64,000 bases of DNA from an uncultured Thermoanaerobaculia bacterium (GTDB lineage: Bacteria > Acidobacteriota > Thermoanaerobaculia > Thermoanaerobaculales > Sulfomarinibacteraceae). Where the stretch lies: positions 738-64,737 of the forward strand of contig CAYRFI010000010.1 of NCBI GenBank assembly GCA_964423595.1. Reading direction: 5' to 3'. The first letter of the stretch is position 1, and the number at the start of each line of letters is the position of its first letter. Under the pieces are notes generated by a model. It did not search any database, had not been told where the DNA came from, and saw nothing but the letters and a program-made list of their open reading frames with translations. Shown here in pieces: positions 1 to 64,000 of the stretch. The position numbers and the translations under genes were made by a program.

Positions 1-1260
1 GACGGCGCCAGGTTCGGCTTGATGATGCCGGGCACCGCGAAGGTCGGAGCACGGTTCTATCAGGAGCTCGCCCCGAATGTCGCCATGGACCGTGCCGAGA
101 TCGTCGCAGTGGACTCAGAGGTCAGTGTTCCGGCCGGGACGTTCACGAACTGTGTCCAGGTCAAGGAAACGAGCCCGCTCGAGAACGGGAGCAGCCGGAA
201 GATCTACGCCCCGGGTGTCGGTCTCATCCAGGACGACGAGTTCATTCTCGCCAGGATCGAGGCCGCGCCGACGCGGGACGCTGCTCCGCAGACCGGATTC
301 GATGCCACGTCCATCGCCCTGCCGGGGGCGCCTCCGGAGGGCATCCTGCTCGACTACCTGGTGGTGGACCACGCGCGGCACCGCGTTTGGGTGCCCGCGG
401 GTGGGACCGGCAGCACGGACGTGATCGACACGCAGACCCTCGACCTGCGACGCGTCGAGAACTTCCCGACGGCGGAGGTCGAGCGCAGGGGGGCGAAGCG
501 CAGGGTCGGCCCGAGCTCCGCGACGGTCGGGGACGGGGTCGTCTACGTGGGGAATCGCGGGGATTCGAGCGTCTGCGCCGTGGACGCGGAGACACTCGTG
601 AGAGGCGCCTGCGTCACCCTACCCTCAATGCCTGATGGTGTGGCGTTCGTGGCGAGCTCGAAGGAGGTCTGGGTCACGACTCCGCGCGATCAGTCGATCG
701 TGATTCTCGATGTCTCGGACCCGACGGCGCCCAAGATCGCGGGTCGCATCGAGTTCGAAGGCGACCCCGAGGGTTATGCCGTCGACAATGCGCGCGGGTT
801 CTTTTACACCAATCTCGAGGACAAGGACCGAACGCTTCGGATCGATGTCTCGACCCGCGCAGTGACGGCGACGTGGATGCCCGAGTGCGGAGACGCCGGT
901 CCGAGGTGCCTCCTGATCGATCCCTCGGGACAGCTGCTTGTCGTTGCGTGCACTGACCACGTGGAGGTCCTCGACGCGGGCAATGACGGTGCGATCCTCT
1001 CAAAGCTCGAGACCGGCGGCGGCGTGGACAGCTTTGACTATCTCCCCGCGCGACGCTCACTCTACGTGGCCGCGGCGCACGCCGCGACGCTCACGGTCGC
1101 GCACCTCGATGAGAGCGGAGGGCTCAAGAGCACTGCGGTGATCCCGACGGCCCTCGGCGCGCGGAACGCCGTCGTCACGGCCGACGGGAACGTATTCATA
1201 GCGGTCGGACCCGAGGGGAGGATCCTTCGAATAGGTCCCTCGAGCGTGCAAAGTCCGTAG
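1..1260 (+). CDS. beta-propeller repeat protein (YVTN/lactonase-like); 5' end outside window
   Basis: Frame 1 is open from nt 1 with no upstream stop; stop TAG at 1258-1260 (track ORF 19..1260). The C-terminal two thirds consist of recurring short beta-blade units (HRVWVPAGGTGSTDVID, GVVYVGNRGDSSVCAVD, KEVWVTTPRDQSIVILD, GFFYTNLEDKDRTLRID, GQLLVVACTDHVEVLD, GNVFIAVGPEGRILRI). Confidence 0.6.
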   Translation, partial: DGARFGLMMPGTAKVGARFYQELAPNVAMDRAEIVAVDSEVSVPAGTFTNCVQVKETSPLENGSSRKIYAPGVGLIQDDEFILARIEAAPTRDAAPQTGFDATSIALPGAPPEGILLDYLVVDHARHRVWVPAGGTGSTDVIDTQTLDLRRVENFPTAEVERRGAKRRVGPSSATVGDGVVYVGNRGDSSVCAVDAETLVRGACVTLPSMPDGVAFVASSKEVWVTTPRDQSIVILDVSDPTAPKIAGRIEFEGDPEGYAVDNARGFFYTNLEDKDRTLRIDVSTRAVTATWMPECGDAGPRCLLIDPSGQLLVVACTDHVEVLDAGNDGAILSKLETGGGVDSFDYLPARRSLYVAAAHAATLTVAHLDESGGLKSTAVIPTALGARNAVVTADGNVFIAVGPEGRILRIGPSSVQSP

Positions 1261-1515
1261 CTCGAAGTTACCTGCTCCGACCTTGCCGAAAGGCGTGGGT
1301 GGAAAGGCAGCGTGGGTGCCGTGGGCACGTGGGTGCCACGTACCGCATTGTTGCATTGTGAGCCTGCGTTTTCATATGGCACCCTTGAACCTCAACGATA
1401 CAGCGACGGGGTACGTGGCACCCCTTGCGGATTACAACGCATCCATGCGAAAAGTGGCAGTCAAGAGGAATAGCGACAACCCAGACTGCATTAGAAAAGG
1501 GGGGGATGTACCCAA

Positions 1516-4206
1516 GTGACCGAAGGCAACAATAGCGGCCGGCAGCGAACCGCGGGTTCACCACCCGATGCCCCGACCGATTTGATCGGCTCCAGCTTCG
1601 GCCAATACCGAATCAAGGAGCTGCTTGGGGCCGGTGGGATGGGCGAGGTCTGGCGGGCCGAGGACACCCGCCTCGGTCGCGACGTGGCGCTCAAGATGCT
1701 GCCCGAGCAGGTCGCGGAGGACGCCGACCGGATGGCGCGCTTCAACCGTGAAGCCAAGGTTTTGGCGAGCCTTAACCATCCAAACATCGCGGTCCTGTAC
1801 GGACTCGAGCACATGCAGCGATCTGCACCGTCCGACCCGACGGACGCCGCTGCCGTCGGCGAGGGGGACGCGCGACCGGTCCACGTCCTGGTCATGGAAC
1901 TGATCGAGGGGGAGTGCCTCGACGAGCTCGTCGCGCGGGGAGCATTGCGTTTCGACGATGCGATGGCGATCGCCCTGCAGGTCGCCGAGGGGCTGCAAGC
2001 GGCCCACGAGTGCGGCATCGTCCACCGCGACCTCAAGCCCGCCAATATCAAGGTCCGCCCCGACGGCACGGTCAAGATCCTTGACTTCGGCCTCGCCACG
2101 ACCCGCACAAAGGAAAGTGCGGACGACAGCCAGTCGCAGTCCCCGACCATGACCCAGCGCCACACGGCGCTGGGGACGATCCTCGGCACCGTCGCCTACA
2201 TGAGCCCCGAGCAGGCCCGCGGCAGGCCGGTGGACCAGCGCGCCGACATCTGGGCGTTCGGCTGTCTTCTGTACGAGCTGCTCACGGCCGTCAAGGCATT
2301 CCGGGGAGAAACCTCGTCGGACATCATGGCCGCGGTACTCAAGGATGAGCCGGAGTGGGGCAAGCTGCCGGCTGACCTCGAACCGGTGGCTGTCCATGTG
2401 TTGCGCCGTTGCCTGACCAAGGACCCGGCGCGGCGTTTTCACCATGTCGCCGACGTGCGCATCGAGCTGGAGGAGGCGATGGCCGCGGCCGTACCGCGTC
2501 GCAAGGCGCGGCGCCGGAGGCCGGCGGCATCGTGGCTGTGGTTGATCGGGGCGACAGCTGCTGCGGTCACCACGATTGCCGTCGCGACGAGCATCCGGTC
2601 GCCTGAGACGTCGCTGCCAACCTTCCACGCGCTGAGCTTCCGTAGCGGCCGGATCGCGAGCGCTCGTTTCGCCCCGGACGGGACGACCGTGGTTTTCGGA
2701 GCGTCCACCCGGGATCGGCCGTTGGCACTGCTGTCGACGAGGACGGACAGTATCGAGTCGAGACCACTGGAACTCCCGCCGGCGGACATTCTCGGCATCT
2801 CCCGCAACGGTCACATGGCGGTGCTCCTCGACCGTCACAACGAGGGGTCGTGGGTCAGCGTCGGCACCCTGGCCGCCGCTGATCTCGCTGGAGGCGCTCC
2901 CCGCCCAATTATCGAGCGCGTAAACGACGGCGACATCTCCGACGACGGGAACCAGATGGCAGTTGCCCGTGAGGTCGGCCAAACACAGCGCCTGGAGTAT
3001 CCATTGGGACATGTGCTCTTCGAGACCCACGGCTGGATCAGCCACGTGCGCATCGCGCCCGACGGAGAACGGGTTGCCTTCCTGCACCACCCCGTCTACG
3101 GGGATGATCGTGGGCTCGTGGCCATGGTGGACGCCGACGGCACGCTTTCCGAGCTCACCGAGGAGCTGTCCGATAGTCTGCAGGGCCTCGCTTGGTCCCC
3201 GGACGGGGGCTCGATCTGGTTCTCGGCCTTCGTGTTCGGCGAGGGCGGGGTGCTCTGGAGCGTGCGCCCCGGTGCCAAGCGGGTGGAGCGGCTGCGCTCG
3301 CCCATCAGCATCCGCCTGCAGGACATTGCCACGGACGGCCGGGCGCTGATCGTCGCCGGTGATACACGAGCCGAGATCGCAGGGCTCCTCGCCGGCCAGA
3401 CCGAAGAGCGACGATATGAGGGCTGGAACGATGACTCCATCGGCGGCCTGGACGCCGACGGCACAATCTTCGCAGGCAACATGCAGGTGGCGACCGTCGA
3501 CGGCGAGTACGCGGCCTTCACGAGGCGCGCCGACGGATCGCCGCCTGTCAGGCTGGGGTACGGGGACGTGTTCGGCATGAGTCCGGACGGGAGGTGGGTG
3601 TTCACACGGAAGATGACCGGCGACAAGGGCAGGCTGACCCTGCTCCCCACCGGACCGGGCGAGCCGCGGGTCATCGAACTGGGAGGCGGCGTCCGCCCCG
3701 ACGATTCGGGGTCGGCCATGCTCACCTGCGCGCTGGACAGGCGGCGCGCGGCGTTCTTGGGCTTCGTTGATGGAGACGGACCACGGATCTTTGTGATTGA
3801 CCTGGACGACGGGACGTTGACGCCGGTCGGCCCCATTGGGACCAATGAGGCTGTCATCTCCCCGGACGGCTCGCGGGTGGCCGCGTTCGCGCCGGACGGG
3901 GTCGTCACCATCTATCCGGTTACGGAGGGCACACCGCTGACGGTGCCGGAAGTCGGCCCCGGCGAGCAGCCGGTCCAGTGGACCCGGGATGGACGCTCCC
4001 TCCTGGTGTGGGACCGCGCCTTTCCGGCACGTATTTACCGCGTCGGCATCGACGATGGCTCGCGTACGCTGGAACTCGAGATCATGCCGACGGACCCTGC
4101 CGGGGTTCTCTACGGCCAGCTCCTCCTGACCCCCGGCGGCGACCACTACGTGTACCGCTACCGCCGTGATTCCAGTACTCTCTTCCTGGTAGAGGGCATT
4201 CGCTGA
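1516..4206 (+). CDS. Ser/Thr protein kinase with transmembrane helix and C-terminal TolB/PD40-like beta-propeller
   Basis: GTG start follows a G-rich purine run. Hanks kinase motifs are present: GAGGMGEVW, VALK, HRDLKPANI, DFGLA, SPEQ. TM segment WLWLIGATAAAVTTIAVATSI. About 540 aa of tail carry repeated (A/S)PDG blade motifs. Confidence 0.9.
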   Translation: MTEGNNSGRQRTAGSPPDAPTDLIGSSFGQYRIKELLGAGGMGEVWRAEDTRLGRDVALKMLPEQVAEDADRMARFNREAKVLASLNHPNIAVLYGLEHMQRSAPSDPTDAAAVGEGDARPVHVLVMELIEGECLDELVARGALRFDDAMAIALQVAEGLQAAHECGIVHRDLKPANIKVRPDGTVKILDFGLATTRTKESADDSQSQSPTMTQRHTALGTILGTVAYMSPEQARGRPVDQRADIWAFGCLLYELLTAVKAFRGETSSDIMAAVLKDEPEWGKLPADLEPVAVHVLRRCLTKDPARRFHHVADVRIELEEAMAAAVPRRKARRRRPAASWLWLIGATAAAVTTIAVATSIRSPETSLPTFHALSFRSGRIASARFAPDGTTVVFGASTRDRPLALLSTRTDSIESRPLELPPADILGISRNGHMAVLLDRHNEGSWVSVGTLAAADLAGGAPRPIIERVNDGDISDDGNQMAVAREVGQTQRLEYPLGHVLFETHGWISHVRIAPDGERVAFLHHPVYGDDRGLVAMVDADGTLSELTEELSDSLQGLAWSPDGGSIWFSAFVFGEGGVLWSVRPGAKRVERLRSPISIRLQDIATDGRALIVAGDTRAEIAGLLAGQTEERRYEGWNDDSIGGLDADGTIFAGNMQVATVDGEYAAFTRRADGSPPVRLGYGDVFGMSPDGRWVFTRKMTGDKGRLTLLPTGPGEPRVIELGGGVRPDDSGSAMLTCALDRRRAAFLGFVDGDGPRIFVIDLDDGTLTPVGPIGTNEAVISPDGSRVAAFAPDGVVTIYPVTEGTPLTVPEVGPGEQPVQWTRDGRSLLVWDRAFPARIYRVGIDDGSRTLELEIMPTDPAGVLYGQLLLTPGGDHYVYRYRRDSSTLFLVEGIR

Positions 4207-4238
4207 ATCATTCGTGTCGGCGCCAGGCACCTTTACCC

Positions 4239-4420
4239 TAACCCGCATATCTCACCAACTTCCTGCTGTGGGCGCCGATGCACCGCACCCAGCGGTGTTT
4301 TCTCGCCTCGGGGTGCTCCACGTACTGTTGAGTACGAGTCCGCGCCCCTCAGGTCGCAAACCCCACTGGGCACGGCACCTCGTCGCCCTCGCGATGAAAC
4401 CCGGTGAGATATGCGGGCTA
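4239..4420 (+). repeat. foldback intergenic repeat, complete copy A (182 bp, MITE-like)
   Basis: Ends are TAACCCGCATATCTCACC ... GGTGAGATATGCGGGCTA (18-nt inverted termini, 1 mismatch). The arms stay complementary down to the tip hairpin CGTACT-GTTG-AGTACG (4321-4336). Lies between convergent genes. Confidence 0.9.
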
Positions 4421-4461
4421 ATGGCGCCGCTTCTCCTGGCGCCGCGCGCGAACGGTCTGTG

Positions 4462-5370
4462 TCAGCGGAGACTCAGGAGGTACTCGGAGATCGCCCGGAG
4501 GTCGTCCTCCGGGAGCTGGGCCAGGTTCATCTGGATCTTGGCCATGCCACCGCTCGAGAGCTTGTCGTAGCCGAGCGTCTCGCCGAATCGCAGCGCGAGC
4601 GTGAGATCCGCGACATCGGCATACCGCCCCCGGCCGACCAGGTCCCGAAGACTCGGGACGTGCCCCTCACCGCTCGGGTGCGGTCCGCCTTCCAGCGGGC
4701 GAGTGTTGTCGAGAATCATGAAGGCGTTGCGGGGGGTGTGGCACTCGCCGCAGTGACCCGGTCCCTGCACCAGGTACGCGCCGCGGTTCCATGCCGCGTC
4801 CCGGGCCGGGTCGGGCTCGAACGTCCGCGCCCGGAATGCGAAGCGTTTCCAAAGTCCCATGGCGCGCCTCGCGAGCCAGACCATGGGCACGTCGGCGTCG
4901 CGCTGCGAGGACCGCACCGGCGGGAAGCTCATGAGGTAGGCGCGAAGGTCGAGCAGATCTTCGATACGCATGTTGCGGTACGAGGTATAGGGAAATGCCG
5001 GAAAGTAGTGACGGTGACCCGGCGAGACGCCTTCGGTCATCGCGTCGACGAACTCCTCCGCCGTCCAGCGACCGAGTCCGGTGTCGGGGTCAGGGGTGAG
5101 ATCCCCCGGATAAATCGTCCCGAACGGCGTCGAAAAAGGCGCTCCGCCGGTCGGAAGTCCCGGGTTATCCGTCCCGGAAGGGGGGTTGTGACACGCCATA
5201 CACCCCCCGGCATGAAACAACACCTCGCCGTTGGCCAGGTCTGGGGTGTGCGTCGGCAGGGCCCGACCGCTCGGACGGGCCGCGGTCAGGACGAAGAAAA
5301 CCACGGCGACGAGCACCGCACAGAGCGCCGAAGCCGCCGCGATCCACCTCGCGCGAGACGGGTGCCTCAC
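4462..5370 (-). CDS. dihaem c-type cytochrome
   Basis: Two CxxCH motifs (CMACH, CGECH). N-terminal signal/TM AAASALCAVLVAVVFFVLTAA. The GTG start overlaps the upstream gene's stop (GTGA), suggesting translational coupling. Confidence 0.85.
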   Translation of the reverse strand: MRHPSRARWIAAASALCAVLVAVVFFVLTAARPSGRALPTHTPDLANGEVLFHAGGCMACHNPPSGTDNPGLPTGGAPFSTPFGTIYPGDLTPDPDTGLGRWTAEEFVDAMTEGVSPGHRHYFPAFPYTSYRNMRIEDLLDLRAYLMSFPPVRSSQRDADVPMVWLARRAMGLWKRFAFRARTFEPDPARDAAWNRGAYLVQGPGHCGECHTPRNAFMILDNTRPLEGGPHPSGEGHVPSLRDLVGRGRYADVADLTLALRFGETLGYDKLSSGGMAKIQMNLAQLPEDDLRAISEYLLSLR

Positions 5371-5828
5371 TGTTTCGGGCGGCGATAGGTGTCGTGACAG
5401 GTCTTGCAGCCGTTACCGAGCGCTCCGAGAGCAGGCCCGAAGGCGGCCTCGTCCGTGACGGACTGCATCGCGACCGCTGCTGCTGTGGCAGCTTCGAGAT
5501 CCTTTTGGAAGTTCTCATGGTCGGACCAGATCTCCGCCTTCGCCCACGTCTCGACGTCACCCGTGTCGCTGCCGTCCGGAAACAGACCAGCTGCCGTGTC
5601 CAGGCGGTTCGCGATTGTCTCCGCGCTGGCCTTGACGACGTCGGCATCGAACGGGGCCTGTTGCTTGGCGATCGCCCCGAGAGCCTTCATTGCCTTTCCG
5701 ATGTCCTCCATCGCCTGCTGTCGCTCTTTGATGGCCTTCGTTCCTGTTGCAGCCGCCAGGGTGATCGAGGCCACCGCCGCGACCACCGCGAGCGCGGTCA
5801 GCACCATCCTGATCTTCGTACCTTTCAT
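5367..5828 (-). CDS. class II cytochrome c (cytochrome c'/c556-like)
   Basis: ATG at 5828 gives the signal peptide MKGTKIRMVLTALAVVAAVASITLAAA after a purine-rich stretch. Small helical protein with a single CKTCH haem motif a few residues from the C-terminus. The track ORF extends to 5882, but that extension precedes the signal peptide. Confidence 0.8.
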   Translation of the reverse strand: MKGTKIRMVLTALAVVAAVASITLAAATGTKAIKERQQAMEDIGKAMKALGAIAKQQAPFDADVVKASAETIANRLDTAAGLFPDGSDTGDVETWAKAEIWSDHENFQKDLEAATAAAVAMQSVTDEAAFGPALGALGNGCKTCHDTYRRPKQ

Positions 5829-6084
5829 CTCCGTTCCCCTTTCCCGGGTCCTGGACCAATCGATGATTTCGAATCTCAGCAAGAACGATAACCGTTGACA
5901 CGTTGCGAATCAACGGTCACCGGTTCGAGTTCGTTCATCAGTCCCGGAGACACAATCAATCTGTACCCGGCATTCATTCCATTTCTTCGCACCCAAAGGC
6001 ACCTGGCCTGTTTCGGTATCATGGTACGTGGCCACGAGACCTTCTGGTTCTCGGTCGCCTGCTACCCGCGTGAGAGGGGAACTC

Positions 6085-6597
6085 ATGAACGAGCGCGAAC
6101 AGTACCCAGAGTCTGAAGAGGCGCCGGTTTCTGACCAGGATATCGAAAACGCGATCCAGGATGCCGCCGAGCAGGTGGAACAGGAAAAGGCAGCTCATCA
6201 GCAAGTGGTTGCCGACGGGGAGCGTCGCCCGAGGCGACCCCTCGACTCGCCGGTATTGGCGGCGATACTCCTGATCGCAGCCGGCGTGCTGACGGCGCTG
6301 AACCTGAGCGGCCGGCTTCCTTTCACCCAGCGAGCGAGCGACGTCGACGCGCAGGATTTGGGGCGGATGCTGGAGCTGCAGCTCTATCTCGTGGTCGAGG
6401 ATATCGAGGACTTCCGCGACGAGTTCGGCCGGTTTCCGGAGACCCTCGAGGAGATCGACATGTCGGTCGACGACGGCGTCGAGTACTCGGTGATGAGTGA
6501 ATCGGTGTACCGCGTTGCGGTCTTTTACGGTGACCTGCGTTTCGAACACGAATCCACCCCGACGGCCGATGGGGAGGAAGCGACGGAGGAGCCATGA
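6085..6597 (+). CDS. hypothetical membrane-anchored protein (acidic N-terminus, one TM, pilin-like C-terminal region)
   Basis: ATG at 6085 (MNEREQY...). TM segment VLAAILLIAAGVLTALNL. Its stop overlaps the start of the next gene (ATGA at 6594-6597). No recognisable catalytic motif. Confidence 0.5.
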   Translation: MNEREQYPESEEAPVSDQDIENAIQDAAEQVEQEKAAHQQVVADGERRPRRPLDSPVLAAILLIAAGVLTALNLSGRLPFTQRASDVDAQDLGRMLELQLYLVVEDIEDFRDEFGRFPETLEEIDMSVDDGVEYSVMSESVYRVAVFYGDLRFEHESTPTADGEEATEEP

Positions 6598-7085
6598 AAC
6601 GTGCGTTCGAGAGTACGCCGCGAGGTGCGGAAGGCGGCTTTACGCTGGTCGAGGTTCTTGTCGTGGTCGCGATTTTGGGGATTCTGGTCAACATCGCCGT
6701 TCCGAGGTACATGGAAGCACGTCAACGGGCTATCGCCGCCACCGTGGTCGGAGATTACCACCTGCTCCATCAGGCGGTCTACGAGTATTACGGTGACCAC
6801 GGCGAGTTCCCCCGCAACCGCGGTCGCGGGCGGGAACCTCTCGAGCTCAGACCTTACCTTGGGCAGAAGATCCGATGGCAGCAGCGCGACCTGGCGTACC
6901 AGTGGGAGAACTGGGTACGAAAAGACGGCACGCCCAAGCGCCGAAAGACAGGCGTCCTCTATGGTTTTTCCGTGTTCACCGATGACGAGTCCCTGATGTC
7001 CGCCATCGAAAAGGTCTACACGGGTCCAACGACGCGAATCGGGAAGAACCGGATTACATTTGTCATCGAGCCCATCGCGGATTAG
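6594..7085 (+). CDS. prepilin-type N-terminal cleavage/methylation domain protein (type IV pilin / T2SS pseudopilin-like)
   Basis: Classic class III signal: short basic leader, then G/FTLVEVLVVVAILGILVNIAVP. Translationally coupled to the upstream ORF. Confidence 0.8.
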   Translation: MKRAFESTPRGAEGGFTLVEVLVVVAILGILVNIAVPRYMEARQRAIAATVVGDYHLLHQAVYEYYGDHGEFPRNRGRGREPLELRPYLGQKIRWQQRDLAYQWENWVRKDGTPKRRKTGVLYGFSVFTDDESLMSAIEKVYTGPTTRIGKNRITFVIEPIAD

Positions 7086-7142
7086 GACCTCGAGTCGTGT
7101 CGGACGCCGATGCCGCGGCTCGGCTGCGTTGAGCTGACACCC

Positions 7143-8726
7143 TTAGGGCGAACGTTCGGCGACCGAACGGCGCAGGCGCAGCGCCGCCTCTTCGACGGGC
7201 AGGCCGTCGATGTCGACCGTCTTGTTGGCCGAGCGCATCATATCGTTCGTCACCATGTTGACCAGCGGCAGCAGCGTTTGAATCAACGGTTTGATGCGTG
7301 CGGCTCGTGGCGACAGAAGCAGTATGGCGTCGTAGGGAGGCAACGCCTGCTTCGGGTCGCCGAGAAGGACCAGATCGAAGGCGTCGACGCGGCCGTCGGT
7401 GGAGTAGGCGGTGATGGCGTCGACCTTGCCGTCACGCACCGCGCCGTACAGAAAGGTGGAGTCCATGCTGCGGGTTCGCATCGATTCGAGACCGTAGATC
7501 TCGCGCACCCGGGACCACTCGGGACGACCGAAGAACTCCGGGTCGCCGCCGAGAATCAGCCGATCGGCAATCGGGCGCAGGTCGTCGATGGTTTGGACCC
7601 CGAGCTCCGCCGCCCGAGTACGGCTCATGGCCAGCGCGTACGCGTTTTCGAAGCCGAGTCGGCCGAGAGTGATGATCCCGTGTTCGTCCTTGAGGTACTT
7701 CGCGACATCGATCAACATCTCGGTGCGATCGATCGGCTGCGGCCGTTTCATGATGGCCGCCCAGATCGTTCCCGAGTAATCGACGCTGACGTCGACGGTG
7801 TTGCTCCGCAGCGCATCGAAGAGGATCGTCGAGCCCATGTTGGGTCGCTGGCGCACGGCCGCACCCGCCGTTTCGAGCTCGTGAGTGAGGAATTCCGCCA
7901 GGACGTACTGCTCGGTAAATCCCTTTGAACCCACGGTCAGATTCCATCCTGCCAGCGGAAGCTGCGATCGTTCCTCGTCACCCGTCCTCCGGGCACTCGC
8001 GACTCCGGACGATGCCGGTCCAGGCGACAGAAACCCGACCGCAGGCACCAGCCCGCCGATGACGATGATGATCAGACCCAGCCCTGCAGTCCATGCCAGC
8101 CGCGAGCTGCGGAGACGGGCCGCCCGCTCCATCAGTCGGATGAGCTGGTCGAGGACGATCGCGAGCGCGGCCGCGAATACGCAGCCGAAGAGGACGGCGA
8201 CCCCGTTCCGGGTCTGCAGGCCGAGAAAGATGTAATTGCCGAGGCTCGGCGCGCCAACCGGGGTGGACAGGGTCGCCATCCCGACGACCCACACCGTCGC
8301 GGTCCGGATTCCGGCGATGATGATCGGTGCCGCCAGCGGCAGCTCGACCCACCGCAACGATTGGCGGTCGGTCATGCCGACGCCGCGCGCCGCTTCAGTC
8401 ATGGTGGGGTCGATCTCGAGGATTCCGGTCACGGTGTTACGGATCACCGGCAGCATGCTGTAGAGGGTCAGCGCGATGAATGCAGGTACGAAGCCGATCA
8501 TCCCCCCGAGCAGCGGCACCATCAGCGCCAGGAGGGCCATGCTCGGGACCGTCTGGATGAGGCCGGCCAGGGTCAAGACCGGCCCACGCAGCCGCCTGTA
8601 GCGGGTGGCGGCAATGCCCAACGGCACGCTGATAGCGATTCCTATCACCAGCGCCGATACCGAGAGCAGCAGGTGGCCGGCGAGCAACTGTGGGAGCTCG
8701 GCGAAACGGTCGGCCAGGTTACCCAT
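7143..8726 (-). CDS. osmoprotectant (glycine betaine/choline/carnitine-type) ABC transporter, permease fused to substrate-binding domain
   Basis: The N-terminal ~210 aa form a multi-TM ABC permease with an EAA-like loop (TEAARGVGMT). A linker TM follows, then a C-terminal OpuAC/OpuBC-like periplasmic binding domain (GSKGFTEQYVLAE..., YSGTIW...). Confidence 0.85.
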   Translation of the reverse strand: MGNLADRFAELPQLLAGHLLLSVSALVIGIAISVPLGIAATRYRRLRGPVLTLAGLIQTVPSMALLALMVPLLGGMIGFVPAFIALTLYSMLPVIRNTVTGILEIDPTMTEAARGVGMTDRQSLRWVELPLAAPIIIAGIRTATVWVVGMATLSTPVGAPSLGNYIFLGLQTRNGVAVLFGCVFAAALAIVLDQLIRLMERAARLRSSRLAWTAGLGLIIIVIGGLVPAVGFLSPGPASSGVASARRTGDEERSQLPLAGWNLTVGSKGFTEQYVLAEFLTHELETAGAAVRQRPNMGSTILFDALRSNTVDVSVDYSGTIWAAIMKRPQPIDRTEMLIDVAKYLKDEHGIITLGRLGFENAYALAMSRTRAAELGVQTIDDLRPIADRLILGGDPEFFGRPEWSRVREIYGLESMRTRSMDSTFLYGAVRDGKVDAITAYSTDGRVDAFDLVLLGDPKQALPPYDAILLLSPRAARIKPLIQTLLPLVNMVTNDMMRSANKTVDIDGLPVEEAALRLRRSVAERSP

Positions 8727-9508
8727 CAGGCGTGCTTCCTATCGTCACCGGCCATGGCCGCTAGCCGTCCGGCCTGACGCGTGGGTGACTCCATGAGCTG
8801 GGCCACATACGGATCTCCAGGAACGTGCAGGATTTCGGTCGGCGAGCCCAGAGCCACAATCCGTCCCTCTCGCATGACGACGATACGGTCGCCGGCCAGC
8901 AGCGCCTCGGTCATGTCGTGGGTGACGAGGACGGCGGTGAGCTGGAGCTCCTTCTGGATCCTGAGAAATTCTGTGCGCAGTCCGTCACGGGTGATGGGGT
9001 CGAGCGCGCCGAACGGCTCGTCGAGCAGCATCAGCGAAGGCCCGGCCGCCAGCGCGCGGGCGAATCCGACCCGCTGGCTTTGACCGCCGGAGAGCTCTGC
9101 AGGCATCCTCGTGGCGAATTCGAGGGGGTCGAGACCCACCAGCTCGAGAAGCTGGGAAACTCGGCTGGAAATCCGCTCCTCGTCCCATCCCAGGAGTTTC
9201 GGGATGATCCCTACGTTGCGGGCGATGGACAGGTGTGGAAAGAGGCCGATGCCCTGAAAGACGTAGCCGATCGACCGCCTGAGATCGACCGCCTCTTGCT
9301 CGGCGACGTCGGCGCCGTTGATCAGCACCTGTCCTCGCGATGGCTCGACGAGGCGGTTGATGGTCTTCAGCGTCGTCGTCTTCCCGCACCCGGACTCGCC
9401 GACCAGCACCACGAGCTCGCCAGGTGCCGCAGCGAAGCTGACGCCCTCGACGGCAAACGTCTGCCCACCGTCGTACGTCTTGCCAACGCTTCTGAGCTCG
9501 AGAAACAT
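8726..9508 (-). CDS. ABC transporter ATP-binding protein (Opu/ProV-like core, no CBS tail)
   Basis: Walker A GESGCGKTT, signature LSGGQSQRV, Walker B LMLLDEPF, H-loop VTHD. At 260 aa it is too short to carry the tandem CBS domains of OpuAA/OpuCA. Adjoins the permease (start/stop share nt 8726). Confidence 0.95.
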   Translation of the reverse strand: MFLELRSVGKTYDGGQTFAVEGVSFAAAPGELVVLVGESGCGKTTTLKTINRLVEPSRGQVLINGADVAEQEAVDLRRSIGYVFQGIGLFPHLSIARNVGIIPKLLGWDEERISSRVSQLLELVGLDPLEFATRMPAELSGGQSQRVGFARALAAGPSLMLLDEPFGALDPITRDGLRTEFLRIQKELQLTAVLVTHDMTEALLAGDRIVVMREGRIVALGSPTEILHVPGDPYVAQLMESPTRQAGRLAAMAGDDRKHA

Positions 9509-9542
9509 GACCGAAAGAGTGTAACGTTTCGCATCCTGGCTC

Positions 9543-9625
9543 TAGCCTGCATATCTCACCAACTATCTGCTGCGGCTAGAAATCTGGAGGTGCGCGTGTG
9601 CACCGGCCAGGGATGAATTTCCCAA
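9543..9625 (+). repeat. foldback repeat, left-arm fragment B (AGCCTGCATATC subfamily)
   Basis: TAGCCTGCATATCTCACCAACTATCTGCTGCGG... matches the left terminus/arm of copies A, C and G. Similarity decays after about 80 nt, and no matching right terminus was found. Confidence 0.7.
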
Positions 9626-9757
9626 ATTTCTCAAGCCAGGCACCCGGACTGTTCCAGCACATCCTTCGTTTCAGGGGCCTGCCAGACTGCAGTCATCTCA
9701 TGACCCTCGGACTGAGCGGGAGATCGGGTCTCACCGTATATACTCGCGTCAGGCACC

Positions 9758-11098
9758 ATGAAAGGCGAGATCCAGTACGCTGCCAGCCGCGACGGCCAGT
9801 CGGTGGCTTACCAGACGTGCGGTGAAGGTCCGTTGGACCTCGTCTTCGTGCCGGACTGGGTCGGCAATCTGGAAGTGATGTGGGAAGACCCGACCCTCGC
9901 GGCCTTTCTCGAGCGCATGGCCCGATTCGCGCGGGTGATCTGCTTCGACAAGCGCGGTACCGGCCTGTCGGACCCGGTCCCGCTCGGTGCGATCCCGACC
10001 TGGGAGGAGTGGATGTACGACGTCGCCACCGTGATGGACGCGGCTGACAGCCGTCAGGCGGCGATCTTCGGCCACGGCGACGGCGCGACAATGGCCCTGC
10101 TCTTTGCCGCTACCCATCCGGATCGGGCGTCAGCGTTGATCCTCGCGGACGCCTACGCGAGGCGCATGCGGTCCGAGGACTATCCGTGCGGCGTCCCCGA
10201 GGACGTGGCTCCGCAACTCATCGAGGCGATCCTGAATGCGTGGGGCACCGGCGAGGCCACGCGTGGGGGGGGAGCCCCGAGCCTGGCTGGAGACGAGTCC
10301 TTTGTCGCGTGGCGCGGACGTTTCGAGCGCCTGGCCATGAGTCCCGGGCAGTTCAACGCGGTCTACCCGCTGACCTACACGTTCGACCTCCGCTGGGTGC
10401 TGCCGACGATCCGCATGCCGACTCTGGTGCTCCACCGCACCGGCAACCGCTACGTGGTCGTCGGCAACGGACGCCACCTGGCCGAGCACATCGACGGTGC
10501 GCGATTCGTGGAGATTCCCGGTTCGGACCACTTCTTTCACGCTGGCGACCCGGAAGCGATGCTGGGACCCGTGCAGGAGTTTCTGACCGGGCGCCGTGCG
10601 CCTCCTGAACCGGAGCGTGTCTTGGCGACGGTCCTGTTCACCGATATCGTCGGCGCGACCGCTACGGCGGAGCGGCTCGGAGACGGCGCGTGGCGCGAGC
10701 TGCTCGAGCGGCACCACGCGATCGTCCGCCGCGAGCTCGCCCATTTCGGCGGCCGCGAGATCGACACCGCTGGAGATGGGTTTCTGGCGTCCTTCGAAGG
10801 CCCCGCCCGCGGCGTGCGATGCGCGATGGCGATCCGCGACGGGTTGCGGCCCGTCGGCCTCGAGATCCGTGCCGGTCTCCACACCGGCGAGTGCGAACGG
10901 TCCGGTGACAAGCTCGCTGGGATCGCCGTGCACATCGGCGCGCGGGTGGCCGGTCTGGCGGAGGGGGGCGAGGTGCTGGTGTCGAGGACGGTCAAGGACC
11001 TGGTCGCGGGGTCCGGACTCACCTTTGTCGATCGGGGCGACCACGAGCTGAAAGGTGTCAGTGATCGGTGGCAGCTTTTCCGGGCCGAGGAGGGATAG
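9758..11098 (+). CDS. alpha/beta-hydrolase fused to class III adenylate/guanylate cyclase
   Basis: N-terminal alpha/beta-fold region (FGHGDGATMALLFAA, nucleophile-elbow-like with Asp in the serine position). The C-terminal cyclase domain starts at VLATVLFTDIVGATA and contains KTAGDGFLA-like (DTAGDGFLASF) and GLHTGE motifs. Confidence 0.9.
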   Translation: MKGEIQYAASRDGQSVAYQTCGEGPLDLVFVPDWVGNLEVMWEDPTLAAFLERMARFARVICFDKRGTGLSDPVPLGAIPTWEEWMYDVATVMDAADSRQAAIFGHGDGATMALLFAATHPDRASALILADAYARRMRSEDYPCGVPEDVAPQLIEAILNAWGTGEATRGGGAPSLAGDESFVAWRGRFERLAMSPGQFNAVYPLTYTFDLRWVLPTIRMPTLVLHRTGNRYVVVGNGRHLAEHIDGARFVEIPGSDHFFHAGDPEAMLGPVQEFLTGRRAPPEPERVLATVLFTDIVGATATAERLGDGAWRELLERHHAIVRRELAHFGGREIDTAGDGFLASFEGPARGVRCAMAIRDGLRPVGLEIRAGLHTGECERSGDKLAGIAVHIGARVAGLAEGGEVLVSRTVKDLVAGSGLTFVDRGDHELKGVSDRWQLFRAEEG

Positions 11099-11161
11099 CC
11101 CACATCATGGGTGCGACGCACTCGAAAAGGTGCCCGAAACCGAACGCGGGATTCGAGGCGC

Positions 11162-11704
11162 CTATTCGCCGCGCTTGAGCACCGACCGTTTGTCCGAGTA
11201 GGCGAGGCGGGCCTGGATGAAATCTTCGTGGGCGAAGCCGAGCTCGCTGGCGATCTGGCGGATCTGCTCCTCTTCGTCCCCGGTGACCAGATCGTCGGCG
11301 GCCGACACCGCAAACAGGCAGTCCAGCAGCTCGTGCCGCTGCTCGTCGGTGGCGATCTCCCGGAACTCCCGGGTCACGAGAAAGTCTTCTGTTCCGCCGA
11401 AGAGCTTGTTCTGGTGCTTGGCGATGGCGACGACCAACACTGCCTGCTCCTCGGGGATGTGCCCCAGGCGCTGGACGATCTCGACCATCTTCTCCGTTTC
11501 GACGTCGCTGATGTGCAGGTCGGCCGCGGCCACACGGCTGAGGACATACGCGAACGCCGCAAGGAACCGCGCGTGTGAACGGTCCAGGCGATCGAGCTCA
11601 CCAACGATTCGCCGCACCGTTTCGGTTTCGCCGCGAACCGGTTCGGGCGCCGGATCCGACCGCGCGGCGGAAGGCCCAAGCCCGAGTAACTCGAGGATAC
11701 CCAT
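11162..11704 (-). CDS. TerB-family (tellurite-resistance TerB-like) protein
   Basis: ATG at 11704 (MGILELL...). The track's longer TTG start at 11743 lies inside a repeat terminus. Paired-helix TerB-like segments (AAFAYVLSRVAAAD...E..K, LLDCLFAVSAADD...EE..I). Confidence 0.7.
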   Translation of the reverse strand: MGILELLGLGPSAARSDPAPEPVRGETETVRRIVGELDRLDRSHARFLAAFAYVLSRVAAADLHISDVETEKMVEIVQRLGHIPEEQAVLVVAIAKHQNKLFGGTEDFLVTREFREIATDEQRHELLDCLFAVSAADDLVTGDEEEQIRQIASELGFAHEDFIQARLAYSDKRSVLKRGE

Positions 11705-11717
11705 CGCAAACTGGATT

Positions 11718-11856
11718 CTAACCCAGCCTGCATATCTCACCAACTATTTGCTGCGACCGGAAATCTGCAGCAATCTGCGGCGTTTGCTTCCATCGGAGTG
11801 CTCGACGTACTGCAAGTACGCGCTCCGCGCCCTGCGAGGCTTGGCCGGGGCCCCCA
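11718..11856 (+). repeat. foldback repeat, truncated long-form left arm C
   Basis: CTAACCCAGCCTGCATATCTCACCAACTATTTGCTGCG... then GTGCTCGACGTACTGCAAGTACGCGCTCCGCGCCCTGCGAGGCTTGGCCGGGGCCCCCAG, nearly identical to 30551-30611 of copy G. No right arm. Confidence 0.85.
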
Positions 11857-11889
11857 GATCAGCCCTTGGGAGCGGACGCATCACGCAGT

Positions 11890-13578
11890 TCAAGGCCGGT
11901 AGCCCTGGCCACGAAGGACTTTTCCCGGCAGCTTGCCGGTCGCCTTGCCCTCATCAATCACGGGAACTCCGTTCACCAGCACGTATTGCATCCCTTGTGA
12001 AAGCTGGTTGGGTTTTTCGAAGGTCGCAAGATCGCGCACGGTTTCCGGGTCGAAGACCACGACATCAGCCCACATCCCGCCTTTCAGGACGCCCCGGTCG
12101 TTGAAACGCATGCGTTGAGCGGCCAGCGAGGTGAATTTGCGAATGGCGTCTTCCAGGGTCAATTTCTTTTCCTCGCGAACATATTTTCGGAGAATTCGCG
12201 GGAAGGTTCCGTACGCTCGCGGATGCGGCACGTCCTGGCCCAGGATTCCCTCCGGCGCCGTGCCTTCCGAATCGTTGTTGATGGAGACCCATGGCTGGAC
12301 CAGCGCTAGCGCCACGTCATCTTCCGACATTCCAAATACGGCCACCGAGGTGTCGGCGTCGTCCTGGATCAGGAGGTCGAAGATTGTGTCGATGGGATCT
12401 GTGCCCCACATCTCGGAGATATCGGCGATGGTCTGACCCTGCAGTGACATCAGATCCGGATTGTGCACGGCGCCTACCAGAATCGCTTCCGGTCCCTCGA
12501 TCTCGTCCCACTCATTGTCCCATTCGTCGCTGGGCGTCATCATGTCCTCCCGAATTCTCTCGCGCGTGGCCGGATCTTTCAGGCGATCGAGGAGTTGATC
12601 CGTTCCTCCGTCATGAGCCCAGGGCGGTATGAATGCGGAGAGCGGGTTGAACCATGCAGTGTAGGCATAGGTGTCGGCGCTGATGTCCACTCCGGCCTGC
12701 CGCGCGCGGTTGATGTGCGCGACGATCTCCGGCATGCGGCCGAAATTCTTCGTCCCCGCCACCTTCAGGTGCCAGATTTCCACCGGGATCTTTGCCTCCC
12801 GCCCGATCCTGATGGCCTCGTCCAGTGCGGGAATGATCGCATCTCCTTCACTGCGAACGTGTGTTGCGTAAATGCCCCCGTACTGCGCAGCCACGGAGGC
12901 CAGAGCGATCAGCTCTTCCGTATGTGCATACGGCGCCGGCGGATATTCCAGCGATGTCGAAACGCCAACCGCGCCGTCCCTCATACCATCTTCGACCAGC
13001 TTCTTCATGGCGTTCAGCTGGGAATCCGTAGGCTGGATATCCGCATCTCCCAGAACCACCCGGCGCACCTGAGTCGCCCCGACATAGGTTGCCAGATTGA
13101 TTCCCATGCCCTGTTTTTCCAGTCGTGCGAAGTATTCTCGGAGGGTCTTCCAGTCGAGATCGATGCCGTAGTGCTCGTAATACGAGCGGTCGGTTTTCAG
13201 GATGGCGTCATTCTGAGGCGCCGCGGAACCGCCTTCACCCGTGACCTCCGTCGTGATTCCCTGGAAGATTTTGGAGGGCAGCTGCGGGTTCACGAGTATC
13301 GTCATCTCCGATTGACCCAGCATGTCGATGAACCCCGGAGCAACCACAAGCCCATGTGCGTCGATCACCTCGCCGGCCTCGGCATCCGACAGGTTCCCGA
13401 TCGTCGCAATCTTGCCGCCTCGGATTCCGATGTCACCTGAATACCAGGGCGAGCCGGTCCCATCGATGATGTGGCCGTTGCGGATGACAACGTCGTACTC
13501 CGCGGCGACTGCGGATGGAAGTGTCCCCACCAACAGCCAGAGGATGATGAATGACATGGAATAATACCGTCGAGCCAT
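11890..13578 (-). CDS. amidohydrolase, N-acyl-D-amino-acid deacylase (D-aminoacylase) family, secreted
   Basis: ATG at 13578 follows GGAGGA. Signal peptide MARRYYSMSFIILWLLVGTLPSAVAA. Family hallmarks: YDVVIRNGHIIDGTG, PGFID, YATHVRSEG, VEIWHLK. Confidence 0.85.
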   Translation of the reverse strand: MARRYYSMSFIILWLLVGTLPSAVAAEYDVVIRNGHIIDGTGSPWYSGDIGIRGGKIATIGNLSDAEAGEVIDAHGLVVAPGFIDMLGQSEMTILVNPQLPSKIFQGITTEVTGEGGSAAPQNDAILKTDRSYYEHYGIDLDWKTLREYFARLEKQGMGINLATYVGATQVRRVVLGDADIQPTDSQLNAMKKLVEDGMRDGAVGVSTSLEYPPAPYAHTEELIALASVAAQYGGIYATHVRSEGDAIIPALDEAIRIGREAKIPVEIWHLKVAGTKNFGRMPEIVAHINRARQAGVDISADTYAYTAWFNPLSAFIPPWAHDGGTDQLLDRLKDPATRERIREDMMTPSDEWDNEWDEIEGPEAILVGAVHNPDLMSLQGQTIADISEMWGTDPIDTIFDLLIQDDADTSVAVFGMSEDDVALALVQPWVSINNDSEGTAPEGILGQDVPHPRAYGTFPRILRKYVREEKKLTLEDAIRKFTSLAAQRMRFNDRGVLKGGMWADVVVFDPETVRDLATFEKPNQLSQGMQYVLVNGVPVIDEGKATGKLPGKVLRGQGYRP

Positions 13579-13732
13579 GAGATTTCCTCCGTCGTGCAAT
13601 CGAGCTCCCTGGGGCCAGGTCTCATCATACGCTTTGAAGGGTTTCGTTGCGCGCCTCGGTGTCGCGCTTTCGCCGGCCGGAGGGGCGCGAAGAGAAGGAG
13701 CGCTGGGTCTTTGGTGGGTTTTTTGAATTCAA

Positions 13733-15301
13733 TCAACTCACCTCGTCTCCGAACTGACGCTGCAAGGTCCTGAGCTGCTCGACGAGGGTGTGGGTGATGT
13801 CTGAGTACTGGGCGTTGCCGTAGAGATTTGTCAGCTCGTGAGGGTCCTCCTCGAGGTCATAGAGCTCCCAGACATCCAGCTCGCCGTAGAAATGGATGAG
13901 CTTGTACCGGTCGGTGCGGATTCCGAAATGTGGTCGCACACGATGCCATCCGTGGGGATACTCGTAGTAGTGGTAGTACACACCCTGACGCCAGTCATCC
14001 GGTGTCTGACCCAACGTCAACGGTCGCAACGAACGTCCCTGCATCTCAGGCGGCACCGGCACTCCTGCGTAATCGAGAATGGTAGGGGCGGTGTCGAGGT
14101 TGACCACCAGGGCATCGGCAACCTTCCCTGCCGTGATCCCGTCGGGGTAACGGATGATGAGCGGCGTGCGCATCGACTCCTCGTACATGAATCGCTTGTC
14201 GTACCAGCCGTGCTCGCCCAGGAAAAACCCCTGGTCAGAGGTGTAGATGACGATGGTGGTGTCGCTCAGTCCGAGCTCGTCGAGTCGGTCCAGCAATCGG
14301 CCCAGATTGTCGTCGATCGAGGCGACACAACGAAGGTAGTCCTCGAGGTAGCGCTGGTACTTCCACTCGGTCAGCTCGTCACCCTCGGGCGGGTTGTCGG
14401 CAAAGGCCCGGTTGATCGGTTCGTACCGCCCATCCCAGGCAGCTTTCTCCTCCGCTGACATCCGCGCATACGCCTCCCTCCACGCAGGCTCGGGATCGAA
14501 CTCCGGGTCGCCGCCGGTTCCCGTCTCTCGCTCATAGGACCCTTCGTGCAGCTTCATGTCCAACGAGAGGTACATGTCCGCGATCCGCATGTCTGCCTCG
14601 CGTGCCGCCGGGCGTCCCTTGTAGTCGTCGCGAAATGTCGGCGGCAAGGGGAACTCCTTGTCGGCGAACAGATCGAGGTGTTTTGGACTGGGCATCCAGT
14701 TGCGATGCGGCGCCGAATGCTGGTAGAGCAGGCAAAACGGCTGTTCTTTATCCCTCGTCTCCAAGAACTCGAGCGCGAAGTCGGTGATCAGGTCGGTCAC
14801 ATACCCGGAATGCTCGACCTCGACGCCGTTTTCGGAAAACACCGGGCGGTAGTAATGACCCTGACCGATCAACAACCGCCAATGGTCGAAGCCCGTCGGG
14901 TCGGTCTTGAGATGCCACTTGCCCACCACAGCGGTCTCGTACCCCGCGTGCTGGAGCAGCTTGGGAAAGGTCATCTGTGAATCGTCAAACTCATCCCGAT
15001 TGTCCCGCAATCCGTTGCGATGGCTATACATGCCGGTCAGCAGCACGGCGCGCGAAGGGGCGCAGATCGCGTTCGTGACAAAGCTCGATCGGAAGCGAAT
15101 ACCCTCGTCGGCCAGGCGATCGATGTTCGGCGTTCGAATCAGCGTGCTGCCGTACGCGCTGATCGCTCGCTCCGCATGGTCGTCAGCCATGATGACGATG
15201 ATGTTGGGTGGCGCGGGAGTCGCCGATAGCCTAGCGACCAGGAAACCGCCAACAACAAGCACGGCAAGGGCTACGAGCAACCACAACGATTTTCTTCTCA
15301 T
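13733..15301 (-). CDS. sulfatase (formylglycine-dependent, type I)
   Basis: Signal/TM MRRKSLWLLVALAVLVVGGFLV. IVIMADDH and the C-x-P-x-R signature CAPSRAVLLTG. SDQGF and GKWH motifs. Confidence 0.9.
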   Translation of the reverse strand: MRRKSLWLLVALAVLVVGGFLVARLSATPAPPNIIVIMADDHAERAISAYGSTLIRTPNIDRLADEGIRFRSSFVTNAICAPSRAVLLTGMYSHRNGLRDNRDEFDDSQMTFPKLLQHAGYETAVVGKWHLKTDPTGFDHWRLLIGQGHYYRPVFSENGVEVEHSGYVTDLITDFALEFLETRDKEQPFCLLYQHSAPHRNWMPSPKHLDLFADKEFPLPPTFRDDYKGRPAAREADMRIADMYLSLDMKLHEGSYERETGTGGDPEFDPEPAWREAYARMSAEEKAAWDGRYEPINRAFADNPPEGDELTEWKYQRYLEDYLRCVASIDDNLGRLLDRLDELGLSDTTIVIYTSDQGFFLGEHGWYDKRFMYEESMRTPLIIRYPDGITAGKVADALVVNLDTAPTILDYAGVPVPPEMQGRSLRPLTLGQTPDDWRQGVYYHYYEYPHGWHRVRPHFGIRTDRYKLIHFYGELDVWELYDLEEDPHELTNLYGNAQYSDITHTLVEQLRTLQRQFGDEVS

Positions 15302-15506
15302 ACGTTGATCTCCCGCGGCGACCATATCAGTCGCGGGAATGCAATAGATGCCGAATCATGGGTTTTGAATACGAGACGCCATGCCCAACGGATGTGCGAT
15401 ATCTTCACGTGCCGGGTTTTGACGCCCAAAACGATACGCAGAGGTTGAAAACGCAGCGGCCCACGTGGGCGAGCACCGGTGAACGAAGAAGTGGTTGTCC
15501 ACCGAC

Positions 15507-17747
15507 ATGTCCCGGCATCCGGAGGTGCTCAGATTGACCCAGGAGGCCAGATGGACAGGAATCCAACTCGTGGACCGGGCGCCTGTACACCTCTATACTG
15601 TTGCGGTTGTGGATCCAGACAACAACCCCGTGCGGAAGGACGAGTTCTATCTCGGCGACTGGTTGATCCAGCCGAGTCTCGACCGGGTGACTCGGGGTCA
15701 CCGGACCCACACCGTTCCACCTCGTTTCATGGATCTTCTGGTTTGTCTCGCCGAGCAGCGGGGAGCCGTGGTCTCCAAGAGCCAGATTGTCGACAAGGTT
15801 TGGGCCGGCGATGTTGTGACCGACGGGGCCCTCACCCATGCGGTAGCGGTTCTTCGGCAGACGCTCGATGACGATGCCCGCGAACCGCGATACATCGAGA
15901 CGATTCCGAGGAGAGGATACCGCGTGATCGCCACCGTCCGGTCAGCCGACGAACCGCCCGAAGCGGACCCGGGGGAAGTGGCCGCGACGCACGGATGGCG
16001 CGTCCGCATCGCGCTGGTAGCGATCACGGCCGCTCTCGTGACATCGGCGGTCTGGTTCGTGTCAGTGAGAGACCGAGGAACTGCGCAACCGGTCGCAGAT
16101 GCGCCGATCCCGTCAATTATCGTTCTTCCCTTCAAAAACCTCGGTCCACCGGACCAAGAGTACTTCGCCGCCGGGATCACCGAAGAGCTGACCACCCGTC
16201 TGGCAGCGGTACGAGGCCTGACCGTCGTTTCGCAGACCAGTGCGTCGCGATACGCGAATACCGATTCAACCGTGGCCGAGATCGGAGAGGAGCTCGGGGT
16301 CGATTATCTCCTCGAGGGAAGCGTGCGGTGGGCATCGGGAGAGGATGCGGGGGAGAAAGTACGGATCACTCTCCAGCTCATCCGGGTGGAAAACGATCGA
16401 CATATTTGGGCAGAGGTCTACGATCGTGTTCTCGAAGACATCTTCACGCTGCAGTCCGAAATCGCCCAGCAGGTGGTCGAACGACTCAACGTTGAGCTGG
16501 TGGAAGCGGAGCAGCTCGCCCTCCAAGTCAGGCCCACCGCCAGTATCGAGGCGTACCAGGCCTATCTGCACGGCAGAGACTACGCCACCAGAAGAGATAC
16601 CGAACAGGACACGCTGCTCGCCGTAACGATGTTTCAGCGCGCCGTTGACCTCGATCCACAATTCGCTCTCGCCTACGCCGAGCTCGCTCAGGCGCACGCC
16701 CGCATCTACCACTTCGGTTTCGATCGCTCGGACCAGCGGTTGAGGGCTGCGCGGGAAGCTCTGGAAACCGCCCTCGAGCTCGATCCGATGTCGCCGGAGG
16801 TGCGTCTCGCCGCTGGGTACTACCACTACTGGGCCGAAATGAACTTCGAGGCAGCTTTGGAGGACTTTGCGGTTGCCGAAAAGGGACGGCCTTACGACGC
16901 CGAGGTGCTCGAAGGTGTGTCGTACATTCTTCGTCGGCAGGGGAAGCTCGAGGAGGCCCTCGCGAAGATCGAGCGAGCGTATGAGATTAGCCCTCGGGAC
17001 GCACTGATCGCGCTGGAGGTCGGGAATACGCTCCGTGGCCTCCGGCGGTACGACGAGGCCAACCGGCTTTTCGATGACGCGATCATCCTGTCCCCGGACC
17101 TGATGACAGCCTATCTGTGGAAAGCTGAGAATTATTGGCTGTGGAACGGTATGGTCAGCGATGCCGCGCAGACTTTACAAAACATGCCGAGGGTGCCGGT
17201 TTCGTATATGTTCGAGGGTCTGTACCTGCAGCAGATCTACGAGGAGGACTATGCCGGCGCATTCGCTCTGCTCTCCGAAACGGCCCTCGATGCGCACGTC
17301 ACCCAGGAGCGGTACTACCCGAAAGCTCTGCTCGAAGCAGAGGTGCATGCATTCGTGGGAGAGACCGATCAAGCTCGCGAATCATACGAGAAGGCCCGGG
17401 TCGTCCTCGAGAGGCTGGTTGCGGAACAGAAGGATGATGCGCGGTTCCACAGCTCTCTCGGCCTCGCCTATGCGGGGCTCGGTTTGAAGGCGGATGCAGT
17501 CCGGGAGGGACGATTCGCGACCGAGCTCTACCCCGTTTCGATGGACAGCTGGTCGGGAACCGATTTTCGTCGCGAGCTGGCGCGGATCTATGTCATGGTT
17601 GGCGAAAATAATCTGGCTCTCGACGAAATCGAGTTTCTGCTGGCCACTCCGAACCGATGGACATCGGTCGCACTGTTCCGTCTCGATCCGAGGTGGAATG
17701 CTCTCCGAGACAACCCGCGGTTCGAACGGCTCCTGAACGAGCGATAG
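15507..17747 (+). CDS. winged-helix (OmpR/CadC-type) DNA-binding protein with TM segment and C-terminal TPR domain
   Basis: wHTH ends with the typical YIETIPRRGYR. TM segment IALVAITAALVTSAVWFV. A TolB-N-like segment (IIVLPFKNLG) is followed by many TPR-like helices. Start uncertain (ATG 15507 vs TTG 15495). Confidence 0.85.
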   Translation: MSRHPEVLRLTQEARWTGIQLVDRAPVHLYTVAVVDPDNNPVRKDEFYLGDWLIQPSLDRVTRGHRTHTVPPRFMDLLVCLAEQRGAVVSKSQIVDKVWAGDVVTDGALTHAVAVLRQTLDDDAREPRYIETIPRRGYRVIATVRSADEPPEADPGEVAATHGWRVRIALVAITAALVTSAVWFVSVRDRGTAQPVADAPIPSIIVLPFKNLGPPDQEYFAAGITEELTTRLAAVRGLTVVSQTSASRYANTDSTVAEIGEELGVDYLLEGSVRWASGEDAGEKVRITLQLIRVENDRHIWAEVYDRVLEDIFTLQSEIAQQVVERLNVELVEAEQLALQVRPTASIEAYQAYLHGRDYATRRDTEQDTLLAVTMFQRAVDLDPQFALAYAELAQAHARIYHFGFDRSDQRLRAAREALETALELDPMSPEVRLAAGYYHYWAEMNFEAALEDFAVAEKGRPYDAEVLEGVSYILRRQGKLEEALAKIERAYEISPRDALIALEVGNTLRGLRRYDEANRLFDDAIILSPDLMTAYLWKAENYWLWNGMVSDAAQTLQNMPRVPVSYMFEGLYLQQIYEEDYAGAFALLSETALDAHVTQERYYPKALLEAEVHAFVGETDQARESYEKARVVLERLVAEQKDDARFHSSLGLAYAGLGLKADAVREGRFATELYPVSMDSWSGTDFRRELARIYVMVGENNLALDEIEFLLATPNRWTSVALFRLDPRWNALRDNPRFERLLNER

Positions 17748-17784
17748 CCGCCTGCGCGACGAAACCTGGTGAGACATGCGGGTG
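17746..17784 (+). repeat. foldback repeat, right-terminus fragment D
   Basis: GCGCGACGAAACCTGGTGAGACATGCGGGTGA matches the right arm/terminus of A and G (CTCGCGA[CT]GAAACCCGGTGAGATATGCGGGCTA). It starts at the stop codon of the upstream gene. Confidence 0.75.
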
Positions 17785-17993
17785 AGCACGCGGCAACCCT
17801 CGATTTTCAGCAGCTGTTCAAATCCATACGCGGTAACCACGGGGAAAAATCACACTCGTCACGGGCATATGTCATGACAGCGGTCTCAGAACGCCCGATA
17901 TTGAGAGATCAGAGCAGCAATGTTCCAGGAAACAAGAGCCGAACGAGCCGGTCATCCGCATCCGAACAGTTTCGGGGAATAGGGAGGGAGTGT

Positions 17994-20687
17994 ATGAAGA
18001 GATCGATTCTGATTGTCTGTTTGTTGTTGTTGACGTCGACGGCCATGGCCCAGACCCAGTACGGAACGATGTCCGGCCTGGTGGTCGATAGCACCGACGC
18101 TGCGCTCCCGGGTGTCACCGTGAGACTTGAAGGCCCCGACATGCAGGGCACCCGAGGAACTGTCACCGATGCGCGGGGCTTTTTTCGTTTTGTGCCGGTC
18201 CCACCTGGCAAAAACTACAAAGCGACATTTAATTTGTCAGGATTCAAGACGCTCGAAGTGTCCGGTCTCGTCGTCGAAATCGACACCGACACGCCCGTCA
18301 ATATCACGATGGAGATGGCGGAGTTTGCCGCCGCAATCGAGGTTGTCGCTGACAGCGTCGTGGTCGATACGACCAAGACCCTGGTCGACACGAATGTGAA
18401 CTTTGACCTCTTCGACACCTTGCCGAACAATCGCACCTACAGCTCGATTATCGCGGCATCCGCGGGAACCCGGCCCGGTAACAACGTATACATCAGCGGC
18501 GGATCTGATGACTCCAATGTCTACCTCGTTGATGGGGTCGACACCACCGACCCGATCTGGTTGACCTGGGGGACCCAGCTCAACATCGACATTATCGACG
18601 AGATTGCAGTTCAGCGAGCCGGCTACTCGGCCGAGTACGGGCGGTCGAGCGGCGGCGTCATCAACATGCTGACCAAATCGGGCGGCAACGATTTCTCCGT
18701 CCTGGCTCGTGTCGTCATCGCAAACAGTAATTGGTCATCCGACTGGGGAATCGACTCCGAGACGGGTAGGGAGAAGGCCGGCGCCGCCCGCATCGATGAG
18801 ATTCGCCCGAGCGTCGCGGTCGGCGGCCCCATTCTCAAAGACCGCCTGTGGTTTTTCGCTTCGTACGAAAACCGCGATATGACCCGCGACTACAGCTACA
18901 ACGCCTCCAACGAAGATCGCATCAACGGCGTCCTCAGCACCGGAGAGTTCTATTACAAGGGGCACTTCCTCTCCGCGAAGCTGACCGGGCAGATCAACGA
19001 CAGCAACAGGCTCATCGCTTTTTACAACGAAGACCCGATAGATTTCTCGCCGCTCTATGCCGGGAGCAGAGGCGCTCCGAATTGGCACCCGGATGCCGAG
19101 CGAAAGCAGTACCAGAAGTCCGAGGCCTTCTCACTGCAGTGGCAATCGACGTTGAGCGATACCTGGTTCCTCGAAGCGAAGTACCAGGATTACAACTTTC
19201 AGATTGACTTCCTGCCCGATGGTGTGCCGTGGACTGAGGGTATCCCATATGTCTACGATCAGGGTTCCGGCTATAACTACGGTTCGCCGCCGTGGGCCTG
19301 GTACACCAACCGACCACGTCAGGGTGTGAGCGCAGCGGCGACGCACTTCATCGATACTAACAGCGGTTCCCACGAGCTGAAGTTCGGATTTGACTGGACC
19401 GATATGAAACCTGAGGCAGGTGGGTATCGGAACACCAACGGATGGTATCGGGTCAACGGAGACGTGCCGATCCGGTACGATGTCTGGTACGACCAGACTG
19501 GTCCGAGACCATTCAGGCAGGACTACCGGGCGATTTACCTCCAGGACCAATGGCGCATCGGCAATGCCACCTTGAATGTCGGCCTCCGCGCCGAGGCGAC
19601 CGAGCTCTTCAACGCTGCCGACGATTCACTGATGAGCTTCGGCTTCGGCGACCAGATCGCCCCCCGGCTCGGCTTCGCCTATGACCTCAAGGGAGACTCG
19701 ATCCACGCCTCGCTCGGCCGTTTCTATGTCCTGCCGGGGAATTACGTCGCCCAGTACTTTGATGAGATCCCCACCGTCCAGGAGCGATATGTGTGGAACG
19801 ACACCTGCGCGACCAGCGGGGGGAATGTGTGGGATTACCCGGATTCATGTTGGGACTTTGCCTGGGACTGGCAGCCGGGCGTTTCGGCCACCATGGATCC
19901 CAACCTCGACCCGATCTACATGGACGAGTTCACCGCCGGCTACTCGACGAGAATCGGCAAACAGGTGTCTGCGGACGTCACCTTCGTCTGGCGTGAGCAG
20001 CCGAACACCATCGACTTCTACGATCCGAACGGGACATATTTGTACCTCATCACCAATGTTCCCGATGCCGCCGCAGACATCCCCGACGTCGGAGCCGAGC
20101 TCGCGAGCAAGCCGTACTGGGAGTACCAGGCCCTGCAGTTCGAGTTCCAGAAACGGTTCGGGCCGGACCGATTCCAGTTCATCGCCAACTACACCTACGT
20201 CATCAAATCGAACGCTTGGGACACCGGCGATCAGCGTAACAAGTTTGCCTACGTGTTCTGGGCGCCCGAAACCGTGGACCCGCAACGCTTCGGCAGGCAG
20301 GAGGGCACTCATTACGCCAAGTTCAACGGCTCGTACGCCTTCAACTGGCGCATGATCCTCGGGCTGTCCACCTATTGGAGATCCGGAAACCGCTACACGC
20401 CGGTGTCGTGGAAGTGGCCGGACGGTTCGTGGACCTGGTACACCACCGTGTTTACGGACGACCGCGGGTCCCTTGATGTCGGCAGCAACTGGGAGGCCGA
20501 TCTGTATCTCGAGCAGCCCCTCAGAATCGGGCCCGTAGACGTTTCCGTGTACGCGAACGTGTTCAATATATTCAACAATCAGCAGCCTCTTTGGCGCGAA
20601 AACAACATCGACTACGACACCTTTGGCGAGCCGTACGCCTGGCAGGCGCCACGACAGTGGCAGCTGGGCTTCAAGCTCACGTATTAA
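17994..20687 (+). CDS. TonB-dependent receptor-like outer-membrane protein with N-terminal carboxypeptidase-regulatory-like domain
   Basis: ATG at 17994 follows AGGGAGGGAG. Signal peptide MKRSILIVCLLLLTSTAMAQ. CarboxypepD_reg-like region GLVVDSTDAALPGVTV...DARGFFRF. Plug-like region YLVDGVD...GGVINMLTKSG. C-terminal aromatic residue. Confidence 0.85.
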   Translation: MKRSILIVCLLLLTSTAMAQTQYGTMSGLVVDSTDAALPGVTVRLEGPDMQGTRGTVTDARGFFRFVPVPPGKNYKATFNLSGFKTLEVSGLVVEIDTDTPVNITMEMAEFAAAIEVVADSVVVDTTKTLVDTNVNFDLFDTLPNNRTYSSIIAASAGTRPGNNVYISGGSDDSNVYLVDGVDTTDPIWLTWGTQLNIDIIDEIAVQRAGYSAEYGRSSGGVINMLTKSGGNDFSVLARVVIANSNWSSDWGIDSETGREKAGAARIDEIRPSVAVGGPILKDRLWFFASYENRDMTRDYSYNASNEDRINGVLSTGEFYYKGHFLSAKLTGQINDSNRLIAFYNEDPIDFSPLYAGSRGAPNWHPDAERKQYQKSEAFSLQWQSTLSDTWFLEAKYQDYNFQIDFLPDGVPWTEGIPYVYDQGSGYNYGSPPWAWYTNRPRQGVSAAATHFIDTNSGSHELKFGFDWTDMKPEAGGYRNTNGWYRVNGDVPIRYDVWYDQTGPRPFRQDYRAIYLQDQWRIGNATLNVGLRAEATELFNAADDSLMSFGFGDQIAPRLGFAYDLKGDSIHASLGRFYVLPGNYVAQYFDEIPTVQERYVWNDTCATSGGNVWDYPDSCWDFAWDWQPGVSATMDPNLDPIYMDEFTAGYSTRIGKQVSADVTFVWREQPNTIDFYDPNGTYLYLITNVPDAAADIPDVGAELASKPYWEYQALQFEFQKRFGPDRFQFIANYTYVIKSNAWDTGDQRNKFAYVFWAPETVDPQRFGRQEGTHYAKFNGSYAFNWRMILGLSTYWRSGNRYTPVSWKWPDGSWTWYTTVFTDDRGSLDVGSNWEADLYLEQPLRIGPVDVSVYANVFNIFNNQQPLWRENNIDYDTFGEPYAWQAPRQWQLGFKLTY

Positions 20688-20867
20688 TCAGCCCCTCGGC
20701 TGACGAGGGGCTCATCGAGCGTATGGTTCTCCGGGCTTCGGCCCGGGGAACCGCCGAACCAGCGGCCGACAGCGGCATAAGAAACACCGAGCCCGAAACC
20801 CGCGGCGCCGACATCGCATCGCGCGACGGGAAGCGTGCGCCTGGAAAAGGAGAGGTTGATCACCGTG

Positions 20868-24170
<3,303 letters not shown>

Positions 24171-24193
24171 CCATCCTATAGAATGAGGGCGCC

Positions 24194-26662
24194 ATGACCG
24201 GATCACGCACCCGCGCACTGTATGCACTTGTCGGGTTTTTCGCGGTTGTCGTATTGGGCGGCGCTCTCAGCTTGGTGCCGCCGCAGAACGACCATGCAGT
24301 TGTCGAGGTGTCGCGCTTCGGCTCGAAGGTTCGGCTCCTCCCGGACGAGCTCGCGTTTTCGTTTTTACCGCTCGCCGAGAGGATAGAGATTCCACGACGT
24401 GATGGCCTGGTGTTTTTCGAGGCACGGTTGTCGTTCCCGCAAACGGGCGGGTCTTCAATCGACGCCGATCTTCGGTTCTCGGTCTCCGGCAACGGTGTCC
24501 TTCCGATTGATGCTTCAACCATCCGCAGCCGAGGTCTCGAGAACGCGTTCGGCGAATGGATCCTTGAATCGGTTGGTCCAACCCTCGACGCACGAAAGCT
24601 AGTCGGCACCTCCGAGCTCTGGCAGGCGATCTTCCCAAACGACGCAAAGCTATCAATTCCTGATCTCAGAACGATCGTCAACGAAAACCTGCCCGAGCTC
24701 GAGGTCCGAGATGTGGAGCTTCGACCCCCAACGAACCTCGAAGGCGTGCGAGCTTTGGCTCGCGCCGAGGTCGCCCGGCGGACGAGGGGAGGCGGACGGC
24801 TGATCGTGCTCGGTCTCGACGCCTTGGATTGGAGACTGGTCGACGAGCTGATCGCGCGAGGTCTGATGCCCACCATGGCAGATCTCGTTTCCACCGGTGC
24901 CCACGCGGTGCTCGACGTGCCGCCGCCGCTGATCTCGCCCGTGGTCTGGACTACTATCGCGACCGGAGTGACGCCGGATGTCCACGGCGTCCTCGACTTC
25001 CTCGAGCCCAATCCCGAGAACGGTCAGCCCCGGCCGGTCGGCACCGCATCGCGCAAGGCGGCCGCGGTGTGGGAAATGACCGCAGCGGCCGGGCGCACGA
25101 CCTCTGTCATCGGCTGGTGGGCGACGTTTCCGGCACAGGCCCCATTCGGTTGCACGGTTTACTCCGACCGCCTCACCGAACAACTGCTCGGCCTCGAGGC
25201 GGACGCGCCCGGTGTCGCGGCGCCACCGGAAGCCGCCATCGCGGTCAGGCCCTTTGTGCTGCGTGGCAGCGACATGACCGCAGCGATGCTGGCGCCGTTC
25301 GCCCAGGTGTCCGAGACCGAGCTCGAGGCGCAGCGGCAAGGTCGCGAGTCATTTGGCGACCTGGTGAGTGGGCTCGCCACGCTTGTGGCTGCAACGATCA
25401 CAGTCGAACGTCTCACCGAACACGAGCTGGGGCGCGGCACAGAGGTCGTCCTCTCCTACCTCGAGGGGACCGATACGGTGGGCCATCTTTTCGCTCCACA
25501 CCGGCCGCCATCGCAAGCGGATGTGCCGGCGGATGAAGCACGACGATTCGGTCGGGTCGTTGACCGCTACTACGCCCACGTCGACGGCTGGCTGGCGCGA
25601 GTCGTGGCCGAGATGAACGACGATGACACCTTGGTGATCGTCTCCGACCATGGTTTCAAATGGGGCAGGGACCGCCCGCCGGTCGCCGCCGGCGTCCACA
25701 CCCCAACTGCAGCGTGGTGGCATCGACCCGAGGGCGCGTTTCTCGTGGTCGGTCCCGGAATCCCGCACACGCCGCGCCGCCAACATCTCGGGGTCATTGA
25801 TGTCGCTCCGACCGTGCTTGCCCTCGCGGGCCTGCCGCCCGCGGTGGAAATGCCGGGTTCCGTGCCGAGCTGGCTCATGAGCCCTGACGGATCGCGCGTC
25901 ACACCCACTGAAGGAAGGGTGAATTACGCCTCTCTATTGCCGCGAAAGGCCCCACCCAAAATCGACCTGCCTCAGGAGGCGAAGGACGAGGAGTTGGCCA
26001 AACTTCGCGCTTTGGGCTATGTGGCGTCGGACGGGCCGGCACGGGTGACGGATCGGCCTTCCACGCCGGTACCGAACCGTCCGGTTGTAGATCGGGCTGA
26101 AGCGCGGAGGTTGACCAACCGCGGAACATCTCAGGTCGCCACAGGCGAACGTGCACAGGCTGAAACGACCTTTCGGCAGGCGATTGCCGCGGATCCGAAC
26201 TACGCGGCGCCCTATTACAACCTGTCCCTGATGTATCGGAAGGACGGCCGCTTGGACGCGGCGGACGAGGAATTCTGGAAGGCGATCGAGCTCGGGGTGG
26301 CCGACCGTGAAATGGCGGTGGTGCGCCTCGCCCTCGATTATCGCGAGCGAGGCGAAAGCGACCGGGCGGTGCAGGTCTTCAACGAAGGCCTGAAGCGGCT
26401 GCCGAGGAGCGCAATCATCTGGCTCAACACCGGCGTCTTCCTCGGTGAGCTCGGCAGGTTCGCCGAGTCGCGGCGCTGTCTCGAGCGGGCCGTCAAGCTG
26501 GAGCCGGACAACCCCAGGGCCTTCGCCAACCTGGCGGCCGCCTGTCTCGAGCTCGGTGATCGGGCCGGAGCTCGACGTGCGCTCGCCGAAGCGGTGCGGC
26601 TCGATCCCGACAACGAGCAGCTGCGGGCCGAGCTGAAACGGCTGGGCGGTCCGGTCGAATGA
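24194..26662 (+). CDS. alkaline-phosphatase-superfamily (type I phosphodiesterase/nucleotide pyrophosphatase-like) protein with C-terminal TPR module
   Basis: LIVLGLDALDW...TIATGVTPDVHGV, GTDTVGH and VSDHGF are metal-site motifs of the NPP/AlkP fold. The last ~185 aa are TPR repeats. Confidence 0.85.
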   Translation: MTGSRTRALYALVGFFAVVVLGGALSLVPPQNDHAVVEVSRFGSKVRLLPDELAFSFLPLAERIEIPRRDGLVFFEARLSFPQTGGSSIDADLRFSVSGNGVLPIDASTIRSRGLENAFGEWILESVGPTLDARKLVGTSELWQAIFPNDAKLSIPDLRTIVNENLPELEVRDVELRPPTNLEGVRALARAEVARRTRGGGRLIVLGLDALDWRLVDELIARGLMPTMADLVSTGAHAVLDVPPPLISPVVWTTIATGVTPDVHGVLDFLEPNPENGQPRPVGTASRKAAAVWEMTAAAGRTTSVIGWWATFPAQAPFGCTVYSDRLTEQLLGLEADAPGVAAPPEAAIAVRPFVLRGSDMTAAMLAPFAQVSETELEAQRQGRESFGDLVSGLATLVAATITVERLTEHELGRGTEVVLSYLEGTDTVGHLFAPHRPPSQADVPADEARRFGRVVDRYYAHVDGWLARVVAEMNDDDTLVIVSDHGFKWGRDRPPVAAGVHTPTAAWWHRPEGAFLVVGPGIPHTPRRQHLGVIDVAPTVLALAGLPPAVEMPGSVPSWLMSPDGSRVTPTEGRVNYASLLPRKAPPKIDLPQEAKDEELAKLRALGYVASDGPARVTDRPSTPVPNRPVVDRAEARRLTNRGTSQVATGERAQAETTFRQAIAADPNYAAPYYNLSLMYRKDGRLDAADEEFWKAIELGVADREMAVVRLALDYRERGESDRAVQVFNEGLKRLPRSAIIWLNTGVFLGELGRFAESRRCLERAVKLEPDNPRAFANLAAACLELGDRAGARRALAEAVRLDPDNEQLRAELKRLGGPVE

Positions 26663-26720
26663 TGATGACGTCACCCCTCCAGACGGCGGCCGGACTCAAC
26701 TCGACAAGGGACGCCACCAC

Positions 26721-27542
26721 ATGAGCCGTCGATTCGTCTTCTTCAGTGCCGGGGCGATCGTCGTGGCCTTGGTGGCGATCTGGTCCCTTGTGTCGCACAA
26801 CATCGAACATCTGCATGAGCCGGCGAGCGAAGAGTTGGTGCCGACGCCCACATTCGAGCTTCCTACGGGCAACGGGGACCTCGCACTGACCGAAATGCGC
26901 GATCTCGGTTACATCGTCGATGAGGCGTCGGATTTCCTCGTCGAGACGCCAACCACCGGCTCGGGCCGTGACCGCGTTGCGGCACGACGCCTTCAAAACC
27001 TCGGCGCGAGCCTCGCCGGCGCCGGTGATCTCGTGGCTGCGGAGGAGGCATTCCGGGGCGCGATCGCCGCCGATCCGACGTATAGACCACCCCATTACGC
27101 TCTTTCCAAGCTGCTTCGCCTCACCGATCGGTTCGACGAGGCTGATCGTGAGTTCTGGATATCGGTGGACATCGGTGTCGGAGAGCCTGCCTCTTCCATC
27201 GTGAAGGTGGCTACGGAGTATAGGAATCGGGGCGAGCTCGAGCGGGCCGGCAGAATCCTCGACGAGGGCCGCCGCCGGTATCCGGATAGCGGCGACATCT
27301 GGCTGCACTTCGGAGCTTTTTTCGGCGAGATCGGTGACTACGAAAAGGCTGTCCGCTGTCTTCAGCGCGCCATTTCGCTCGTTCCTGATGATCCCCTGGC
27401 ATACCGCAATCTGGCTGCCGCCCGGGTCGCGCTTGGCGACCGAGACGGGGCTCGTCGTACGCTGACCGAAGGGTTGCGACGCGACCCGAAAAACGAGGAG
27501 ATAGAACGTATGCTCGCCGAGCTTGGAGAATCTGAGCAATAG
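26721..27542 (+). CDS. membrane-anchored TPR-repeat protein (paralogue of the TPR tail of the upstream gene)
   Basis: N-terminal TM FVFFSAGAIVVALVAIWSLV. The C-terminal ~185 aa align colinearly with residues ~637-820 of the 24194..26662 product. Confidence 0.8.
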   Translation: MSRRFVFFSAGAIVVALVAIWSLVSHNIEHLHEPASEELVPTPTFELPTGNGDLALTEMRDLGYIVDEASDFLVETPTTGSGRDRVAARRLQNLGASLAGAGDLVAAEEAFRGAIAADPTYRPPHYALSKLLRLTDRFDEADREFWISVDIGVGEPASSIVKVATEYRNRGELERAGRILDEGRRRYPDSGDIWLHFGAFFGEIGDYEKAVRCLQRAISLVPDDPLAYRNLAAARVALGDRDGARRTLTEGLRRDPKNEEIERMLAELGESEQ

Positions 27543-27619
27543 GGGGCAGTGTTCGTGAAGCGCCAAGGCGGGTAAGCCGCCCGCCCGGCGACGTTGGGCT
27601 TCAAGACAGGGAGGGTGCA

Positions 27620-29209
27620 ATGGTCCAGACGCGGAGAATGGCTGCGGGTCTGATCGTCATCGTGCTGAGCTTCGCTCAGGCCGGCCTGACTCAGTCCACT
27701 CAAGGGGTGGCGAGGCGGGAGGTCAAAAAGCCGTTTGACGTGGTCGAGGCTTCGATTGCGGACATCCACGAGGCCATGCGCGAGGGAAGGCTGACGTCGC
27801 GACAGCTGGTGCAGCTCTATATCGACCGAATCGAGGCCTACGACAAGCAGGGGCCCGCCCTCAATGCCATCATCGTGGTCAACCCCAATGCCCTCAGGCG
27901 CGCGCAGGAACTCGATGAGGTCTTTGCCGAGACCGGGATGGTCGGGCCGTTGCATGGCATTCCGGTCATCGTCAAGGACAACTACGACACGGCCGATCTG
28001 CCCACAAGCGGAGGTTCCCTCTCTCTTCGGGAATCGACACCGCCGGACGACGCTTTCCAGGTACGCAAACTCCGCGAGGCAGGCGCCATCGTGCTCGCCA
28101 AGGCCAACATGGCCGAGTTTGCGTTTTCCCCGTATGAAACTGTGGGTTCTGCGCTGCCCGGACACACCCGAAACCCGTATGCCCTCAACCGGGTCCCGGC
28201 CGGCTCGAGTGGTGGAACCGCGGCTGCGGTCGCGGCGAGCTTCGGCACCGTGGGCCTCGGCACCGATACCGGCAACTCGATTCGGGGCCCCTCCTCTCAC
28301 ACCGCGCTGGTCGGGATTCGATCGACTATGGGGCTGACGAGCCGCGACGGCATCATCCCGCTTTATCTCGACCATGACATTGGAGGACCGATCGCTCGCA
28401 CGGTGGCCGATGGAGTGGCCGTTTTTGACGTCATCGTTGGTTTTGACGAAACGGATCCAGTCACCGCCGACAGCGTCGACCACCGGGCGACAAGCTACCT
28501 TGGGTATCTCGACATCAACGCGCTGCGCGGGGCGCGGCTCGGCGTGATGCGTCAGTGGTCGAACCGTGAAGGTGCTGACGCCGAGGTCCTCGAGCGATTC
28601 GACGAAGCTCTGAAAGATCTCGAACGGGCCGGAGCCGTCCTTGTCGACCCGGCGACGATTCCCGAAATGGACGCCCTTCGAGAGGACGGCCTCTGGTGCC
28701 CGCGCTTCAAATGGGATCTCAACCACTACCTGAAGAGCCTCGGCCCAAATGCGCCCTATTCGAGTCTCGAAGAGATCCTTGCCTCGGGCCAGTTCCATCC
28801 GCATATCCGCCCACGAATGGAGTACGCGCAGGCGGTCGAAGATCCTCCGGGCAGCAACCCGGCCTGCCTGCGCTCGCTTGAAAACCGTGAGCTGCTGCGC
28901 CGGGCGGTTCAACACCAGCTTGATGCGAACCGCCTCGACGCCATGATCTTCCCCACCTGGAGCAATCCGCCACGTCTCATCGGCGATCTCAATACGCCCC
29001 ACGGTGACAACAGCCAGGACCTGTCTCCCGGTACTGGGTTCCCGGCGATAACGGTTCCGATGGGCTTCGTTCGGGGGAGCCTGCCGGTCGGTCTGCAGTT
29101 CTTCGGCGACGCCTGGTCCGAGCCGCGTCTCATCGCCCTCGCTTACGCCTACGAGCAGGCCATCCATCATCGCCGGCCGCCGATGACAACGCCACCGCTC
29201 GGCCACTGA
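27620..29209 (+). CDS. amidase (amidase-signature family), secreted
   Basis: ATG follows GGGAGGG. Signal peptide. AS-family Gly/Ser-rich signature GGSSGG-like (PAGSSGGTAAAVAA) and GTDTGNSIR. Confidence 0.9.
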   Translation: MVQTRRMAAGLIVIVLSFAQAGLTQSTQGVARREVKKPFDVVEASIADIHEAMREGRLTSRQLVQLYIDRIEAYDKQGPALNAIIVVNPNALRRAQELDEVFAETGMVGPLHGIPVIVKDNYDTADLPTSGGSLSLRESTPPDDAFQVRKLREAGAIVLAKANMAEFAFSPYETVGSALPGHTRNPYALNRVPAGSSGGTAAAVAASFGTVGLGTDTGNSIRGPSSHTALVGIRSTMGLTSRDGIIPLYLDHDIGGPIARTVADGVAVFDVIVGFDETDPVTADSVDHRATSYLGYLDINALRGARLGVMRQWSNREGADAEVLERFDEALKDLERAGAVLVDPATIPEMDALREDGLWCPRFKWDLNHYLKSLGPNAPYSSLEEILASGQFHPHIRPRMEYAQAVEDPPGSNPACLRSLENRELLRRAVQHQLDANRLDAMIFPTWSNPPRLIGDLNTPHGDNSQDLSPGTGFPAITVPMGFVRGSLPVGLQFFGDAWSEPRLIALAYAYEQAIHHRRPPMTTPPLGH

Positions 29210-29374
29210 CCCGCACACCTCACCAGGTTTCGTCGCGAGGGCGGTGAGGCACCGTGCCCGGTGGGGTTCCCGACCTGAGGGGACAGTTACGTGGAGCACT
29301 CCGAGGCGAGAAGACACCGCCGGGTGCGGTGCATCGGCGCCCGCGGCAAAAAAGCTGGTGAGATCTGCGGGCTA
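29207..29374 (-). repeat. foldback intergenic repeat, complete copy E (168 bp, inverted relative to A, tip hairpin absent)
   Basis: The reverse complement aligns end to end with copy A, apart from the missing ~18-nt tip. Termini are TGACCCGCACACCTCACC ... GGTGAGATCTGCGGGCTA. It fills the whole gap between two convergent genes. Confidence 0.9.
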
Positions 29375-30367
29375 GCACCGACACCAGCGTGCGGCGCGTT
29401 GGAAGAGCTCCGTCGGCCGTCGCGAGGAGGTCCAGGTGCCGGTCAGCGGTCCGTTGCCGGGAGGGCCGGGGAAGCCTTGAACTGCGAGTCGATGGGCGTC
29501 GAGCCACAGGCGCTGCGACTCGTCGTCGGGATCGTAGGGGCGCGTGCCGCCGCCGGAAAGGGGATCGCCGAGGATCGGCAGGCCCGCGTGGGCGAGCTGG
29601 ACGCGAATCTGATGCTTGCGGCCGGTGAACGGGCGAACTCGGACGAGGACAAGACCATCTTCGACCGCCATCACCTGGACCTCACAGCGCGAGTTGGCCG
29701 GCAGCCCCGGCCGTACCTCCTGACGCCAGTACTTGTTCGGGCTGCGGGCGATGTGATGGGCGAGAGTAAAGCGCGGCGGTGGCGGATCCCGCCGCAGCTC
29801 GCAGACCGCCGTGTAATCCTTCTCGACCATCGAACACGGCTGGAAGAGGCGCGCGAAGTGCGAGCGCGTTGCCGGGTCGAGGGACAGCAGCAACACCCCC
29901 GACGTCAACCGGTCGAGGCGGTGAAGCGGCGCGATACGGTCATTGCCGGTGGCTTCGAGGAGAAGGTGAAGGAGACAGTGGCGAACCCAGCGCCCGCCGG
30001 GTGTGACCGGGAGGTTGGGTGGCTTGTCCACCACCATCAGGTGCCGATCCGACCACACCACCCGGATGTCCGTGCGCACCGGCGGCTCCCGCTCGACTTC
30101 ACGCCGGTAGTGCACCTCGAGAAGCGGTTGGTAGGGCGTCCAGGCATCGATCACCGAGTCGGTCGTCCACACCTTGCCGGCCGCGAAGCGTTCCACCCAG
30201 GTCGCGCGTGGGATCCTCGGGAAACGGCGGAGAAAGAAATCGAAGATCGTCTGCACCTCCCGCGGTGGCCGCTCGGGCAGCTTGACGGTGGAGGCGCGGG
30301 TCGCCGGCGCCTCCGGGGTTCTCCCCACAAGGGCCTCGCTCGGATGGGGATCGCCGTCATCTGCCAT
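29372..30367 (-). CDS. RluA-family pseudouridine synthase
   Basis: Catalytic motif HRLDRLTSGVLLL. Start placed at ATG 30367 (MADDGDP...); the track's 30445 start runs into a repeat terminus. The stop TAG is the terminal CTA of repeat copy E. Confidence 0.85.
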   Translation of the reverse strand: MADDGDPHPSEALVGRTPEAPATRASTVKLPERPPREVQTIFDFFLRRFPRIPRATWVERFAAGKVWTTDSVIDAWTPYQPLLEVHYRREVEREPPVRTDIRVVWSDRHLMVVDKPPNLPVTPGGRWVRHCLLHLLLEATGNDRIAPLHRLDRLTSGVLLLSLDPATRSHFARLFQPCSMVEKDYTAVCELRRDPPPPRFTLAHHIARSPNKYWRQEVRPGLPANSRCEVQVMAVEDGLVLVRVRPFTGRKHQIRVQLAHAGLPILGDPLSGGGTRPYDPDDESQRLWLDAHRLAVQGFPGPPGNGPLTGTWTSSRRPTELFQRAARWCRC

Positions 30368-30426
30368 GTCACCAACATAGCATCCGCCACCAGAGCCGCC
30401 TACGTGCTGGAGCCGCAGGTCCGCAG

Positions 30427-30453
30427 TCGACACCCGGTGAGACATGCGGGTTA
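30427..30453 (+). repeat. foldback repeat, solo right terminus F
   Basis: TCGACACCCGGTGAGACATGCGGGTTA. It lies 25 nt before the left terminus of copy G. Confidence 0.7.
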
Positions 30454-30478
30454 ATATGGCGGCGGCACGATGAAACCA

Positions 30479-31031
30479 AGCCCGCGTATCTCACCAACTT
30501 TCTGCTGCGGACGCCGATGCACCGCACCCAGCGGTGTTTTCTCGCGTCGGGGTGCTCGACGTACTTCAAGTACGCGCTCCGCGCCCTGCGAGGCTTGGCC
30601 GGGGCCCCCAGCGTCGTCCGTTGCGTGCGCCATGGTTCCGAATTCGAGGCGCCGCGACGACGGCGATGTCCTTCCATCGCCGAGGAGCGGCAACGAAGAA
30701 GACGGGCCATGCCGCCGACAACCCGGCGTTGGAAGCGAGAGGTGGCCGTTGCCGGCAATCGCCGGCGTACGGCTACTCGAGTCCGGGGTCGGGCCACAAG
30801 CCGCGGAGCGGCGCCGTAACCCTTCGGGCCGATGGGGGTCGTGGCCGATCTCTGCGTTGCTTGTCGTCGACGATGCACGGGCATCGACTTCCTCCTTGCG
30901 CCTTGATCTCGGCTCACGAGCCCCATCGGCGGACGGCACTGGGGAACCCGACCAAGCCTCTGGGTCGAAAACCTCACTGGGCACGGCACCTCGCCGCCCT
31001 CGCGACGAAACCCGGTGAGATATGCGGGCTA
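30479..31031 (+). repeat. foldback intergenic repeat, long form G (553 bp)
   Basis: Same termini (AGCCCGCGTATCTCACC ... GGTGAGATATGCGGGCTA) and the same outer arms as copy A. About 390 bp of additional internal sequence is itself an imperfect inverted repeat (for example GGCTTGGCCGGGGCCCCCAGCGTCGTCCG vs the reverse complement of CGGACGGCACTGGGGAACCCGACCAAGCC), centred near TTGCCGGCAA (~30750). Confidence 0.9.
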
Positions 31032-32128
31032 GCAGCGGCGTTGTCGGCACGATCGAGAATCTTCTCGAGAAGGCTCGAATCCCTGGATGCTCGCTCGCGG
31101 TGATCGGCCGAGACGGCCGGCTGTGGTCGCACGGCTTTGGAATCGCGGATGTCGTGAGCAAGCGTCCGACGAACGAGTCGACCGTATACCACCTGTTTTC
31201 AGGCACCAAGCTCTTTACGGCCACGGCGATCCTGCAGCTCGTCGAGGGTGGTCAGCTCGACCTCGGCACTGCGGTCACAGACTATCTGCCCCACCTGCCG
31301 CTGGCGCGCGATATCACCCTTCGCGCCCTGCTGAGCCACGCGTCGGGTCTGAGGGAAACGCTGGGAGGTTTTTTGGCCGTGTACTTCCCAGGTGAAGAAC
31401 CGCCGACCACCGAGCAGGCGCTGGCGGGCTACGATCTCCGATCGCGGGGGTCGGCGAGCGGAAAGGCCCAATACCGCAACGTCAATTACGCAATCCTCGG
31501 TGAGGTTGTCAGTCGGGTGTCCGGAATCCCGTATCGGACGTTCGTACGGCGGCGGATCCTCACGCCCTTGTCGAGCGACGCCGACTTCGACGTGTCGGAT
31601 TTCAAGCAGGATAATCTGGCAACTGGATACATGGCGCGCTGGGATCCGACGCGCGCTCTGCTTCGCTTCCTCGATCCGTTGACCTCGCGGCGCATCTACC
31701 GGGGGTGGACCAAGAACGGATTGGTGGCTCTGGAACACTACAACCTGGTGACCTCGGCGATCGGCGGTCTCGTTGGTTCCGTCTTCTCTTTTGCTCCCTT
31801 TGTCCAGTCCCAGCTGAGCGATGGGAGCCCCCTTCTCTCCCCGGAGACCATGCAGCGCATGCAGGCGTTGGTCGCCACGGGCAGGGCCGGTATCGAGTCA
31901 AGAGTCGGGGTCGGGCTCGGATGGAAGATTGGTCTGGTCGGCGATTGCCGATTCCTGAACCACGAGGGCGGTGGTGCGGGCTTCACGAGCGAGCTGCGGC
32001 TCTACCCGGACGAAGGCCTCGGAATGGTCGTGCTGATGAACAGGTCGTCGATGTCGGGCACGATGCGTGTCGCCCACAAGATTTGTGAAACGATCCGTGG
32101 AAACCGAGAGTCGTTTACTGGACGTTAG
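31022..32128 (+). CDS. serine hydrolase (beta-lactamase/PBP4*-like, class C fold)
   Basis: S-x-x-K motif FSGTKLF, Y-x-N (YRNVNY), and IPGCSLAVIGRDG near the N-terminus. The only in-frame ATG upstream of the conserved N-terminus lies inside the repeat terminus GGTGAGATATGCGGGCTA. Confidence 0.8.
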   Translation: MRASSGVVGTIENLLEKARIPGCSLAVIGRDGRLWSHGFGIADVVSKRPTNESTVYHLFSGTKLFTATAILQLVEGGQLDLGTAVTDYLPHLPLARDITLRALLSHASGLRETLGGFLAVYFPGEEPPTTEQALAGYDLRSRGSASGKAQYRNVNYAILGEVVSRVSGIPYRTFVRRRILTPLSSDADFDVSDFKQDNLATGYMARWDPTRALLRFLDPLTSRRIYRGWTKNGLVALEHYNLVTSAIGGLVGSVFSFAPFVQSQLSDGSPLLSPETMQRMQALVATGRAGIESRVGVGLGWKIGLVGDCRFLNHEGGGAGFTSELRLYPDEGLGMVVLMNRSSMSGTMRVAHKICETIRGNRESFTGR

Positions 32129-32196
32129 GAAGTCCGATCCGCCCGCTGTCGTGAGCCCGAGAACGCGGTAGGATGTCGGGCGATTGGAGGCTGTCC

Positions 32197-35100
32197 ATGA
32201 AACTCACACGTTTCGCTGTGCTCGCCCTGCTCGTGATCACCACGTCACTGGCCATCGCGGCCGACAAAGACAAAGGCAAGGATGATACCTACTGGCTGAC
32301 CGCCGAGACCCTCGAGGGGCTCGAGCTGCGCGGCATCGGGCCCGCGATTTCGTCGGGCCGGGTGTCCGATATCGCGGTCGATCCCACCGACAACTCCCGT
32401 TACTTCGTCACCGTTGCCTCGGGCGGGGTGTGGCGGACCACCAACGCGGGTACGACCTGGGAGCCGGTGTTCGATGGCGAGGGCTCCTACTCGATCGGGT
32501 GCGTCACCATCGACCCGCACAACCCCAATGTCGTCTGGATCGGCACCGGTGAAAACAACTCCCAGCGCTCGGTCTCGTTTGGCGACGGCGTCTACAAAAG
32601 CCTCGACGGCGGGTCGACCTGGAAGAATATGGGCCTCAAAGAGTCCGAGCATATCGGCAACATCGTCATCGACCCGCGCGACTCCGACGTGGTCTGGGTC
32701 GCGGCACAAGGTCCGCTGTGGCGCTCGGGCGGCGACCGCGGCCTCTATCGCACCACCGACGGCGGCAAGAGCTGGGAGCGGGTGCTCCACATCAGTGATG
32801 ACACCGGCATCGCCGAGGTCCATCTCCACCCCGACGATCCCGACACCATCCTGGCCACCGCGTACCAGCGCCGCCGCCACACCTGGACGTTGATCAACGG
32901 TGGTCCCGAGTCCGGGCTCCACATTTCCAACGACGGTGGCAAGAACTGGCGCGAGATCACCACCGGCCTGCCCAAAGTCGACAAGGGGCGAATGGGGCTG
33001 TGCATCTCACCCGCCGACACCGATGTCGTTTACGGCGTGCTCGACGCCGCCCGCGACGAGGGAGGATTCTTCCGCTCCACCAACCGCGGCGAGACCTGGG
33101 AGAAACGCTCGGATCACGCCCCCGGCGGCGACTACTACAACGAGCTGATCTGCGATCCCGAAAACGTCGATCGCGTCTACTCTATGGACACCTGGATGCA
33201 GGTCACAACCGACGGGGGAAAGACCTTTGTCAAGGTCGGCGAGAACTTCAAGCACGTGGACAACCACGCCCTTTGGATCGACCCGGCGGATCCCCGGCAC
33301 CTGATCGCCGGCTGCGATGGCGGGGTCTATGAGACCTTCGACCGTGGCGCCACCTGGGCCTTTGTGCAAAACCTCCCGATCACGCAGTTCTACCGCGTCA
33401 CCGTCGACAACTCCTCGCCCTTCTACTACATCTACGGCGGCACCCAGGACAACGCCTCCCTCGGCGGACCGACCCGATCCCGCAACCCGGGCGGCATCAC
33501 CAACGAAGATTGGTTCGTCACCGTCTTCGGCGACGGCTTCGAGACCGTGGTCGATCCAGACCAACCGAATATCGTCTACAGCCAGTGGCAGTACGGCGGT
33601 CTCGCGCGCTTCGACCGTGCCACCGGTGAGATCGTCGATATCCAACCGCAACCGGCGCCGGGCGAGGACCCCTACCGCTGGAACTGGGACGCACCCGTGA
33701 TCATCAGCCCGCACTCTCCGACGCGACTCTACTTCGCCGCCCAAAAGCTCTTTCGCTCCGACGATCGGGGGAATACCTGGCAAGCGATCTCCAACGACCT
33801 GTCGCGTGGCATCGACCGCAACACGCTGGAGGTCATGGGCAAGGTCTGGGGTCCGGACGCGGTGCACAAGAGCGGTTCGACGTCGATCTACGGCAACGCG
33901 GTGGCGCTGTCCGAGTCGCCGTTGGTGGAAGGACTGATCTATGTCGGCACCGACGACGGCCAGATCCACGTCACTGCCGACGGCGGCGCCACCTGGCACA
34001 CCGAAGGCGACTTCCCCGGTGTGCCCACGTACACCTACGTCTCCGACCTCGAGGCCTCGCAGGGGGACGCGGACACCGTATACGCCACCTTTGACAACCA
34101 CAAACAGGGCGATTTCACGCCCTACGTCCTCAAGAGCACCGATCGCGGCCGCAGCTGGAAATCCATTCGCGGCGATCTGCCCGACCGCGAGATCGCGTGG
34201 AGCCTCGCCCAGGACCGCGTCAATGAAAAGCTCCTCTTCCTCGGTACCGAGTTCGGCCTTTACGTTACGGTCGACGAGGGCGCGCACTGGGTCGCCCTCG
34301 AAGGTGGCCTGCCGACCATCGCCGTCCGCGACCTCGACATCCAGCGGCGCGAGAACGATCTCGCTCTGGCCACCTTCGGCCGAGGGTTCTATATCCTCGA
34401 CGATTACACCCCGTTGCGCGAGATGTCGGCAGAGGATCTTGCCGAGGACGCCGTGCTCTTCCCCGTCAAACAAGCCTGGCGCTACATCGAGACCAGTCGG
34501 CTCGGGCTGCCGACCCTGGACAAGGCGTTCCAGGGCGACAGCTTCTTCACCGCGCCGAATCCGCCCTTCGGGGCCGTCTTCACCTACCACCTGAGGGACG
34601 GGCTCAAGACCCGCCAGGAACGCCGTCTCGAGGCCGAGAAGAAGGCCGACGAAGACGGCACGTCGCTTCCCTATCCGAGCCAGGACGCGCTCCGCGCCGA
34701 AGACGAGGAGCATGACCCGCAGATCGTGCTGACGGTGCGAGACACCGATGGCAACGTGATCCAGAGGGTGCTGGGATGCCGGAAAAAGGGCATCCACCGG
34801 GTCGCCTGGGATCTGCGCTACCCGTCGCCACTGCCCACCGATCCCGACCCGGGACCGCAGCCGCCGTGGGCATCGCCGCGGGTGGGTCCGCTGGTGCTCC
34901 CCGGCACCTACACGGTGACCCTCGATCAGGAGGTGGACGGCGTGGTGACCCGGCTCGCCGGTCCGCAGGAGTTTCAGGTCGTCGATATGGGCGGCGGCAC
35001 GCTGCCCGTGAACGATCCCGATGCCGCTCTCGAGTTCCAGCTCCAGGCCGCCGATCTCCAACGGGCTGTGCTCGGCGCCGTCGAGGTGGCCAAAGAGATC

Positions 35101-35490
35101 GGCAACCGCGTCAAATATCTCCGGCAGGCAATCCTCGACACCCCGAACGCGAGCCCCGACCAGCTTGCCGAGCTCGCCGCCATCGAGGGTGAGCTCAACG
35201 ACCTCCTGGTCGCGCTGCGCGGCGACCGCAGCCGGGCGAAGCGCAACGAGCCCACCGACCCCTCCATCGTGGATCGCGTCGACCGGGTGGTCGAGGGCCA
35301 GCTGAGCACCACCCAGTCGCCGACCACCACCAACCGCGACGGCTATCGCTGGGCGTCGGAGGCCTTCGCCAAGCAGCTCGCGGCACTGCGCGCGCTGGCC
35401 GAAAGACTCACCGCCCTCGAGAAGGCGCTCGAATCCGAAGGCGCTCCGTGGACGCCCGGTCGCATCCCCGAATGGCCAAGGGGGGAATGA
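32197..35490 (+). CDS. BNR/Asp-box repeat protein (VPS10/sortilin-like double propeller), secreted
   Basis: ATG at 32197 gives the signal peptide MKLTRFAVLALLVITTSLAIA. Multiple S-x-D-x-G-x-T-W Asp-boxes (TNAGTTW, SLDGGSTW, TTDGGKSW, SNDGGKNW, TTDGGKTF, FDRGATW, SDDRGNTW, TADGGATW, STDRGRSW, VDEGAHW). Confidence 0.85.
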   Translation: MKLTRFAVLALLVITTSLAIAADKDKGKDDTYWLTAETLEGLELRGIGPAISSGRVSDIAVDPTDNSRYFVTVASGGVWRTTNAGTTWEPVFDGEGSYSIGCVTIDPHNPNVVWIGTGENNSQRSVSFGDGVYKSLDGGSTWKNMGLKESEHIGNIVIDPRDSDVVWVAAQGPLWRSGGDRGLYRTTDGGKSWERVLHISDDTGIAEVHLHPDDPDTILATAYQRRRHTWTLINGGPESGLHISNDGGKNWREITTGLPKVDKGRMGLCISPADTDVVYGVLDAARDEGGFFRSTNRGETWEKRSDHAPGGDYYNELICDPENVDRVYSMDTWMQVTTDGGKTFVKVGENFKHVDNHALWIDPADPRHLIAGCDGGVYETFDRGATWAFVQNLPITQFYRVTVDNSSPFYYIYGGTQDNASLGGPTRSRNPGGITNEDWFVTVFGDGFETVVDPDQPNIVYSQWQYGGLARFDRATGEIVDIQPQPAPGEDPYRWNWDAPVIISPHSPTRLYFAAQKLFRSDDRGNTWQAISNDLSRGIDRNTLEVMGKVWGPDAVHKSGSTSIYGNAVALSESPLVEGLIYVGTDDGQIHVTADGGATWHTEGDFPGVPTYTYVSDLEASQGDADTVYATFDNHKQGDFTPYVLKSTDRGRSWKSIRGDLPDREIAWSLAQDRVNEKLLFLGTEFGLYVTVDEGAHWVALEGGLPTIAVRDLDIQRRENDLALATFGRGFYILDDYTPLREMSAEDLAEDAVLFPVKQAWRYIETSRLGLPTLDKAFQGDSFFTAPNPPFGAVFTYHLRDGLKTRQERRLEAEKKADEDGTSLPYPSQDALRAEDEEHDPQIVLTVRDTDGNVIQRVLGCRKKGIHRVAWDLRYPSPLPTDPDPGPQPPWASPRVGPLVLPGTYTVTLDQEVDGVVTRLAGPQEFQVVDMGGGTLPVNDPDAALEFQLQAADLQRAVLGAVEVAKEIGNRVKYLRQAILDTPNASPDQLAELAAIEGELNDLLVALRGDRSRAKRNEPTDPSIVDRVDRVVEGQLSTTQSPTTTNRDGYRWASEAFAKQLAALRALAERLTALEKALESEGAPWTPGRIPEWPRGE

Positions 35491-35509
35491 CGTCTGAATT
35501 CGAGTTCGC

Positions 35510-35545
35510 GAGGGCGGGGTTGGTCCCCGCCCTCGTTTTCTCTCT
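35510..35545 (+). terminator. Rho-independent terminator downstream of the BNR/VPS10-like gene
   Basis: Stem GAGGGCGGGG / CCCCGCCCTC, loop TTGGT, followed by GTTTTCTCTC. Confidence 0.85.
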
Positions 35546-35676
35546 GTACCAGTCCTCAGGATCGTCGGAACTGCGCCTTGACACCGGCAAAGGAATCACT
35601 TCCCAAGCTCCTCATGCCTGACGCTCAGACTTGGATTTGCGTGGCACCCGCGATGCCATGCTTGACAACGACGCGC

Positions 35677-35707
35677 TGCGGGCCGGGTTGCCAACCCGAC
35701 CCGCAGA
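35677..35707 (-). terminator. strong hairpin downstream of the 6xBON gene (possible terminator, weak U-tract)
   Basis: The minus strand reads CTGCGGGTCGGGTT-GGC-AACCCGGCCCGCAG (14-bp stem with one G:U). It begins ~23 nt after the stop. The tail CGCGTCGTTGTC is only moderately T-rich. Confidence 0.4.
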
Positions 35708-35730
35708 GTCTCCGAGGTGAGTTGAAGAGC

Positions 35731-37254
35731 CTAGGGCAATTCGAAGGTGTCGTCGTACCTGTGTTGCGAATTGTCGCGAATGCCGCCGTCGGCGACGCTT
35801 CGCGTGTACCACTCGTCCCAGGGATAGTCGTAGCCATTGACGGTGAGCCGGTTGTCCAGTTTCCAAATACCCGGAGTCTGAATGACCACGTTTCCGGCCT
35901 CTTTGCGCTGTGACCATTTGTTCACGTCGCCGGTCAGGGTCGCAAGGCCGTCCTTGACTGTAACTCCGATGTCGTCGTGCACCCACCAGGTGGTCCAGTT
36001 CCACGTCAGCCGGCTCTTGATTTCCTTGGTCAGCTCCGCGTCACTCTTCCAGTCTGTCCGGGCGACGGCGATCTCGTTGATGACTTGTCTCACTCCCTTC
36101 ACGCCAGCTGCGAGCTCGCCGGCGTGGAATTTCTGGTACCAGGTATGGACGCGGCCGGAGAGTGTGACGATGCCGTTGATTGCCGTGGCTTGGAGATCGA
36201 ACGCCCCGACGGTGGAGTCAGTATCGAGGTCGAACTGGACGTCGACTTTGATCAGGGAGTCTTCGCGCGCGTCTACCCGTGCGAACAGGTTGTTGGTGAC
36301 CCATCCCACTCCGACGACGTCGCGCGTGTCCATTTCGGCGATTCGCTTCTCATATTGATTGGGAACCGAACCGTCCAGGACCACGTGCCCTCGAGTCACC
36401 CTCGCGGTAATGTCAGAATTGATGAGCCGCCAGTCCTGATCCAGCTCCGCCCGGACAGCATTTCGCAGGTCGGAGTCCGAGAGAGCAGGTATGGTGTCGC
36501 GCACACCTTTATTCTGGATCCAATTCACATTGAGAAGATTGTTGACCCCACGGACGTCGGAGATCCAGCGGACGGCGTCTCCCGCGTGGTCCTTTTCAAA
36601 TGCGTTGCCCACCGTGCCGGTGAGAGTAACGATTCCCTCGTTGACAGAAACCGTGATCGGCAGGCCGCTCGTGTATACGTCCCGCGCGAGGGAAGCTACC
36701 GCGTCGTTCTTGACCTCTTGATCAGTTCGTGTGACGGCCGAAAGGGTCCTCAGGTTGTTGATGACCTCGCTCACGCCACGAACGCCGCCGGCAAGCAGGC
36801 CAGCTTCTTCCCATTCGGACCACGAGTCGACCTCGCCGGAAAGCGTGACGTGTCCGCCAAGAGAGGCGACCGAGATGTTTTCCGAATTGATGACCGCACT
36901 GTTGAGGATGCGTCTGCGCACCACCGACTCGATGTCCGCGTCCGACCGCCAGCCCGACTCCACGGTGATCTGGTTGACAACGCCGAGGACGCCTGTGATC
37001 TTCTTTGCCTCTCGCTCCGCGTATTGCTTCGCAGTGAGGTTGTCCGCGTCACCAGACAGGGTGACGATTCCGTCACTGGTGGTAACCGTGATTCTGGATG
37101 CGTCGACGCGCTCGTCCTGAAGCAGAGCGGATCTGACCCAATAGCTGATGTCGGCGTCGGCGGCCTTGTCGGCGGCGAACGAGGGTACGGCCAGGACCAG
37201 CCCGAGGACGACCGTCCCGATCGCCGCGACGGCGAAACCTCGTTTCGTGTTCAT
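35731..37254 (-). CDS. secreted protein with six tandem BON domains
   Basis: ATG at 37254 follows AAGGAG. Signal peptide MNTKRGFAVAAIGTVVLGLVLAVPSFA. Six ~65-aa repeats each contain the BON core (..V.V..G.VTL.G.V......A......V.GV..V.N.L.V). Confidence 0.9.
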   Translation of the reverse strand: MNTKRGFAVAAIGTVVLGLVLAVPSFAADKAADADISYWVRSALLQDERVDASRITVTTSDGIVTLSGDADNLTAKQYAEREAKKITGVLGVVNQITVESGWRSDADIESVVRRRILNSAVINSENISVASLGGHVTLSGEVDSWSEWEEAGLLAGGVRGVSEVINNLRTLSAVTRTDQEVKNDAVASLARDVYTSGLPITVSVNEGIVTLTGTVGNAFEKDHAGDAVRWISDVRGVNNLLNVNWIQNKGVRDTIPALSDSDLRNAVRAELDQDWRLINSDITARVTRGHVVLDGSVPNQYEKRIAEMDTRDVVGVGWVTNNLFARVDAREDSLIKVDVQFDLDTDSTVGAFDLQATAINGIVTLSGRVHTWYQKFHAGELAAGVKGVRQVINEIAVARTDWKSDAELTKEIKSRLTWNWTTWWVHDDIGVTVKDGLATLTGDVNKWSQRKEAGNVVIQTPGIWKLDNRLTVNGYDYPWDEWYTRSVADGGIRDNSQHRYDDTFELP

Positions 37255-37340
37255 GATGAACTCCTTTCCGTCATCCATGACCCATGTCAGATCCCCGCGT
37301 ACCGGCCCGACGCCGGTCCATCGGGGCGCTGATGGGACTA

Positions 37341-37358
37341 GGCAAGGGCCATGCCAGG
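37341..37358 (-). promoter_or_regulatory. sigma-54 (-24/-12) promoter candidate for the 6xBON gene
   Basis: The minus strand reads CTGGCATGGCCCTTGCC, versus the consensus YTGGCACGrNNNTTGCW. GG-N10-GC spacing is exact. It ends about 87 nt upstream of ATG 37254. Confidence 0.55.
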
Positions 37359-37590
37359 TCGCAGATTCACTGGGCGCGGTGTTTTTCGCTTCCGGCCCCC
37401 CCAAGGCGGTGGCTCGAATCGACCACAATCGGCTGAAATGCTGCACCTCCCGTCGGCCGCGCATCCTATCGTACAGAGCAGGCGCCGCGAACCGGCGATC
37501 GTCGCAGAACCCGGTCGCCATGGGCTCTCCGCGTGTCGTGTCGCATCATCGGCGGAGCTTCGGTCGGCCCCGAGAGCCGGGAGTCGGAAG

Positions 37591-37607
37591 CTGGCACGGT
37601 ATTGGCA
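37591..37607 (+). promoter_or_regulatory. sigma-54 (-24/-12) promoter candidate for htrA
   Basis: CTGGCACGGTATTGGCA. The -24 element is perfect (TGGCACG), the -12 is TGGCA (GC conserved), and GG-N10-GC spacing is exact. About 52 nt upstream of ATG 37659. Confidence 0.55.
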
Positions 37608-37658
37608 AGGAGCGGGAGGTGCCGGCGGTCTTTCACCGTTCGGCACGGAGGTGACACG

Positions 37659-39158
37659 ATGAAAGAAAAGCGTCAAACGCGTGGTGTTTCAATTGCAGTG
37701 ATCGCGGTCGCCGCTGCTCTCGGCGGTATTCTTCTCGCCGGCGGACTTCATGTGACGCCGAAGGTTGCGGCCGAGCAGCCGCCTGCGGCGGCCGAAGTCA
37801 GTGGTCTGAGCCATCAGTTCGATTTCGCCTCACTCGCCGAGCGCGTCGTGCCGCCGGTGGTGTCGGTTTACTCAACCGACATTGTCCAGCCGGAAGAGTT
37901 GCGGCGTGAGATGCCGGCGAACCCGTTCGAGTTCTTTTTCGGTCCAGGCTTTGGTCAGCCCATGGGGCAGCAGCCGGATCAGCCGATGGTACGCCAGTCA
38001 GCCGGGTCCGGTTTCTTTATCACCAAGGACGGCGAGCTGTTGACCAACAACCATGTGGTCGAGGACGCCGACAAAATCGAGATCCAGCTCAACGATCGGA
38101 CAACCTACAATGTCGAGGTCGTGGGCCGAGATCCGGCGACCGACATCGCAGTCCTGCGGGTGGTCAAGCCCGATCGAGACTTTCCCATCCTTCCCCTCGG
38201 AGATTCCAAGGCTCTCAGGGTTGGCGAGTGGGTGATGGCGGTCGGCAATCCGTTGAATATGGATCACACGGTCACGGTCGGTGTGGTGTCCGCAACAGGG
38301 AGGGTCCTCGGGCTCGCTGACAACTCGTTCGAGAACTTCATCCAGACCGATGCGGCGATCAACTTCGGTAACTCCGGCGGTCCCCTCGTCAACACTCGCG
38401 GCGAGGTAATCGGGATCAACACCGCCATCAATGCCGGTGGTCAAAACCTCGGTTTCGCCGTACCGATCGACATCGCCAGGCGGATTCTTCCGCAGCTCCG
38501 CGAGAACGGAAAGGTGGTGCGCGGCTACCTCGGTGCTCAGATTCGGGACATCAGCCCAGACATCCAGAAAGCCTTCAACCTCTCGACGCGCGATGGCGCC
38601 TTTGTCGAGGAGGTGGAGGCCGGACATGCCGCCGACAAGGCAGGCCTCGAGCACGGTGATGCGATCGTCACGGTCGACGGTGAGCCTGTCATGAACCCGC
38701 GTGAGCTAATCGATACCGTATCCACCCGGCCTCCGGGGTCTACCCTCACAATGGGGGTGATTCGCGACGGCAAGAGCCGCAAGATCAAGGTCAAGCTCGA
38801 GGAGCGGCCCGGCGTCGATCAGTCGGCTGGGACCGGCGAGGAACCCTCCGGCGACAGCGCCTCGGCGCGAACCGGCATCACGGTGCGAGAACTCACGCCT
38901 CAGCTACGGCAGGCCTATGGTGTCGGAAGCGACGTCTCGGGCGTGGTCATCACGAGGATTGATCCAATGTCGGTCGCCGGCGAAGAGGGGTTGATGCCCG
39001 GTGACGTCATCACCGAGGCCAACGGAGCGTCGATTACGACCGCCGACGAGTACACCGACCAGGTCAAAGCAGTCGGCAAGGGCGGCTACCTTCGGCTCTA
39101 CGTGTATCGGCCGCGAGCCGATCAATCGTTTTTCGCCATTCTCGACCTCACGGAGTGA
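37659..39158 (+). CDS. htrA: HtrA/DegP-family periplasmic serine protease with two PDZ domains
   Basis: ATG at 37659 follows GGAGG. Signal/TM segment. Catalytic triad context TNNHVV, DIAVLRV, GNSGGPLVN. Two PDZ-like segments (GYLGAQI..., GITVRELT...). Confidence 0.95.
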   Translation: MKEKRQTRGVSIAVIAVAAALGGILLAGGLHVTPKVAAEQPPAAAEVSGLSHQFDFASLAERVVPPVVSVYSTDIVQPEELRREMPANPFEFFFGPGFGQPMGQQPDQPMVRQSAGSGFFITKDGELLTNNHVVEDADKIEIQLNDRTTYNVEVVGRDPATDIAVLRVVKPDRDFPILPLGDSKALRVGEWVMAVGNPLNMDHTVTVGVVSATGRVLGLADNSFENFIQTDAAINFGNSGGPLVNTRGEVIGINTAINAGGQNLGFAVPIDIARRILPQLRENGKVVRGYLGAQIRDISPDIQKAFNLSTRDGAFVEEVEAGHAADKAGLEHGDAIVTVDGEPVMNPRELIDTVSTRPPGSTLTMGVIRDGKSRKIKVKLEERPGVDQSAGTGEEPSGDSASARTGITVRELTPQLRQAYGVGSDVSGVVITRIDPMSVAGEEGLMPGDVITEANGASITTADEYTDQVKAVGKGGYLRLYVYRPRADQSFFAILDLTE

Positions 39159-39181
39159 GGACACGATTGTGTGTCGTTAAC

Positions 39182-39218
39182 GGGGGCGCGCCGGGCGGCG
39201 CGCCCCCTCCGTTTTGTC
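39182..39218 (+). terminator. Rho-independent terminator downstream of htrA
   Basis: Perfect 11-bp GC stem GGGGGCGCGCC / GGCGCGCCCCC with loop GGGC, followed by TCCGTTTTGTC. Confidence 0.85.
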
Positions 39219-39428
39219 GAGCCGAAGGGGGCGAATGTATCGCTTTCGATGCCGGGCTTTAAGTTGAGATGACGTTCGATAGTCATAGCGGGTGCCACTG
39301 ATCAGAACCTGACAATGTGCACGACCCTGGGAGTCCGGGTTGTGAGGTCGTGATCAGTATGACAATGCGAAACGTGACACGTTTGGCGCCGTATCGCGCA
39401 CTCGAAGCGGCGACAGCGACGCGCCGTG

Positions 39429-41720
39429 CTAGGACTCGGCCTCCTCTTGTTCGCGGGATTGCATGAGCACGCGCGCGACCGCGAGGACGAGCGGGACGAC
39501 GCCGAGCAGCAGGAACGTACCGTCAGCTGCGGCGCGAGCCCACTCGAGCTTGTGGAACGTGCCGCTCATCAGGAAGGTGAGCCGCCGGGCGTGCCAGTAG
39601 CCGTTTTGCAGAACGTCCCAAAGCTGCAGCACTCCCGCCGGAAACAAATCCAGCGCCACCATCGCCGCGAGCCCGGCGTTCAGCCCCCAGAAGCTGACCT
39701 TGATCAATCGTTCCACGCGCGCCCAGGTCTCGTCCGTTGCGAGCGAGCGCAGGCAGAAGATCACAACCGCCAGCGCCAACATCCCGAACACCCCGAACAG
39801 CGCTGCATGCCCATGGTTGCTCGTCAGGTTCGTGCCAATCTCGAAATAGGAAACGATCGGCAGGTTGATCAGAAAGCCGAAGACCCCGGCCCCGACGAAG
39901 TTCCAGAAGCCGACCGCCATCAGAAAGTAGATCGCCCAGCGGTGTTTTTCGGCAAACGTCTGCTGGCAGTCCTCGCACCGCCGGTCGCGAAGACGAATGA
40001 ACTGCCACGCGTCGAGGGTGAGGACGGTGAGCGGAACTACCTCGAGCGCCGAGAAACACGCGGCCAGGCCCATGTTGAGGGTTCCCTGGCCCGTGAAGTA
40101 CCAGTGGTGTCCGGTCCCAACGATTCCTCCGGCCAGGTAGAGGATGGCATCCAGGTAGATGACCCGCGTGGCCGTCCGGGACGTGACGAGCCCCAACACC
40201 ACGAACATCACGGCGACAAGCACAGTCGCGAACAGTTCGAAGAAGCCTTCCACCCACAGGTGAATGATCCAGAAGCGCCAGTTGTCGATGATGGCGTAGT
40301 TGGTGTGTGGACCGAAGAACAGTGCCGGGAGATAGAAGAGCGGGATCGCCGCCGCCGCGTAAAGAAAGAGGGAGGCCAGCTCCGTCCGCTGCCGGTCGCG
40401 AATGGCCGGGCGCAGCGCACGGTACATCAGGACCAGCCAACCGGCGAGCCCCGCTGCCAGAAGTAGTTGCCAGAAACGCCCGAGGTCCAGGTACTCCGAT
40501 CCCTGGTGGCCGAGCCAGAACCACAGTTCACCCAAGCGGTTGTTGATGCCCAGCCACTCGCCACCGAGGCTTCCGAAGACGACGACGGCGAGGGCGATGA
40601 GCAGCGCGAAGACACCGGTCCGCTGTCGTCGTGGTTCTGTACCCCCGACGATCGGCGCGAGGAAAAGACCGCCGGCCACCCAGGAGGTGGCAATCCAGAA
40701 GATGGCGAGCTGGAGGTGAAACGTCCGCAGCAGGTTGTAGGGAAGAAGCTGAGCGAGGTCGATGCCGTAGAAGGCGCCCGACTCGACTCGATAGTGGGCG
40801 AGGGCGCCGCCCGCCAGGGCTTGCAGCAGGAAGAGCAGCGCGACGACGCCGAAGTAGAGGCCGGTCGCCCTCTGACTCGGTGTGACCGTCCAGCCGGCGA
40901 ACGCGCTGTCGTGCTTATGTCCGGCCTTGGGTGAGCCATGCCAACCGAGGAAGTCGAAACGCCCGAACGCGAACAATACCGCACCCAGGCCGACCAGGAG
41001 GGTCACGAGGCTGAGCGCGCTCCAGAGGTAGGTGGAGGAACTCGGGCGGTTGCCGACGGCCGGCTCGTACGGCCAGTTGTTGGTATAGGAGTAATCCTTC
41101 CCCGGGCGGTTTGCGACGGTGGCCCAGGCCGCCCACGCGAAATATGAGGTGAGGTCCTCCAGCTCGCCGGAATCGCGGATGTAGTTCGCGGGCAGACCCG
41201 GCGCGCTGGATTCGCCTGCGAAATACGCGGCCCATTCGCCCTTCTGGATCTTCCAGGCGGCCATTTCACCGGCGGAAAACGCCAGTGAACCAGTGCTTGG
41301 ATCGTAGCGATTCTCTTTGAGTGATGCGCGGACGGCGGCGTCGACGGCCGTGGCCGCATCCTCATCGAGCCCCATGTACGGGCGCCCGTGGCGCTCGCGG
41401 GCCCACGTATCCCGCGCGATCTCGACCAGCCGGTGCAGGTACTCGGCGCTGAAGTCCGGGCCAAGGTACGCCCCGTGGCCCCAGAGAGTCCCATGCTCCA
41501 TCAGACCGTACTTGAAGAATATTTCCTGACCGTGCTCGATGTCCTCCTGAGTGAAGAGGGTCGCCCCCGAAGGCTCGGTCACGCGCGCAGGGATCGGCGG
41601 CGCATTTGTGTACGTCAGGACGGTGACGATCGTCAAGAGGGTGAAACCGAAGATCATTACGAGGAGGGTGGCGTGCCGCCACCACGGCGACAACCGCGCC
41701 TCTGCCAGATTGTTTGCCAT
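39429..41720 (-). CDS. norZ: quinol-dependent nitric-oxide reductase (qNOR, single-subunit NorB/NorZ type)
   Basis: 764 aa from ATG 41720. Haem-copper-oxidase-like core with HLWVEGFFE, GHHWYFTG and HGHAALFGVFG histidine motifs. The N-terminal fused domain has one TM and no CxxCH haem c motif, which is the qNOR architecture. Confidence 0.9.
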   Translation of the reverse strand: MANNLAEARLSPWWRHATLLVMIFGFTLLTIVTVLTYTNAPPIPARVTEPSGATLFTQEDIEHGQEIFFKYGLMEHGTLWGHGAYLGPDFSAEYLHRLVEIARDTWARERHGRPYMGLDEDAATAVDAAVRASLKENRYDPSTGSLAFSAGEMAAWKIQKGEWAAYFAGESSAPGLPANYIRDSGELEDLTSYFAWAAWATVANRPGKDYSYTNNWPYEPAVGNRPSSSTYLWSALSLVTLLVGLGAVLFAFGRFDFLGWHGSPKAGHKHDSAFAGWTVTPSQRATGLYFGVVALLFLLQALAGGALAHYRVESGAFYGIDLAQLLPYNLLRTFHLQLAIFWIATSWVAGGLFLAPIVGGTEPRRQRTGVFALLIALAVVVFGSLGGEWLGINNRLGELWFWLGHQGSEYLDLGRFWQLLLAAGLAGWLVLMYRALRPAIRDRQRTELASLFLYAAAAIPLFYLPALFFGPHTNYAIIDNWRFWIIHLWVEGFFELFATVLVAVMFVVLGLVTSRTATRVIYLDAILYLAGGIVGTGHHWYFTGQGTLNMGLAACFSALEVVPLTVLTLDAWQFIRLRDRRCEDCQQTFAEKHRWAIYFLMAVGFWNFVGAGVFGFLINLPIVSYFEIGTNLTSNHGHAALFGVFGMLALAVVIFCLRSLATDETWARVERLIKVSFWGLNAGLAAMVALDLFPAGVLQLWDVLQNGYWHARRLTFLMSGTFHKLEWARAAADGTFLLLGVVPLVLAVARVLMQSREQEEAES

Positions 41721-42168
41721 GCCTTTTCCCTTTCTCACCGCACGATAGGAGAAATCAGCACAGGGAATTCCCCGGCCGCCGGGCACTCGGGGTTGAAGTT
41801 TGGCGCGACCGCTGCGAAGGCAAGTGGTCTTGGCTCACCGCACGGCCTCGCTTTCATCCCCCTTTTGGGGGTGCCCGAACGAGCCGTGGAAGAAAACTGG
41901 TCGTCGCATCGAGCCCTGAACGGCGGCACCGACCGCCGCACGTCGAACGAGTGTTTCACGGCCGCTGTCCCTCTGTAAAGGTCGTTTACTACGGGTGATC
42001 TGCTCCCCGAATATTGGGAACTCTCATATCTCAAAACAGGCTGATTTTGACAAAGAACGCAAACGACTGAGGAAGGTTCGGCGGGGAGCCATGTTTCGCG
42101 TTGTTCCATGCATGCACCGTGCACGCGTGAGAGCCACGCGCCATACCGTGACGTCGTGAACGGGGGCA

Positions 42169-44265
42169 TTACTGGAAATCCCTGGGGATCGTGTCGGTCC
42201 AAGTCTTCTCCCTCACCAGCTCGCCGTTTTCTTCGAGCATGCGGGTGTAGCGGTAGTAAAAGTTTTCCAGGTCGCTGGTGAAGGAGAGGGTTGCCTCCCA
42301 CACCAGGACACGATCCGTCAGGGTGACCTCCATGCGGTGGTTACCGCGCACCTCGGTGTTCTCCGGGTGCGCGTCCGAGGTGCGGTGCTCGATGGTTTCG
42401 TGGTAGGTCTCGGTACCCCAGGGGTAGCGGGTGGCGCCGGCGTTGGTCGCGGTCACGGTGACCTCGCCGGTCTGAGGATTGCGATCCACGGAGGAGACCT
42501 CGCCATACCCCGAGCTGGTGCCCACATCCATACTCTCGAAGCCGGGCAGCTCGGGGCTTTCCGTGGGCGGCTGGAAATCCGGAGCCGTGGCCGGGCCTGG
42601 TGGCACCACCGGAAGGACTACGTGCGAGCCGTTTGCACCGCCTATGGAGAGGGATGTGGTCATGGCGTACGGCGTCGGCCAGAGCATTGGCCACTGGGCA
42701 TTGTTGACCGACAAACGGATGCGGTGTCCCTTGGGGAACACCCACGACGTGAAGTGCATTTCGATGTCCAGGGGGAAGACCTGTCCGGGTTCGATGTCCT
42801 TGGGCCGACGGGCCGAGAACCGGTGGGTACCGTTGAAGCCGGCGCCGGCGACCTGGGTGACGGTGCCGTCGGGTGCAACGTCGGAGAGGCGGGCGAACCA
42901 GTTGGCCCTGGTGGCGCTGGCGGATACCTGCAGGACGGCGCGGGGCAGCCCAAGGACCTCGGTGGCCTCGGCAAGGGGATCGCTGTCGTAGACCAGGCTG
43001 TAGGCATCGGTGCCGCGCTGGTCGTGGGCGACGTCCCCCCACCACATGACGGGACCGCCGGCCTCCACGCCGATGCTCGGCACGTAGCGCAGCTGGTGAA
43101 CGGTGTGCTCGGGCTGTGAAATGGACAGGGTGTGGTTGGGCTGCGGGTACATGACCCTTTTTTCGATGCGCTGTATGGGCCAGCCCTCCTCCCATCGCCA
43201 GGAGCCCGGCGCGGTCTCGAGATACGGGCCGGGGGGATGCCATTGGCGGACGTACACCGCAAAGCGGGGCTCATCCATGATACCGGTGTCGACGCCCTTC
43301 AGCCATTGATCGAACCAGCGCACCGCCTCGTGTCGCCACTCTATGCCCGGCTCGGGATACGGGTCGTGCGGCCAGGCGTGGGACCACGGACCGATCATGG
43401 CCTTGACCGGAGCCTGGAGGTTCTCCAGCATTCTGGGCAGGGTGTCCCGGTAGCCGTCGTACCAGCCGCCGATGAGGAAGGTGGGAATTCTGATCTCGTC
43501 GTAACGATTCCTCAACGAGGCCCGGTCCCAGAACGGGCCGTCCCGCTGCTGACGCTTGTAGGTCATCATCCAGGGCTGGGTGTCGAAACGGTCGCGGAAG
43601 TACGCCTCGTCGATGACGTAGTCCGGGGCCCCGGGCCGGGCGTTGTCGAGGTCCTGGCTCATCTCCCAGGAATCCACGTGCATGATGCCGTCCATATAAT
43701 GCACGTCGTCCTGGTACAGATCCTCGGTGGCGTCGACGGCGATGATGGCCTTCAGGGACGGGGGATTGAGGCCGGCCATCTGGATGGCGTTGAAGCCGCC
43801 CCACGAGATGCCGAACATTCCCACGTTGCCGTTGGACCACGGCTGCCTGGCCAGCCAATCGATGACCGCCATGCCGTCCTGGTGCTCCTGGTCGGAGTAC
43901 TCGTAGGGGATGAGTCGTCCCTCGCTGTTGCCGGTGCCGCGGATGTCGACCCGTGCGACGACGTAGCCGCGTTCGACGAAGTACGAGTACAGCGCGTAAT
44001 TGCGGGCCCGGGACTCGGTCTTGCGGTAGGGCAGGTACTCAAGGAGGACCGGAAACCTCCCCTCATCCCCATTTCTCGCCGGCACGTAGAGGTCAGCCGC
44101 CAGCCTCACGCCGTCCGGCATGCCGATCCACGCTTCCCTCATTTCCACTCGATTCTCGGGAGCCGAGGCCTCCTGGGCCGCACACAGGAGGTTGCTGCCT
44201 GTTGCGGCGATCAGCGAGGCTGTAAGGGCGACAGTCACAATCAGGCGGTATCGAAACAGGCCCAT
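42169..44265 (-). CDS. CocE/NonD-family hydrolase (S15 X-Pro dipeptidyl-peptidase-like), secreted
   Basis: ATG at 44265 gives the signal peptide MGLFRYRLIVTVALTASLIAATG. G-x-S-x-G-G nucleophile motif GISWGG. PVLLEYLPY and the RVDIRGTGNSEG family motif. Confidence 0.9.
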   Translation of the reverse strand: MGLFRYRLIVTVALTASLIAATGSNLLCAAQEASAPENRVEMREAWIGMPDGVRLAADLYVPARNGDEGRFPVLLEYLPYRKTESRARNYALYSYFVERGYVVARVDIRGTGNSEGRLIPYEYSDQEHQDGMAVIDWLARQPWSNGNVGMFGISWGGFNAIQMAGLNPPSLKAIIAVDATEDLYQDDVHYMDGIMHVDSWEMSQDLDNARPGAPDYVIDEAYFRDRFDTQPWMMTYKRQQRDGPFWDRASLRNRYDEIRIPTFLIGGWYDGYRDTLPRMLENLQAPVKAMIGPWSHAWPHDPYPEPGIEWRHEAVRWFDQWLKGVDTGIMDEPRFAVYVRQWHPPGPYLETAPGSWRWEEGWPIQRIEKRVMYPQPNHTLSISQPEHTVHQLRYVPSIGVEAGGPVMWWGDVAHDQRGTDAYSLVYDSDPLAEATEVLGLPRAVLQVSASATRANWFARLSDVAPDGTVTQVAGAGFNGTHRFSARRPKDIEPGQVFPLDIEMHFTSWVFPKGHRIRLSVNNAQWPMLWPTPYAMTTSLSIGGANGSHVVLPVVPPGPATAPDFQPPTESPELPGFESMDVGTSSGYGEVSSVDRNPQTGEVTVTATNAGATRYPWGTETYHETIEHRTSDAHPENTEVRGNHRMEVTLTDRVLVWEATLSFTSDLENFYYRYTRMLEENGELVREKTWTDTIPRDFQ

Positions 44266-44376
44266 GGTTCGTGTCTCCGTCGAAGGTCCCGACCTCGGTC
44301 CGAGATCAGCCGTTGTAGAAAGTCGGTGAAGTATGTGTTTGCAATACAGAGGATCCCTCCTCGAACCGTACATCAA

Positions 44377-45735
44377 TCAGCCCCGGGTGATGCGCGCCCA
44401 CACGTAGAAAACCGCACCCACCGCGGCGCCGCTCAGCAGAATGATCCACTCGTGGGGCCACACGAGTGCCGACGGGCTGCCGGGCAGGTAGAGCATGGCC
44501 ATGCCGAGGGCGAGGGCAAAGGCAGTGTATCCGATGAACGATCCATAGCGGACACGGTACGGCCTGGGCATCTCCGGTTCCCTGTGGCGCAGGACGATGA
44601 ACGACAGCGCCACCATGGCATAAGCGATCACGATCCCGAGGCCGCCCGCATCGACCAGCCAGACCAGGGTTTGGCGGCCGAAGAGCGGGGCGAACACGGC
44701 CAACACACCCACCAAAACGACGGCGTTCGCCGGCGTGTTGAATCGTGGGTGCAACCGCCCGAGAAAACGCGGCAGTGTGCCGAATTCGGCCAGGGCATAG
44801 ATCGCGCGACTGCCGCCGACCAGGAACGCGTTCCAGCTGGTAAGGATACCGGCGATCCCGGCAACCACCACGAGCTTGCCGATCAACGGACTGCCCCAGG
44901 CCGCGGTTCCGGCTTCGGCGGTCGCCAGGCTGGCGCCGCCAAGGGCGTTGCCGTCCAGTGACAGAGCCACACCCAGCACGATCAACACGTACCAGGCCAC
45001 GGCCATGATCACCGACATCACCAGCACGGCGCCGATCTCACGATACGGCAGGTCGATCTCCTCCGCGGCCTGGGGAATCACGTCGAACCCGACCAGGAGA
45101 AACGGCACCATCACGAGCACGGTCAGCATTCCCTTGATACCGCCGACCTCGAGCGGCTGCATGTTGACGACACTACCGTTGAACACGGCACCGCCGACCA
45201 CGACGACTCCGGCCAGAAGGATGACCAGGGTCACCGCCGTCTGCACCACGGCTGCCATCTTGATGCCGACCACGTTGACGGCTGTCATCACCAGGGACCC
45301 GACGACACCGACCAGCACCCAGCTGAGGTAGACGTCGTAACCGGCGACCGTCCAGAGATAGGTTTTCTTGAGACCGGGGAAGAGGTACTCCGTGACCGTC
45401 GGCAGGGCCACCACCTCAAAGGCCACGACGCTGACATAACCAAAGATGATCGCCCAGGTGCAGACGAATGAAGCTCCGGGGCCCAGGGCGCGCAGACTGT
45501 AGGCGTGCTCGCCACCCACCAGCGGCATCGCGGACGCGAGCTCCGCGTACGTCAGGCCGATGAAGGCGATCACGCCGCCGCCGATCAAGAAAGCCGAAAT
45601 GGCGCCGAGGCTGCCGGCCGATTCCAGCCAGGTACCGGCAAGCGCCACCCAGCTCCAGCCGATCATGGCGCCGAACGCCAGCGCCAGGACCTCTCGTCGC
45701 CTGAGAACGCGGATCAGGTGGCCCTGCTGCGTCAT
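44377..45735 (-). CDS. APC-superfamily amino-acid permease
   Basis: About 12 predicted TM helices and a typical APC N-terminus (LRRREVLALAFGAMIGWSW). Start uncertain (ATG 45735 vs GTG 45777). Confidence 0.9.
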   Translation of the reverse strand: MTQQGHLIRVLRRREVLALAFGAMIGWSWVALAGTWLESAGSLGAISAFLIGGGVIAFIGLTYAELASAMPLVGGEHAYSLRALGPGASFVCTWAIIFGYVSVVAFEVVALPTVTEYLFPGLKKTYLWTVAGYDVYLSWVLVGVVGSLVMTAVNVVGIKMAAVVQTAVTLVILLAGVVVVGGAVFNGSVVNMQPLEVGGIKGMLTVLVMVPFLLVGFDVIPQAAEEIDLPYREIGAVLVMSVIMAVAWYVLIVLGVALSLDGNALGGASLATAEAGTAAWGSPLIGKLVVVAGIAGILTSWNAFLVGGSRAIYALAEFGTLPRFLGRLHPRFNTPANAVVLVGVLAVFAPLFGRQTLVWLVDAGGLGIVIAYAMVALSFIVLRHREPEMPRPYRVRYGSFIGYTAFALALGMAMLYLPGSPSALVWPHEWIILLSGAAVGAVFYVWARITRG

Positions 45736-45785
45736 CGACTCAGTTCGGAGGTTGGGTTGCGGTCCCATCAACGTCACAAATCATC

Positions 45786-47060
45786 TCAGGCCTCCAGAAC
45801 CTCGGTCATCGCAGCCAGCACCGAGTCGAGCTCCTGGTCGCTGATAGTCAGTGGCGGTTGGATGCGGAGCACGTTGCCGTACACACCGCCGATACCGATC
45901 AAGACACCTCTGTCTCGCACCGCGGCCTTGATCCTCTTCGCATCCTCTACCGCCGGCGCCTTGCTCCGGGCATCCTCGACCATCTCGATGCCGATCATGA
46001 GGCCCCTGCCGCGGATCTCGCCGATGGTGACTCTTTTCGGTTTGATATCGCGGAGGGCCAGCATCAACCGTCCGCCCTTCTCGGACACCCGATCGGCCAG
46101 GTCGTTGTCCTCCATGAACCGAATGTTGGCCAGCGATGCGGCGCAGGAGACCGGATTGCCCCCGAACGTCGTCAGGTGGTCACCCGGCTGAAACGCATCT
46201 GCGATCTCTGCCCGTGCGATGAAAGCTCCAAGCGGAAAGCCGTTGGCGATGCCCTTGGCCATGGCCATGATGTCCGGCTCGACCCCATAGTGCTCGATGG
46301 CGAACATCTTTCCGGTGCGACAGAACCCGGACTGGACCTCGTCTGCAATCAACAACACGTCGTGCTCGTCGAGGACCTCTTTGGCCACCCTGAAGTAGTC
46401 GTCCGGCGGCACGATGAGGCCACCCTCGCCCAGGAGAGGCTCGGCTACGAAGAAGGCGACGTTGTCCGCGGTGTGAAATTTGATGACATCGTCGATCGCT
46501 TTGGCACAGGCCATGCCGCAGCTTTCGAGCTCGAGACAGAGCGGGCACCGATAGCAATAGGGCGCCGGCGCAAACGCGACCCCGGGCATGTACGGGCCGC
46601 CGCCCCGCTTCCTGGTCGCGTTGCCGGTCAGGCTCAGGGTCCCGTAGGTCCGTCCGTGGAACGAATGGGTGAGAGCGATGGCTTCGTTTTTCTTGCTGTA
46701 TCGCCTGGCCAACCGTGCCGAGCCCTCGATCGCCTCAGCTCCGCTGTTTGAGAAGAAGGTCTTCTGGAGATCACCAGGCGTGATCTGTGCCAGTTTCTCG
46801 GCGAGATCGGCCACCACCTCGACGTGATAGAGGTACGAGGAGCAGTGGACCAGACGCTCCATCTGCCGTCGCGCGGCCGCCAACACTTCTTCGTTGGCGT
46901 GGCCGGCGTTGACCACCGAAATGCCGGCGAAGCAATCGATGAAGCTGCTGCCGTCTTTTGCGAAGTAGGTGGCGCCCTCGGCGCGGTCGACCACCAGCGG
47001 GTCGACGGCCGACAAAAACGCGGTGTTGACGTACTTTTCGTATTTCTCCCTGGTGTCCAC
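45786..47060 (-). CDS. class III pyridoxal-phosphate aminotransferase (GABA/ornithine/omega-aminotransferase family)
   Basis: GTG start follows GAAGGAG. Motifs NSGAEAIE, LIADEVQSGFCRTGKMFA (PLP-lysine region) and TFGGNP. Confidence 0.9.
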   Translation of the reverse strand: MDTREKYEKYVNTAFLSAVDPLVVDRAEGATYFAKDGSSFIDCFAGISVVNAGHANEEVLAAARRQMERLVHCSSYLYHVEVVADLAEKLAQITPGDLQKTFFSNSGAEAIEGSARLARRYSKKNEAIALTHSFHGRTYGTLSLTGNATRKRGGGPYMPGVAFAPAPYCYRCPLCLELESCGMACAKAIDDVIKFHTADNVAFFVAEPLLGEGGLIVPPDDYFRVAKEVLDEHDVLLIADEVQSGFCRTGKMFAIEHYGVEPDIMAMAKGIANGFPLGAFIARAEIADAFQPGDHLTTFGGNPVSCAASLANIRFMEDNDLADRVSEKGGRLMLALRDIKPKRVTIGEIRGRGLMIGIEMVEDARSKAPAVEDAKRIKAAVRDRGVLIGIGGVYGNVLRIQPPLTISDQELDSVLAAMTEVLEA

Positions 47061-47220
47061 CTCGAGTTCTCCTTCGAGGCATATCTTAGCCCGCGCTTCT
47101 CACAAGGTGTCGATCGGGTACGCCGAATTGTCGCATTCCGCCGCCAGCGATGCCCGGCTATGGGAAACCAAGGATTGAGACATTCAAAACGAGTCGTACT
47201 CTGCGCTCTGGGACCGAGTG

Positions 47221-47682
47221 TCAATCCGGAGAAAACCCCCTTGCCGGCGTCAGTCGTCGGCGCAGCGCGGATCCCACCATCGCCATCGCGACCGCGAGAG
47301 CCGCATATGCGGTCACCAGTGCGCCCGCTGGAAAGGGTCGATCGACAAAGAACGCCACACCCATGATCAGGGCGGGAAGTATGGAGCCGATAGCGGTCAG
47401 CCACGCCCAGCGGCGATTGCGGCACGCGAGGCCGACGACAACACCACTGAGGGCGATGAGCGCCGGGAGGTGAAGGAGGGTCGAACGCCGGATCGAGCCG
47501 CTGAAGACGTCGATTCGCTCGTCGAGGGTCAGACCGTCCTCGGCGGCGGCGTGCGCGTCTGCACGGATCCGTATCGTTTCGGCGCCGTCGAGTTGGTTCA
47601 TCGCCACGGTCACGAGCAACGCCACGACTGCGGCGAGAAAGAGGTCGGGGACCACGGATCGGAGCCATTTCTTCATTGTCAT
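47221..47682 (-). CDS. hypothetical integral membrane protein
   Basis: 153-aa ORF with four hydrophobic helices and no recognised motif. The start is preceded by a GAGATATGCG repeat-terminus remnant. Confidence 0.5.
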   Translation of the reverse strand: MTMKKWLRSVVPDLFLAAVVALLVTVAMNQLDGAETIRIRADAHAAAEDGLTLDERIDVFSGSIRRSTLLHLPALIALSGVVVGLACRNRRWAWLTAIGSILPALIMGVAFFVDRPFPAGALVTAYAALAVAMAMVGSALRRRLTPARGFSPD

Positions 47683-47901
47683 ACCTTACGCATATCTCTA
47701 TTCGTTACTTCCAGGATTCCACACCACCGATTCGTTTCCAGTGCGGAATATCACCGTGCGCCGACCGAGCTGGCTTTTTCCGGCCTTTTTGTTATCATAA
47801 CTTCAAAGATTGAGACCTAATATCTAAAAATGAGAAAAGGCGAGCAGCGTGAAATCTGCCGACCTCCTCTCGCCGCTGCCGTTCGGAACTGGGGGGTGAA
47901 C

Positions 47902-49563
47902 ATGTGGACATCGATGCGAAGGGTTCGGAGTTCTGCGATCGCCATCGTGACCGCGAGCGTGGTTGTGCTCACCGGCTGTCAGCAAGAGGCGCCGAACAAC
48001 GGTGGCCTGATCTATGAGGGATTCGGAAACTACGAGCGATCGATTTCCTCCGGGTCCGAGAGCGCTCAACAGTGGTTCAACCAGGGCATGCAGCTGATGT
48101 ATGGGTTCAACCACGACGAGGCGATCCGGTCATTCGAGCAGGCGGCCGCGGCGGATCCGAAGAGCCCGATGCCATGGTGGGGAATCGCCTACTGCAACGG
48201 TATCAACATCAACGACCCGGAGATGACCGAAGAACGATCACGCCGCGCATGGGAGGCTTCTCAGGAGGCAATGGCGCGAATCGATGCCGCATCGCCCGTC
48301 GAGGCGGCCCTGGTCGGTGCTGTTGCACAACGGTACGCCTGGCCGGCGCCCGAGGACCGCGGAGAGCTCGACCAACGCTATGCCGACGCGATGGAGGCGG
48401 TCTACCGAGAGTTCCCGGATGATCCGGACGTCGCAGCGTTGTTCACCGAGTCGTTGATGGACCTTCAGCCGTGGGACTACTGGACCGACGCCGGCGAGCC
48501 CAAAGGCCGCACCGCGGAGTTCGTCGGCATCATCGAGCGTGCGCTCGAGACCCATCCGCTGCACCCGGGCGCAAACCACTTCTACATCCACGCCGTCGAG
48601 CCGTCGTCGAATCCCGACCGCGCGATCGAGGCCGCCGACCGCCTGAGGGTGCTCGTACCGGGCTCCGGTCATCTCGTTCATATGCCGTCGCATATCTACA
48701 TCCGGGTCGGCCGCTACGCGGATGCGGCGCAAGCCAACATCGACGCCATCAGGGTCGATCGTGCGTACCTCGCCAAGGCCCCAGCGCCCGGTCTTTACGC
48801 GATGTACTACGGGCACAACCTGCACTTTCTGTCGTTTGCGGCGATGATGTCGGGCAATTACGAGCAGGCGATCGGGGCGGCGCGCGATCTCGAGGCCGAG
48901 ATGCCGGAGTCCGCGCTGCGCGATTATGGCGGACTGATCGAGGGCATCATGCCCGCCACCTTCCACGTCCTGATCCGCTTCGGCAAATGGGAGCAGATCC
49001 TCGAGGAGCCCGACTACCCGGAGTGGCGGCTCGTGTCGCGGGCCGTCCGCCATTACGCCCGTTCGATCGCCAACTCCGCCCTCGGCCACACAGAGGAGGC
49101 GCGCGCCGAGCTGGAGGCCTTCGAAGATGCGATGGCCGAGGTGCCTCAAGAGTGGTGGATCTTCAACAACCGCGTGAGCGATGTGCTGCCGATCGCACGC
49201 GCGATGATCAACGGTGAGCTGCTCTTCCGCGAGGGCAAGCGTGAGGAGGCGTATGCAGTTCTCCGCGAGGGTGTCGCCGCCGAGGATGCTTTGGTCTACG
49301 ACGAGCCGCCCGGTTGGATGCTTCCGGTGCGCCACGCGTTGGGCGCGCTGCTGATGGCGGATGGGCGGTACGCCGAAGCAGAGTCGGTCTACCGTGAAGA
49401 CCTTCGACGCAATCGAGACAACGGCTGGTCGCTGACCGGCCTGCAGCTCGCGCTCCAGAAGCAGGAGCGCGAGTCGGAGGCGGACGAGCTGTCCATGCGC
49501 CTCGCCCGGGCGTTCAAAGACTCCGACACCCGTCCGTCTTCATCGTGTTACTGCGAGCCTTGA
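47902..49563 (+). CDS. TPR-like lipoprotein of unknown function
   Basis: ATG at 47902. Lipobox VVVLTGC. All-helical with TPR-like pairs (AQQWFNQGMQLMYGFNHDEAIRSFEQA...). Confidence 0.75.
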   Translation: MWTSMRRVRSSAIAIVTASVVVLTGCQQEAPNNGGLIYEGFGNYERSISSGSESAQQWFNQGMQLMYGFNHDEAIRSFEQAAAADPKSPMPWWGIAYCNGININDPEMTEERSRRAWEASQEAMARIDAASPVEAALVGAVAQRYAWPAPEDRGELDQRYADAMEAVYREFPDDPDVAALFTESLMDLQPWDYWTDAGEPKGRTAEFVGIIERALETHPLHPGANHFYIHAVEPSSNPDRAIEAADRLRVLVPGSGHLVHMPSHIYIRVGRYADAAQANIDAIRVDRAYLAKAPAPGLYAMYYGHNLHFLSFAAMMSGNYEQAIGAARDLEAEMPESALRDYGGLIEGIMPATFHVLIRFGKWEQILEEPDYPEWRLVSRAVRHYARSIANSALGHTEEARAELEAFEDAMAEVPQEWWIFNNRVSDVLPIARAMINGELLFREGKREEAYAVLREGVAAEDALVYDEPPGWMLPVRHALGALLMADGRYAEAESVYREDLRRNRDNGWSLTGLQLALQKQERESEADELSMRLARAFKDSDTRPSSSCYCEP

Positions 49564-49670
49564 ACTACCCGGGGTCTGTCGGTCCAACAACGGCTGGACC
49601 GCACGCTGGCTGAGCGCACGAAGATGTAGGTGTCGAGAACGCCGGCGAGGTCAGAAGGACAGTAACGATC

Positions 49671-49728
49671 AAACACCGCTGGGTGCGGCGCATCGTCGGC
49701 CGCAGTAGAGACCTGATGAATAATGCAG
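49671..49728 (-). repeat. foldback repeat, degenerate left-arm fragment I
   Basis: AAACACCGCTGGGTGCGGCGCATCG matches the reverse complement of A 4277-4301 at 24 of 25 positions. Downstream, ...CTGATGAATAATGCAG is a decayed terminus (cf. TTGGTGAGATATGCGGG). Confidence 0.6.
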
Positions 49729-49758
49729 TTTCAACGGCGACGATGTTCGGCGAGTCGA

Positions 49759-50175
49759 TCAGGCTGTGCGGGTTTGCTCGGGTGGTCCGCCCGCGACCGG
49801 CTTTCCCAGGGCTGCGGCCGCCCGCAGAACCACTTCGCGCAGGTCTTCGACGTGAAACGGTTTGGCGACGAAATCGAAGGCGCCCTTCTCCATCGCCTCA
49901 CGGGCCAGGGACATCATCGCGAATGCCGATATCACGATGACCTTGGTCCGGGGCGACCTTTTCATGGCATGCTCGAGCACCTGGACGCCGGTGGCCTCCT
50001 TCATCACGACATCGGTGATGATGACGTCGAATTCCTTCTCGTCGATACGATCGAGCGCCTGGAGAGGATCGACAAAGGTCTCCACGGTGCACCCGATTTT
50101 GGTGAGGGCCTGCTTCAGCCTCTTGCCGACGGTGGGCTCGTCGTCGAGGACCATGACCTCCAGGGTTGGTGACAT
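49759..50175 (-). CDS. stand-alone response-regulator receiver (REC-only)
   Basis: ATG at 50175 follows GGGAGGAAG. Receiver residues are present (DDEP acidic pair, phospho-acceptor D in IITDVVM, conserved Ser/Thr position, KPF). No output domain. Paralogue of 52657..53073. Confidence 0.9.
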   Translation of the reverse strand: MSPTLEVMVLDDEPTVGKRLKQALTKIGCTVETFVDPLQALDRIDEKEFDVIITDVVMKEATGVQVLEHAMKRSPRTKVIVISAFAMMSLAREAMEKGAFDFVAKPFHVEDLREVVLRAAAALGKPVAGGPPEQTRTA

Positions 50176-50240
50176 TTCTTCCTCCCGGTTAGCTTTCGAA
50201 TCGAGTGCCGTTTCGTTACCGTTCACACTCCTCGATCACG

Positions 50241-51065
50241 TCATCGCATCGAGACTGCAGCCCTGGCGAAGATGTCGTCGATCACATCGACCTCGACCTT
50301 CTCGACGTGCGGCACAGCCAGGGCCCTTTCCTTGATGACGGCGATTTTGTCGCCTTTTTTGGCGACCGCCTTGGCCTCGATGTGGATCGCGCCGTCGTCA
50401 GCGCGAACCACGACCTCCGGATCGATCTCGACGAGAACCGCTCGGACTTTGCTGGCCAGTGCGTAGTCGCGATATTGCTTGACGGAGTAGGTCATCGGTT
50501 TGAACCTGCGTTGCCGGGCCGTGTCGGCGATCAGCGCGGCGGCGTCCTCGCAGCCTGTCTCTCCCGTGTCGATCGCCAGGTCAAAGGTGGCCGTGTCGTC
50601 CTCGTTGACTTTGAAAAGAGCGGTCACCCAGCGTTGCCTTCGCTTGTCCAGGCTCAGAACCAGCTTGCGCGCTTTCGCCTCGCTGAGTTGCTGCTGTCGA
50701 GCAGCGGCCGCGGTCCTCGCCTCGAGCGGGGCACTGAGCCGGACCTTGAGGACGTGGGATATGCCGGTTACGTAGAGGTGAGCGGCCAGACCGTGGCACA
50801 CGCAGTTGCCCTCCAGCAGGAAGTCGGAAACGGCCGCCTGTATGGCGGAGAGGCGGATCCTGCGCTCTTTGACCGGCATCTGACGCCAGCCCGCCGGTTC
50901 GTCGAGGGCCTGAACCAGCTTGTCGGGCGGGATGTCATAGGTGCGCGCCGCGGCCTCAATGACCTCGTCGCGGCCGATGCTGCGGTACTGGAGGAGCGCG
51001 GCCGCCCGCACGGCTACCTCCTCGCCGCCGCTGAAGGGGGTGGCTGAAATGATGACCACTGACAT
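50241..51065 (-). CDS. cytidylate-kinase-like family protein (degenerate P-loop) with BON-like C-terminal domain
   Basis: N-terminus VVIISATPFSGGEEVAVRAAALL resembles the Cytidylate_kin2-type family, which has GSGG in place of GK[ST]. VLKVRLSAPLEARTAAAA and DxxRxxW segments. The C-terminal ~70 aa are BON-like (VVVRADDGAIHIEAKA...V..VEKVEVDV). Confidence 0.65.
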   Translation of the reverse strand: MSVVIISATPFSGGEEVAVRAAALLQYRSIGRDEVIEAAARTYDIPPDKLVQALDEPAGWRQMPVKERRIRLSAIQAAVSDFLLEGNCVCHGLAAHLYVTGISHVLKVRLSAPLEARTAAAARQQQLSEAKARKLVLSLDKRRQRWVTALFKVNEDDTATFDLAIDTGETGCEDAAALIADTARQRRFKPMTYSVKQYRDYALASKVRAVLVEIDPEVVVRADDGAIHIEAKAVAKKGDKIAVIKERALAVPHVEKVEVDVIDDIFARAAVSMR

Positions 51066-51110
51066 GTCCGTACTCCCTCCGTCGTCAGATCCGTTCGCGC
51101 TCTCGCTCCG

Positions 51111-52664
51111 TCAGAGCCGGGCGGGGATTGTTGTCACGGGCAGATGAACGATAAAGGTGCTGCCGGCTCCCACAGTGCTGGTCACGCTGATATTTCCTCC
51201 ATGACGGGCAACGATTCCCTGCGAAACCGACAGCCCGAGGCCGGTACCGCCGCGGTGACCTTCATCATGATGCTTGGTGGTGAAGAACGGGTCGAAGATC
51301 GAGGCCAGGAGGTGGGATGGGATGCCGGCGCCGGTGTCTGAGAATCGGACGGCAACGTACTTGGGATCGGCATCGGGTTCGGCGGCCAGCTCGATGCGTC
51401 CATCCCTGGGCGTGGCGTCGAGAGCGTTGAGAAGAAGGTTGAGAAAGACCTGAACGAGTTGCTTTGCGTCGCCGTGGATCCGCGGCAGGTTGGATGCGAC
51501 CTTGACCTCCAGCTTGACCGCGCTGAGATGGACCTGGTTTTGCGCCAGTTTGACGGTCTCGTTGACCAGCACCCCCAAATCAAGCGGCTCGATCCTGGCC
51601 TCGGACTCACGGGCGAAATCAAGGAGGTTGCTGATGATCCGGTCGCAGCGCTCCGCCTGGTCGACGACGTCGTCAACCATCTCTAGCTGCTCCTCTTCGG
51701 GCAGGGTGGCAAAGTCCTCCTTGAGGATCTGCGCGGTGAGGAGGATGTTGTTCACCGGGTTGTTCAGCTCATGCGCTACGCCTGCGGTCAACGTCCCCAG
51801 GGCTCGGAGCTTGTGAGTTTCGACCAGGATTGTTTGCTGCTCCTGCAGGTCCTTGGACATACGATTGAGGGCCACCGCGAGATCGGTAAACTCGTCCCGG
51901 TACCTCCGCGCGGGGACGATCGGGGTGAAGTCCGCGGCCGCGATGCGCGACGTGTAGGCCACGAAGCGGTCGAGCGGCCGGACGATGCGCCGGACCAGGA
52001 CGTGGGAGGTGATGACGATCACCAGCAGCAGGACGACCAGGAAGTAGATCGGGAAGGTCCTCGACCAGCGCAGCATGCCATGGACCGCCTGCCGTTCGCG
52101 TGCCACCAGGTCGGTGGCGAACTGTACCACCGACGCTCCTTCAGTGCGGATATCGGCCTCGTTGTCGGCTACTTCCGCCGGTGATGCGCGGCCCGCCTTT
52201 GCCGCCGCGGACAGGTCCTCCAGCAGTTCCAGATATTTTTCCGAGCGCGGGCGCATGGTTTCGAACCTCGTCTCGCCGATCACGCTGCGCAGCTGCTCGG
52301 AGTTGGCCATCAAGAGGCCGTGCGCGACCCGCATGTGTTCGAGAGCCTCGTCAAGGCCGGTTTGGTAGAGAAAGAAGTTCTTTTCATAGCGGCGAGCCTG
52401 CTGGATCTCGAACAAATAGCTATCGGCGATTTCAAGGAAATGGAGCTTTTCCTGAATCCGGAAGGCGGTGAGGATCCACAGGAAGTTGACGGCCAGGGCG
52501 AGGATGAAGCAGAGCGTAAAGCCGGTCGCGATGAGATTCCGCACGCTGAAGCGGGGACGGGAGTTCAGGGTTTCGGAATCGCCCTCCCGCTGCGGGAGCG
52601 CAGCCGCCGTCGGACCGGGTCCCGTCGCGGATTCGTCGCGATCGTGGGCGGCCGACTCAGCCAT
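51111..52664 (-). CDS. sensor histidine kinase (2 TM, periplasmic helical sensor, HAMP, HisKA, HATPase_c)
   Basis: H-box AGVAHELNNP, N-box NLLLNALDA, G1 DTGAGI, G2 GTGLGLS. Two TM segments flank a ~150-aa helical domain. A HAMP domain follows TM2. The start overlaps the upstream RR gene by 8 nt. Confidence 0.9.
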   Translation of the reverse strand: MAESAAHDRDESATGPGPTAAALPQREGDSETLNSRPRFSVRNLIATGFTLCFILALAVNFLWILTAFRIQEKLHFLEIADSYLFEIQQARRYEKNFFLYQTGLDEALEHMRVAHGLLMANSEQLRSVIGETRFETMRPRSEKYLELLEDLSAAAKAGRASPAEVADNEADIRTEGASVVQFATDLVARERQAVHGMLRWSRTFPIYFLVVLLLVIVITSHVLVRRIVRPLDRFVAYTSRIAAADFTPIVPARRYRDEFTDLAVALNRMSKDLQEQQTILVETHKLRALGTLTAGVAHELNNPVNNILLTAQILKEDFATLPEEEQLEMVDDVVDQAERCDRIISNLLDFARESEARIEPLDLGVLVNETVKLAQNQVHLSAVKLEVKVASNLPRIHGDAKQLVQVFLNLLLNALDATPRDGRIELAAEPDADPKYVAVRFSDTGAGIPSHLLASIFDPFFTTKHHDEGHRGGTGLGLSVSQGIVARHGGNISVTSTVGAGSTFIVHLPVTTIPARL

Positions 52665-53073
52665 CCGCGAGGGTCTCCTCCCCGGTCTGTGGCAGCTCCA
52701 GCTCGACGCCGAGCTCCGCGGCGGCGTTGGCGATCATTTCACGCAGCTGGCCCGGCTTGAACGGCTTGGCGAGGAAATCGAATGCCCCCTTGGCGAGAGC
52801 TTCCCGCGCCACTTCCATAGTGGCGTAGCCGGTGATCATGATCACCTTGGTATCCGGAGAGCGCCGAAGGACGTGCTCCAACACGCTGATGCCATCGATG
52901 TCATCCATGCGGATGTCCGTGACGATGATATCGAATGCGCTCTCCTCGAGGCGGGCAAGGGCGGCCTTCGGGTCGGTAAACGACTCGGTTTCGCAGCCCA
53001 TCTTGGCGATTGCCGGTCCGAGGCGCTTGCCCACGATGGGTTCGTCATCCAGTATCAGTACCCGTAAAGACAT
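52657..53073 (-). CDS. stand-alone response-regulator receiver (REC-only)
   Basis: ATG follows AGGAGG. DDEP acidic pair, D in IVTDIRM, KPF. No output domain. Confidence 0.9.
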   Translation of the reverse strand: MSLRVLILDDEPIVGKRLGPAIAKMGCETESFTDPKAALARLEESAFDIIVTDIRMDDIDGISVLEHVLRRSPDTKVIMITGYATMEVAREALAKGAFDFLAKPFKPGQLREMIANAAAELGVELELPQTGEETLADG

Positions 53074-53100
53074 TGTCGCCTCCTTTTGACTGTACGGCTA

Positions 53101-54195
53101 TCAGGACGCCGGTGACGGGATCCGGGCGACCGCGATCGTGCGCTGCAGCTTCCTTCGCTGCCGGTAGGCGCGGAAGACCTGGAGCAGGATCAAACCACAG
53201 CCGCCGATACCGCTGACGTACAGAACCACCTTACTGGCGTTATTGAAATAGACATCCCAGGCAGGGGCGAATGACAACACATCGAGCTGCCTCAGGTACA
53301 TCGGGATGGCAATGCCGCGGCTGATCACGCACAGCAGAATAATGAGCGCCGTGACCATCCGGATGTACTTCTCGCTCACCACCTTCACCCCATAGGCGCC
53401 GAGGTGAACACCGACCAGCGACCCGAGGTACATCAGCAATGTCAAACGAATGTCGACGTATCCGGCCCACGCGTAGTTCAGCGCGCCGAAGGCGCCCATG
53501 AAGATGGCGGTGTAGAGCTCGGTGCCGGTGGCCACCGCGGTCGGTATCCCGAACACATAGATCATGGCCGGCACCCCGATGAATCCACCGACCCCGATGG
53601 TCCCGGCCAGATAACCGGTGGCCAGACCCACGATGAGCACGATCCACAGCGACACGCGGACGTCGGCGACTTTGAAGTAGATCATCGGCGGCAAGTTGAA
53701 CCGCGCCAGGAAGTCGGCGATACGACGAGACGGGCCGGCCACGTCGCCACCGCCCCGCCGCAGGTCGCCCAGCATGGACAGGGCCACCACCGACAGCACA
53801 CACACGAAGACAAGGCTGATGTACAGGTTGGCGCCGGCGCCGCTGGCGGCATGTGAATCCACACCACCTTCGAACAGGAGGCTGCTGACCATCACCGCCA
53901 GCCGAATCCCGGCGAACGCGGTAAGCAGCAGGAACGCCGCCAACTTCTTGTCGACGTTGCCCATCTTGCCGTGCTGGCGTGAGCCGACCATCGCCTTACC
54001 GAACTTGTGGGTGATGTTGCTGCCGACCGCGACGACGCCCTGGACGCCGAGGTTCATCATCCCAGGCGTCATGAAGAAAGCTCCGCCGCTGCCGATGAAA
54101 CCGCTCAGGGTGCCGCCCACGAACCCGAGCCCGATCACCTGAACGGCGGTCAAGGCGTCGAGGTGGATGAAGATGCCGGCGATAGGCCAATCCAT
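53101..54195 (-). CDS. TSUP (TauE/SafE) family anion permease
   Basis: Polytopic membrane protein with two internally repeated halves, each starting with G-x-GGG-type motifs (GFIGSGGAFFMTPGM; GTIGVGGFIGVPAMIY). It is longer than I would expect for this family, because of a central insertion. Confidence 0.8.
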   Translation of the reverse strand: MDWPIAGIFIHLDALTAVQVIGLGFVGGTLSGFIGSGGAFFMTPGMMNLGVQGVVAVGSNITHKFGKAMVGSRQHGKMGNVDKKLAAFLLLTAFAGIRLAVMVSSLLFEGGVDSHAASGAGANLYISLVFVCVLSVVALSMLGDLRRGGGDVAGPSRRIADFLARFNLPPMIYFKVADVRVSLWIVLIVGLATGYLAGTIGVGGFIGVPAMIYVFGIPTAVATGTELYTAIFMGAFGALNYAWAGYVDIRLTLLMYLGSLVGVHLGAYGVKVVSEKYIRMVTALIILLCVISRGIAIPMYLRQLDVLSFAPAWDVYFNNASKVVLYVSGIGGCGLILLQVFRAYRQRRKLQRTIAVARIPSPAS

Positions 54196-54245
54196 TTCTT
54201 ACCCCCTTCTCCGCGTCGCGGCCTCTAGCCTTGCCCCGGGCCGCT

Positions 54246-55784
54246 TCACTCGAACCTCAGCCACTTCAGAATCAGCCCTGCGACACTGCCGTACAGGGCG
54301 GCGACCACCGGCACGGTTACCGCCACGGCCAGGGTCGCGGCGAACCGCCAGCTCTCCCATTCCGGGCCGCCCAGAAAGTTGAGGATGAATTGTTGATAGT
54401 TGAATACAAGCGCGTAGATCACGGCCACTGCGGCCAAAGAGATCGCGAGACTGAGGATTTGCCGCTTGTCGAAGAGAAAACTTCTGCGGAGCTCACTCGC
54501 GTTCAGGACCGAAACCCGGGTTCCCTCCCGAATCGCGCCGCACAGCTCCCTGGCGAGGCGGACTCGCGACGACTCGCCCTTCGTCAGGAAGACCTCTCCG
54601 ACAACCACCAGCGAATAGTTGGGTTGAGCGCGTAGGGTGTGGACCACCTGCTCCGCTCCCCCCATCAGCATCCGGCTGCCCCCGAAGAGACTGTCATGGA
54701 TCAGGGCCTCGGAGGTCGCGGCGATTCCGCCGTCTGGGGCGTGCGCGGTATCGGCGATGTCCTCCTCGATCCCACCGGTGGCGTCGGTCGTCTTGGGCAC
54801 GTAGCCGATTGGGCGCGGCGGCTCGGCCCCCGGCGCCTCCGCCTCCGAGCCTGCCTCGTTGTCTGGGGTTTCCGGCAGAATCAGGCGCACCAGCTCCACC
54901 GCAGCCCCCCAGCGGTGGGCGAGGTCGGTAATCTCGCTGTATGCCGGGGAGAGGGGATCGAAGGACTCTGCGACCCACATGAGGTTCGTGACCGCCATCG
55001 TGGAGACGATCTGTCGGGCTCCTTCGAGCTCGGCCAAGGATGCGGGGATCGCCTCGCCGACCTGAGCCTCGGCGGGCATGTAGGTGACGGTGACCTGCCC
55101 CTCTCGGGCAGAAACGTTCAAGTCGGCCCAGGCCGTTCGCTCGTCCCGGCCGAGCCGCTCGCGGGCGCGAGTGGCCAGGCAAAGATCGTCCATGATCCGT
55201 CTCGAGGCCGGCGTCGGCTGGAACTCCGGCAGCTGGGCCATTGCGCAGGTGGTGGCGGACGCGCTGGAGAGTCCGATCTGTTCCAGATTGAGCATCAGGT
55301 CATAGAGGTAGGGATCGTTCATGTCGACGCCGTGAGCGAAATGTACCCAGTTGGCGATGTCCTGGTCGATTTGGGTGATGTACTCGAGGGTTTTCTCGCG
55401 GCTCAGGTTGAGCCGGGTCATCGTCCTCGCCAGCCGCCGTTCCGCGTTCGGTACGACCCGCACCCGCAATACGTGGCTGATTCCCTGCAGGAGCAGATTG
55501 CCGGCCCGGCCGTGGTAGACGAGGTTCGGGCTCTTTCTGGACTGCTCGCAGATGGCGGAGGTGACGAAGGCGAGATACTGCGCCTTGTGCCGGGCGAGCC
55601 GCTCCTTGGGCAGGCCTTGCTTCAGCACAGCCATCTCCAGCCGACCGACTGGCACACCCGATTCGGTGGCTTGTTCGACGAGCTTCTCCCTGCTCAGGAC
55701 TGGGCAGTCCAACATACGGGCCAGGCTCTCGGCAAGCTCGCGCCGGAGCCCCTCGTCGACACTGGAAATGATCACAATGGCCAT
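54246..55784 (-). CDS. membrane-anchored cytidylate-kinase-like/BON-like multidomain protein
   Basis: ATG at 55784 follows GGAGAGAGG. The N-terminal ~200 aa are paralogous to 50241..51065 (HVLRVRVVPNAERRLARTM, ANWVHFAHGVD). A BON-like segment (LNVSAREGQVTVTYM...) and a Usp-like segment follow, then two C-terminal TM helices. Confidence 0.65.
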   Translation of the reverse strand: MAIVIISSVDEGLRRELAESLARMLDCPVLSREKLVEQATESGVPVGRLEMAVLKQGLPKERLARHKAQYLAFVTSAICEQSRKSPNLVYHGRAGNLLLQGISHVLRVRVVPNAERRLARTMTRLNLSREKTLEYITQIDQDIANWVHFAHGVDMNDPYLYDLMLNLEQIGLSSASATTCAMAQLPEFQPTPASRRIMDDLCLATRARERLGRDERTAWADLNVSAREGQVTVTYMPAEAQVGEAIPASLAELEGARQIVSTMAVTNLMWVAESFDPLSPAYSEITDLAHRWGAAVELVRLILPETPDNEAGSEAEAPGAEPPRPIGYVPKTTDATGGIEEDIADTAHAPDGGIAATSEALIHDSLFGGSRMLMGGAEQVVHTLRAQPNYSLVVVGEVFLTKGESSRVRLARELCGAIREGTRVSVLNASELRRSFLFDKRQILSLAISLAAVAVIYALVFNYQQFILNFLGGPEWESWRFAATLAVAVTVPVVAALYGSVAGLILKWLRFE

Positions 55785-56129
55785 GCCGTCACCTCTCTCC
55801 GTCGGATGTGGACGCCGCCTTGCGTTGGCGTCGCCATACTCGGGTAGCAGCTCGGGGCTCGATGACGTGCGCCGGTGGGAACTTCGCCTACCGGTCGCAC
55901 ACTTGGCTCCGGGCTCGGCGAGCGTAACAAGGCCGATCGCGCATATCAACATTATGAACCCGCAAGAAAACCCCTGTCGCAGAATCTGCGGAGAAGCGAG
56001 GCAGAGCGCGTGTGGTGATGGGGATGGTTACCCTGGCCGGATCGCACTCGGAAGATTTCCCCGGGATGAGAGGCGTAATGGAGGGCCTCGGCCTCCTGAA
56101 ACCGTGCCAGGTTTTGCGGAATCGATTGT

Positions 56130-57752
56130 CTATCCGATGGCACCGCCGATACCCCGGCCCGCGAGGCGGCCGGTGAGCACACAACTGCCGAGGAACGTGC
56201 CCTCGAGCGAGCCCTTGCCGTGGATGCCACCGCCGCCGAAGCCGGCGGTCTCGCCGACCGCATAGAGGCCCGGGATCGGATCCCCGGAGGAGTTGATCAC
56301 CCGGCTCTGGAGATCAGTTTGGACGCCGCCGAGGCTCTTGCGGCTGAGGATGAACTCGCGGATCGCGATCAGGGGACGCGCCTTGGAATCGTCGATCGCC
56401 TGGAAGGCGCAGGTGCGCAGGCGGTCGCCCTTGTACCGGCGGAAGTTGGCGATCCGGCGCAGCTGGTCGTCGTTGAAGTAGCGCGGGCCGCGGGCGATCT
56501 GGGCGTCGTAGGTGGCGATATCGGCCGCCATGCCTTCGCGGTCGATGGTGACGCCTTCGACGGTCAGGGCGTCCATCTTGTCCATCAGCTCGGGCATGCC
56601 TTCGGCGACGACGAAGTCCTCGGACTCTTCGATCAACCGGTCGGCCAGCTCTTTGTTGCCGAAGATGACCTGCTTGACGAGCTCGAGCTTGCGCTTGTGG
56701 CGGAAGGCGGTCATATGGTCGCAACCGGAGACAGCAAGCTCCTTGATGGCGATCTTCCAATTGAGGACCTGCCACGAGTACTGCTCGGGTGTGCGGCAGA
56801 TCTGCTCGACCAGCCAGCGCGTATCGCTGTAACCCATCAGCGGCACCGGTCCGATACGCCGGCCGCGGGCGTCGAGCCACAGCGCCGAACGCGGCGGCAC
56901 CAGGCTGATGCCGTCCCGCGGGGAGTCGGTGGTTCGCGAATGAACCCCGGCGGCATAGTGCCACTGCTTGTCGAGATGGGTGAGGGCGGCGCCGTGTTTG
57001 GCCGCCTCGTCGTGGAGCAGACCGTCGGCGAAACGGTGGGAGCCGTTGAGGAGGGTCGATGGCGGTTTGCCCCACGGCTCGTACCAGTTGGCCTTTACCT
57101 TGCTGAGGTCACCGCCACAGATGCCGCCGGAGGCGAGCACCACGTGCTCGGCTCTGGCTTCGAAATCACCGCCATCGTCCTCGAGCCTTCCGGCGCATCC
57201 GGTCACGCGACCGGCGTCGACAAGAAGCCTTTCGACCCGGTGGCCGAAAACGATCTCGAGCTTGTCGCGCTGCGGGTGGTTGTCGAGCGCGGCAACAATG
57301 GATTCGATGATGCCGAAGCCGGTGCCCCAGGCGATGTGCCAGCGAGGAACAGAGTTTCCCGGATGGAAGAGGCCGCGCTCTGCCCAGTTGACGACCGGCA
57401 GGAACTCGATTCCGTGGCCCGTGAGCCAATCGAAGATCAGCTCCGTCGAGTGCTCGACATAGGTTCGAGCCCACCGCCGGGGCCACTCGTCGTCCTCGCC
57501 GAAGTCGGCAAAGCTCTGCCAGTCCGACCAGGCGAGCTCGGGGGAGTCATCGATGCCGAGCTTTCGCTGGTGGGGGGTGTCGACGAACATCACGCCGCCG
57601 AAGGAGCGTTTGGCGAGTCCACCCAGTCGGTCCTCGGAGTCGCGATCGATGATCAGTACACGCAGACCCCGATCGAGCAGCTCGTGGGCCGTCGCCAGCC
57701 CCGCCAGACCGCCACCCGCGATAACCACGTCGGCTCGATATTGAACCGTCAT
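56130..57752 (-). CDS. FAD-binding dehydrogenase (fumarate-reductase/KstD-like flavoprotein family)
   Basis: N-terminal dinucleotide fold DVVIAGGGLAGLATAHEL. C-terminal GLYAVGETAGFGGGG typical of the FAD_binding_2 family. Confidence 0.85.
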   Translation of the reverse strand: MTVQYRADVVIAGGGLAGLATAHELLDRGLRVLIIDRDSEDRLGGLAKRSFGGVMFVDTPHQRKLGIDDSPELAWSDWQSFADFGEDDEWPRRWARTYVEHSTELIFDWLTGHGIEFLPVVNWAERGLFHPGNSVPRWHIAWGTGFGIIESIVAALDNHPQRDKLEIVFGHRVERLLVDAGRVTGCAGRLEDDGGDFEARAEHVVLASGGICGGDLSKVKANWYEPWGKPPSTLLNGSHRFADGLLHDEAAKHGAALTHLDKQWHYAAGVHSRTTDSPRDGISLVPPRSALWLDARGRRIGPVPLMGYSDTRWLVEQICRTPEQYSWQVLNWKIAIKELAVSGCDHMTAFRHKRKLELVKQVIFGNKELADRLIEESEDFVVAEGMPELMDKMDALTVEGVTIDREGMAADIATYDAQIARGPRYFNDDQLRRIANFRRYKGDRLRTCAFQAIDDSKARPLIAIREFILSRKSLGGVQTDLQSRVINSSGDPIPGLYAVGETAGFGGGGIHGKGSLEGTFLGSCVLTGRLAGRGIGGAIG

Positions 57753-57900
57753 CAGGCCTCCCGCCGAAGAAACACTGGATTATCCCTACCAACGGTCTCG
57801 GCGCGTGTCAAACGCCGATTCGGTGCCGGTCCGCATTGCCCGGTCGCGGCGGTGCCGCTATAGTCTGTCCACATCGCATCTCGCAACCGGGGGGGAATCG

Positions 57901-59220
57901 ATGAAAAATGTACTCGTGGCCACGTTCTTGTTGGTTCTGTGCGTGCCGCCGGTCCACGCCGACCAGGATCTGGCACAGGCGGTGGCCGAGGATTACGAGG
58001 GGTCGCTGGCCGAATTGTTTGTCTGGTTTCACAGCCATCCAGAGCTGTCGTTTCGTGAGTACAAGACGGCGGCCCGGCTCGCCGAAGAGCTCCGCTCTGC
58101 CGGCGTCGAAGTCACCGAGGGCGTGGGCGGCACCGGGGTTGTCGGTATGCTGCGCAACGGCGACGGCCCATTGGTGATGGTCCGAGCCGATATGGACGGT
58201 TTGCCGATTCGAGAGGACACCGGTCTCGACTATAGCTCGACCGTCACTCAGGTGGATATCACCGGCGTCGAGCGGCCGGTCATGCACGCCTGCGGACACG
58301 ATGTGCACATCACGTCAATGGTGGGAACGGCAAAACGGTTGGTCGCCATGCGCGACAGATGGTCCGGCACGGTGATGTTTGTCGGCCAGCCGGCCGAGGA
58401 ACGTGTTGGCGGCGCCAAGGCGATGATCGAAGACGGGCTCTACGATCGATTTGGCGTCCCGGACTGCGCGCTCGCGTTCCATATTGCTGCCGGCGAACCG
58501 GTGGGCAAGGTGATGATCTCGAGCGGTCTCATTGCGTCGTCGGCGGACAGCGTCGATATTACGGTCTACGGGATCGGCGCCCATGGCGCCTCCCCGCACA
58601 GAGGCAAGGACCCGGTCTACATCGCGGCCCAGATCGTGGTCGCCCTGCAGAGCCTGGTCAGCCGGGAGCTGGCGCCGCTCGAGCCCGGCGTCGTAACGGT
58701 TGGATCCATCCACGGTGGTTCCAAGCACAACATCATTCCCGACGAAGTGAAGTTGCAGCTCACGGTCCGTGCCGACAGCCAGGAGACCCGCGAAAAGCTG
58801 CTGAGCGGCATCGAACGCATCGCCCTGGGCGTCGCACGCACTGCCGGCATGCCCGAGGACCGGCTGCCGAAGGTGGAGGTGACCGAAGGCACCCCGCCGA
58901 CGGTGAATGACGACGAGCTCGTGGCCCGCATCCGCAAAGCGTTTGTCAGGGAGTTTGGTGAGGATGCTGTCTCCGAGAAGAAGCGCGAGGGTATGGGCGC
59001 CGAAGACTTCGCCTTTTTCGTGATGACCGACGACGACGTTCCCGGGGCCTACTTCTCGGTCGGCGGGACATCGCAGGCCGATTTGGACGCCGAGGAAGCG
59101 GGTGGCTCACCCGTTCCGTCCCATCACTCTCCGCTCTTCAAAATCGAGCCAGAGCCCTCGGTGACGATGGGAGTCGAGGCGATGACGGTTGCCGTCCTCG
59201 AGCTGTTGGGGAACACGTAA
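57901..59220 (+). CDS. M20D-family amidohydrolase (hippurate hydrolase / N-acyl-L-amino-acid amidohydrolase-like), secreted
   Basis: ATG at 57901 gives the signal peptide MKNVLVATFLLVLCVPPVHA. Metal-site motif MHACGHDVH. GQPAEE and GAEDF motifs. Confidence 0.9.
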   Translation: MKNVLVATFLLVLCVPPVHADQDLAQAVAEDYEGSLAELFVWFHSHPELSFREYKTAARLAEELRSAGVEVTEGVGGTGVVGMLRNGDGPLVMVRADMDGLPIREDTGLDYSSTVTQVDITGVERPVMHACGHDVHITSMVGTAKRLVAMRDRWSGTVMFVGQPAEERVGGAKAMIEDGLYDRFGVPDCALAFHIAAGEPVGKVMISSGLIASSADSVDITVYGIGAHGASPHRGKDPVYIAAQIVVALQSLVSRELAPLEPGVVTVGSIHGGSKHNIIPDEVKLQLTVRADSQETREKLLSGIERIALGVARTAGMPEDRLPKVEVTEGTPPTVNDDELVARIRKAFVREFGEDAVSEKKREGMGAEDFAFFVMTDDDVPGAYFSVGGTSQADLDAEEAGGSPVPSHHSPLFKIEPEPSVTMGVEAMTVAVLELLGNT

Positions 59221-59249
59221 TCGATTGACCGCAATCTACACTTGATCTC

Positions 59250-60617
59250 ATGAATGAGATGAACGAAGTTCGCCCGCCGCGCGGTATGTGGCGACGCGCT
59301 CTGTGGTACGCCGATCGCACCCTCGAGGCGCGGAACCGTTACGTTGATTTTCTGAGAGCGTTGTCGATCCTGGCCGTGGTGCTGGGACACTGGCTGATCT
59401 CGGCGCCGTACTTCGACAACGGCGCGCCCGCATACAGCCACCTGCTCGATCTCGCTCCCTGGTCGCGCTGGTTGACCTGGCTTTTCCAGGTGATGCCAGT
59501 CTTCTTTTTCGTCGGCGGATTTTCCAATGGCGTCTCGTGGGAGTCCGCGCTACGCAAGCAGCTTTCCTACCGGCAGTGGTTCGACGCCCGGACACGGCGC
59601 CTCATCGGTCCGGTGCTGCCGCTGCTCGTCGCCTGGGGTTTGATGGTCGCGGTGGCCCACTCCAACGGGGTCGGCGCTGGGATGATCCATATCGGTTCCA
59701 AGGTCGCGTTGGTGCCTGTGTGGTTCCTCGCCGTCTACATCATGGTGGTGGCGTTGGTGCCTGTGAGCCACGCGGCGTGGAAGCGGTGGAGCTTCGCTTC
59801 CGTCCTCGTCCCGGTCGGTGCCGTGGCGCTGGTCGATGTGGCCTTCTTCGTCGGTGATCTGCGGGCACTGGGCTGGTTCAACTATCCCTTCGTCTGGCTG
59901 GCCGTGCATCAGCTCGGCTACGCATGGCACGACCGCAGGCTCGCCGGCCCGCGGGTTGGCTTGGCGATGTTCGTTGTCGGGATCATGGCTCTCGTCGCTT
60001 TCACCCACATCGGGCCCTATCCACTCAGTCTGGTGGGTGTCCCGGGTGACGAGGTCAGCAACACCCTGCCGCCCAAGCTACCGCTGCTGGCGTTGGCGGC
60101 GGCGCAGATCGGCCTGGTGCTGATGCTCGAGGACCCTGCCAGGCGTTGGTTGGAACACCGCGTGCCGTGGGCCGCAACGATCCTGATCAACGGCATGATC
60201 ATGACGATCTTTCTATGGCACTCGACCGTGATGATGCTGCTGGTCGGGCTCGCCTTCTGGCAGATGCCAGGGGCCCTCGCGCAGCAACCCGATACCGCCG
60301 GGTGGTGGTGGACGCGCCCATTGTGGCTCTCCGTCTACGCGCTGGCGACGCTGCCCTTCCTGCTCGTCTTCGGCCGTTTCGAGCGGCCAGCTGCAGGCGG
60401 TCCCGCGAGGCCGGCCGCGGTCTGGCTGCAGCTGCTCGGCTGCACCGTCGCCTGTGCGGGTCTGGCCATGCTGGCGTTTGACGGCGTCGGCGGTGGCGGC
60501 TGGTTCGGGCTGCGCTGGATACCGCTCGTGACGCCATTGATCGGCGCCGGCCTGGCCGGCTTCGGCCCGCTCGGGCCGATGGGTCGAGTCCTCAGCGGCG
60601 TTCCAGCAAAGAACTGA
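59250..60617 (+). CDS. acyltransferase-3 family integral membrane protein
   Basis: N-terminus RNRYVDFLRALSILAVVLGHW (family R/H motif), followed by ~10 TM helices. Confidence 0.8.
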   Translation: MNEMNEVRPPRGMWRRALWYADRTLEARNRYVDFLRALSILAVVLGHWLISAPYFDNGAPAYSHLLDLAPWSRWLTWLFQVMPVFFFVGGFSNGVSWESALRKQLSYRQWFDARTRRLIGPVLPLLVAWGLMVAVAHSNGVGAGMIHIGSKVALVPVWFLAVYIMVVALVPVSHAAWKRWSFASVLVPVGAVALVDVAFFVGDLRALGWFNYPFVWLAVHQLGYAWHDRRLAGPRVGLAMFVVGIMALVAFTHIGPYPLSLVGVPGDEVSNTLPPKLPLLALAAAQIGLVLMLEDPARRWLEHRVPWAATILINGMIMTIFLWHSTVMMLLVGLAFWQMPGALAQQPDTAGWWWTRPLWLSVYALATLPFLLVFGRFERPAAGGPARPAAVWLQLLGCTVACAGLAMLAFDGVGGGGWFGLRWIPLVTPLIGAGLAGFGPLGPMGRVLSGVPAKN

Positions 60618-60802
60618 GAGCTTTCGGGGACCACAGACGTATCCGACACCACCGTCCTTTCTCTGTTTATTGAAACCCGCGCCCGGCTTTTGCGAATAAC
60701 CAAATGTGCGTTCAACAATCCCCGGTTCCTGTGAGTTGCCCGAAGGCGATGGCGGGTGCTGAGGGGCCTTTTTGAATCATGAGGGAGAGAAGGAGAACCG
60801 AA

Positions 60803-62824
60803 ATGAAGAGAGTTCTGACCGTAGTCCTGTTTCTGCTCGTCGCCACCTCGTGCGGACAACAGGCACCACCCCTGACGAGCGGTATCGAGCTGGCCAACAT
60901 GGATACATCCGTTCGGCCGCAGGATGATTTCTTCAGATATGTCAACGGGACGTGGCTCGACACCACCGAGATCCCGGCCGACCGCACGAATACCGGGGTT
61001 TTCATGGATCTTCGCGACAAGGCGCGCGAGGACGTCAAGGCGATTATCGAAGATGTCGCTTCGAAGACCGATCTCGAGCCGGGCTCGGACGAGCAGAAGG
61101 TCGCCGACCTCTACAACTCCTTCATGGACACCGAGACACTGAATCAGCTCGGCATGTCATCGCTCGATGGGGAACTGGCGCGGATCGACGCGATCGCCGA
61201 CAAGGATGAGCTCTCCGCGTATTTCGCTCGCAGCGGTATCATCGGCGCGGGCGGGCCGTTCAACATCTACATCTGGGTCGATGCCAAGGACTCCACCCGT
61301 TATGTGACCTACATGTGGCAGTCCGGTCTGGGCCTGCCCGATCGCGACTACTACTTCAAGGACGATGAGCGTTCGGTCGAGCTGCGCGAGGCCTACGTTG
61401 ATCACATCGAAAAGATGTTCGGGCTCGCCGGGTTCGACGATCCGGCCGGGTCGGCTGCGCGAATGATGGCGCTCGAAACCGCGCTCGCGGAATTTCACTG
61501 GACCAAGGTCGAAAACCGGGACAGTGAGGCGAGATACAACAAATTTGCCACAGATGCGCTTGGCACGTTGGGCGAGGGGGTCAACTGGCCGCTTTTCCTG
61601 GAAGAGGCCGGGATCGATTCTGAAAAAGACATCATCATCAACCAGCCGAGCTTTATCGAGGGATTCAACCGGATCTTCGCCGCCACCTCGCTGGACGACT
61701 GGAAGACGTTCATGCGATGGAACCTGTTGAACAGATATGCCAGCTATCTGAATGCCGCCTTGGACGATCAGAACTTCGATTTCTACGGCCGGACGCTCGA
61801 GGGGCAGAAGGAACAGCGGCCGCGCTGGAAGCGGGCGGTCGACGTCGTCAACAACAGCCTCGGCGAGGTCATCGGCAAAGTGTATGTGAGCCGGTACTTC
61901 CCGCCCGAAGCAAAAACGAGGATGGTCGAGCTTGTCTCGAATCTCGGCGCGGCTTACGGCGAGGCGATCAACGAGCTCGATTGGATGAGCCCGGAAACAA
62001 AGGCGGCCGCTCGGGTGAAGCTCGAGAAGTTCACGCCCAAGATCGGCTATCCGGACCGGTGGGAGGACTACTCCGGGCTGGAGATCGTGAAAGGCGATCT
62101 GGTCGGCAACGTGAAGCGCGCCAACCGCTTCGGCTTCGAGCTCTTCCGCGGCAGGTTGGGCGGGCCGATCCAGAAATGGATTTGGGTGATGACCCCGCAG
62201 ACCGTGAACGCGGGTTATATTCCGACTCAGAACGAGGTCGTCTTCCCCGCTGCGATTCTGCAGCCGCCCTTCTTCAACATGGCCGCGGATGACGCGGTCA
62301 ACTACGGTGCCATCGGCGCGGTGATCGGCCACGAAATGGGCCACGGGTTCGATGATCAGGGCAGCAAGTATGACGGCGAGGGCAATCTCCATAACTGGTG
62401 GACCGACGAGGACCGCGAGAAATTCAAGGAGAGGACCCAGAAATTGGTCGACCAGTTCGCCAGGTTCGAGGTCTTCGACGACCTCAACGTCAACGGCGAG
62501 CTGACTCTGGGCGAGAACATCGGTGACCTTTCAGGTGTGACGATCGCCTACCGTGCGTACACAATGTCGCTCAACGGACGTGAGGCGCCGGTCCTTGACG
62601 GCATGACCGGCGACCAGCGCTTCTTCATGGGCTTCGGCCAGGTGTGGAAGTACAAGGCGACCGACGAGGCGATGCGGAACCGGGTGCTGACCGACCCCCA
62701 CTCGCCGCCGGAGTTCCGGGTCTGCGGAACCCTCGCCAACGTGCCCGAGTTCTATGCGGCGTTCGACGTGCGGGAAGGGGATGATATGTACGTCCCGCCC
62801 GAAGACCGCGTGAAGATCTGGTAG
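60803..62824 (+). CDS. pepO: M13-family zinc metallopeptidase (PepO/endothelin-converting-enzyme-like) lipoprotein
   Basis: ATG at 60803. Lipobox LLVATSCG. HEMGHGFD zinc motif, ENIGDLSG (ENxADxGG-type), and C-terminal ...VKIW. Confidence 0.95.
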   Translation: MKRVLTVVLFLLVATSCGQQAPPLTSGIELANMDTSVRPQDDFFRYVNGTWLDTTEIPADRTNTGVFMDLRDKAREDVKAIIEDVASKTDLEPGSDEQKVADLYNSFMDTETLNQLGMSSLDGELARIDAIADKDELSAYFARSGIIGAGGPFNIYIWVDAKDSTRYVTYMWQSGLGLPDRDYYFKDDERSVELREAYVDHIEKMFGLAGFDDPAGSAARMMALETALAEFHWTKVENRDSEARYNKFATDALGTLGEGVNWPLFLEEAGIDSEKDIIINQPSFIEGFNRIFAATSLDDWKTFMRWNLLNRYASYLNAALDDQNFDFYGRTLEGQKEQRPRWKRAVDVVNNSLGEVIGKVYVSRYFPPEAKTRMVELVSNLGAAYGEAINELDWMSPETKAAARVKLEKFTPKIGYPDRWEDYSGLEIVKGDLVGNVKRANRFGFELFRGRLGGPIQKWIWVMTPQTVNAGYIPTQNEVVFPAAILQPPFFNMAADDAVNYGAIGAVIGHEMGHGFDDQGSKYDGEGNLHNWWTDEDREKFKERTQKLVDQFARFEVFDDLNVNGELTLGENIGDLSGVTIAYRAYTMSLNGREAPVLDGMTGDQRFFMGFGQVWKYKATDEAMRNRVLTDPHSPPEFRVCGTLANVPEFYAAFDVREGDDMYVPPEDRVKIW

Positions 62825-62846
62825 AAACTCAAGCCCACGTTCACAC

Positions 62847-62880
62847 GGGCCTCCACTGGATCGGTGGAGGCCCTTTCTTT
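62847..62880 (+). terminator. Rho-independent terminator downstream of the M13 peptidase gene
   Basis: Stem GGGCCTCCAC / GTGGAGGCCC, 7-nt loop (TGGATCG), followed by TTTCTTT. Confidence 0.8.
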
Positions 62881-62883
62881 GTC

Positions 62884-62903
62884 TGAGATATGCGGGTTAG
62901 GGA
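62884..62903 (+). repeat. foldback repeat, solo right terminus H
   Basis: TGAGATATGCGGGTTAGGG is identical to the reverse complement of the copy A left end plus its flank (CCCTAACCCGCATATCTCA). It sits 45 nt upstream of the glycosyltransferase ATG. Confidence 0.7.
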
Positions 62904-62944
62904 GAGTGCTACGCTCAGTTGGCAAAAAAAGGGAGACCGAAATC

Positions 62945-64000
62945 ATGAGTGCCGTTCCGTCGTCAGACGAGATCCATGTCCAGCCGATTGCATGGAGGAT
63001 CCTGCTGAGCGTTGCGGCAATTCAATTCCTGCTGCACGTGCTCACCAATGGTAACTACGGGATGTTCCGGGATGAGTACTACTACCTGGCCTGCGCAAAC
63101 CGATTGGCGTGGGGTTACGTCGACCAACCGCCGTTTTCGATCTGGGTGCTAGCGACCTGGAAGGCGATGTTTGGGCAATCGGTTGATGCAATCCGGATAT
63201 TGCCGGCTTTGTGCGGCTCGGCACTCGTCGTCCTCACTGGAGCCGTCGCGGCCCAGCTCGGCGGCGGCCGCTGGGCGCAGCTCTTTGCAGGCGTGGCCTC
63301 TGCCATAGGCGCCGCGGGCCTCGTAATCTGCGGCTTCTATTCAATGAACTGCTTCGACTTTCTGGCGTGGATCGGGGCGTATTTTTTGGTGATTCGCATC
63401 GCCGGCACAAACCAGGGGGGGGGGTGGGTCTGGTTGGGGCTGGTTCTTGGTCTTGGGCTCTTCAACAAAATCGGAATCCTGGTCTACGGGATCGCGTTGG
63501 TCGTCGGTCTCCTGTTGACGAGACTACGGCGTCACTTCCTGGACAGGCGTCTCTACGTCGGCGGTGCGATCGCGTTGATGTTTCTGTTGCCGTATGTGTT
63601 GTGGAATGTGGCCAACGAATGGCCGACATGGCAATTCATCGAGAACGCCAAACAGCTCAAGATCGCCGCCATCTCGCCCCTCGGTTTCCTTGCCGAAAAT
63701 GTCCTCGAAGCCAACCCGGCGACGATACCTCTTTGGGTGGGAGGCCTGCTCTGGCTCCTGATCGCCAGACCCGCGCGACCGTACAGGATCGTCGGTCTAA
63801 TGTTGATTGGGACGTGGGTCTTCCTGGTGTTCCAGAAGAGCAAGCCTTACTACTTTGCTGCATCCTTCCCGGTCATGATGGCGGCAGGCGGCGTTGCTTG
63901 GGAATGGTGGACAATTTCAAAACCTTGGAGGTGGGTGCGCTGGGTTATCGCCGCCAATCTGGCGGTCGGTCTGATGGTGTTTTTGCCGCTCGCGCTTCCG
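62945..64000 (+). CDS. ArnT/PMT-like (GT39/GT83-type) membrane glycosyltransferase; 3' end outside window
   Basis: Absent from the ORF track because no stop is reached. My own translation from ATG 62945 is open to nt 64000: MSAVPSSDEIHVQPIAWRILLSVAAIQFLLHVLTNGNYGMFRDEYYYLACANRLAWGYVDQPPF... (DE-x-Y-Y loop motif, then many TM helices). Confidence 0.8.
   Translation, partial: MSAVPSSDEIHVQPIAWRILLSVAAIQFLLHVLTNGNYGMFRDEYYYLACANRLAWGYVDQPPFSIWVLATWKAMFGQSVDAIRILPALCGSALVVLTGAVAAQLGGGRWAQLFAGVASAIGAAGLVICGFYSMNCFDFLAWIGAYFLVIRIAGTNQGGGWVWLGLVLGLGLFNKIGILVYGIALVVGLLLTRLRRHFLDRRLYVGGAIALMFLLPYVLWNVANEWPTWQFIENAKQLKIAAISPLGFLAENVLEANPATIPLWVGGLLWLLIARPARPYRIVGLMLIGTWVFLVFQKSKPYYFAASFPVMMAAGGVAWEWWTISKPWRWVRWVIAANLAVGLMVFLPLALP

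Follow-up and report, generated by a model that had tools for sequence, protein, structure and literature searches.

A whole-length foldback repeat with IS1380-like 15-nt ends and 4-bp YTAR target-site duplications

A number of bacterial MITE families, among them ERIC/IRU, Correia (CREE), RUP and Nezha, fold back on themselves over their whole length, and the Correia and ERIC-type elements duplicate the dinucleotide TA (IS630-like). Longer, 4-bp YTAR sequences are duplicated by elements of the IS5 group, whose namesake ends in GGAAGGTGCGAA, and by elements of the IS701 family. The piggyBac transposons have CCC...GGG termini, make a 4-bp duplication centred on T-A (TTAA) and have seamless excision as their hallmark; human MER75 and MER85 are non-autonomous piggyBac derivatives. 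The bacterial IS1380 family has been paired with piggyBac as its prokaryotic counterpart (PMC5718144) and serves as an outgroup to it (PMC10813416), and one of its members, IS1247, has been reported with 5-bp duplications (PMC3281130).

The repeat described here was found in a 64,000-nt stretch of DNA from an uncultured Thermoanaerobaculia bacterium, the whole of which we call the window. It resembles ERIC/IRU, Correia, RUP and Nezha in being non-coding, about 100–200 bp long, multicopy and intergenic, with terminal inverted repeats and a hairpin that takes in the entire element; it differs from all of these families in its termini, and from the ERIC and Correia elements, which use TA, in its 4-bp YTAR duplication and in having IS1380 ends. 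Its termini are identical in genomes labelled as about nine phyla, whereas each of those families is confined to a genus or family. With piggyBac and its derivatives it shares CCC...GGG ends, a T-A-centred 4-bp duplication and the short, ends-only form of the derivatives, but it is bacterial and its target is relaxed to YTAR with CTAG preferred, rather than TTAA. Like the REP/REPIN-RAYT systems it is an abundant extragenic hairpin repeat that lineages have kept for a long time; those systems, unlike this one, carry a GTAG or CGTC tag, are moved by a Y1 transposase and leave the target unduplicated. The closest likeness is to insertion sequences (ISs) of the IS1380 family, which have the same 14–15 terminal nucleotides, CCCG(C/G)AT(A/T)TCTCAC, with the CC start, and the same 4-bp YTAR, mostly CTAG, duplication; these ISs are 1.6–1.75 kb long, whereas the repeat is 176 bp, has no transposase gene and has an interior unrelated to their subterminal regions. 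IS1247, ISPme1 and ISEcp1 are more distant comparators in the same family, and the IS1247 ends CCYRCATTYCCCAAGT are further from the terminus of the repeat. We think it highly probable that the repeat is a non-coding, non-autonomous MITE of the IS1380 family that inserts at YTAR sites with a 4-bp duplication; since it has no transposase gene, it is an IS1380 derivative or parasite and not a strict member of that family.

Copies of the repeat in the window

The first-pass annotation of the window had placed a whole-length foldback repeat at 4239–4420, beginning TAACCCGCATATCTCACC and ending GGTGAGATATGCGGGCTA. Direct reading confirmed both ends, and on folding the segment does form a single imperfect hairpin: as single-stranded DNA 4239–4420 gives −47.7 kcal/mol (z = −5.6), and RNAfold of the copy, which we call copy A, gives 63 pairs, all of them across the midpoint. 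The termini had been written with a T-R-R prefix; as foldback ends they stand, but each boundary had been set 3 nt too far out, since the prefix is part of a target-site duplication. Copy A proper occupies 4242–4417 on the plus strand (176 bp; nhmmer with the family HMM, positions 1–176, E = 5.7e-43) and has perfect 15-nt terminal inverted repeats CCCGCATATCTCACC, the left one at 4242–4256 (plus strand), which shares 13–14 of its 15 positions with the termini of IS1380-family ISs, and the right one at 4403–4417 (minus strand), its perfect complement. It is bracketed by a direct duplication, CTAA at 4238–4241 and the identical CTAA at 4418–4421, and it lies between convergent genes for a Ser/Thr kinase (1516–4206, plus strand) and a cytochrome c (4462–5370, minus strand), neither of which gave a record in exact-protein look-ups.

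Searching the window by nhmmer bore out the presence of a real dispersed family with three complete and about six partial copies. The 15-mer terminus has 13 matches in the window with three or fewer mismatches where 1.9 are expected, and in 100 shuffles the count never rose to 13; this excess, and the at least 114 further loci found in unrelated genomes, rule out a chance palindrome or a merely local duplication.

The second complete copy, copy E, is at 29210–29371 on the minus strand (162 bp; HMM positions 1–176, E = 5.1e-24); both of its ends are intact, and alignment shows about 15 bp to be missing at the hairpin tip. It is flanked by CTGA at 29206–29209, which holds the TGA stop codon of an amidase gene, and by CTAG at 29372–29375, the first three bases of which are the TAG stop codon of an RluA-like gene on the minus strand. 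The third, copy G, spans 30481–31028 on the plus strand (548 bp; HMM positions 1–112 and 106–176), is flanked by CAAG and CTAG and lies between divergent genes for an RluA-like protein and a protein with a beta-lactamase fold. It is a normal copy (30481 to about 30586 plus about 30963 to 31028) split by a second, nested non-coding element of 371 bp at 30590–30960, which has 22-nt inverted termini GAGGCTTGGYCGGGNNCCCCAG (three terminus matches, none expected) and itself folds at z = −5.6; this nested element is outside the MITE family and belongs only to the anatomy of copy G.

The remaining copies are incomplete. A truncated copy of the composite, G-type form at 11727–11857 (plus strand; HMM positions 1–113, E = 1.8e-17) comprises the left two-thirds of the MITE and the first 22 nt of the nested element (its terminus, 11836–11857), and the region, our repeat family D4, is 83% identical to 30474–30611; because it has the same junction as copy G, the composite of MITE and nested element was itself once copied. 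A left-end fragment at 9546 to about 9590 (plus strand; HMM positions 1–40, E = 2.6e-6; repeat family D5) is preceded by CTAG at 9542–9545 and is 89% identical to 11725–11770, and a right-end fragment at 17748–17782 (plus strand; repeat family D2; HMM positions 120–176, E = 1.9e-6) abuts the TAG stop codon of the gene at 15495–17747. On the minus strand are an end fragment at 30419–30450 (HMM positions 1–32, E = 2.4e-4), with TTAA beside it at 30451–30454, and an internal arm fragment that has no terminus at 49662–49728 (HMM positions 10–68, E = 3.1e-6; inverted repeats I5 and I6). The weakest is a 13-nt remnant of the terminus, GAGATATGCGGG, at 62884–62896 (plus strand), which has two mismatches, is followed by TTAG and is matched by nhmmer only weakly (E = 4). 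Four further segments that had been listed as decayed traces (47088–47104, 47688–47698, 55938–55950 and 42024–42032) did not hold up; nhmmer matches none of them even at E ≤ 10, and the closest weak match is at 47498–47541 (E = 6.5). The three complete copies are 75–85% identical to one another and many of the others are truncated, which indicates that the MITE population of the window is old and decaying.

Target-site duplication and distribution among genomes

The scan covered 185,579 reference genomes, one per GTDB species, with a pattern that required both termini 120–150 nt apart. It found at least 114 loci in about 40 genomes whose record titles name about nine phyla, labels that are those of the titles and may include binning errors in metagenome-assembled genomes (MAGs). 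The titles name, among the Gammaproteobacteria, the isolate Thioalkalivibrio sulfidiphilus ALJ17, Ectothiorhodospiraceae, Halieaceae, Pseudomonadales and Halofilum; among the Acidobacteriota, Thermoanaerobaculia, Holophagae, Vicinamibacteria and Bryobacterales; and, beyond these, Myxococcota, Gemmatimonadota, Actinomycetota, Spirochaetota, Verrucomicrobiota (Opitutales), Planctomycetota and Nitrospirota. Several matches are on chromosome-scale records (OZ242366.1, OY760136.1, OY760226.1 and a 3.6-Mb Opitutales contig), and others are in a cultured isolate. The modal length of the copies listed is exactly 176 bp: among the 119 matches listed, 69 have this length and 19 are 175 or 177 bp long, and there are smaller groups near 158–160 bp. 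In an alignment of 97 copies, 11 of the 15 terminus columns are invariant and conservation in the remaining four is 90% or more, values that reflect positions fixed by the retrieval pattern. Copy A is 89% identical to copies in Acidobacteriota MAGs; on the placement in Gemmatimonadota that homologues of the amidase suggest for the window, this likeness would point to horizontal spread. The copies of T. sulfidiphilus ALJ17 are 95–100% identical to one another (median 98%), which points to recent activity in that species, and young copies are present in the Ectothiorhodospiraceae MAG SLSJ01 as well.

The full copies listed, 120 in number, define the target. The four bases outside the termini are C/T-T-A-A/G on both sides (CTAG in 69 of the 120 left flanks), and the positions beyond this tetranucleotide are random. 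The left and right tetranucleotides are the same in 68 copies and differ in 52, a difference that we attribute to age. Among the flanks that match, the non-palindromic ones recur in direct orientation (CTAA/CTAA six times, TTAG/TTAG three times), whereas not one YTAR pair among the 120 copies matches only in inverted orientation, and the single inverted-only pair of any kind is CTGG/CCAG. Because its non-palindromic variants recur direct and never inverted, the tetranucleotide is a target-site duplication that lies outside the inverted repeat, and the duplication that had been suspected behind the many copies ending in TA, TTA or CTA is thus real and is a 4-bp YTAR.

That the MITE inserts as a discrete unit is seen in a paralogous empty site. 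At locus L075 one copy (5642–5817) is nested in another, and once the inner copy and one tetranucleotide are removed, what is left can be aligned gap-free with the uninterrupted copy at locus L033 (90% identity over 178 nt); the duplication around the nested copy has decayed to CGAG and CTTG. A clean orthologous empty site was sought through homologues of the amidase beside copy E and none was found, synteny being broken downstream of the amidase: copy E is present in all four contigs that have an identical amidase, and in relatives of 78–91% identity synteny ends at the amidase stop codon and the downstream context is different.

The flanks and the duplication also bear on a REP/REPIN-type origin, in which a RAYT (Y1/HUH) transposase would move the element by acting on its single-stranded hairpin. 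The hairpin shape and high copy number would suit such an element, and parts of the REP/RAYT literature name Thioalkalivibrio; however, there is a true 4-bp target duplication, the unit is about 176 bp long and not a 20–40-bp palindrome, it is flanked by YTAR where a REP would have a GTAG or CGTC tag, the approximately 45 ORFs of the window include no Y1 transposase, and the termini fit a DDE IS family. We consider a RAYT-moved origin extremely improbable.

The target is rare in the DNA in which the element lives. CTAG occurs 14 times in the window where base composition predicts 217, and all four YTAR words are depleted about 12–16-fold. Long ORFs of high GC3 end at the TAG or TAA of 35 out of 175 flanks, compared with 4–6 in control frames. 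Because of this choice of target, and because the duplication regenerates the stop codon, the copies are intergenic and no host function is needed to place them there. The likely course of events is that YTAR, some 15-fold depleted in this GC-rich DNA, survives mainly as stop codons, so that copies would build up harmlessly just 3′ of genes, with the duplication restoring the stop codon each time. The preference for CTAG/YTAR shows a route by which a transposon can stay at harmless sites in GC-rich genomes.

IS1380-type ends and the search for a transposase

Ends that begin with CC, together with a 4-bp duplication, were what we took as a lead to IS1380, and this lead was tried on annotated plasmids, first with the ISEcp1 transposase and then with an IS1247-like one. 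An IS of Pseudomonas putida plasmid pKF715A (locus L123, 537–2191; 1,655 bp) is bounded at each end by CCCGCATTTCTCACAG, which agrees with the MITE terminus at 13 of 15 positions, and has CTAG on either side. ISs of Hydrocarboniclastica and Azotobacter have the CC-initial ends CCCGGATTTCTCATG, those of Skermanella and Sphingobium have CC-initial ends as well, and the flanks in all four are of the YTAR type (CTAG, TTAG and one CTAC). An IS1247-like copy of Phaeobacter (L119), also considered as a parent, was set aside; its ends are more distant and its duplication does not match.

A metagenome scan by alignment of these IS1380 transposases gave 80 loci with relatives (L130–L209), and in 70 of them there is a terminus with three or fewer mismatches from that of the MITE. 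The metagenomic IS1380 sequence holds 116 terminus matches where about 5 were calculated to occur by chance, and those inspected sit at the ends of units of 1.63–1.76 kb, beside YTAR-type tetranucleotides; three of these ISs (at L147, L150 and L158) start with exact CCCGCATATCTCAC. The proteins of L123 and L147 score 407 and 402 bits, respectively, against the NCBIfam model "IS1380 family transposase", for which the cut-off is 180. The ends of the IS1380-family ISs are thus 13–14/15 identical to the MITE terminus, the best being 14/15, and none of the sampled ISs matches the MITE at all 15 bases on both ends. Beyond the terminal repeat, no similarity was found between the interior of the MITE and the subterminal regions of the sampled ISs, so simple deletion within any of these ISs would not give rise to it.

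A YTAR duplication alone is not diagnostic of IS1380, because the IS5 group and IS701 share it, and the element could in principle be a MITE of one of these other DDE families, namely IS701 or, within the IS5 family, the IS5 group. Both make 4-bp YTAR duplications, and the L123 transposase has a weak secondary match to the IS701 model (23 bits), suggesting that the families are related. The CC-initial termini nevertheless agree at 13–14 of 15 positions with IS1380 ends from dozens of separate ISs, and no YTAR-flanked IS with other termini is present beside the MITEs in the at least 114 loci; IS5 itself has the different end given above, and the ISs whose termini were sampled directly are those of the IS1380 family. 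We regard an IS5 or IS701 parentage as very unlikely.

The assignment to the IS1380 family is therefore to be preferred. The repeat is shorter than 500 bp and non-coding, and it has terminal inverted repeats, a fixed 4-bp duplication, dispersed copies and termini shared with an IS, as a MITE should; its ends begin with CC, its inverted repeats are about 15 nt long and its duplication falls within 4–5 bp, as in the IS1380 family, its putative mobilising partner, and, being non-coding, it does not itself encode an IS1380 DDE transposase. The first-pass annotation could name no family for the repeat, and in this it was mistaken, since the terminus and the YTAR duplication fit IS1380-family ISs; it had also foreseen that a match to the ends of a catalogued IS would leave the element real but not novel, and such a match has been found, so that the element is real and is tied to a known system. 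In the mechanism we propose, an IS1380-type transposase would bind the termini, make 4-nt staggered cuts at YTAR and paste the element in.

Such a transposase was looked for in and around the copies. No Pfam family of transposases, integrases or Y1 proteins appears among about 45 candidate genes, which cover 89% of the window, in line with the first reading, and tblastn of the window with seven IS1380 transposases gave nothing below E = 0.1; ORFs that run across MITE copies have no Pfam family (five proteins checked). The window has no IS1380 homologue or other transposase, so the copies here are non-autonomous, and their earlier description as MITE-like is upheld. No homologue of the IS1380 transposase was found either in the window or in the at least 114 MITE loci (about 0.8 Mb), and a search for an autonomous IS1380 copy in the window, those MITE-bearing loci and related contigs found none. 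Within the at least 114 loci, pairs of termini 0.25–4 kb apart proved to enclose only neighbouring MITEs and ordinary genes, YTAR-flanked inverted repeats with any termini, 0.6–3 kb apart, revealed no parent IS, and the ORFs beside solo termini include no transposase; one of these ORFs is metalloprotease-like (HExxH), and others are, as we judge by eye from sequence, presumably like TatD, an aminotransferase and RNase E/G. Neither copy A nor the terminus consensus had a meaningful blastn match among 72,556 plasmids, and a terminus scan of viral contigs gave none at all.

Conservation of the hairpin interior and apparent novelty of the family

The 97 copies form one alignable cluster with a mean column identity of 72% and pairwise identities down to about 50%, and every cluster representative folds into the same whole-length hairpin. 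Several singleton clusters (Opitutales, Nitrospirales, Planctomycetota) keep this architecture with an almost entirely different sequence. RNAalifold on the MAFFT alignment gave only the base and the tip of the hairpin, and the consensus was made instead from per-sequence minimum free energy structures. The resulting consensus has 60 pairs; standard pairing accounts for 85.6% of its cells, compared with 27–47% when the partners are slid by 1–3 columns, and changes on both sides occur in 42 of the 60 pairs (505 cells, compared with 96–192 in the slid controls); none of 500 covariation shuffles equalled the observed values. The two arms are asymmetric (TIR-N4-TTCTRCTGCGG-CGCCGAT in one and TIR-N4-TTCGTCGCGAGGGCG-CGAG in the other), the internal-loop bases to which this asymmetry gives rise are more than 90% conserved, and the tip GACGTA...TACGC is conserved as well. 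Since palindrome formation or template switching, if repeated, would erase the asymmetry, we infer that there is selection for both the pairing and the motifs.

Selection of this kind raises the question of whether the main role of the repeat is that of a functional structured RNA, or of a hairpin co-opted by the host, in the manner of REP/ERIC, as an mRNA 3′-end stabiliser or terminator, with its transposon-like ends secondary. The strong covariation, the fixed 176-bp length in very divergent sequences, the conservation of unpaired positions and the frequent location of copies right after stop codons and between convergent genes would all suit an RNA. However, cells with G-T or T-G (218) and with A-C or C-A (304) are similar in number and so carry no strand signature, and selection on the hairpin does not look RNA-like. 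In addition, orientation relative to the upstream gene is unbiased (29 versus 20, p = 0.25), the surroundings of copy A show no T-run and nothing resembling a promoter or terminator, the location after stop codons is already accounted for by the YTAR target, and sub-families exist that have the same termini and no whole-length hairpin. Rfam gives only a chance-level match, to plant MIR1437 (33.6 bits, gathering score 168), which we rejected as a low-information match between GC-rich hairpins. A primarily RNA-based or host-based function seems to us improbable, and the selfish, transposon-borne reading is the one we keep.

Because a few of these same-terminus sub-families are not full hairpins, mobilisation does not strictly depend on the fold. 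Minimal elements made up of just the two termini also occur naturally, for example one of 42 bp at locus L029 (837–878). We suggest, with low certainty, that the hairpin gives the element an advantage in trans-mobilisation: in cruciform or snap-back single-stranded form it might juxtapose the ends, or a factor bound to it might aid the process. It is possible, although we lean against it, that the interior is a selected, structure-specific cis element, one that aids the IS1380 transposase or that hosts repeatedly retain as a gene-end hairpin; if this were true, the family would be a long-lived lineage of "structured MITEs" and not a transient deletion derivative.

Rfam 15 has no family that matches the repeat at gathering scores, and the searchable literature on IS1380 or Thioalkalivibrio MITEs, CTAG and non-autonomous elements gave no description of it. 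The terminus sequence, searched in the texts of papers, gave only unrelated primer matches, and a 2024 review of MITEs (PMC10969869) is not among the matches listed for IS1380 and MITE. The family is apparently undescribed, as judged by Rfam and the searchable literature and not by comparison with the ISfinder catalogue. Its kind is already familiar, a selfish foldback MITE with IS1380 ends, and what is new is the family itself; IS1380 MITEs go unmentioned in the searchable reviews and papers. Its conserved hairpin, its invariant length of 176 bp and its occurrence under so many phylum labels raise it above the routine. The element is a natural minimal substrate (15-nt ends and YTAR) with which IS1380 can be tested against the seamless cut-and-paste of piggyBac, and it permits a test of whether the conserved hairpin interior improves mobilisation. 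A model of the family would also clean the intergenic annotation of many metagenome-assembled genomes, where gene callers are misled by it: ORF starts are placed at an ATG inside the terminus, and a 182-aa "protein" is called across copy G.

Shortened, tandem and decayed forms of the MITE

Minimal derivatives of the MITE, 34–55 bp long and with YTAR-like flanks, are present in three of the reference-genome loci that bear the family (L029:837-878, L083:6969-7002 and L085:614-668); they consist of two termini back to back and little else, and presumably arose from the hairpin by internal deletion. Other MITE-bearing loci from reference genomes contain tandem copies: in L057 the copy at 3118-3293 is followed by a second that begins at 3298, and the same is seen at L046:2847 and in L059. 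Only CTGG separates the two copies, and the terminus of the second is mutated to CCCGGTTATCTCACC. Several loci of a single Ectothiorhodospiraceae MAG show this arrangement, which suggests that the dimer itself has propagated.

A decayed MITE-like stretch (TTTCGTAGCGAGGC..., nhmmer E = 2.5e-4) was found in two loci (L210:3154-3240 and L211:2283-2369) of a relative that carries a homologue, 80% identical, of the amidase whose gene adjoins copy E in the window. The stretch lies a short way after the amidase stop codon and is without recognisable termini; either the MITE insertion at the end of this gene is old or the site has been struck twice.

A nested element and the gene calls around the MITE

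MITE copy G (window 30481-31028, + strand) contains a second non-coding element, 371 bp long (30590-30960) and bounded by 22-nt inverted termini (GAGGCTTGGYCGGGNNCCCCAG), that is unrelated to the MITE family and whose fold has a z of -5.6. The truncated copy at 11727-11857 (+ strand) carries this element's left end as well, at 11836-11857 and joined to the MITE at the same point; the element's terminus has 3 matches in the window versus 0 expected.

The MITE distorts both mechanical ORF calls and public gene calls: a beta-lactamase-fold ORF (window 31022-32128) takes as its start an ATG within the right MITE terminus, GAGATATGCGGG, an RluA-like ORF has its start at the ATG of a MITE end fragment (30445), and copy G is spanned by a called 182-aa "protein" that matches no Pfam family (window 30470-31018; also at locus L001:9453-10001).

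Target words and other structures

Over the whole window CTAG is under-represented about 15-fold (14 observed vs 217 expected) and CTAA, TTAG and TTAA about 12–16-fold; several of the remaining CTAG sites, for example 35731, 37338 and 39429, coincide with ORF ends.

Most of the metagenomic IS1380 elements (L130-L209) share a conserved leader in the first ~110 nt past the left end (for example L141:1107-1216), in which GCATCGGGGC pairs with GCCCCGATGC ~60 nt downstream. The downstream partner includes the apparent transposase ATG, and the stem looks like a start-codon-sequestering structure that would restrict translation of read-through transcripts.

Rfam gave a sub-threshold match, over the full model length, of the plant MIR1437 precursor to window 4236-4423 (- strand; 33.6 bits, E = 2.9e-4). 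We reject this match to copy A (4242-4417, + strand), judging it to be a generic resemblance among GC-rich long hairpins. A 29-nt inverted repeat, 79% complementary with a 35-nt spacer and unrelated to the MITE family, lies at 1331-1423, just upstream of a Ser/Thr kinase gene.

Follow-up and report, generated by a model that had tools for sequence, protein, structure and literature searches.

Insertion sequences (ISs) of the IS1380 family, including IS1380, IS1247, and ISEcp1, are about 1.65-1.7 kb long, carry inverted repeats of about 15 bp that start with CC, and produce a target duplication of 4-5 bp. IS1247 itself is 1672 bp in length, with an IR of 16/13 and a DR of 5 (PMC3281130). Bacterial MITEs, such as the Correia elements of Neisseria, ERIC/IRU, RUP, and Nezha, have been reviewed together (PMC3184786). 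In the outline of Ogata et al. 2000 given by this review, the Rickettsia palindromic elements (RPE), among others, are repeats lying in frame within coding sequences. A full-text search of the literature found no paper on IS1380-related MITEs or on a CTAG target. The segment at positions 30481-31028 of the 64-kb window, that is, of the whole stretch of DNA analysed here, is very probably an IS1380-mobilised MITE, a lineage-specific long variant that is located in codons 3-4 of a serine hydrolase gene and supplies the ATG of this gene from its terminal repeat. We regard it as a tidy case of an already known element type and not as a new system.

The boundaries of this element, copy G, were set from its target duplications, which gives a length of 548 bp on the + strand (30481..31028); the element recognised in the preliminary description is real, and its limits, given there as 30479-31031 with 553 bp, are corrected accordingly. 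The left terminal inverted repeat, CCCGCGTATCTCACC (30481..30495, + strand), represents the 15-mer consensus. The right one, GGTGAGATATGCGGG (31014..31028, + strand), holds a TGA (31016-31018), an ATG (31022-31024), and a GGTGA that can be read as Shine-Dalgarno-like. The two copies of the target duplication, CAAG on the left (30477..30480) and CTAG on the right (31029..31032), differ at one base, and CTAG is the commonest flank in the family. The arms 30479-30502 and 31007-31030 are 83% complementary. As had been claimed, G has its termini and outer arms in common with the 176-bp copy A at 4242-4417: the first ~108 nt and the last ~69 nt of G recur there, with identities of 89.7% over G 3-108 and 94.2% over G 485-553 by blastn and alignment. 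The 548-bp G thus has the small size of a MITE and lacks a transposase gene, and tblastn with an IS1380 transposase returned no remnant of such a gene within G (best E = 4.9). It also shows the other features of a MITE, namely terminal inverted repeats, a target duplication, dispersed copies, an empty/filled site, and termini shared with ISs.

A genome scan placed the repeat at at least 118 loci in many phyla. The family is characterised by 15-nt terminal inverted repeats, CCCGCATATCTCACC, and by a 4-bp YTAR target duplication that is mostly CTAG. The 73 paired elements all share the 15-nt terminal consensus, and their sizes cluster at about 163, 180, 210, 244, 260, and 290 nt. Their 4-bp flanks are identical in 39/73 cases and differ by one base in 22/73; CTAG is found 32-34 times, TTAG 10 times, TTAA 6-8 times, and CTAA 4-5 times. 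The usual form is an irregular hairpin of ~180 nt, whose 176-181-nt versions are colinear and constant in length in Acidobacteriota, Gammaproteobacteria, Gemmatimonadota, and deltaproteobacterial MAGs, and whose pairing is held across phyla by compensatory changes. In this core, 90.4% of cells are paired, compared to 77.8% in shuffles and 30-48% in slid controls, and compensatory change occurs in 27 pairs against 15.0 ± 1.7 (0/500 shuffles). The covariation includes the conserved CGTACT...AGTACG hairpin (helix 5, pair 92-99, GC:9 / CG:8). It could stem from processes at the DNA level by which both arms retain their likeness, instead of from selection on a folded strand. The wider interest of the family lies in an abundant cross-phylum MITE superfamily tied to IS1380-type transposases and a CTAG target, and in a ~180-nt core hairpin that is maintained through compensatory changes.

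The tie to IS1380-type transposases comes from the ends of the elements. The terminal 14-15 nt, CCCGCAT(A/T)TCTCAC, and the CTAG duplication are common to the family and to IS1380-family ISs, and the same termini with CTAG flanks are found on six full-length IS1380-family elements from five taxa. At one of the loci (L099), a 1.67-kb element with these termini and CTAG flanks carries an ORF that matches Pfam DDE_Tnp_1_4 (E = 2.7e-154). The same ends are found on three plasmid elements whose transposase genes PGAP annotates as IS1380-family, and on two IS1380-family copies in the Steroidobacter denitrificans chromosome. Because these ISs share both the termini and the CTAG duplication, DDE transposases of the IS1380 family would be the enzymes that move the family in trans. 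The search for longer, transposase-encoding copies suggested in the preliminary description thus led to autonomous IS1380-family relatives, but the terminal repeats are the sole part that they share with G. In blastn and tblastn comparisons of G with four full-length ISs and the transposase, matches were limited to the terminal 14-17 nt. Having neither a transposase remnant nor IS-internal similarity, G was rejected both as an IS1380 member and as a product of deletion from any of the ISs examined. No transposase gene was found by tblastn in the window, and only L099 carries one among the 118 loci. Furthermore, no transposase tied to the source lineage was found among at least 8,000 close relatives of the enzyme, those with names being proteobacterial.

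Within the window, the terminal motif occurs eight times with up to 3 mismatches, compared to 0.00 occurrences expected from shuffles, and eight copies or fragments are present in both orientations. Copy A (4242..4417, + strand, 176 bp) has a perfect CTAA/CTAA duplication. Copy C (11727..11861, + strand) consists of the left arm, followed by ~25 nt from the start of the G-type interior, and is then truncated, and the 162-bp copy E (29210..29371, - strand), with flanks CTGA / CTAG, has a partly deleted apex hairpin. The others are a 30-nt remnant of a left end that CTAG flanks on either side (9546..9575, + strand), a right-end remnant (17745..17782, + strand), a left-arm remnant (49659..49728, - strand), and a truncated end piece belonging to a second element just upstream of G (30419..30450, - strand), which is flanked by TTAA (30451-30454). 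This last fragment had been seen before as a solo right terminus. Its existence stands, at 30419-30450, but as a reversed left-type end it scores better (nhmmer E = 0.0018 vs 0.12); therefore, the two elements lie head-to-head, and the head-to-tail arrangement proposed earlier is probably wrong. Several of the window's gene boundaries fall at repeat copies. The closest repeat copies would place the source near Sulfomarinibacteraceae (Thermoanaerobaculia).

Compared to the ~180-nt core, G contains an additional, imperfectly palindromic and lineage-specific insertion of ~371 nt (30587..30957, + strand), which would have been placed directly 3' of the conserved CGTACT...AGTACG hairpin (30552..30586, + strand). 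Alignment of G with copies A, C, and E, as the preliminary description had proposed, confirmed the ends in common and placed this hairpin at the apex in A and other short copies and as a side branch in G and C, as had been described; in E it is deleted only in part and not as a whole. The extra sequence is an inverted repeat, as expected: aligned with its reverse complement, the interior of G is 63% identical across 382 columns (E = 8.5e-26), and its outer arms, 30590-30620 and 30930-30960, are 84% complementary. Folded as RNA, the whole of G reaches -324.5 kcal/mol, compared to -254.5 ± 6.9 for shuffles (z = -10.2, 0/100 as good), so that its self-complementarity is well above that of shuffled controls. 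The interior alone, folded as DNA, gives z = -5.2, and the short copy A gives z = -7.0. The fold predicted for G is multibranched, which does not agree with the single continuous hairpin of ~270 nt per arm that had been proposed. Four weak and symmetric terminator-like sites near the centre of the palindrome were given no weight.

These lengths are more economically explained by a ~180-nt core that received a lineage-specific insertion, with the polarity taken from parsimony and one complete long copy. In the closest subfamily, every short copy has exactly the same junction, CGCGCCC-CTCGGG-TCGAAAACC. In further long variants, inserts of unrelated sequence lie at other positions (+79 nt in L070, +91 nt in L108, and +111 nt in L113), and the G interior is seen solely in copies G and C of the window and at one contig end of a related species (L039, the last 183 nt of Ca. 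Sulfomarinibacter kjeldsenii contig JACXWA010000029.1). A possible, though somewhat unlikely, variant of this explanation differs from it solely in where the extra 371 nt came from: they would be a second, unrelated mobile or palindromic element that was nested into a short MITE, the composite then spreading. The interior does have its own 31-nt inverted ends with the 84% complementarity noted above and folds independently, and G and copy C have their left junction in common, which indicates that the composite was replicated in one piece. Against such a nested element, the ends of the interior (CTGC / TGGG) show no target duplication, and no free-standing copy of it was found in the window, the 118 loci, or a metagenome scan. 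The nhmmer search with the interior against all 118 loci, which come from related and unrelated genomes, gave no further copy, and the scan with the interior motif GAGGCTTGGYCGGGNNCCCCAG gave two unrelated chance matches in a collection that does not contain the source contig.

The insertion itself can be reconstructed from an empty site. The interrupted gene (31022..32128, + strand) encodes a 368-aa serine hydrolase that belongs to Pfam Beta-lactamase (PF00144), and its start codon lies inside the right terminal repeat of G. The orthologous locus L122 is uninterrupted, GGCACGATGAATCCAGGCAGCGGCGTC; its hydrolase has 86% protein identity, and a 1105-aa gene lies downstream in both. When 552 bp (G plus one flank) are removed, the window aligns to L122 without a gap, and the excision restores ATG-AAA-CCA-AGC..., i.e. 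MKPSSGVVGTIE, where the L122 orthologue reads MNPGSGVAGTIE. Therefore, G interrupts the hydrolase at codons 3-4, the insertion adds 552 bp or exactly 184 codons, and the ATG of the right terminal repeat takes the place of the original start in frame. By the same comparison, the ancestral ATG at 30470 is now severed and lies upstream of G. The comparison with orthologues called for in the preliminary description supports a start at the element, since the N-termini of the orthologous hydrolases begin at the same alignment column. The ATG at 31022 lies within the terminus (31014-31028), as had been noticed, and the next in-frame start is GTG at 31100, not at ~31094. The hydrolase also retains 76/76 of the columns that are invariant among 20 homologues.

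We infer that the ATG of the repeat at 31022 is the working start codon. The ancestral ATG now opens a 182-codon ORF through G in the hydrolase frame (30470..31018, + strand) that ends at the TGA of the right repeat (31016-31018), and the repeat ATG, one codon past this stop, would restart the hydrolase in the same frame, MRASSG... replacing the ancestral MKPSSG.... In the predicted fold of G, the ATG at 31022 is buried in a 17-bp stem. Speculatively, the repeat-repeat stem, which otherwise sequesters the new ATG, would be opened by ribosomes that began at the old one, and their termination followed by reinitiation at the new ATG would amount to translational coupling. The open frame was not taken as a signal, as three of the six frames of G are stop-free at 68% G+C; ORFs across G are chance open frames expected at this composition. 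No Pfam hit is on record for the 182-codon ORF as called in a second assembly (L123). For annotation, this means that the 182-aa ORF across G, as in L123, is spurious and that the hydrolase start is derived from a transposon.

Alternatively, the insertion may have inactivated the hydrolase, leaving a recent pseudogene downstream and a fortuitous ATG in the repeat. We consider this unlikely. It would fit the separation of the old start from the gene by 552 bp of strongly folding sequence, the burial of the new ATG in the repeat-repeat stem, the negative search for a promoter (no sigma-70-like site in 30200-31300), and the lack of an overall enrichment of ORFs starting at repeat ATGs. However, the 368-codon ORF is intact with all homologue-invariant columns kept, this protein recurs in several assemblies, the restart one codon past the upstream stop is in frame, and a like arrangement occurs at radA and other genes elsewhere. 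In radA of Thioalkalivibrio denitrificans, the original start is reconstructed as GTG-G[CTAG]A and the protein now begins MRARTQFTC, with the RadA profile aligning from residue 2. By reconstruction, terminal repeats of the family also replaced the start codons of an OppF/DppF-like ATPase (L074) and of a CCG-domain protein (L105).

Across 202 termini, 32 ORFs of at least 200 codons begin at the repeat ATG, compared to 25 in the +1 frame. This is not a significant excess, and start donation therefore rests on single reconstructions and not on statistics. Such reconstructible cases of a terminal repeat replacing the start codon of a gene are of interest in their own right. If the donated starts are functional, the elements can lie within the 5' end of a gene and not ruin it, which would affect views of insertion tolerance and of gene-start evolution in MAG-rich lineages. 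A further and decidedly doubtful reading is that the features of the family have been selected, the terminal repeat serving as a portable translation-start module and the covarying hairpin hiding the ATG until its stem is opened by translation or transcription from upstream. The module would consist of GGTGA, 3 nt, ATG-CGG-G, and then the CTAG target, and would let the element survive insertion in the first codons of genes. The hydrolase described here, radA, the OppF-like ATPase, and the CCG-domain protein are consistent with this reading. If it is true, the element would be a transposon-borne translational-coupling cassette, and the ~180-nt core found across phyla would serve as a structured nucleic acid with a function beyond its use as a transposase substrate.

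The preliminary description had ordered the two lengths the other way, with G or a G-like master giving rise to the short copies by nested internal deletion, which now appears improbable. All short-copy sequence is contained in G, and the GCC(C)T microhomology at both junctions would permit a deletion. Copy C likewise holds G-type interior sequence, as does L039 from another species. True deletion derivatives do exist in the family, namely copy E and forms of 47-108 nt, but they derive from the ~180-nt core and not from G. Moreover, a master with nested deletions does not account for the colinear 176-181-nt form of fixed length across phyla, for the single junction common to all short copies of the subfamily, or for the unrelated insertions at different sites in the other long variants. 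The interior was also not found in the 118 loci of related and unrelated genomes or in the metagenome scan, and it has no similarity to the internal parts of IS1380 elements.

It is very hard to credit that G is a large structured ncRNA gene, or a riboregulator in the 5'-UTR of the hydrolase, instead of a transposon. Its very low folding energy (z = -10.2), the covariation in the ~180-nt core, and the fact that G-T mismatches slightly outnumber A-C mismatches on one strand (44 vs 26, p = 0.04) would suit an RNA. Nevertheless, Rfam 15 gave 0 matches at gathering score in the window, with only chance-level ones at E <= 1, and the interior is not conserved elsewhere. Terminal repeats, target duplication, dispersed copies of either orientation, and a coding sequence that is uninterrupted at the empty site speak for the transposon. 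An identity with MIR1437 was rejected, as its 33.6 bits, compared to a cut-off of 168, reflect a generic long-hairpin match. The idea that the long palindrome is an assembly artefact is next to negligible, for although repeats break assemblies here, with the right terminal repeat containing the first bases of two Logan contigs (L124 and L125), the separate assembly L123 contains an identical 548-bp element, with 99.98% identity over 5,050 bp, and the flanks match the orthologous empty site to the base.

Among known systems, G most resembles the reviewed bacterial MITEs in being small, non-coding, and multi-copy, with terminal inverted repeats, a target duplication, and the ability to form hairpins, and in showing empty/filled sites between relatives, length variants, and fusions with neighbouring ORFs (PMC3184786). 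It differs from them in that the termini and CTAG duplication of its family match those of IS1380-family ISs, in that one ~180-nt core with compensatory base-pair changes extends across several phyla, and in that copy G has grown to 548 bp by a palindromic expansion of ~371 nt. Compared to the ISs of the IS1380 family, G has no transposase gene or remnant, and the likeness ends past the terminal ~15 nt. Judged by these sequences, G is therefore a passenger of the IS1380 family, neither a member of it nor derivable by simple deletion from the ISs examined. REP and REPIN sequences consist of short palindromic units (~20-40 nt) without target duplication and are associated with a Y1 (RAYT) transposase; G was not assigned to them, as it has a target duplication and its termini equal those of a DDE-type IS. 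Like RPE, as far as the review outlines them, G is a palindromic repeat inside an ORF with an insertion length that is a multiple of three; unlike RPE in that outline, the insert is absent from the mature protein, as a stop in the repeat ends the upstream ORF and translation would restart one codon further on. Finally, as with a known dispersed repeat, G donates a translation start to a downstream gene, whereas here the ATG belongs to the terminal repeat of a transposon, no promoter was identified, and the insertion into codons 3-4 can be reconstructed through the empty site.

The long repeat copy G (548 bp, 30481-31028) overlaps the first codons of a plus-strand ORF, 31022-32128, encoding a serine hydrolase of the Beta-lactamase fold (PF00144, E = 2.8e-53). 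The ATG of this ORF at 31022 is located within the right terminal repeat, as the preliminary description had proposed, and an alignment of 20 hydrolase homologues begins at one common first column rather than downstream of the element, with all 76 invariant columns retained in the ORF. The next in-frame start, a GTG, would indeed cost conserved residues, and its position is 31100, not ~31094. The closest homologue, P0002 (86%), starts MNPGSGVAGTIE, and the window hydrolase starts MRASSGVVGTIE. At the P0002 locus (L122), the element is absent, the same 1105-aa BNR/sortilin-like gene lies downstream, and the uninterrupted start reads GGCACG-ATG-AAT-CCA-GGC-AGC-GGC-GTC. G is flanked by GGCACG-ATG-AAA-CCAAG on the left and CTAG-CAGCGGCGTT on the right; once the 548-bp element and one 4-bp flank are deleted, the window aligns with L122 without gaps and the N-terminus becomes MKPSSGVVGTIE, which places G in codons 3-4 of the gene. 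The net gain is 552 bp (184 codons). From the old ATG at 30470, a 182-codon ORF runs across G in the hydrolase frame; it stops at TGA 31016-31018 in the right terminal repeat and is followed by GAT and then ATG 31022. This open frame is unremarkable, as stop codons are absent from three of the six frames of G.

GGTGA is present 3 nt ahead of the repeat's ATG and may act as a ribosome-binding site, since it is complementary to the usual UCACC tail at the 3′ end of 16S rRNA. In the predicted fold, ATG 31022 is held within a 17-bp repeat-repeat stem. A ribosome from the old ATG, which lies 11 nt ahead of this stem, would open it and would then terminate one codon ahead of ATG 31022, a stop/start layout that, judging from the modelled fold, would suit termination-reinitiation.

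Start replacement has probably recurred at three other loci, where reconstruction places an element in codons 2-4 and the ATG of its terminal repeat in the role of the start. In radA of the cultured Thioalkalivibrio denitrificans ALJD (L070, 6955-7218), the reconstructed ancestral start GTG-G[CTAG]A-ACA... is now MRARTQFTCSACG, and residue 2 of the product aligns to position 3 of the RadA profile. An OppF/DppF-like ATPase (L074, ~4320-4595) has changed from VPPRPEPLV... to MRAKPEPLV..., and a CCG-domain protein (L105, 57-243) from MDPRGPIPV... to MRAEGPIPV.... In a survey of 202 termini, ORFs opened by the repeat's ATG showed no significant gain in length over ORFs of the +1 frame.

Upstream of G, the longest ORF of an RluA-type pseudouridine synthase (minus strand) starts at ATG 30443-30445, inside a truncated terminal fragment (30419-30450). 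Its first 26 residues appear non-native, and the true start may be Met27 (MADDGDPHPSE..., ATG 30367-30365); gene callers placed the start at the fragment's ATG, which gives 357 aa in L123. Comparison of window ~30419-30456 with L122 556-700 shows that synteny is kept downstream of the hydrolase and lost ~20 nt ahead of the old ATG, beyond which L122 has a different minus-strand gene (555-1, a putative amino-acid permease, from its start) in place of the window's pseudouridine synthase. The break coincides with the terminal fragment, a sign that a rearrangement may have had one of its ends within a MITE copy.

The termini of G form a 24-nt inverted repeat (30479-30502 / 31007-31030, 83%), and an inner pair of 31-nt arms is found at 30590-30620 / 30930-30960 (84%). 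In blastn comparisons, G 112-482 matches itself in reverse complement over 382 columns at 63%, and copy A (4240-4420) matches the first ~108 nt (89.7%) and last 69 nt (94.2%) of G, which bears out the earlier claim that the two share both ends. Folded as RNA (553 nt), G reaches -324.5 kcal/mol, compared to -254.5 +/- 6.9 for shuffled controls (z = -10.2), so that its self-complementarity is clearly above background; the interior folded alone as DNA gives z = -5.2, and copy A gives z = -7.0. The single hairpin of ~270 nt per arm envisaged previously is not obtained, the predicted fold being multibranched instead.

A shorter core underlies the family. The alignment of nineteen 176-181-nt elements drawn from several phyla is colinear, and their consensus is one irregular hairpin with a terminal-repeat stem, three internal helices, and an apical CGTACT...AGTACG hairpin. 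Compensatory changes occur in 27 of 39 pairs, compared to 15.0 +/- 1.7 pairs changed on both sides in shuffles (reached in 0/500), although these counts come from related sequences and their independence is overstated. Paired cells amount to 90.4%, compared to 77.8% in shuffles and 30-48% with partners shifted by 1-3 columns. The covariation signal is strong all the same. The excess of G-T over A-C mismatches on the aligned strand (44 vs 26, p = 0.04) points weakly to strand specificity.

Short copies of the subfamily nearest to G (A, L059, L071, L095, and L024, from Sulfomarinibacteraceae and other Thermoanaerobaculia) all read CGCGCCC-CTCGGG-TCGAAAACC, and G carries ~371 nt between CGCGCCC and CTCTGGG. 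Other long variants have unrelated insertions elsewhere, namely +79 nt (L070) and +91 nt (L108) in the left arm and +111 nt replacing the apex hairpin (L113). The economical view takes the ~180-nt core as ancestral and G as expanded from it, with an interior that may derive from a foreign palindrome nested in the core or from a palindrome grown stepwise. The G-type interior recurs in the truncated copy C (11727-11861) and, at 84%, where a Ca. Sulfomarinibacter kjeldsenii contig ends (L039), and thus defines a small subfamily with one complete long copy; it was not found elsewhere among the at least 118 loci and in a metagenome scan. Descent of the short copies by deletion from a G-like master, as first suggested, needs more events and sits poorly with their one shared short junction and the unrelated insertions of the other long variants. 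Copy E and forms of 47-108 nt are deletion derivatives of the core itself.

Within the window, the terminal motif occurs eight times at up to three mismatches (0.00 expected), and a family-profile nhmmer search returns A, E (inverted), C (truncated), G, and four terminal remnants; no transposase gene was found in the 64 kb. Copy A has perfect CTAA/CTAA flanks. Its region (4236-4423, minus strand) gave MIR1437 as the best Rfam match at 33.6 bits against a cut-off of 168, read here as generic long-hairpin likeness, not homology. Copy E takes up precisely the interval between two convergent genes (29206-29375): the amidase stop TGA 29207-29209 overlaps its left flank CTGA, and the pseudouridine-synthase stop (TAG, minus strand, 29372-29374) its right flank CTAG. 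Both stop codons were probably contained in the palindromic CTAG target before insertion, and the left copy has probably since changed from TAG to TGA with stop function kept. At 9542-9579, a 30-nt left-end remnant, CCTGCATATCTCACCAACTATCTGCTGCGG, with CTAG on either side may mark a past excision or deletion.

The terminal 17-mer, searched for in one genome per species, yielded at least 118 loci in Gammaproteobacteria (cultured Thioalkalivibrio included), Thermoanaerobaculia and other Acidobacteriota, Gemmatimonadota, Myxococcales, Hydrogenedentota, and others. Pairing of termini gives about 65-73 small elements, with size clusters at ~163, 180, 210, 244, 260, and 290 nt; they have the 15-nt terminus CCCGCATATCTCACC in common and are flanked by a direct repeat of 4 bp. 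The flanks are identical in 39 of 73 pairs and differ by one base in 22; CTAG (32-34) is followed by TTAG (10), TTAA (6-8), and CTAA (4-5). Short-read contigs often stop inside the repeat (L124 and L125 begin within it at position 1, and many termini lie ~25-110 nt from a contig end, e.g., L012, L014, L018, L045, L057, and L075), which implies frequent assembly breaks in these MAGs and underestimated copy numbers in draft genomes. In a long-read gammaproteobacterial MAG (L015, 1230-7227), a 2,267-bp unit is tandemly repeated with terminal-repeat matches at 2677, 4944, and 7211. Two ORF copies there (1230-2678 and 3443-4945), separated by a helix-turn-helix-like ORF, each terminate at a MITE left terminus; the second (~500 aa), the only copy scanned, matches Pfam AAA_22/AAA_16.

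The same ends and CTAG flanks bound a 1.67-kb element at L099, whose 484-codon ORF (database protein P0123, 460 aa) matches DDE_Tnp_1_4 (E = 2.7e-154) and whose plasmid relatives are labelled IS1380-family transposase by PGAP. Three inspected plasmid elements (Pseudomonas putida pKF715A, Bradyrhizobium, and Rhizobium leguminosarum; 1,637-1,657 bp) have the ends CCCGCAT(T/A)T(C/T)TCAC with CTAG on both sides, and the Steroidobacter denitrificans chromosome has two copies of an IS1380-type element with the same ends and CTAG. The IS terminal repeats also hold an outward ATG (GAGAAATGCGGG). Similarity between G and these elements is confined to ~15 terminal nucleotides, and no transposase remnant was found in G; this defines a MITE family that matches IS1380-family elements in its termini and target. 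We infer from the termini that the repeat would be mobilised in trans by IS1380-type transposases.

At the sequence level, G is in every respect a bacterial MITE; no Rfam family accommodated it. No description of IS1380-related MITEs was found in full-text searches of the literature, which is weak evidence of novelty. Neisseria REP2 repeats that donate a ribosome-binding site and ATG, and repeats fused in frame to genes, have already been described (PMC3184786). What stands out here is the covarying core shared across phyla, the 548-bp palindromic expansion, and a start-codon replacement reconstructed to the base. G lacks a transposase and so is not itself a member of IS1380, and, unlike REP/REPIN sequences, it has a target duplication and the ends of a DDE-type IS.

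Follow-up and report, generated by a model that had tools for sequence, protein, structure and literature searches.

In E. coli, degP is regulated by sigma-E and CpxR. The psp system has a single sigma-54 promoter, and pspF is transcribed from a sigma-70 promoter. To our knowledge, there has been hardly any experimental study of gene regulation in Acidobacteriota, and the sensing of periplasmic protein damage outside Proteobacteria is largely uncharted. Divergent sigma-54 promoters are known from the ZraSR/zraP system of E. coli and Salmonella, where they are driven by ZraR in a zinc-dependent envelope-stress response, and the enhancer (UAS) recognized by FhlA has the sequence CATTTCGTACGAAATG (both PMC4987338). 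Among proteins with BON domains, DolP has been described as binding phospholipid through its BON domains (PMC7806268).

We analyzed a stretch of 64,000 nucleotides, hereafter the window, in which a gene for a six-BON protein and an htrA gene are divergent and separated by a spacer of 404 bp. The comparisons described below make it likely, in our judgement with good confidence, that this spacer is a bidirectional sigma-54 control region with a shared enhancer. The locus contains the following features.

35731-37254, minus strand: six-BON gene, 507 aa; start ATG at 37254 after GGAAAGGAG; six Pfam BON domains (PF04972), E 2.3e-84
37356-37341, minus strand: predicted sigma-54 -24/-12 promoter of the BON gene, TGGCATGGCCCTTGCC; GG at 37355-37354, GC at 37343-37342
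37379-37389, no strand assigned: A/T-tract, GCGAAAAACAC on the BON strand, between the candidate enhancer and the predicted BON promoter, at about -49 to -59
37408-37426, no strand assigned: candidate enhancer (UAS) site A, imperfect palindrome GGTGGCTCGAATCGACCAC, conserved in alignments A2 and A5
37430-37447, no strand assigned: candidate enhancer site B, CGGCTGAAATGCTGCACC, with GG-TGA-AT invariant in six aligned loci
37455-37585, no strand assigned: fast-evolving spacer, 41% mean identity, holding the second TCGCAGA and GGCGA-N16-TCGCC
37592-37607, plus strand: predicted sigma-54 -24/-12 promoter of htrA, TGGCACGGTATTGGCA; GG at 37593-37594, GC at 37605-37606
37619-37646, plus strand: inverted repeat in the htrA leader, GTGCCGGCGG-N7-CCGTTCGGCAC, 79% mean identity
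37659-39158, plus strand: gene for an HtrA/DegP-type Do-family serine endopeptidase, 499 aa, with Trypsin_2 and two PDZ domains

The HtrA protein passed the TIGR02037 cut-off for the Do family (437.4 vs 416.2 bits). The N-terminus of the six-BON protein, MNTKRGFAVAAIGTVVLGLVLAVPSFAA, resembles a signal peptide, as in a secreted protein. This protein scored under the cut-offs of both the OsmY model NF007858 (125.8 vs 174 bits) and the DolP model NF008247 (65.4 vs 184 bits), and it is thus not an equivalog of either one; the solved structures nearest to it are OsmY (8rjx) and YraP/DolP (7a2d). Its close relatives come from metagenomes only, and the named nearest homologues, those of HtrA included, belong to Thermoanaerobaculales and Acidobacteria MAGs, which makes class Thermoanaerobaculia of the Acidobacteriota the most likely origin of the window. 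A mechanical ORF of the six-BON gene that reaches 37521 (596 aa) was rejected as an over-extension, because the ATG at 37254 and its Shine-Dalgarno sequence are kept among the relatives in the alignment. This conservation indicates that the real protein has ~507 aa and that public gene calls mask the regulatory region. In the related locus L058 (6001-7815), the JGI gene call P0003 (604 aa) likewise runs over the predicted promoter and the candidate enhancer. A gene for a quinol-type nitric oxide reductase (NorB with a fused cytochrome c-like domain; 39429-41786, minus strand) is convergent to htrA and is absent from the conserved neighbourhood of the relatives.

The initial annotation had placed one sigma-54-like 16-mer before each of the two genes, and both were confirmed at the coordinates and on the strands it gave, with the exact GG-N10-GC spacing. 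On the plus strand, positions 37340-37360 read aGGCAAGGGCCATGCCAGg, so that it is the minus strand that bears the BON motif. The distance from the end of the motif to the ATG is 86 bp for the BON gene and 51 bp for htrA, and the predicted transcription starts lie at ~37330 (minus, BON) and ~37618 (plus, htrA). Compared with TGGCACG-N4-TTGCW, the BON site has two mismatches and the htrA site has one; the -12 element of htrA is TGGCA instead of TTGCA.

One explanation for these motifs is that they are functionless chance matches in G+C-rich DNA. Shuffled sequence yields such matches about as often as the window does: the untailored consensus, with at most 2 mismatches, occurs 7 times in the whole window vs 8.55 times expected from shuffles, which is no enrichment, and the motif count by itself proves nothing for the window. 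A pattern tailored to both sites gave 2 matches vs 0.08 expected, in a test that is post hoc. When an ad hoc weighted score was applied, the two sites ranked best in the window (20.0 and 19.5), and all other window sites scoring at least 18.5 were found inside genes or directed into the 3' end of the BON gene. Both motifs face their neighbouring gene. It is the placement of the motifs that is non-random, and their conservation adds further to this. A sigma-70-like promoter was not found in the spacer, using a scan consensus of the E. coli type that may not fit this phylum.

Conservation was examined in relatives gathered by a metagenome scan with a single protein (3 loci) and by exact-protein look-ups, which together comprise nine distinct contigs among L053-L066 with BON proteins 63-93% identical to that of the window. 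In all nine, htrA lies divergently upstream of the six-BON gene across a spacer of 330-410 bp, and both motifs are present at matching distances. On the BON side, the motif reads TGGCA[CT][GA]-N4-TTGC[CG] in 9/9, with 84-90 bp between it and the ATG. On the htrA side, it reads TGGCA[CT][GA]-N4-[TC]T[GA]GCA, lies 51-52 bp before the ATG where the called gene boundary permits reading, and is in register across all ten rows of alignment A2. While the N4 bases differ (GGCC, GACC, GTCG, AGCC; GTAT, AGTA, GAGA, GGCT), GG and GC are invariant. Identity to the window is 100% for TTGC and 87% for TGGCAYG in the BON promoter, and 97% for each of the -24 and -12 blocks in the htrA promoter, vs a mean of 41% in the variable spacer (130 bp, from the enhancer block to the htrA promoter). 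This pattern fits functional -24/-12 elements. The initial annotation had made its reading depend on conservation of the motifs in relatives with the same gene pair, and we found them in register in every such relative. Chance matches would hardly stay in register in nine distinct relatives while the flanks fell to ~41% identity, and the aligned loci are not near-identical strains, as protein identity among them falls to 58-63%.

A sigma-54 motif is likewise found 52-67 bp ahead of the ATG where htrA orthologues (58-74% identical) stand in two other contexts. In L070/L071, htrA is 74% identical and has no BON neighbour, and the L070 motif, TGGCACGTGATTGGCA, lies 52 bp before the ATG. In L067-L069, L072, L073 and L074 (four further contexts; Thermoanaerobaculales/Acidobacteria), htrA, found at position 10001 or 4001 of the locus, is 58-61% identical and stands in the gene order BatD, GGDEF, htrA, DUF3467, LolA, Tgt, YajC, SecDF; all of these loci carry TGGCA[AG]G-N4-TTGCT, 56-67 bp before the htrA ATG. 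Because the motif is kept before htrA in these other contexts, htrA appears to be sigma-54-dependent across the lineage regardless of its neighbours. The more distant group has a different palindrome, GTGCCA[AG]ATTGGCAC, ~50 bp upstream of the -24 element, which suggests that it may use a diverged or different activator.

To extend the comparison beyond the lineage, we scanned one genome per species and obtained 52 distant six-BON loci (L001-L052) from many phyla, including Nitrospirae-like bacteria, Planctomycetota, Gammaproteobacteria, Gemmatimonadota, Acidobacteriota and others. The family of ~500 aa is ~50% identical across very distant phyla. In the zone from -150 to -30 of the 52 BON starts, there were 5 forward-strand motifs with a score of at least 19 vs 0.23 expected from the motif density within the same loci (P ~5e-6), and the reverse strand of the same zone had none. 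The five loci are from Holophagae (L013), Planctomycetota (L020, L024 and L045) and Cytophagia (L039), and in all of them the motif lies 69-94 bp from the BON ATG. No sigma-54 motif was found in the cyanobacterial six-BON loci L046 and L047, which fits the absence of RpoN from every cyanobacterial genome surveyed (PMC3372290). An HtrA gene is found at most a few kb from the six-BON gene in about one quarter of the distant loci, and this proximity suggests that the two proteins are functional partners. The recurrence of the motif before htrA in other contexts and, greatly exceeding the background, before six-BON genes of other phyla is also contrary to what chance would produce, and we consider it extremely unlikely that the two window motifs are chance matches.

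Some six-BON genes of these phyla adjoin genes for NtrC-type enhancer-binding proteins. L039, from a Cytophagia MAG, has a histidine kinase, a REC-Sigma54_activat-HTH_8 protein, an unannotated ORF, the sigma-54 motif, BON and HtrA, in this order. Among Planctomycetota, the loci L019, L025, L036 and L023 each combine a six-BON gene with linked genes for a HAMP kinase and an NtrC-type activator, which lie upstream of the six-BON gene in the first three. In L019, L025 and L023, a sigma-54 motif stands before a gene for a single-domain receiver, and the six-BON gene comes next; in L025 and L036, HtrA is downstream of the six-BON gene. The planctomycete activators (L019 3326-4753, L023 ~11049-12374, L025 1935-3302 and L036 2969-4420) have GAFTDA or GAYTDA in place of the canonical GAFTGA sigma-54-contact loop. 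L039 has its own, different candidate enhancers at 4147-4320, namely repeated TGTCAATTGACA-type palindromes and GTGTGGCG-N20-CGCCACAC, upstream of the sigma-54 motif of its BON-HtrA operon. A XylR-type enhancer-binding protein in L044 adjoins a dehydrogenase gene; it was set aside as probably unrelated to the BON gene.

The TGGCA...(T/G)GC blocks could instead be operators of a conventional transcription factor, with sigma-70 or ECF-type promoters that went unrecognised. The htrA site can be read as a TGGCA-N6-TGGCA direct repeat, for example by a dimer that reads TGGCA repeats; HtrA/DegP of E. coli is sigma-E/Cpx-dependent, and the sigma-70 scan used a crude consensus. However, what is invariant across the three htrA groups and the BON sites is GG-N10-GC with TGGCA and TTGC/TGGC flanks, and no TGGCA repeat is present in TGGCAAGGATCTTGCT or TGGCACGACCCTTGCC. 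Furthermore, the distance to the ATG is fixed, the motif always faces the gene, and genes for enhancer-binding proteins adjoin the same gene set in other phyla. An operator function for these blocks is therefore very unlikely. By comparison, we regard it as very likely that both motifs are functional sigma-54 promoters, and sigma-54 dependence itself is what we infer from their sequences. The core of the initial annotation, that divergent sigma-54 promoters co-regulate htrA and the six-BON gene under an activator encoded outside the window, is supported by the conservation of the motifs, both in relatives with the pair and in the other htrA contexts.

The region between the two promoters had been annotated with TCGCAGA repeats and a GGCGA-N15-TCGCC motif as possible enhancers. 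The TCGCAGA repeats are present, with one copy at 37359 as described and the second at 37502-37508 rather than at 37497; the GGCGA motif is also present, with a spacing of N16 (37494-37519) rather than N15. These elements fall where the spacer is unconstrained and are lost beyond the 93%-identical relative, and they were consequently rejected as enhancers. No conserved element was detected within 37455-37585 in alignment A2.

Apart from the promoters, strong conservation in the spacer is confined to one block, 37408-37447, with a mean identity of 74% to the relatives. Counted from the BON start, sites A and B are centred at about -87 and -108, respectively, and counted from the htrA start, at about -201 and -180, so that the two sites are ~21 bp apart, roughly two helical turns. 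The L054 version of site A is perfectly palindromic over 20 bp, GGTGGTCGAATTCGACCACC. L070, the htrA locus that lacks a BON gene, has a site-A equivalent, TGGTTCAAATCGACC, at about -200 from the htrA start and a perfect palindrome, TGGCTGATATCAGCCA, in the position of site B at about -180. Holophagae locus L013, whose six-BON gene has no htrA neighbour, has GGCGGTCGATTCCAGCCACC (70 bp) and TGGCTGAAAAT 40-70 bp upstream of its sigma-54 motif. These comparisons make it reasonably likely that 37408-37447 is the enhancer of the two promoters, and paired dimer-type sites two helical turns apart would suit an activator of the NtrC family with a Fis-type HTH. In some relatives, TGGCTGAAATGCTGCA reached a score of 17 as a candidate for a third sigma-54 promoter; its GC is not kept in L058 or L061, and it was therefore read as enhancer site B. 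When the enhancer palindrome was searched across the window for other members of the regulon, only noise at 5 mismatches was obtained.

The two promoters could also be true sigma-54 promoters that are regulated separately, with 37408-37447 serving one of them and a different enhancer or activator, the enhancer being non-conserved or remote, serving the other. Because the block holds its distance from the htrA promoter in the BON-less L070, it could be purely an htrA enhancer, while -87 and -108 are classic enhancer distances for the BON promoter, and enhancers work from either side and at a distance. Against such a division, 37408-37447 is the sole strongly conserved non-promoter block, and the 130 bp beside the htrA promoter are unconstrained. 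In addition, the similar sites upstream of the BON-side motif of L013 indicate that either gene, on its own, comes with sites of this kind. Separate regulation is in our view unlikely. As the spacer has only one conserved block, the evidence tilts slightly towards an enhancer that would be common to both arms.

The A/T-tract at 37379-37389 is partly conserved, with GAAAAAC in most relatives and a mean identity of 63%, and it may be an intrinsic bend or the site of a bending protein. On the other side, the inverted repeat of the htrA leader, whose sequence is strongly conserved, ends just before the Shine-Dalgarno sequence GGAGGTG (37647-37653). RNAalifold predicted a hairpin of 8 bp in this leader with no compensatory changes, and L061 breaks two of the pairs. 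The repeat may form a hairpin in the leader or act as a DNA operator just past the start site. A hairpin in the BON leader showed no compensatory changes either, and an Rfam search of the spacer and leaders gave nothing above noise. With neither an Rfam match nor covariation, a structured RNA in the htrA or BON leader found no support.

Consistent with the initial annotation, the window holds no gene for an enhancer-binding protein. Pfam scans found no Sigma54_activat domain in its large ORFs, GAFTGA, ELFGH and Walker-A signatures were found in none of its frames, and tblastn of the window with two enhancer-binding proteins matched two stand-alone receiver domains only. Neither rpoN nor an activator gene is present in the 64-kb window or in the contigs of the close relatives. 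All three Acidobacteria genomes in a published survey had RpoN (PMC3372290, Table 1). The receiver domains belong to a minus-strand neighbourhood at 49759-55952, in which two single-domain receiver paralogues (49759-50226 and 52657-53073, 55% identical) flank a HAMP histidine kinase (51111-52664), together with Cytidylate_kin2-family genes. We considered this kinase and the two receivers as the cognate sensor and rejected them, since comparison with the kinases linked to enhancer-binding proteins in other phyla gave generic similarity only (33-35% over the transmitter). In L058, L061, L062 and L065, Cytidylate_kin2 and P-type ATPase genes directly adjoin the six-BON gene, suggesting that this neighbourhood and that of the six-BON gene were probably once contiguous.

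In the mechanism that we propose, sigma-54 RNA polymerase would wait as closed complexes on both outward-facing -24/-12 elements. An AAA+ enhancer-binding activator encoded outside the window would bind sites A and B and, by DNA looping, would remodel the closed complexes at both promoters. On the BON side the loop would be short and may be aided by the A-tract, and on the htrA side it would span an unconstrained ~150 bp. One signal would thereby turn on the periplasmic protease-chaperone HtrA and the secreted six-BON protein together. By analogy with the linked genes of other phyla, a response regulator of the NtrC type is the probable activator. Envelope, osmotic or heat damage is the probable signal; we infer envelope stress from the nature of the products, and this guess is the weakest step of the proposal.

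The mechanism is textbook sigma-54 regulation, with nothing mechanistically new. What appears to be undescribed so far is this set of genes and the fact that it recurs across phyla. Full-text literature searches, with incomplete coverage, found no description of a sigma-54-dependent htrA or BON gene, and control of htrA or BON genes is mentioned neither in a comparative sigma-54 survey (PMC3162934) nor in a paper on the Desulfovibrio sigma-54 regulome (PMC4641369). We tentatively raise the possibility of a widespread undescribed regulon, in which an NtrC-type two-component activator and sigma-54, not sigma-E/Cpx, control six-BON and HtrA proteins. If this is true, the module recurs in Acidobacteriota (Thermoanaerobaculia and Holophagae), Planctomycetota and Bacteroidota (Cytophagia), and the six-BON protein would be a dedicated functional partner of HtrA. 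The conserved sigma-54 promoter of htrA provides a testable wiring, comprising predicted starts, an enhancer sequence and a two-gene output, and the DNA motif can be used to find the activator and the remaining regulon in complete genomes. The repeated linkage to HtrA and sigma-54 activators is also a functional lead for the widespread, uncharacterised six-BON family.

The locus shares individual traits with several described systems. Like OsmY and DolP, the BON protein of the window has BON domains, but it has six of them in ~500 aa, whereas OsmY and DolP have two. The htrA product belongs to the same family as E. coli DegP, the Do/DegP protease-chaperones with two PDZ domains; degP, however, is driven by sigma-E and CpxR, and htrA of the window by a predicted sigma-54 promoter. 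PspF/pspABCDE resembles the proposed system as a response to envelope or membrane damage that depends on sigma-54 and an enhancer-binding protein (listed in PMC4987338); pspA and pspF were not among the window genes scanned. The FhlA-controlled hyc/hyp genes also have divergent sigma-54 promoters with an activator on palindromic intergenic sites, but they differ in their formate hydrogenlyase function, in their UAS and in having a one-component activator. In zra, one arm encodes the sensor kinase and the activator, whereas here neither arm does so and none is encoded within the 64 kb; moreover, HtrA and a six-BON protein take the place of the CpxP-like ZraP, the enhancers have unrelated sequences, and the two systems come from different phyla. 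The likeness to zra lies in the architecture only, that is, in divergent sigma-54 promoters with candidate activator sites between them, and in the output, which in both cases includes a periplasmic protein-quality-control factor, zra being linked to envelope stress (PMC4987338).

Follow-up and report, generated by a model that had tools for sequence, protein, structure and literature searches.

A short motif repeated beside gene starts in a Thermoanaerobaculia genome fragment is very probably the end of an IS1380-type MITE and not a promoter

Results and Discussion

The motif repeated through the window (the whole 64,000-nucleotide stretch of DNA from an uncultured Thermoanaerobaculia bacterium that was analysed here) is very probably a terminus of a MITE, a small transposon that is non-autonomous and served by an IS1380-family transposase, and not a promoter. 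TGAGATATG occurred 7 times in the 64-kb window against 0.24 expected, and the 18-mer GGTGAGATATGCAGGCTA, with up to 3 mismatches allowed, 8 times against 0 expected. What the initial annotation had taken as an 18-mer terminus is in fact a 15-bp inverted repeat followed by a target-site duplication. We regard the copies as a MITE family of IS1380 type, undescribed so far, that targets YTAR, and read their ends as promoter-free; as a mobile element it is ordinary, though its insertion ecology is of interest.

Structure and distribution of the element

The terminal inverted repeat was 15 bp long (CCCGCATATCTCACC at one end, GGTGAGATATGCGGG at the other), and a typical MITE measured about 176 bp and folded as a rod; as RNA, the 176-nt copy A of the window formed a single long rod hairpin (-91.7 kcal/mol, z = -7.0). 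A 25-nt weight matrix, trained exclusively on copies from genomes other than the window, recovered 12 termini above 13 bits in the window, at 4238 (-), 4397 (+), 9542 (-), 11723 (-), 17762 (+), 29206 (-), 29351 (+), 30430 (+), 30477 (-), 31008 (+), 47086 (-) and 62876 (+), against 9.5 bits for the best of 30 simulated windows. Scanning one genome per species with GGTGAGATATGCRGGYTA gave at least 119 loci, which together with the window held at least 245 termini and at least 85 pairs of 49-376 bp among the matches listed. A second, lineage-enriched sample was drawn from metagenomes with the search pattern CCYGCRTATCTCACCAACT, which left the four flanking bases unconstrained. Taken together, the paired copies (at least 85 from the genome set and 68 from the metagenome set) spanned 49-548 bp, with modes at 176 and about 165-182 bp. 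Among the matches listed, paired elements had only their ends in common, except between close relatives. Short, devoid of a transposase gene and present in many copies, they have the properties of MITEs.

Two longer, autonomous copies carried the same ends around a transposase open reading frame:

L080, 757-2429: 1673 bp, transposase of 484 aa
L099, 640-2429: 1790 bp, transposase of 475 aa

Their transposases matched NF033539 (IS1380 family) with 410 and 391 bits (cut-off 180) and PF13701 with E = 1e-154. Since identical ends flank IS1380-family transposase genes at these two loci, we assign the window repeats to MITEs of an IS1380-family element. Judged from the sequences, such a transposase would act in trans on the MITE copies, and conservation of the motif would reflect recognition by the transposase, the motif being the same at both ends and the same in autonomous copies and MITEs across phyla.

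The nearest relatives of the window copies, among the matches listed, were in Sulfomarinibacteraceae and Thermoanaerobaculia MAGs (85-89% identity; copy A had 89% identity to a Sulfomarinibacteraceae copy), and filled and empty sites were polymorphic between close relatives. The family as a whole was common to Acidobacteriota, Gammaproteobacteria, Gemmatimonadota and others, from marine and saline sediments. Lone exact matches in some taxa may be due to chance, as a rough estimate gives about 70 random matches per 596 Gb. The whole window had no match in Rfam to a known structured RNA family, and the inverted-repeat sequence was not found in the literature searched, which returned unrelated primer matches only. 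The interior of the repeat was also the break point of many contigs.

Flanking 4-mers were identical in at least 47 of 77 paired copies in the genome set (among the matches listed) and in 24 of 68 in the metagenome set. Non-palindromic flanks formed direct pairs such as TTAG/TTAG in 19 cases and inverted-type pairs in 5, and orthologs with empty sites at the serine hydrolase and TerB loci contained the tetranucleotide once. From flank identity, direct pairs and single-copy empty sites together, the element can be defined as the 15-bp repeat CCCGCATATCTCACC plus a 4-bp YTAR duplication. The unbiased target logo gave Y at 88%, T at 78%, A at 90% and R at 97%, with an order of preference of CTAG, then TTAG, then TTAA or CTAA. 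In ISfinder, the target-site duplication of the IS1380 family is 4-5 bp, and the YTAR target and 4-bp duplication found here fit this behaviour.

Copies in the window

The copies, fragments and short matches in the window were as follows, with scores from the weight matrix:

4238..4421 (+): copy A, a full MITE of 176 bp (4242-4417) bearing repeats CCCGCATATCTCACC and GGTGAGATATGCGGG; termini of 39.0 and 38.9 bits; CTAA duplication at 4238-4241 and 4418-4421; convergent genes on either side
9542..9590 (-): truncated left end, about 34-46 nt kept, flank CTAG, 36.6 bits; followed after 34 nt by the ABC ATPase ATG (9508)
11723..11874 (-): truncated copy at TerB, the left 157 nt of the long variant, flank CTGG, 31.3 bits; about 19-20 nt separate the terminus from the TerB ATG (11704) downstream
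17747..17786 (+): truncated right end of about 40 nt, 26.6 bits, directly after the TAG stop of the gene at 15570-17747; about 208-209 nt upstream of the TonB-dependent receptor gene, with a promoter-like site at 17874-17902 between
29206..29375 (-): full, diverged copy E, 19.4 and 34.4 bits, between convergent genes; left flank CTGA holds the TGA stop of the amidase gene at 27620-29209, right flank CTAG the TAG stop of rluA (29372-...)
30430..30454 (+): fragment F, truncated right terminus, flank TTAA, 30.2 bits; the native serine hydrolase ATG (30470) lies 15 nt downstream
30470..30480 (+): native serine hydrolase 5' end, ATG AAA C + CAAG, stranded at the left flank of the long element
30477..31032 (+): long variant, 548 bp plus target-site duplications, flanks CAAG / CTAG, interrupting the serine hydrolase gene at codon 3-4
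31022..32128 (+): serine hydrolase gene (PF00144), whose present start is the ATG of the right inverted repeat
42025..42033 (-): 9-nt match to TGAGATATG, with norZ about 300 nt downstream
47086..47110 (-): decayed truncated terminus, TGTGAGAAGCGCGGG + CTAA, 14.8 bits, AT core mutated away; about 26-27 nt upstream of the aminotransferase GTG at 47060
47689..47698 (-): 10-nt match, GAGATATGCG, below 3 bits
49666..49731 (-): internal fragment with a degenerate end (copy I), between convergent genes
62884..62900 (+): terminus remnant of 13 nt + TTAG (matrix window 62876-62900, 13.8 bits), directly 3' of a terminator-like hairpin (~62848-62883) and followed after 45 nt by the glycosyltransferase ATG (62945)

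The strings and distances quoted in the initial annotation for TerB (20 nt), the ABC ATPase (34 nt), the aminotransferase (27 nt) and the glycosyltransferase (45 nt) were correct, and its counter-examples were confirmed, with copies A, E and I placed between convergent genes by gene calls and fragment F directed away from rluA. The extra internal module of the long variant was also found at another locus, L231. An open reading frame at 4411-5388 starting from the ATG of copy A was rejected as the shadow of a real minus-strand cytochrome c gene.

Two sites did not stand as parts of the element. Exact partial terminus matches of at least 10 nt are expected by chance 0.48 times per window (P of at least one = 0.37), and those of at least 9 nt 2.8 times, so the matches at 47689 and 42025 are indistinguishable from chance. 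The terminus reported upstream of a membrane protein gene starting at 47682 therefore fell away: it is a 10-nt match whose flanks have no further similarity. The true start of that gene is likely the second ATG, at 47676, with AAGG 7 nt upstream. Upstream of norZ, the reported TTGTCA-N17-GATATG is present in the sequence, but an origin from the element is not demonstrable for a 9-mer at chance level.

Promoter activity of the termini

In the initial annotation, TGAGATATG was read as an extended -10 within an outward promoter that selection had retained after the rest of the element decayed. The idea draws on the six truncated termini of the window, all of which faced a start, on a TG one base upstream of GATATG, and on precedent in the same transposase family (NF033539): ISEcp1 and ISPme1 carry strong outward promoters, and an ISEcp1 remnant of about 200 bp, kept as a promoter upstream of blaOXA-232, drives that gene (PMC9330008). 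The core itself does not bear the idea out. Read as GATATG it keeps A(-11) and has G at -7, and read as TGAGAT it keeps T(-7) and has G at -11, so that no core register holds both A(-11) and T(-7); the scan rule for an extended -10 (TGnTATAAT) rejected both TG-A-GATATG and TG-G-TGAGAT. A sigma-70-like consensus scan of 4000-18500 predicted no promoter at the five termini scanned and no complete outward -35/-10 pair of the ISEcp1 type in these element ends; the scan did pick up a promoter-like site ahead of the TonB-receptor gene, downstream of the 17762 terminus and independent of it. There is no -35, as positions upstream of the inverted repeat were unconserved. In start-facing copies the AT core had decayed (GAAGCG at 47086, GACATG at 17762), and both ends of copies lying between convergent genes carried identical sequence. 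With no valid core register, no scan match, decayed cores and no orientation bias (see below), we consider an outward promoter kept after decay highly improbable. It was the sole part of the annotation that would have amounted to a regulatory discovery, and it was not supported.

The ISEcp1 promoter is a complete TTGAAA-18-TACAAT in subterminal DNA, outside the inverted repeat. In contrast, the remnants here comprise 13-46 nt of inverted repeat, with no -35/-10 pair and no orientation bias. The inverted repeat of the present element is presumably unrelated to that of ISEcp1.

A terminus might also contribute to a hybrid promoter, its inner edge TTGGTG serving as the -35 and the flank supplying the -10. 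At TerB the arrangement is TTGGTG-17 nt-TAGAAT, with a spacing of exactly 17 nt. The TAGAAT sits in a leader that orthologs conserve, and the native upstream half of this conserved block was displaced by the insertion. Against it, a TANNNT at a spacing of 16-18 followed 3 of 146 start-facing termini, the same as at two control offsets (3 and 3), and TTG occupied that position in only about 38% of termini. We give the hybrid almost no credence.

Orientation and origin of truncated copies

Orientation relative to start codons had been proposed as a check on the promoter idea, and it gave no start-facing bias, an outcome that the initial annotation had named as refuting the idea. That the truncated termini point into genes held for 6 of 6 in the window, but not in other genomes and metagenomes. 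Four of the six lie in tandem intergenic regions, where orientation is informative; at the 9542 terminus it is uninformative because the intergenic region is divergent. In tandem regions of other genomes, 10 truncated termini faced a start and 9 an end among the matches listed, and in the metagenome set the figures were 6 and 10 (11 and 17 over all region types). Pooled, independent truncated termini numbered 16 start-facing and 19 end-facing in tandem regions, and 26 and 41 overall (n = 67). All de-duplicated termini gave the same picture (182 against 229). End-facing termini also lay nearer to their gene, at a median of 8.5 nt, than start-facing ones, at 74 nt. The six of six in the window stands out nominally (p = 0.04 against the window's positional null, 0.586; Fisher p = 0.005 against the other data sets), and we take it as a post-hoc fluctuation in the discovery sample, though a lineage-specific orientation effect is conceivable.

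How a truncated copy may arise could be followed at TerB, where four orthologs with empty sites were compared. The terminus there adjoins GTTAGAATYCARTTTRCR-ATG, a conserved leader, with CTGR as its target. The locus lacks the distal part of the element together with about 105 nt of native spacer, and the deletion junction, right after the stop codon of the upstream gene, has CTGG microhomology. By this comparison, the TerB copy was truncated by an ordinary deletion, and we infer the same for the other truncated copies. One-ended units do arise in the ISEcp1 family through misrecognition of an end; one-ended transposition was rejected here, as the inner boundaries of the 17747 and 62884 fragments had no matching 4-mers and a deletion was evident at TerB.

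The six start-facing termini might then reflect a constraint on deletions and not a function of the terminus. A deletion into the gene-proximal side damages the gene, so proximal termini may survive: deletions would spread into dispensable intergenic DNA and never through an end abutting a ribosome-binding site and start. TerB agrees with this, having lost the distal element and the spacer while the proximal terminus stays beside the conserved leader. The same logic, however, predicts equal retention beside stop codons, so that constraint alone leaves the six-of-six bias unexplained, and TerB is the one locus reconstructed. We regard this account as unlikely.

Genomic location of insertions

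For each paired element, the element and one copy of its duplication were removed, giving 153 unique sites at which offset and frame were recorded. Their distribution, with occupancy as the share of available YTAR sites, was as follows:

Intergenic: 88 sites, 12% occupied
Exactly on a stop codon: 46 sites, 28% occupied
First ~10 codons, in frame with the repeat's ATG: 15 sites, 37.5% occupied
First ~10 codons, out of frame: 3 sites, 9.7% occupied
Last ~10 codons (3' end, stop excluded): 3 sites, 8.8% occupied
Elsewhere in genes: 7 sites, 1.1% occupied

Of the 15 in-frame 5' sites, eight coincide with the stop codon of the preceding gene and were counted in both classes. Genes at the comparison loci were called with a codon-bias caller whose validation was confined to the window, where its calls agreed with public calls; its start-codon calls are noisy, which affects the 5' site classes. 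Occupancy was higher at stop codons than at intergenic sites (p = 1e-6), and about 31-fold higher at 5' than at internal sites (p = 2e-14). Among end-facing termini, 35 of 80 had the stop codon of the neighbouring gene within the duplication, and 30% of paired elements lay between convergent genes, compared with 13% expected by count and 10% by length.

We postulate that the transposase would pick YTAR and that, in GC-rich and tightly packed genomes, tolerant YTAR sites would lie mainly at gene boundaries; the insertion classes tolerated would be TAG or TAA stop codons, short intergenic spacers and the first few codons. Since the duplication holds TAG or TAA, an insertion on a stop codon regenerates the stop and leaves the gene unharmed, and such regeneration was seen at both ends of copy E in the window. 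The choice of target, the survival of insertions that do no harm and the shortness of intergenic regions would thus together bring termini to within tens of bases of gene boundaries. The initial annotation had offered preferential insertion next to gene starts as its alternative to a promoter. A preference is real, but the target is YTAR and the sites are mostly stop codons, with first codons second.

Start codons supplied by the repeat

Read outward, the repeat is GG TGA GAT ATG CGG G followed by YTAR, with a stop three bases before an ATG. That a terminus contains the ATG of the serine hydrolase gene (31022) was borne out, as the motif spans it, and the public gene call also begins there, with homolog N-termini equally long. 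The native start could be reconstructed from an 86% identical ortholog, L123, whose empty site reads ...GGCACG ATG AAT CCA GGC AGC GGC..., and from the left flank of the 548-bp element in the window, GGCACG ATG AAA C-CAAG. With this empty site and the native remnant at the left flank, it follows that insertion took place in codon 3-4 and that the native start gave way to the ATG of the repeat, so that the reconstructed native N-terminus MKPSSGVV became the present MRASSGVV. Upstream, homology with the ortholog stops about 18 nt before the native ATG. The frame from the native start (30470-31018) runs uninterrupted across the element as far as the TGA in the right inverted repeat, and the gene had a dN/dS of 0.29 against its ortholog. 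Judged from this alignment, the signal supplied by the terminus appears to be translational and not transcriptional.

Displacement of the native start with a reading frame continuing from the repeat's ATG was found for the window gene against L123 and in 15 reconstructed cases. In other cases native starts with good ribosome-binding sites lay 4-22 nt upstream of the target, and downstream reading frames were intact with no other start nearby. A KdsB-like gene, for example, went from the N-terminus MRKTDFRVVAVIPARW to the present MRAKVVAVIPARW, and several others lay at overlaps between operon genes. L150, L154 and L231 are orthologous loci with one insertion site, and their downstream gene had a dN/dS of 0.23.

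Complementary to the MITE assignment, the outward repeat end may therefore act as a portable cassette for restarting translation, consisting of an in-frame TGA, an SD-like GGUGA, 3 nt and an AUG used in translation, which would give the downstream gene an N-terminus such as MRA(S/K). This would cover insertions in first codons or between overlapping operon genes. Besides the serine hydrolase, with its proven empty site and N-terminus of the same length, it is favoured by the intact downstream frames, by the dN/dS of 0.23 for the gene at the L150/L154/L231 site, by the strong excess of 5' over internal occupancy and by frame: occupied 5' sites were in frame in 15 cases and out of frame in 3, against 25 and 28 for unoccupied sites (Fisher p = 0.012), native starts being taken from the codon-bias caller. 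The duplex GGUGA:UCACC with the 16S tail was also predicted at -7.6 kcal/mol, compared with -0.3 for a control. However, codon usage and the phase in which genes usually overlap would by themselves yield part of the in-frame excess, and with sites that are also stop codons excluded the contrast was not significant (7 of 29 against 3 of 31). Moreover, pairing of the repeat within the stem of a full element (about -90 kcal/mol) would hide both SD and AUG, and L150 and L154 belong to different internal subfamilies; as the internal sequences differ, independent insertions into a hotspot are possible at this site. On balance we place the use of the repeat's ATG in translation a little short of an even chance.

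A precedent exists in MITEAba12 of Acinetobacter, derived from ISAba12, whose outward inverted repeat gives a start codon and the first four residues, MQQS (PMC6382973). The likeness is that the inverted repeat offers a start codon, with the residues here predicted as MRA(S/K) or MQA(K). MITEAba12 differs in its ISAba12 parent, in predicted and transcript-supported outward sigma-70 promoters and in its weak secondary structure, whereas the present element has a long rod fold and a strict YTAR target. If the repeat's ATG is truly used, it would be a recurrent route by which genes survive 5' insertions.

Implications and comparison with other elements

The ends of the element might even be shaped for compatibility with gene boundaries, the YTAR duplication always recreating a TAG or TAA stop for a gene that reads into the element and the outward end, with its stop, SD-like motif and ATG, restarting translation of a gene that reads out of it, a suggestion that we find possible but doubtful. 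If true, the MITE would settle with little harm on stop codons, operon overlaps and first codons, in essential-looking genes included, and such low-harm settling could account for how it spread through several phyla of sediment bacteria. With its strict YTAR target, the element also offers a clean natural experiment on the insertion sites that bacteria tolerate. For annotation, the motif should be masked as the end of a mobile element and not marked as a regulatory signal. Gene starts called at the repeat's ATG call for caution; they comprise some artefacts of the TGA-GAT-ATG frame and some real replacements.

The Correia elements (CREE) of Neisseria, MITEs of about 100-150 bp, have inverted repeats, a TA duplication and positions close to gene boundaries; they are co-transcribed, and they form hairpins. 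Their ends hold functional promoter elements and IHF and RNase III sites, they are not known outside one genus, and no parent IS is known. In contrast, the parent of the present element was identified and its distribution extends across phyla. A more distant comparison is with piggyBac, of which IS1380 transposases are an outgroup (PMC10813416). The two share a 4-bp duplication at a palindromic TA-centred tetranucleotide, which is TTAA in piggyBac and YTAR, mostly CTAG, here. The element described here differs from the eukaryotic piggyBac in being prokaryotic and in having a degenerate target.

Called gene starts and open reading frames at termini of the element

Termini of the IS1380-family MITE, whose inverted repeat carries TGA, GAT and ATG when read outwards, were found to contain the start or stop codons of some open reading frames. 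Two such frames in the window were:

30470-31018, ORF of 182 codons, beginning at the native serine hydrolase start codon, now displaced, and reading across the whole 548-bp element
4411-5388 (+), ORF of 325 codons, starting at the ATG of the right inverted repeat of copy A

The 182-codon ORF ended at the TGA of the right inverted repeat, 3 nt upstream of the new ATG of the serine hydrolase, and was annotated as a gene by JGI, with no Pfam match in that annotation. By rough estimate, an open frame of this length at 63% GC is unlikely to have arisen by chance. The ORF could allow termination-reinitiation coupling. The 325-codon ORF was rejected as a true gene, being the antisense shadow of a real cytochrome c gene (4462-5370, minus strand), and serves as an example of how the TGA-GAT-ATG frame seeds false gene starts. 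The publicly called start of rluA (357 aa, PF00849; ATG at 30443-30445, minus strand) also lay within a truncated inverted repeat; on the inward strand of that repeat, a change of CCCGCATATC to CCCGCATGTC created the ATG. The codon-bias caller used in this analysis instead preferred a start at 30367.

Possible transcription signals at termini

Upstream of TerB, the 18-nt leader (11705-11722; GTTAGAATYCARTTTRCR) was retained in orthologs down to 80% identity (L244-L247), and it lacks a Shine-Dalgarno-like motif. A TAGAAT hexamer 10 nt upstream of the ATG suggests, by its position, that the TerB mRNA is very short or leaderless. In L099, an autonomous copy with a transposase, an outward-reading TACAAT was found some 10 nt inside the right-hand inverted repeat (2390-2412); it is identical to the -10 hexamer of the ISEcp1 promoter, and no convincing -35 hexamer accompanied it. 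The 13-nt terminus remnant upstream of the glycosyltransferase directly adjoined a GC-rich hairpin followed by a T-run (62848-62883; GGGCCTCCAC...GGTGGAGGCCC TTTCTTTGTC), which looks like the terminator of the gene at 60803-62824.

Distribution and variation of the element

Among the matches listed from the one-genome-per-species scan (L001-L119), with host taxa read from record titles, paired elements with identical 15-bp ends were found in Gammaproteobacteria (including Thioalkalivibrio, Halieaceae and Azotimanducaceae), Thermoanaerobaculia, Sulfomarinibacteraceae, Gemmatimonadetes and a 'Rickettsiales' MAG. The interiors of the elements differed, implying horizontal spread of the parent insertion sequence. 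Single matches, such as the one inside a gene of the cyanobacterium Elainella (L061), may be due to chance.

Elements of three lengths occupied one common insertion site, ATGG/TTAG...CTAA/AGGCAAG (slashes mark insertion boundaries):

L150 936-1120, element of 185 bp
L154 3457-3626, element of 170 bp
L231 728-1188, element of 461 bp

The extra internal module of the 461-bp form was that of the window copy at 30477-31032; length variants therefore form either at the site itself or when copies exchange sequence. In L012, a long-read MAG, three minus-strand termini (2676, 4943 and 7210) were spaced by exactly 2267 bp, each with a duplication that holds the stop codon of the adjacent gene, as if a 2.27-kb unit had been triplicated in tandem.

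Assemblies of these sediment MAGs are often broken by the element: many contigs among the matches listed (L001-L119) and L120-L122 began or ended 20-120 nt inside it, and contigs of the window's own organism broke at window positions 4285 and 9546.
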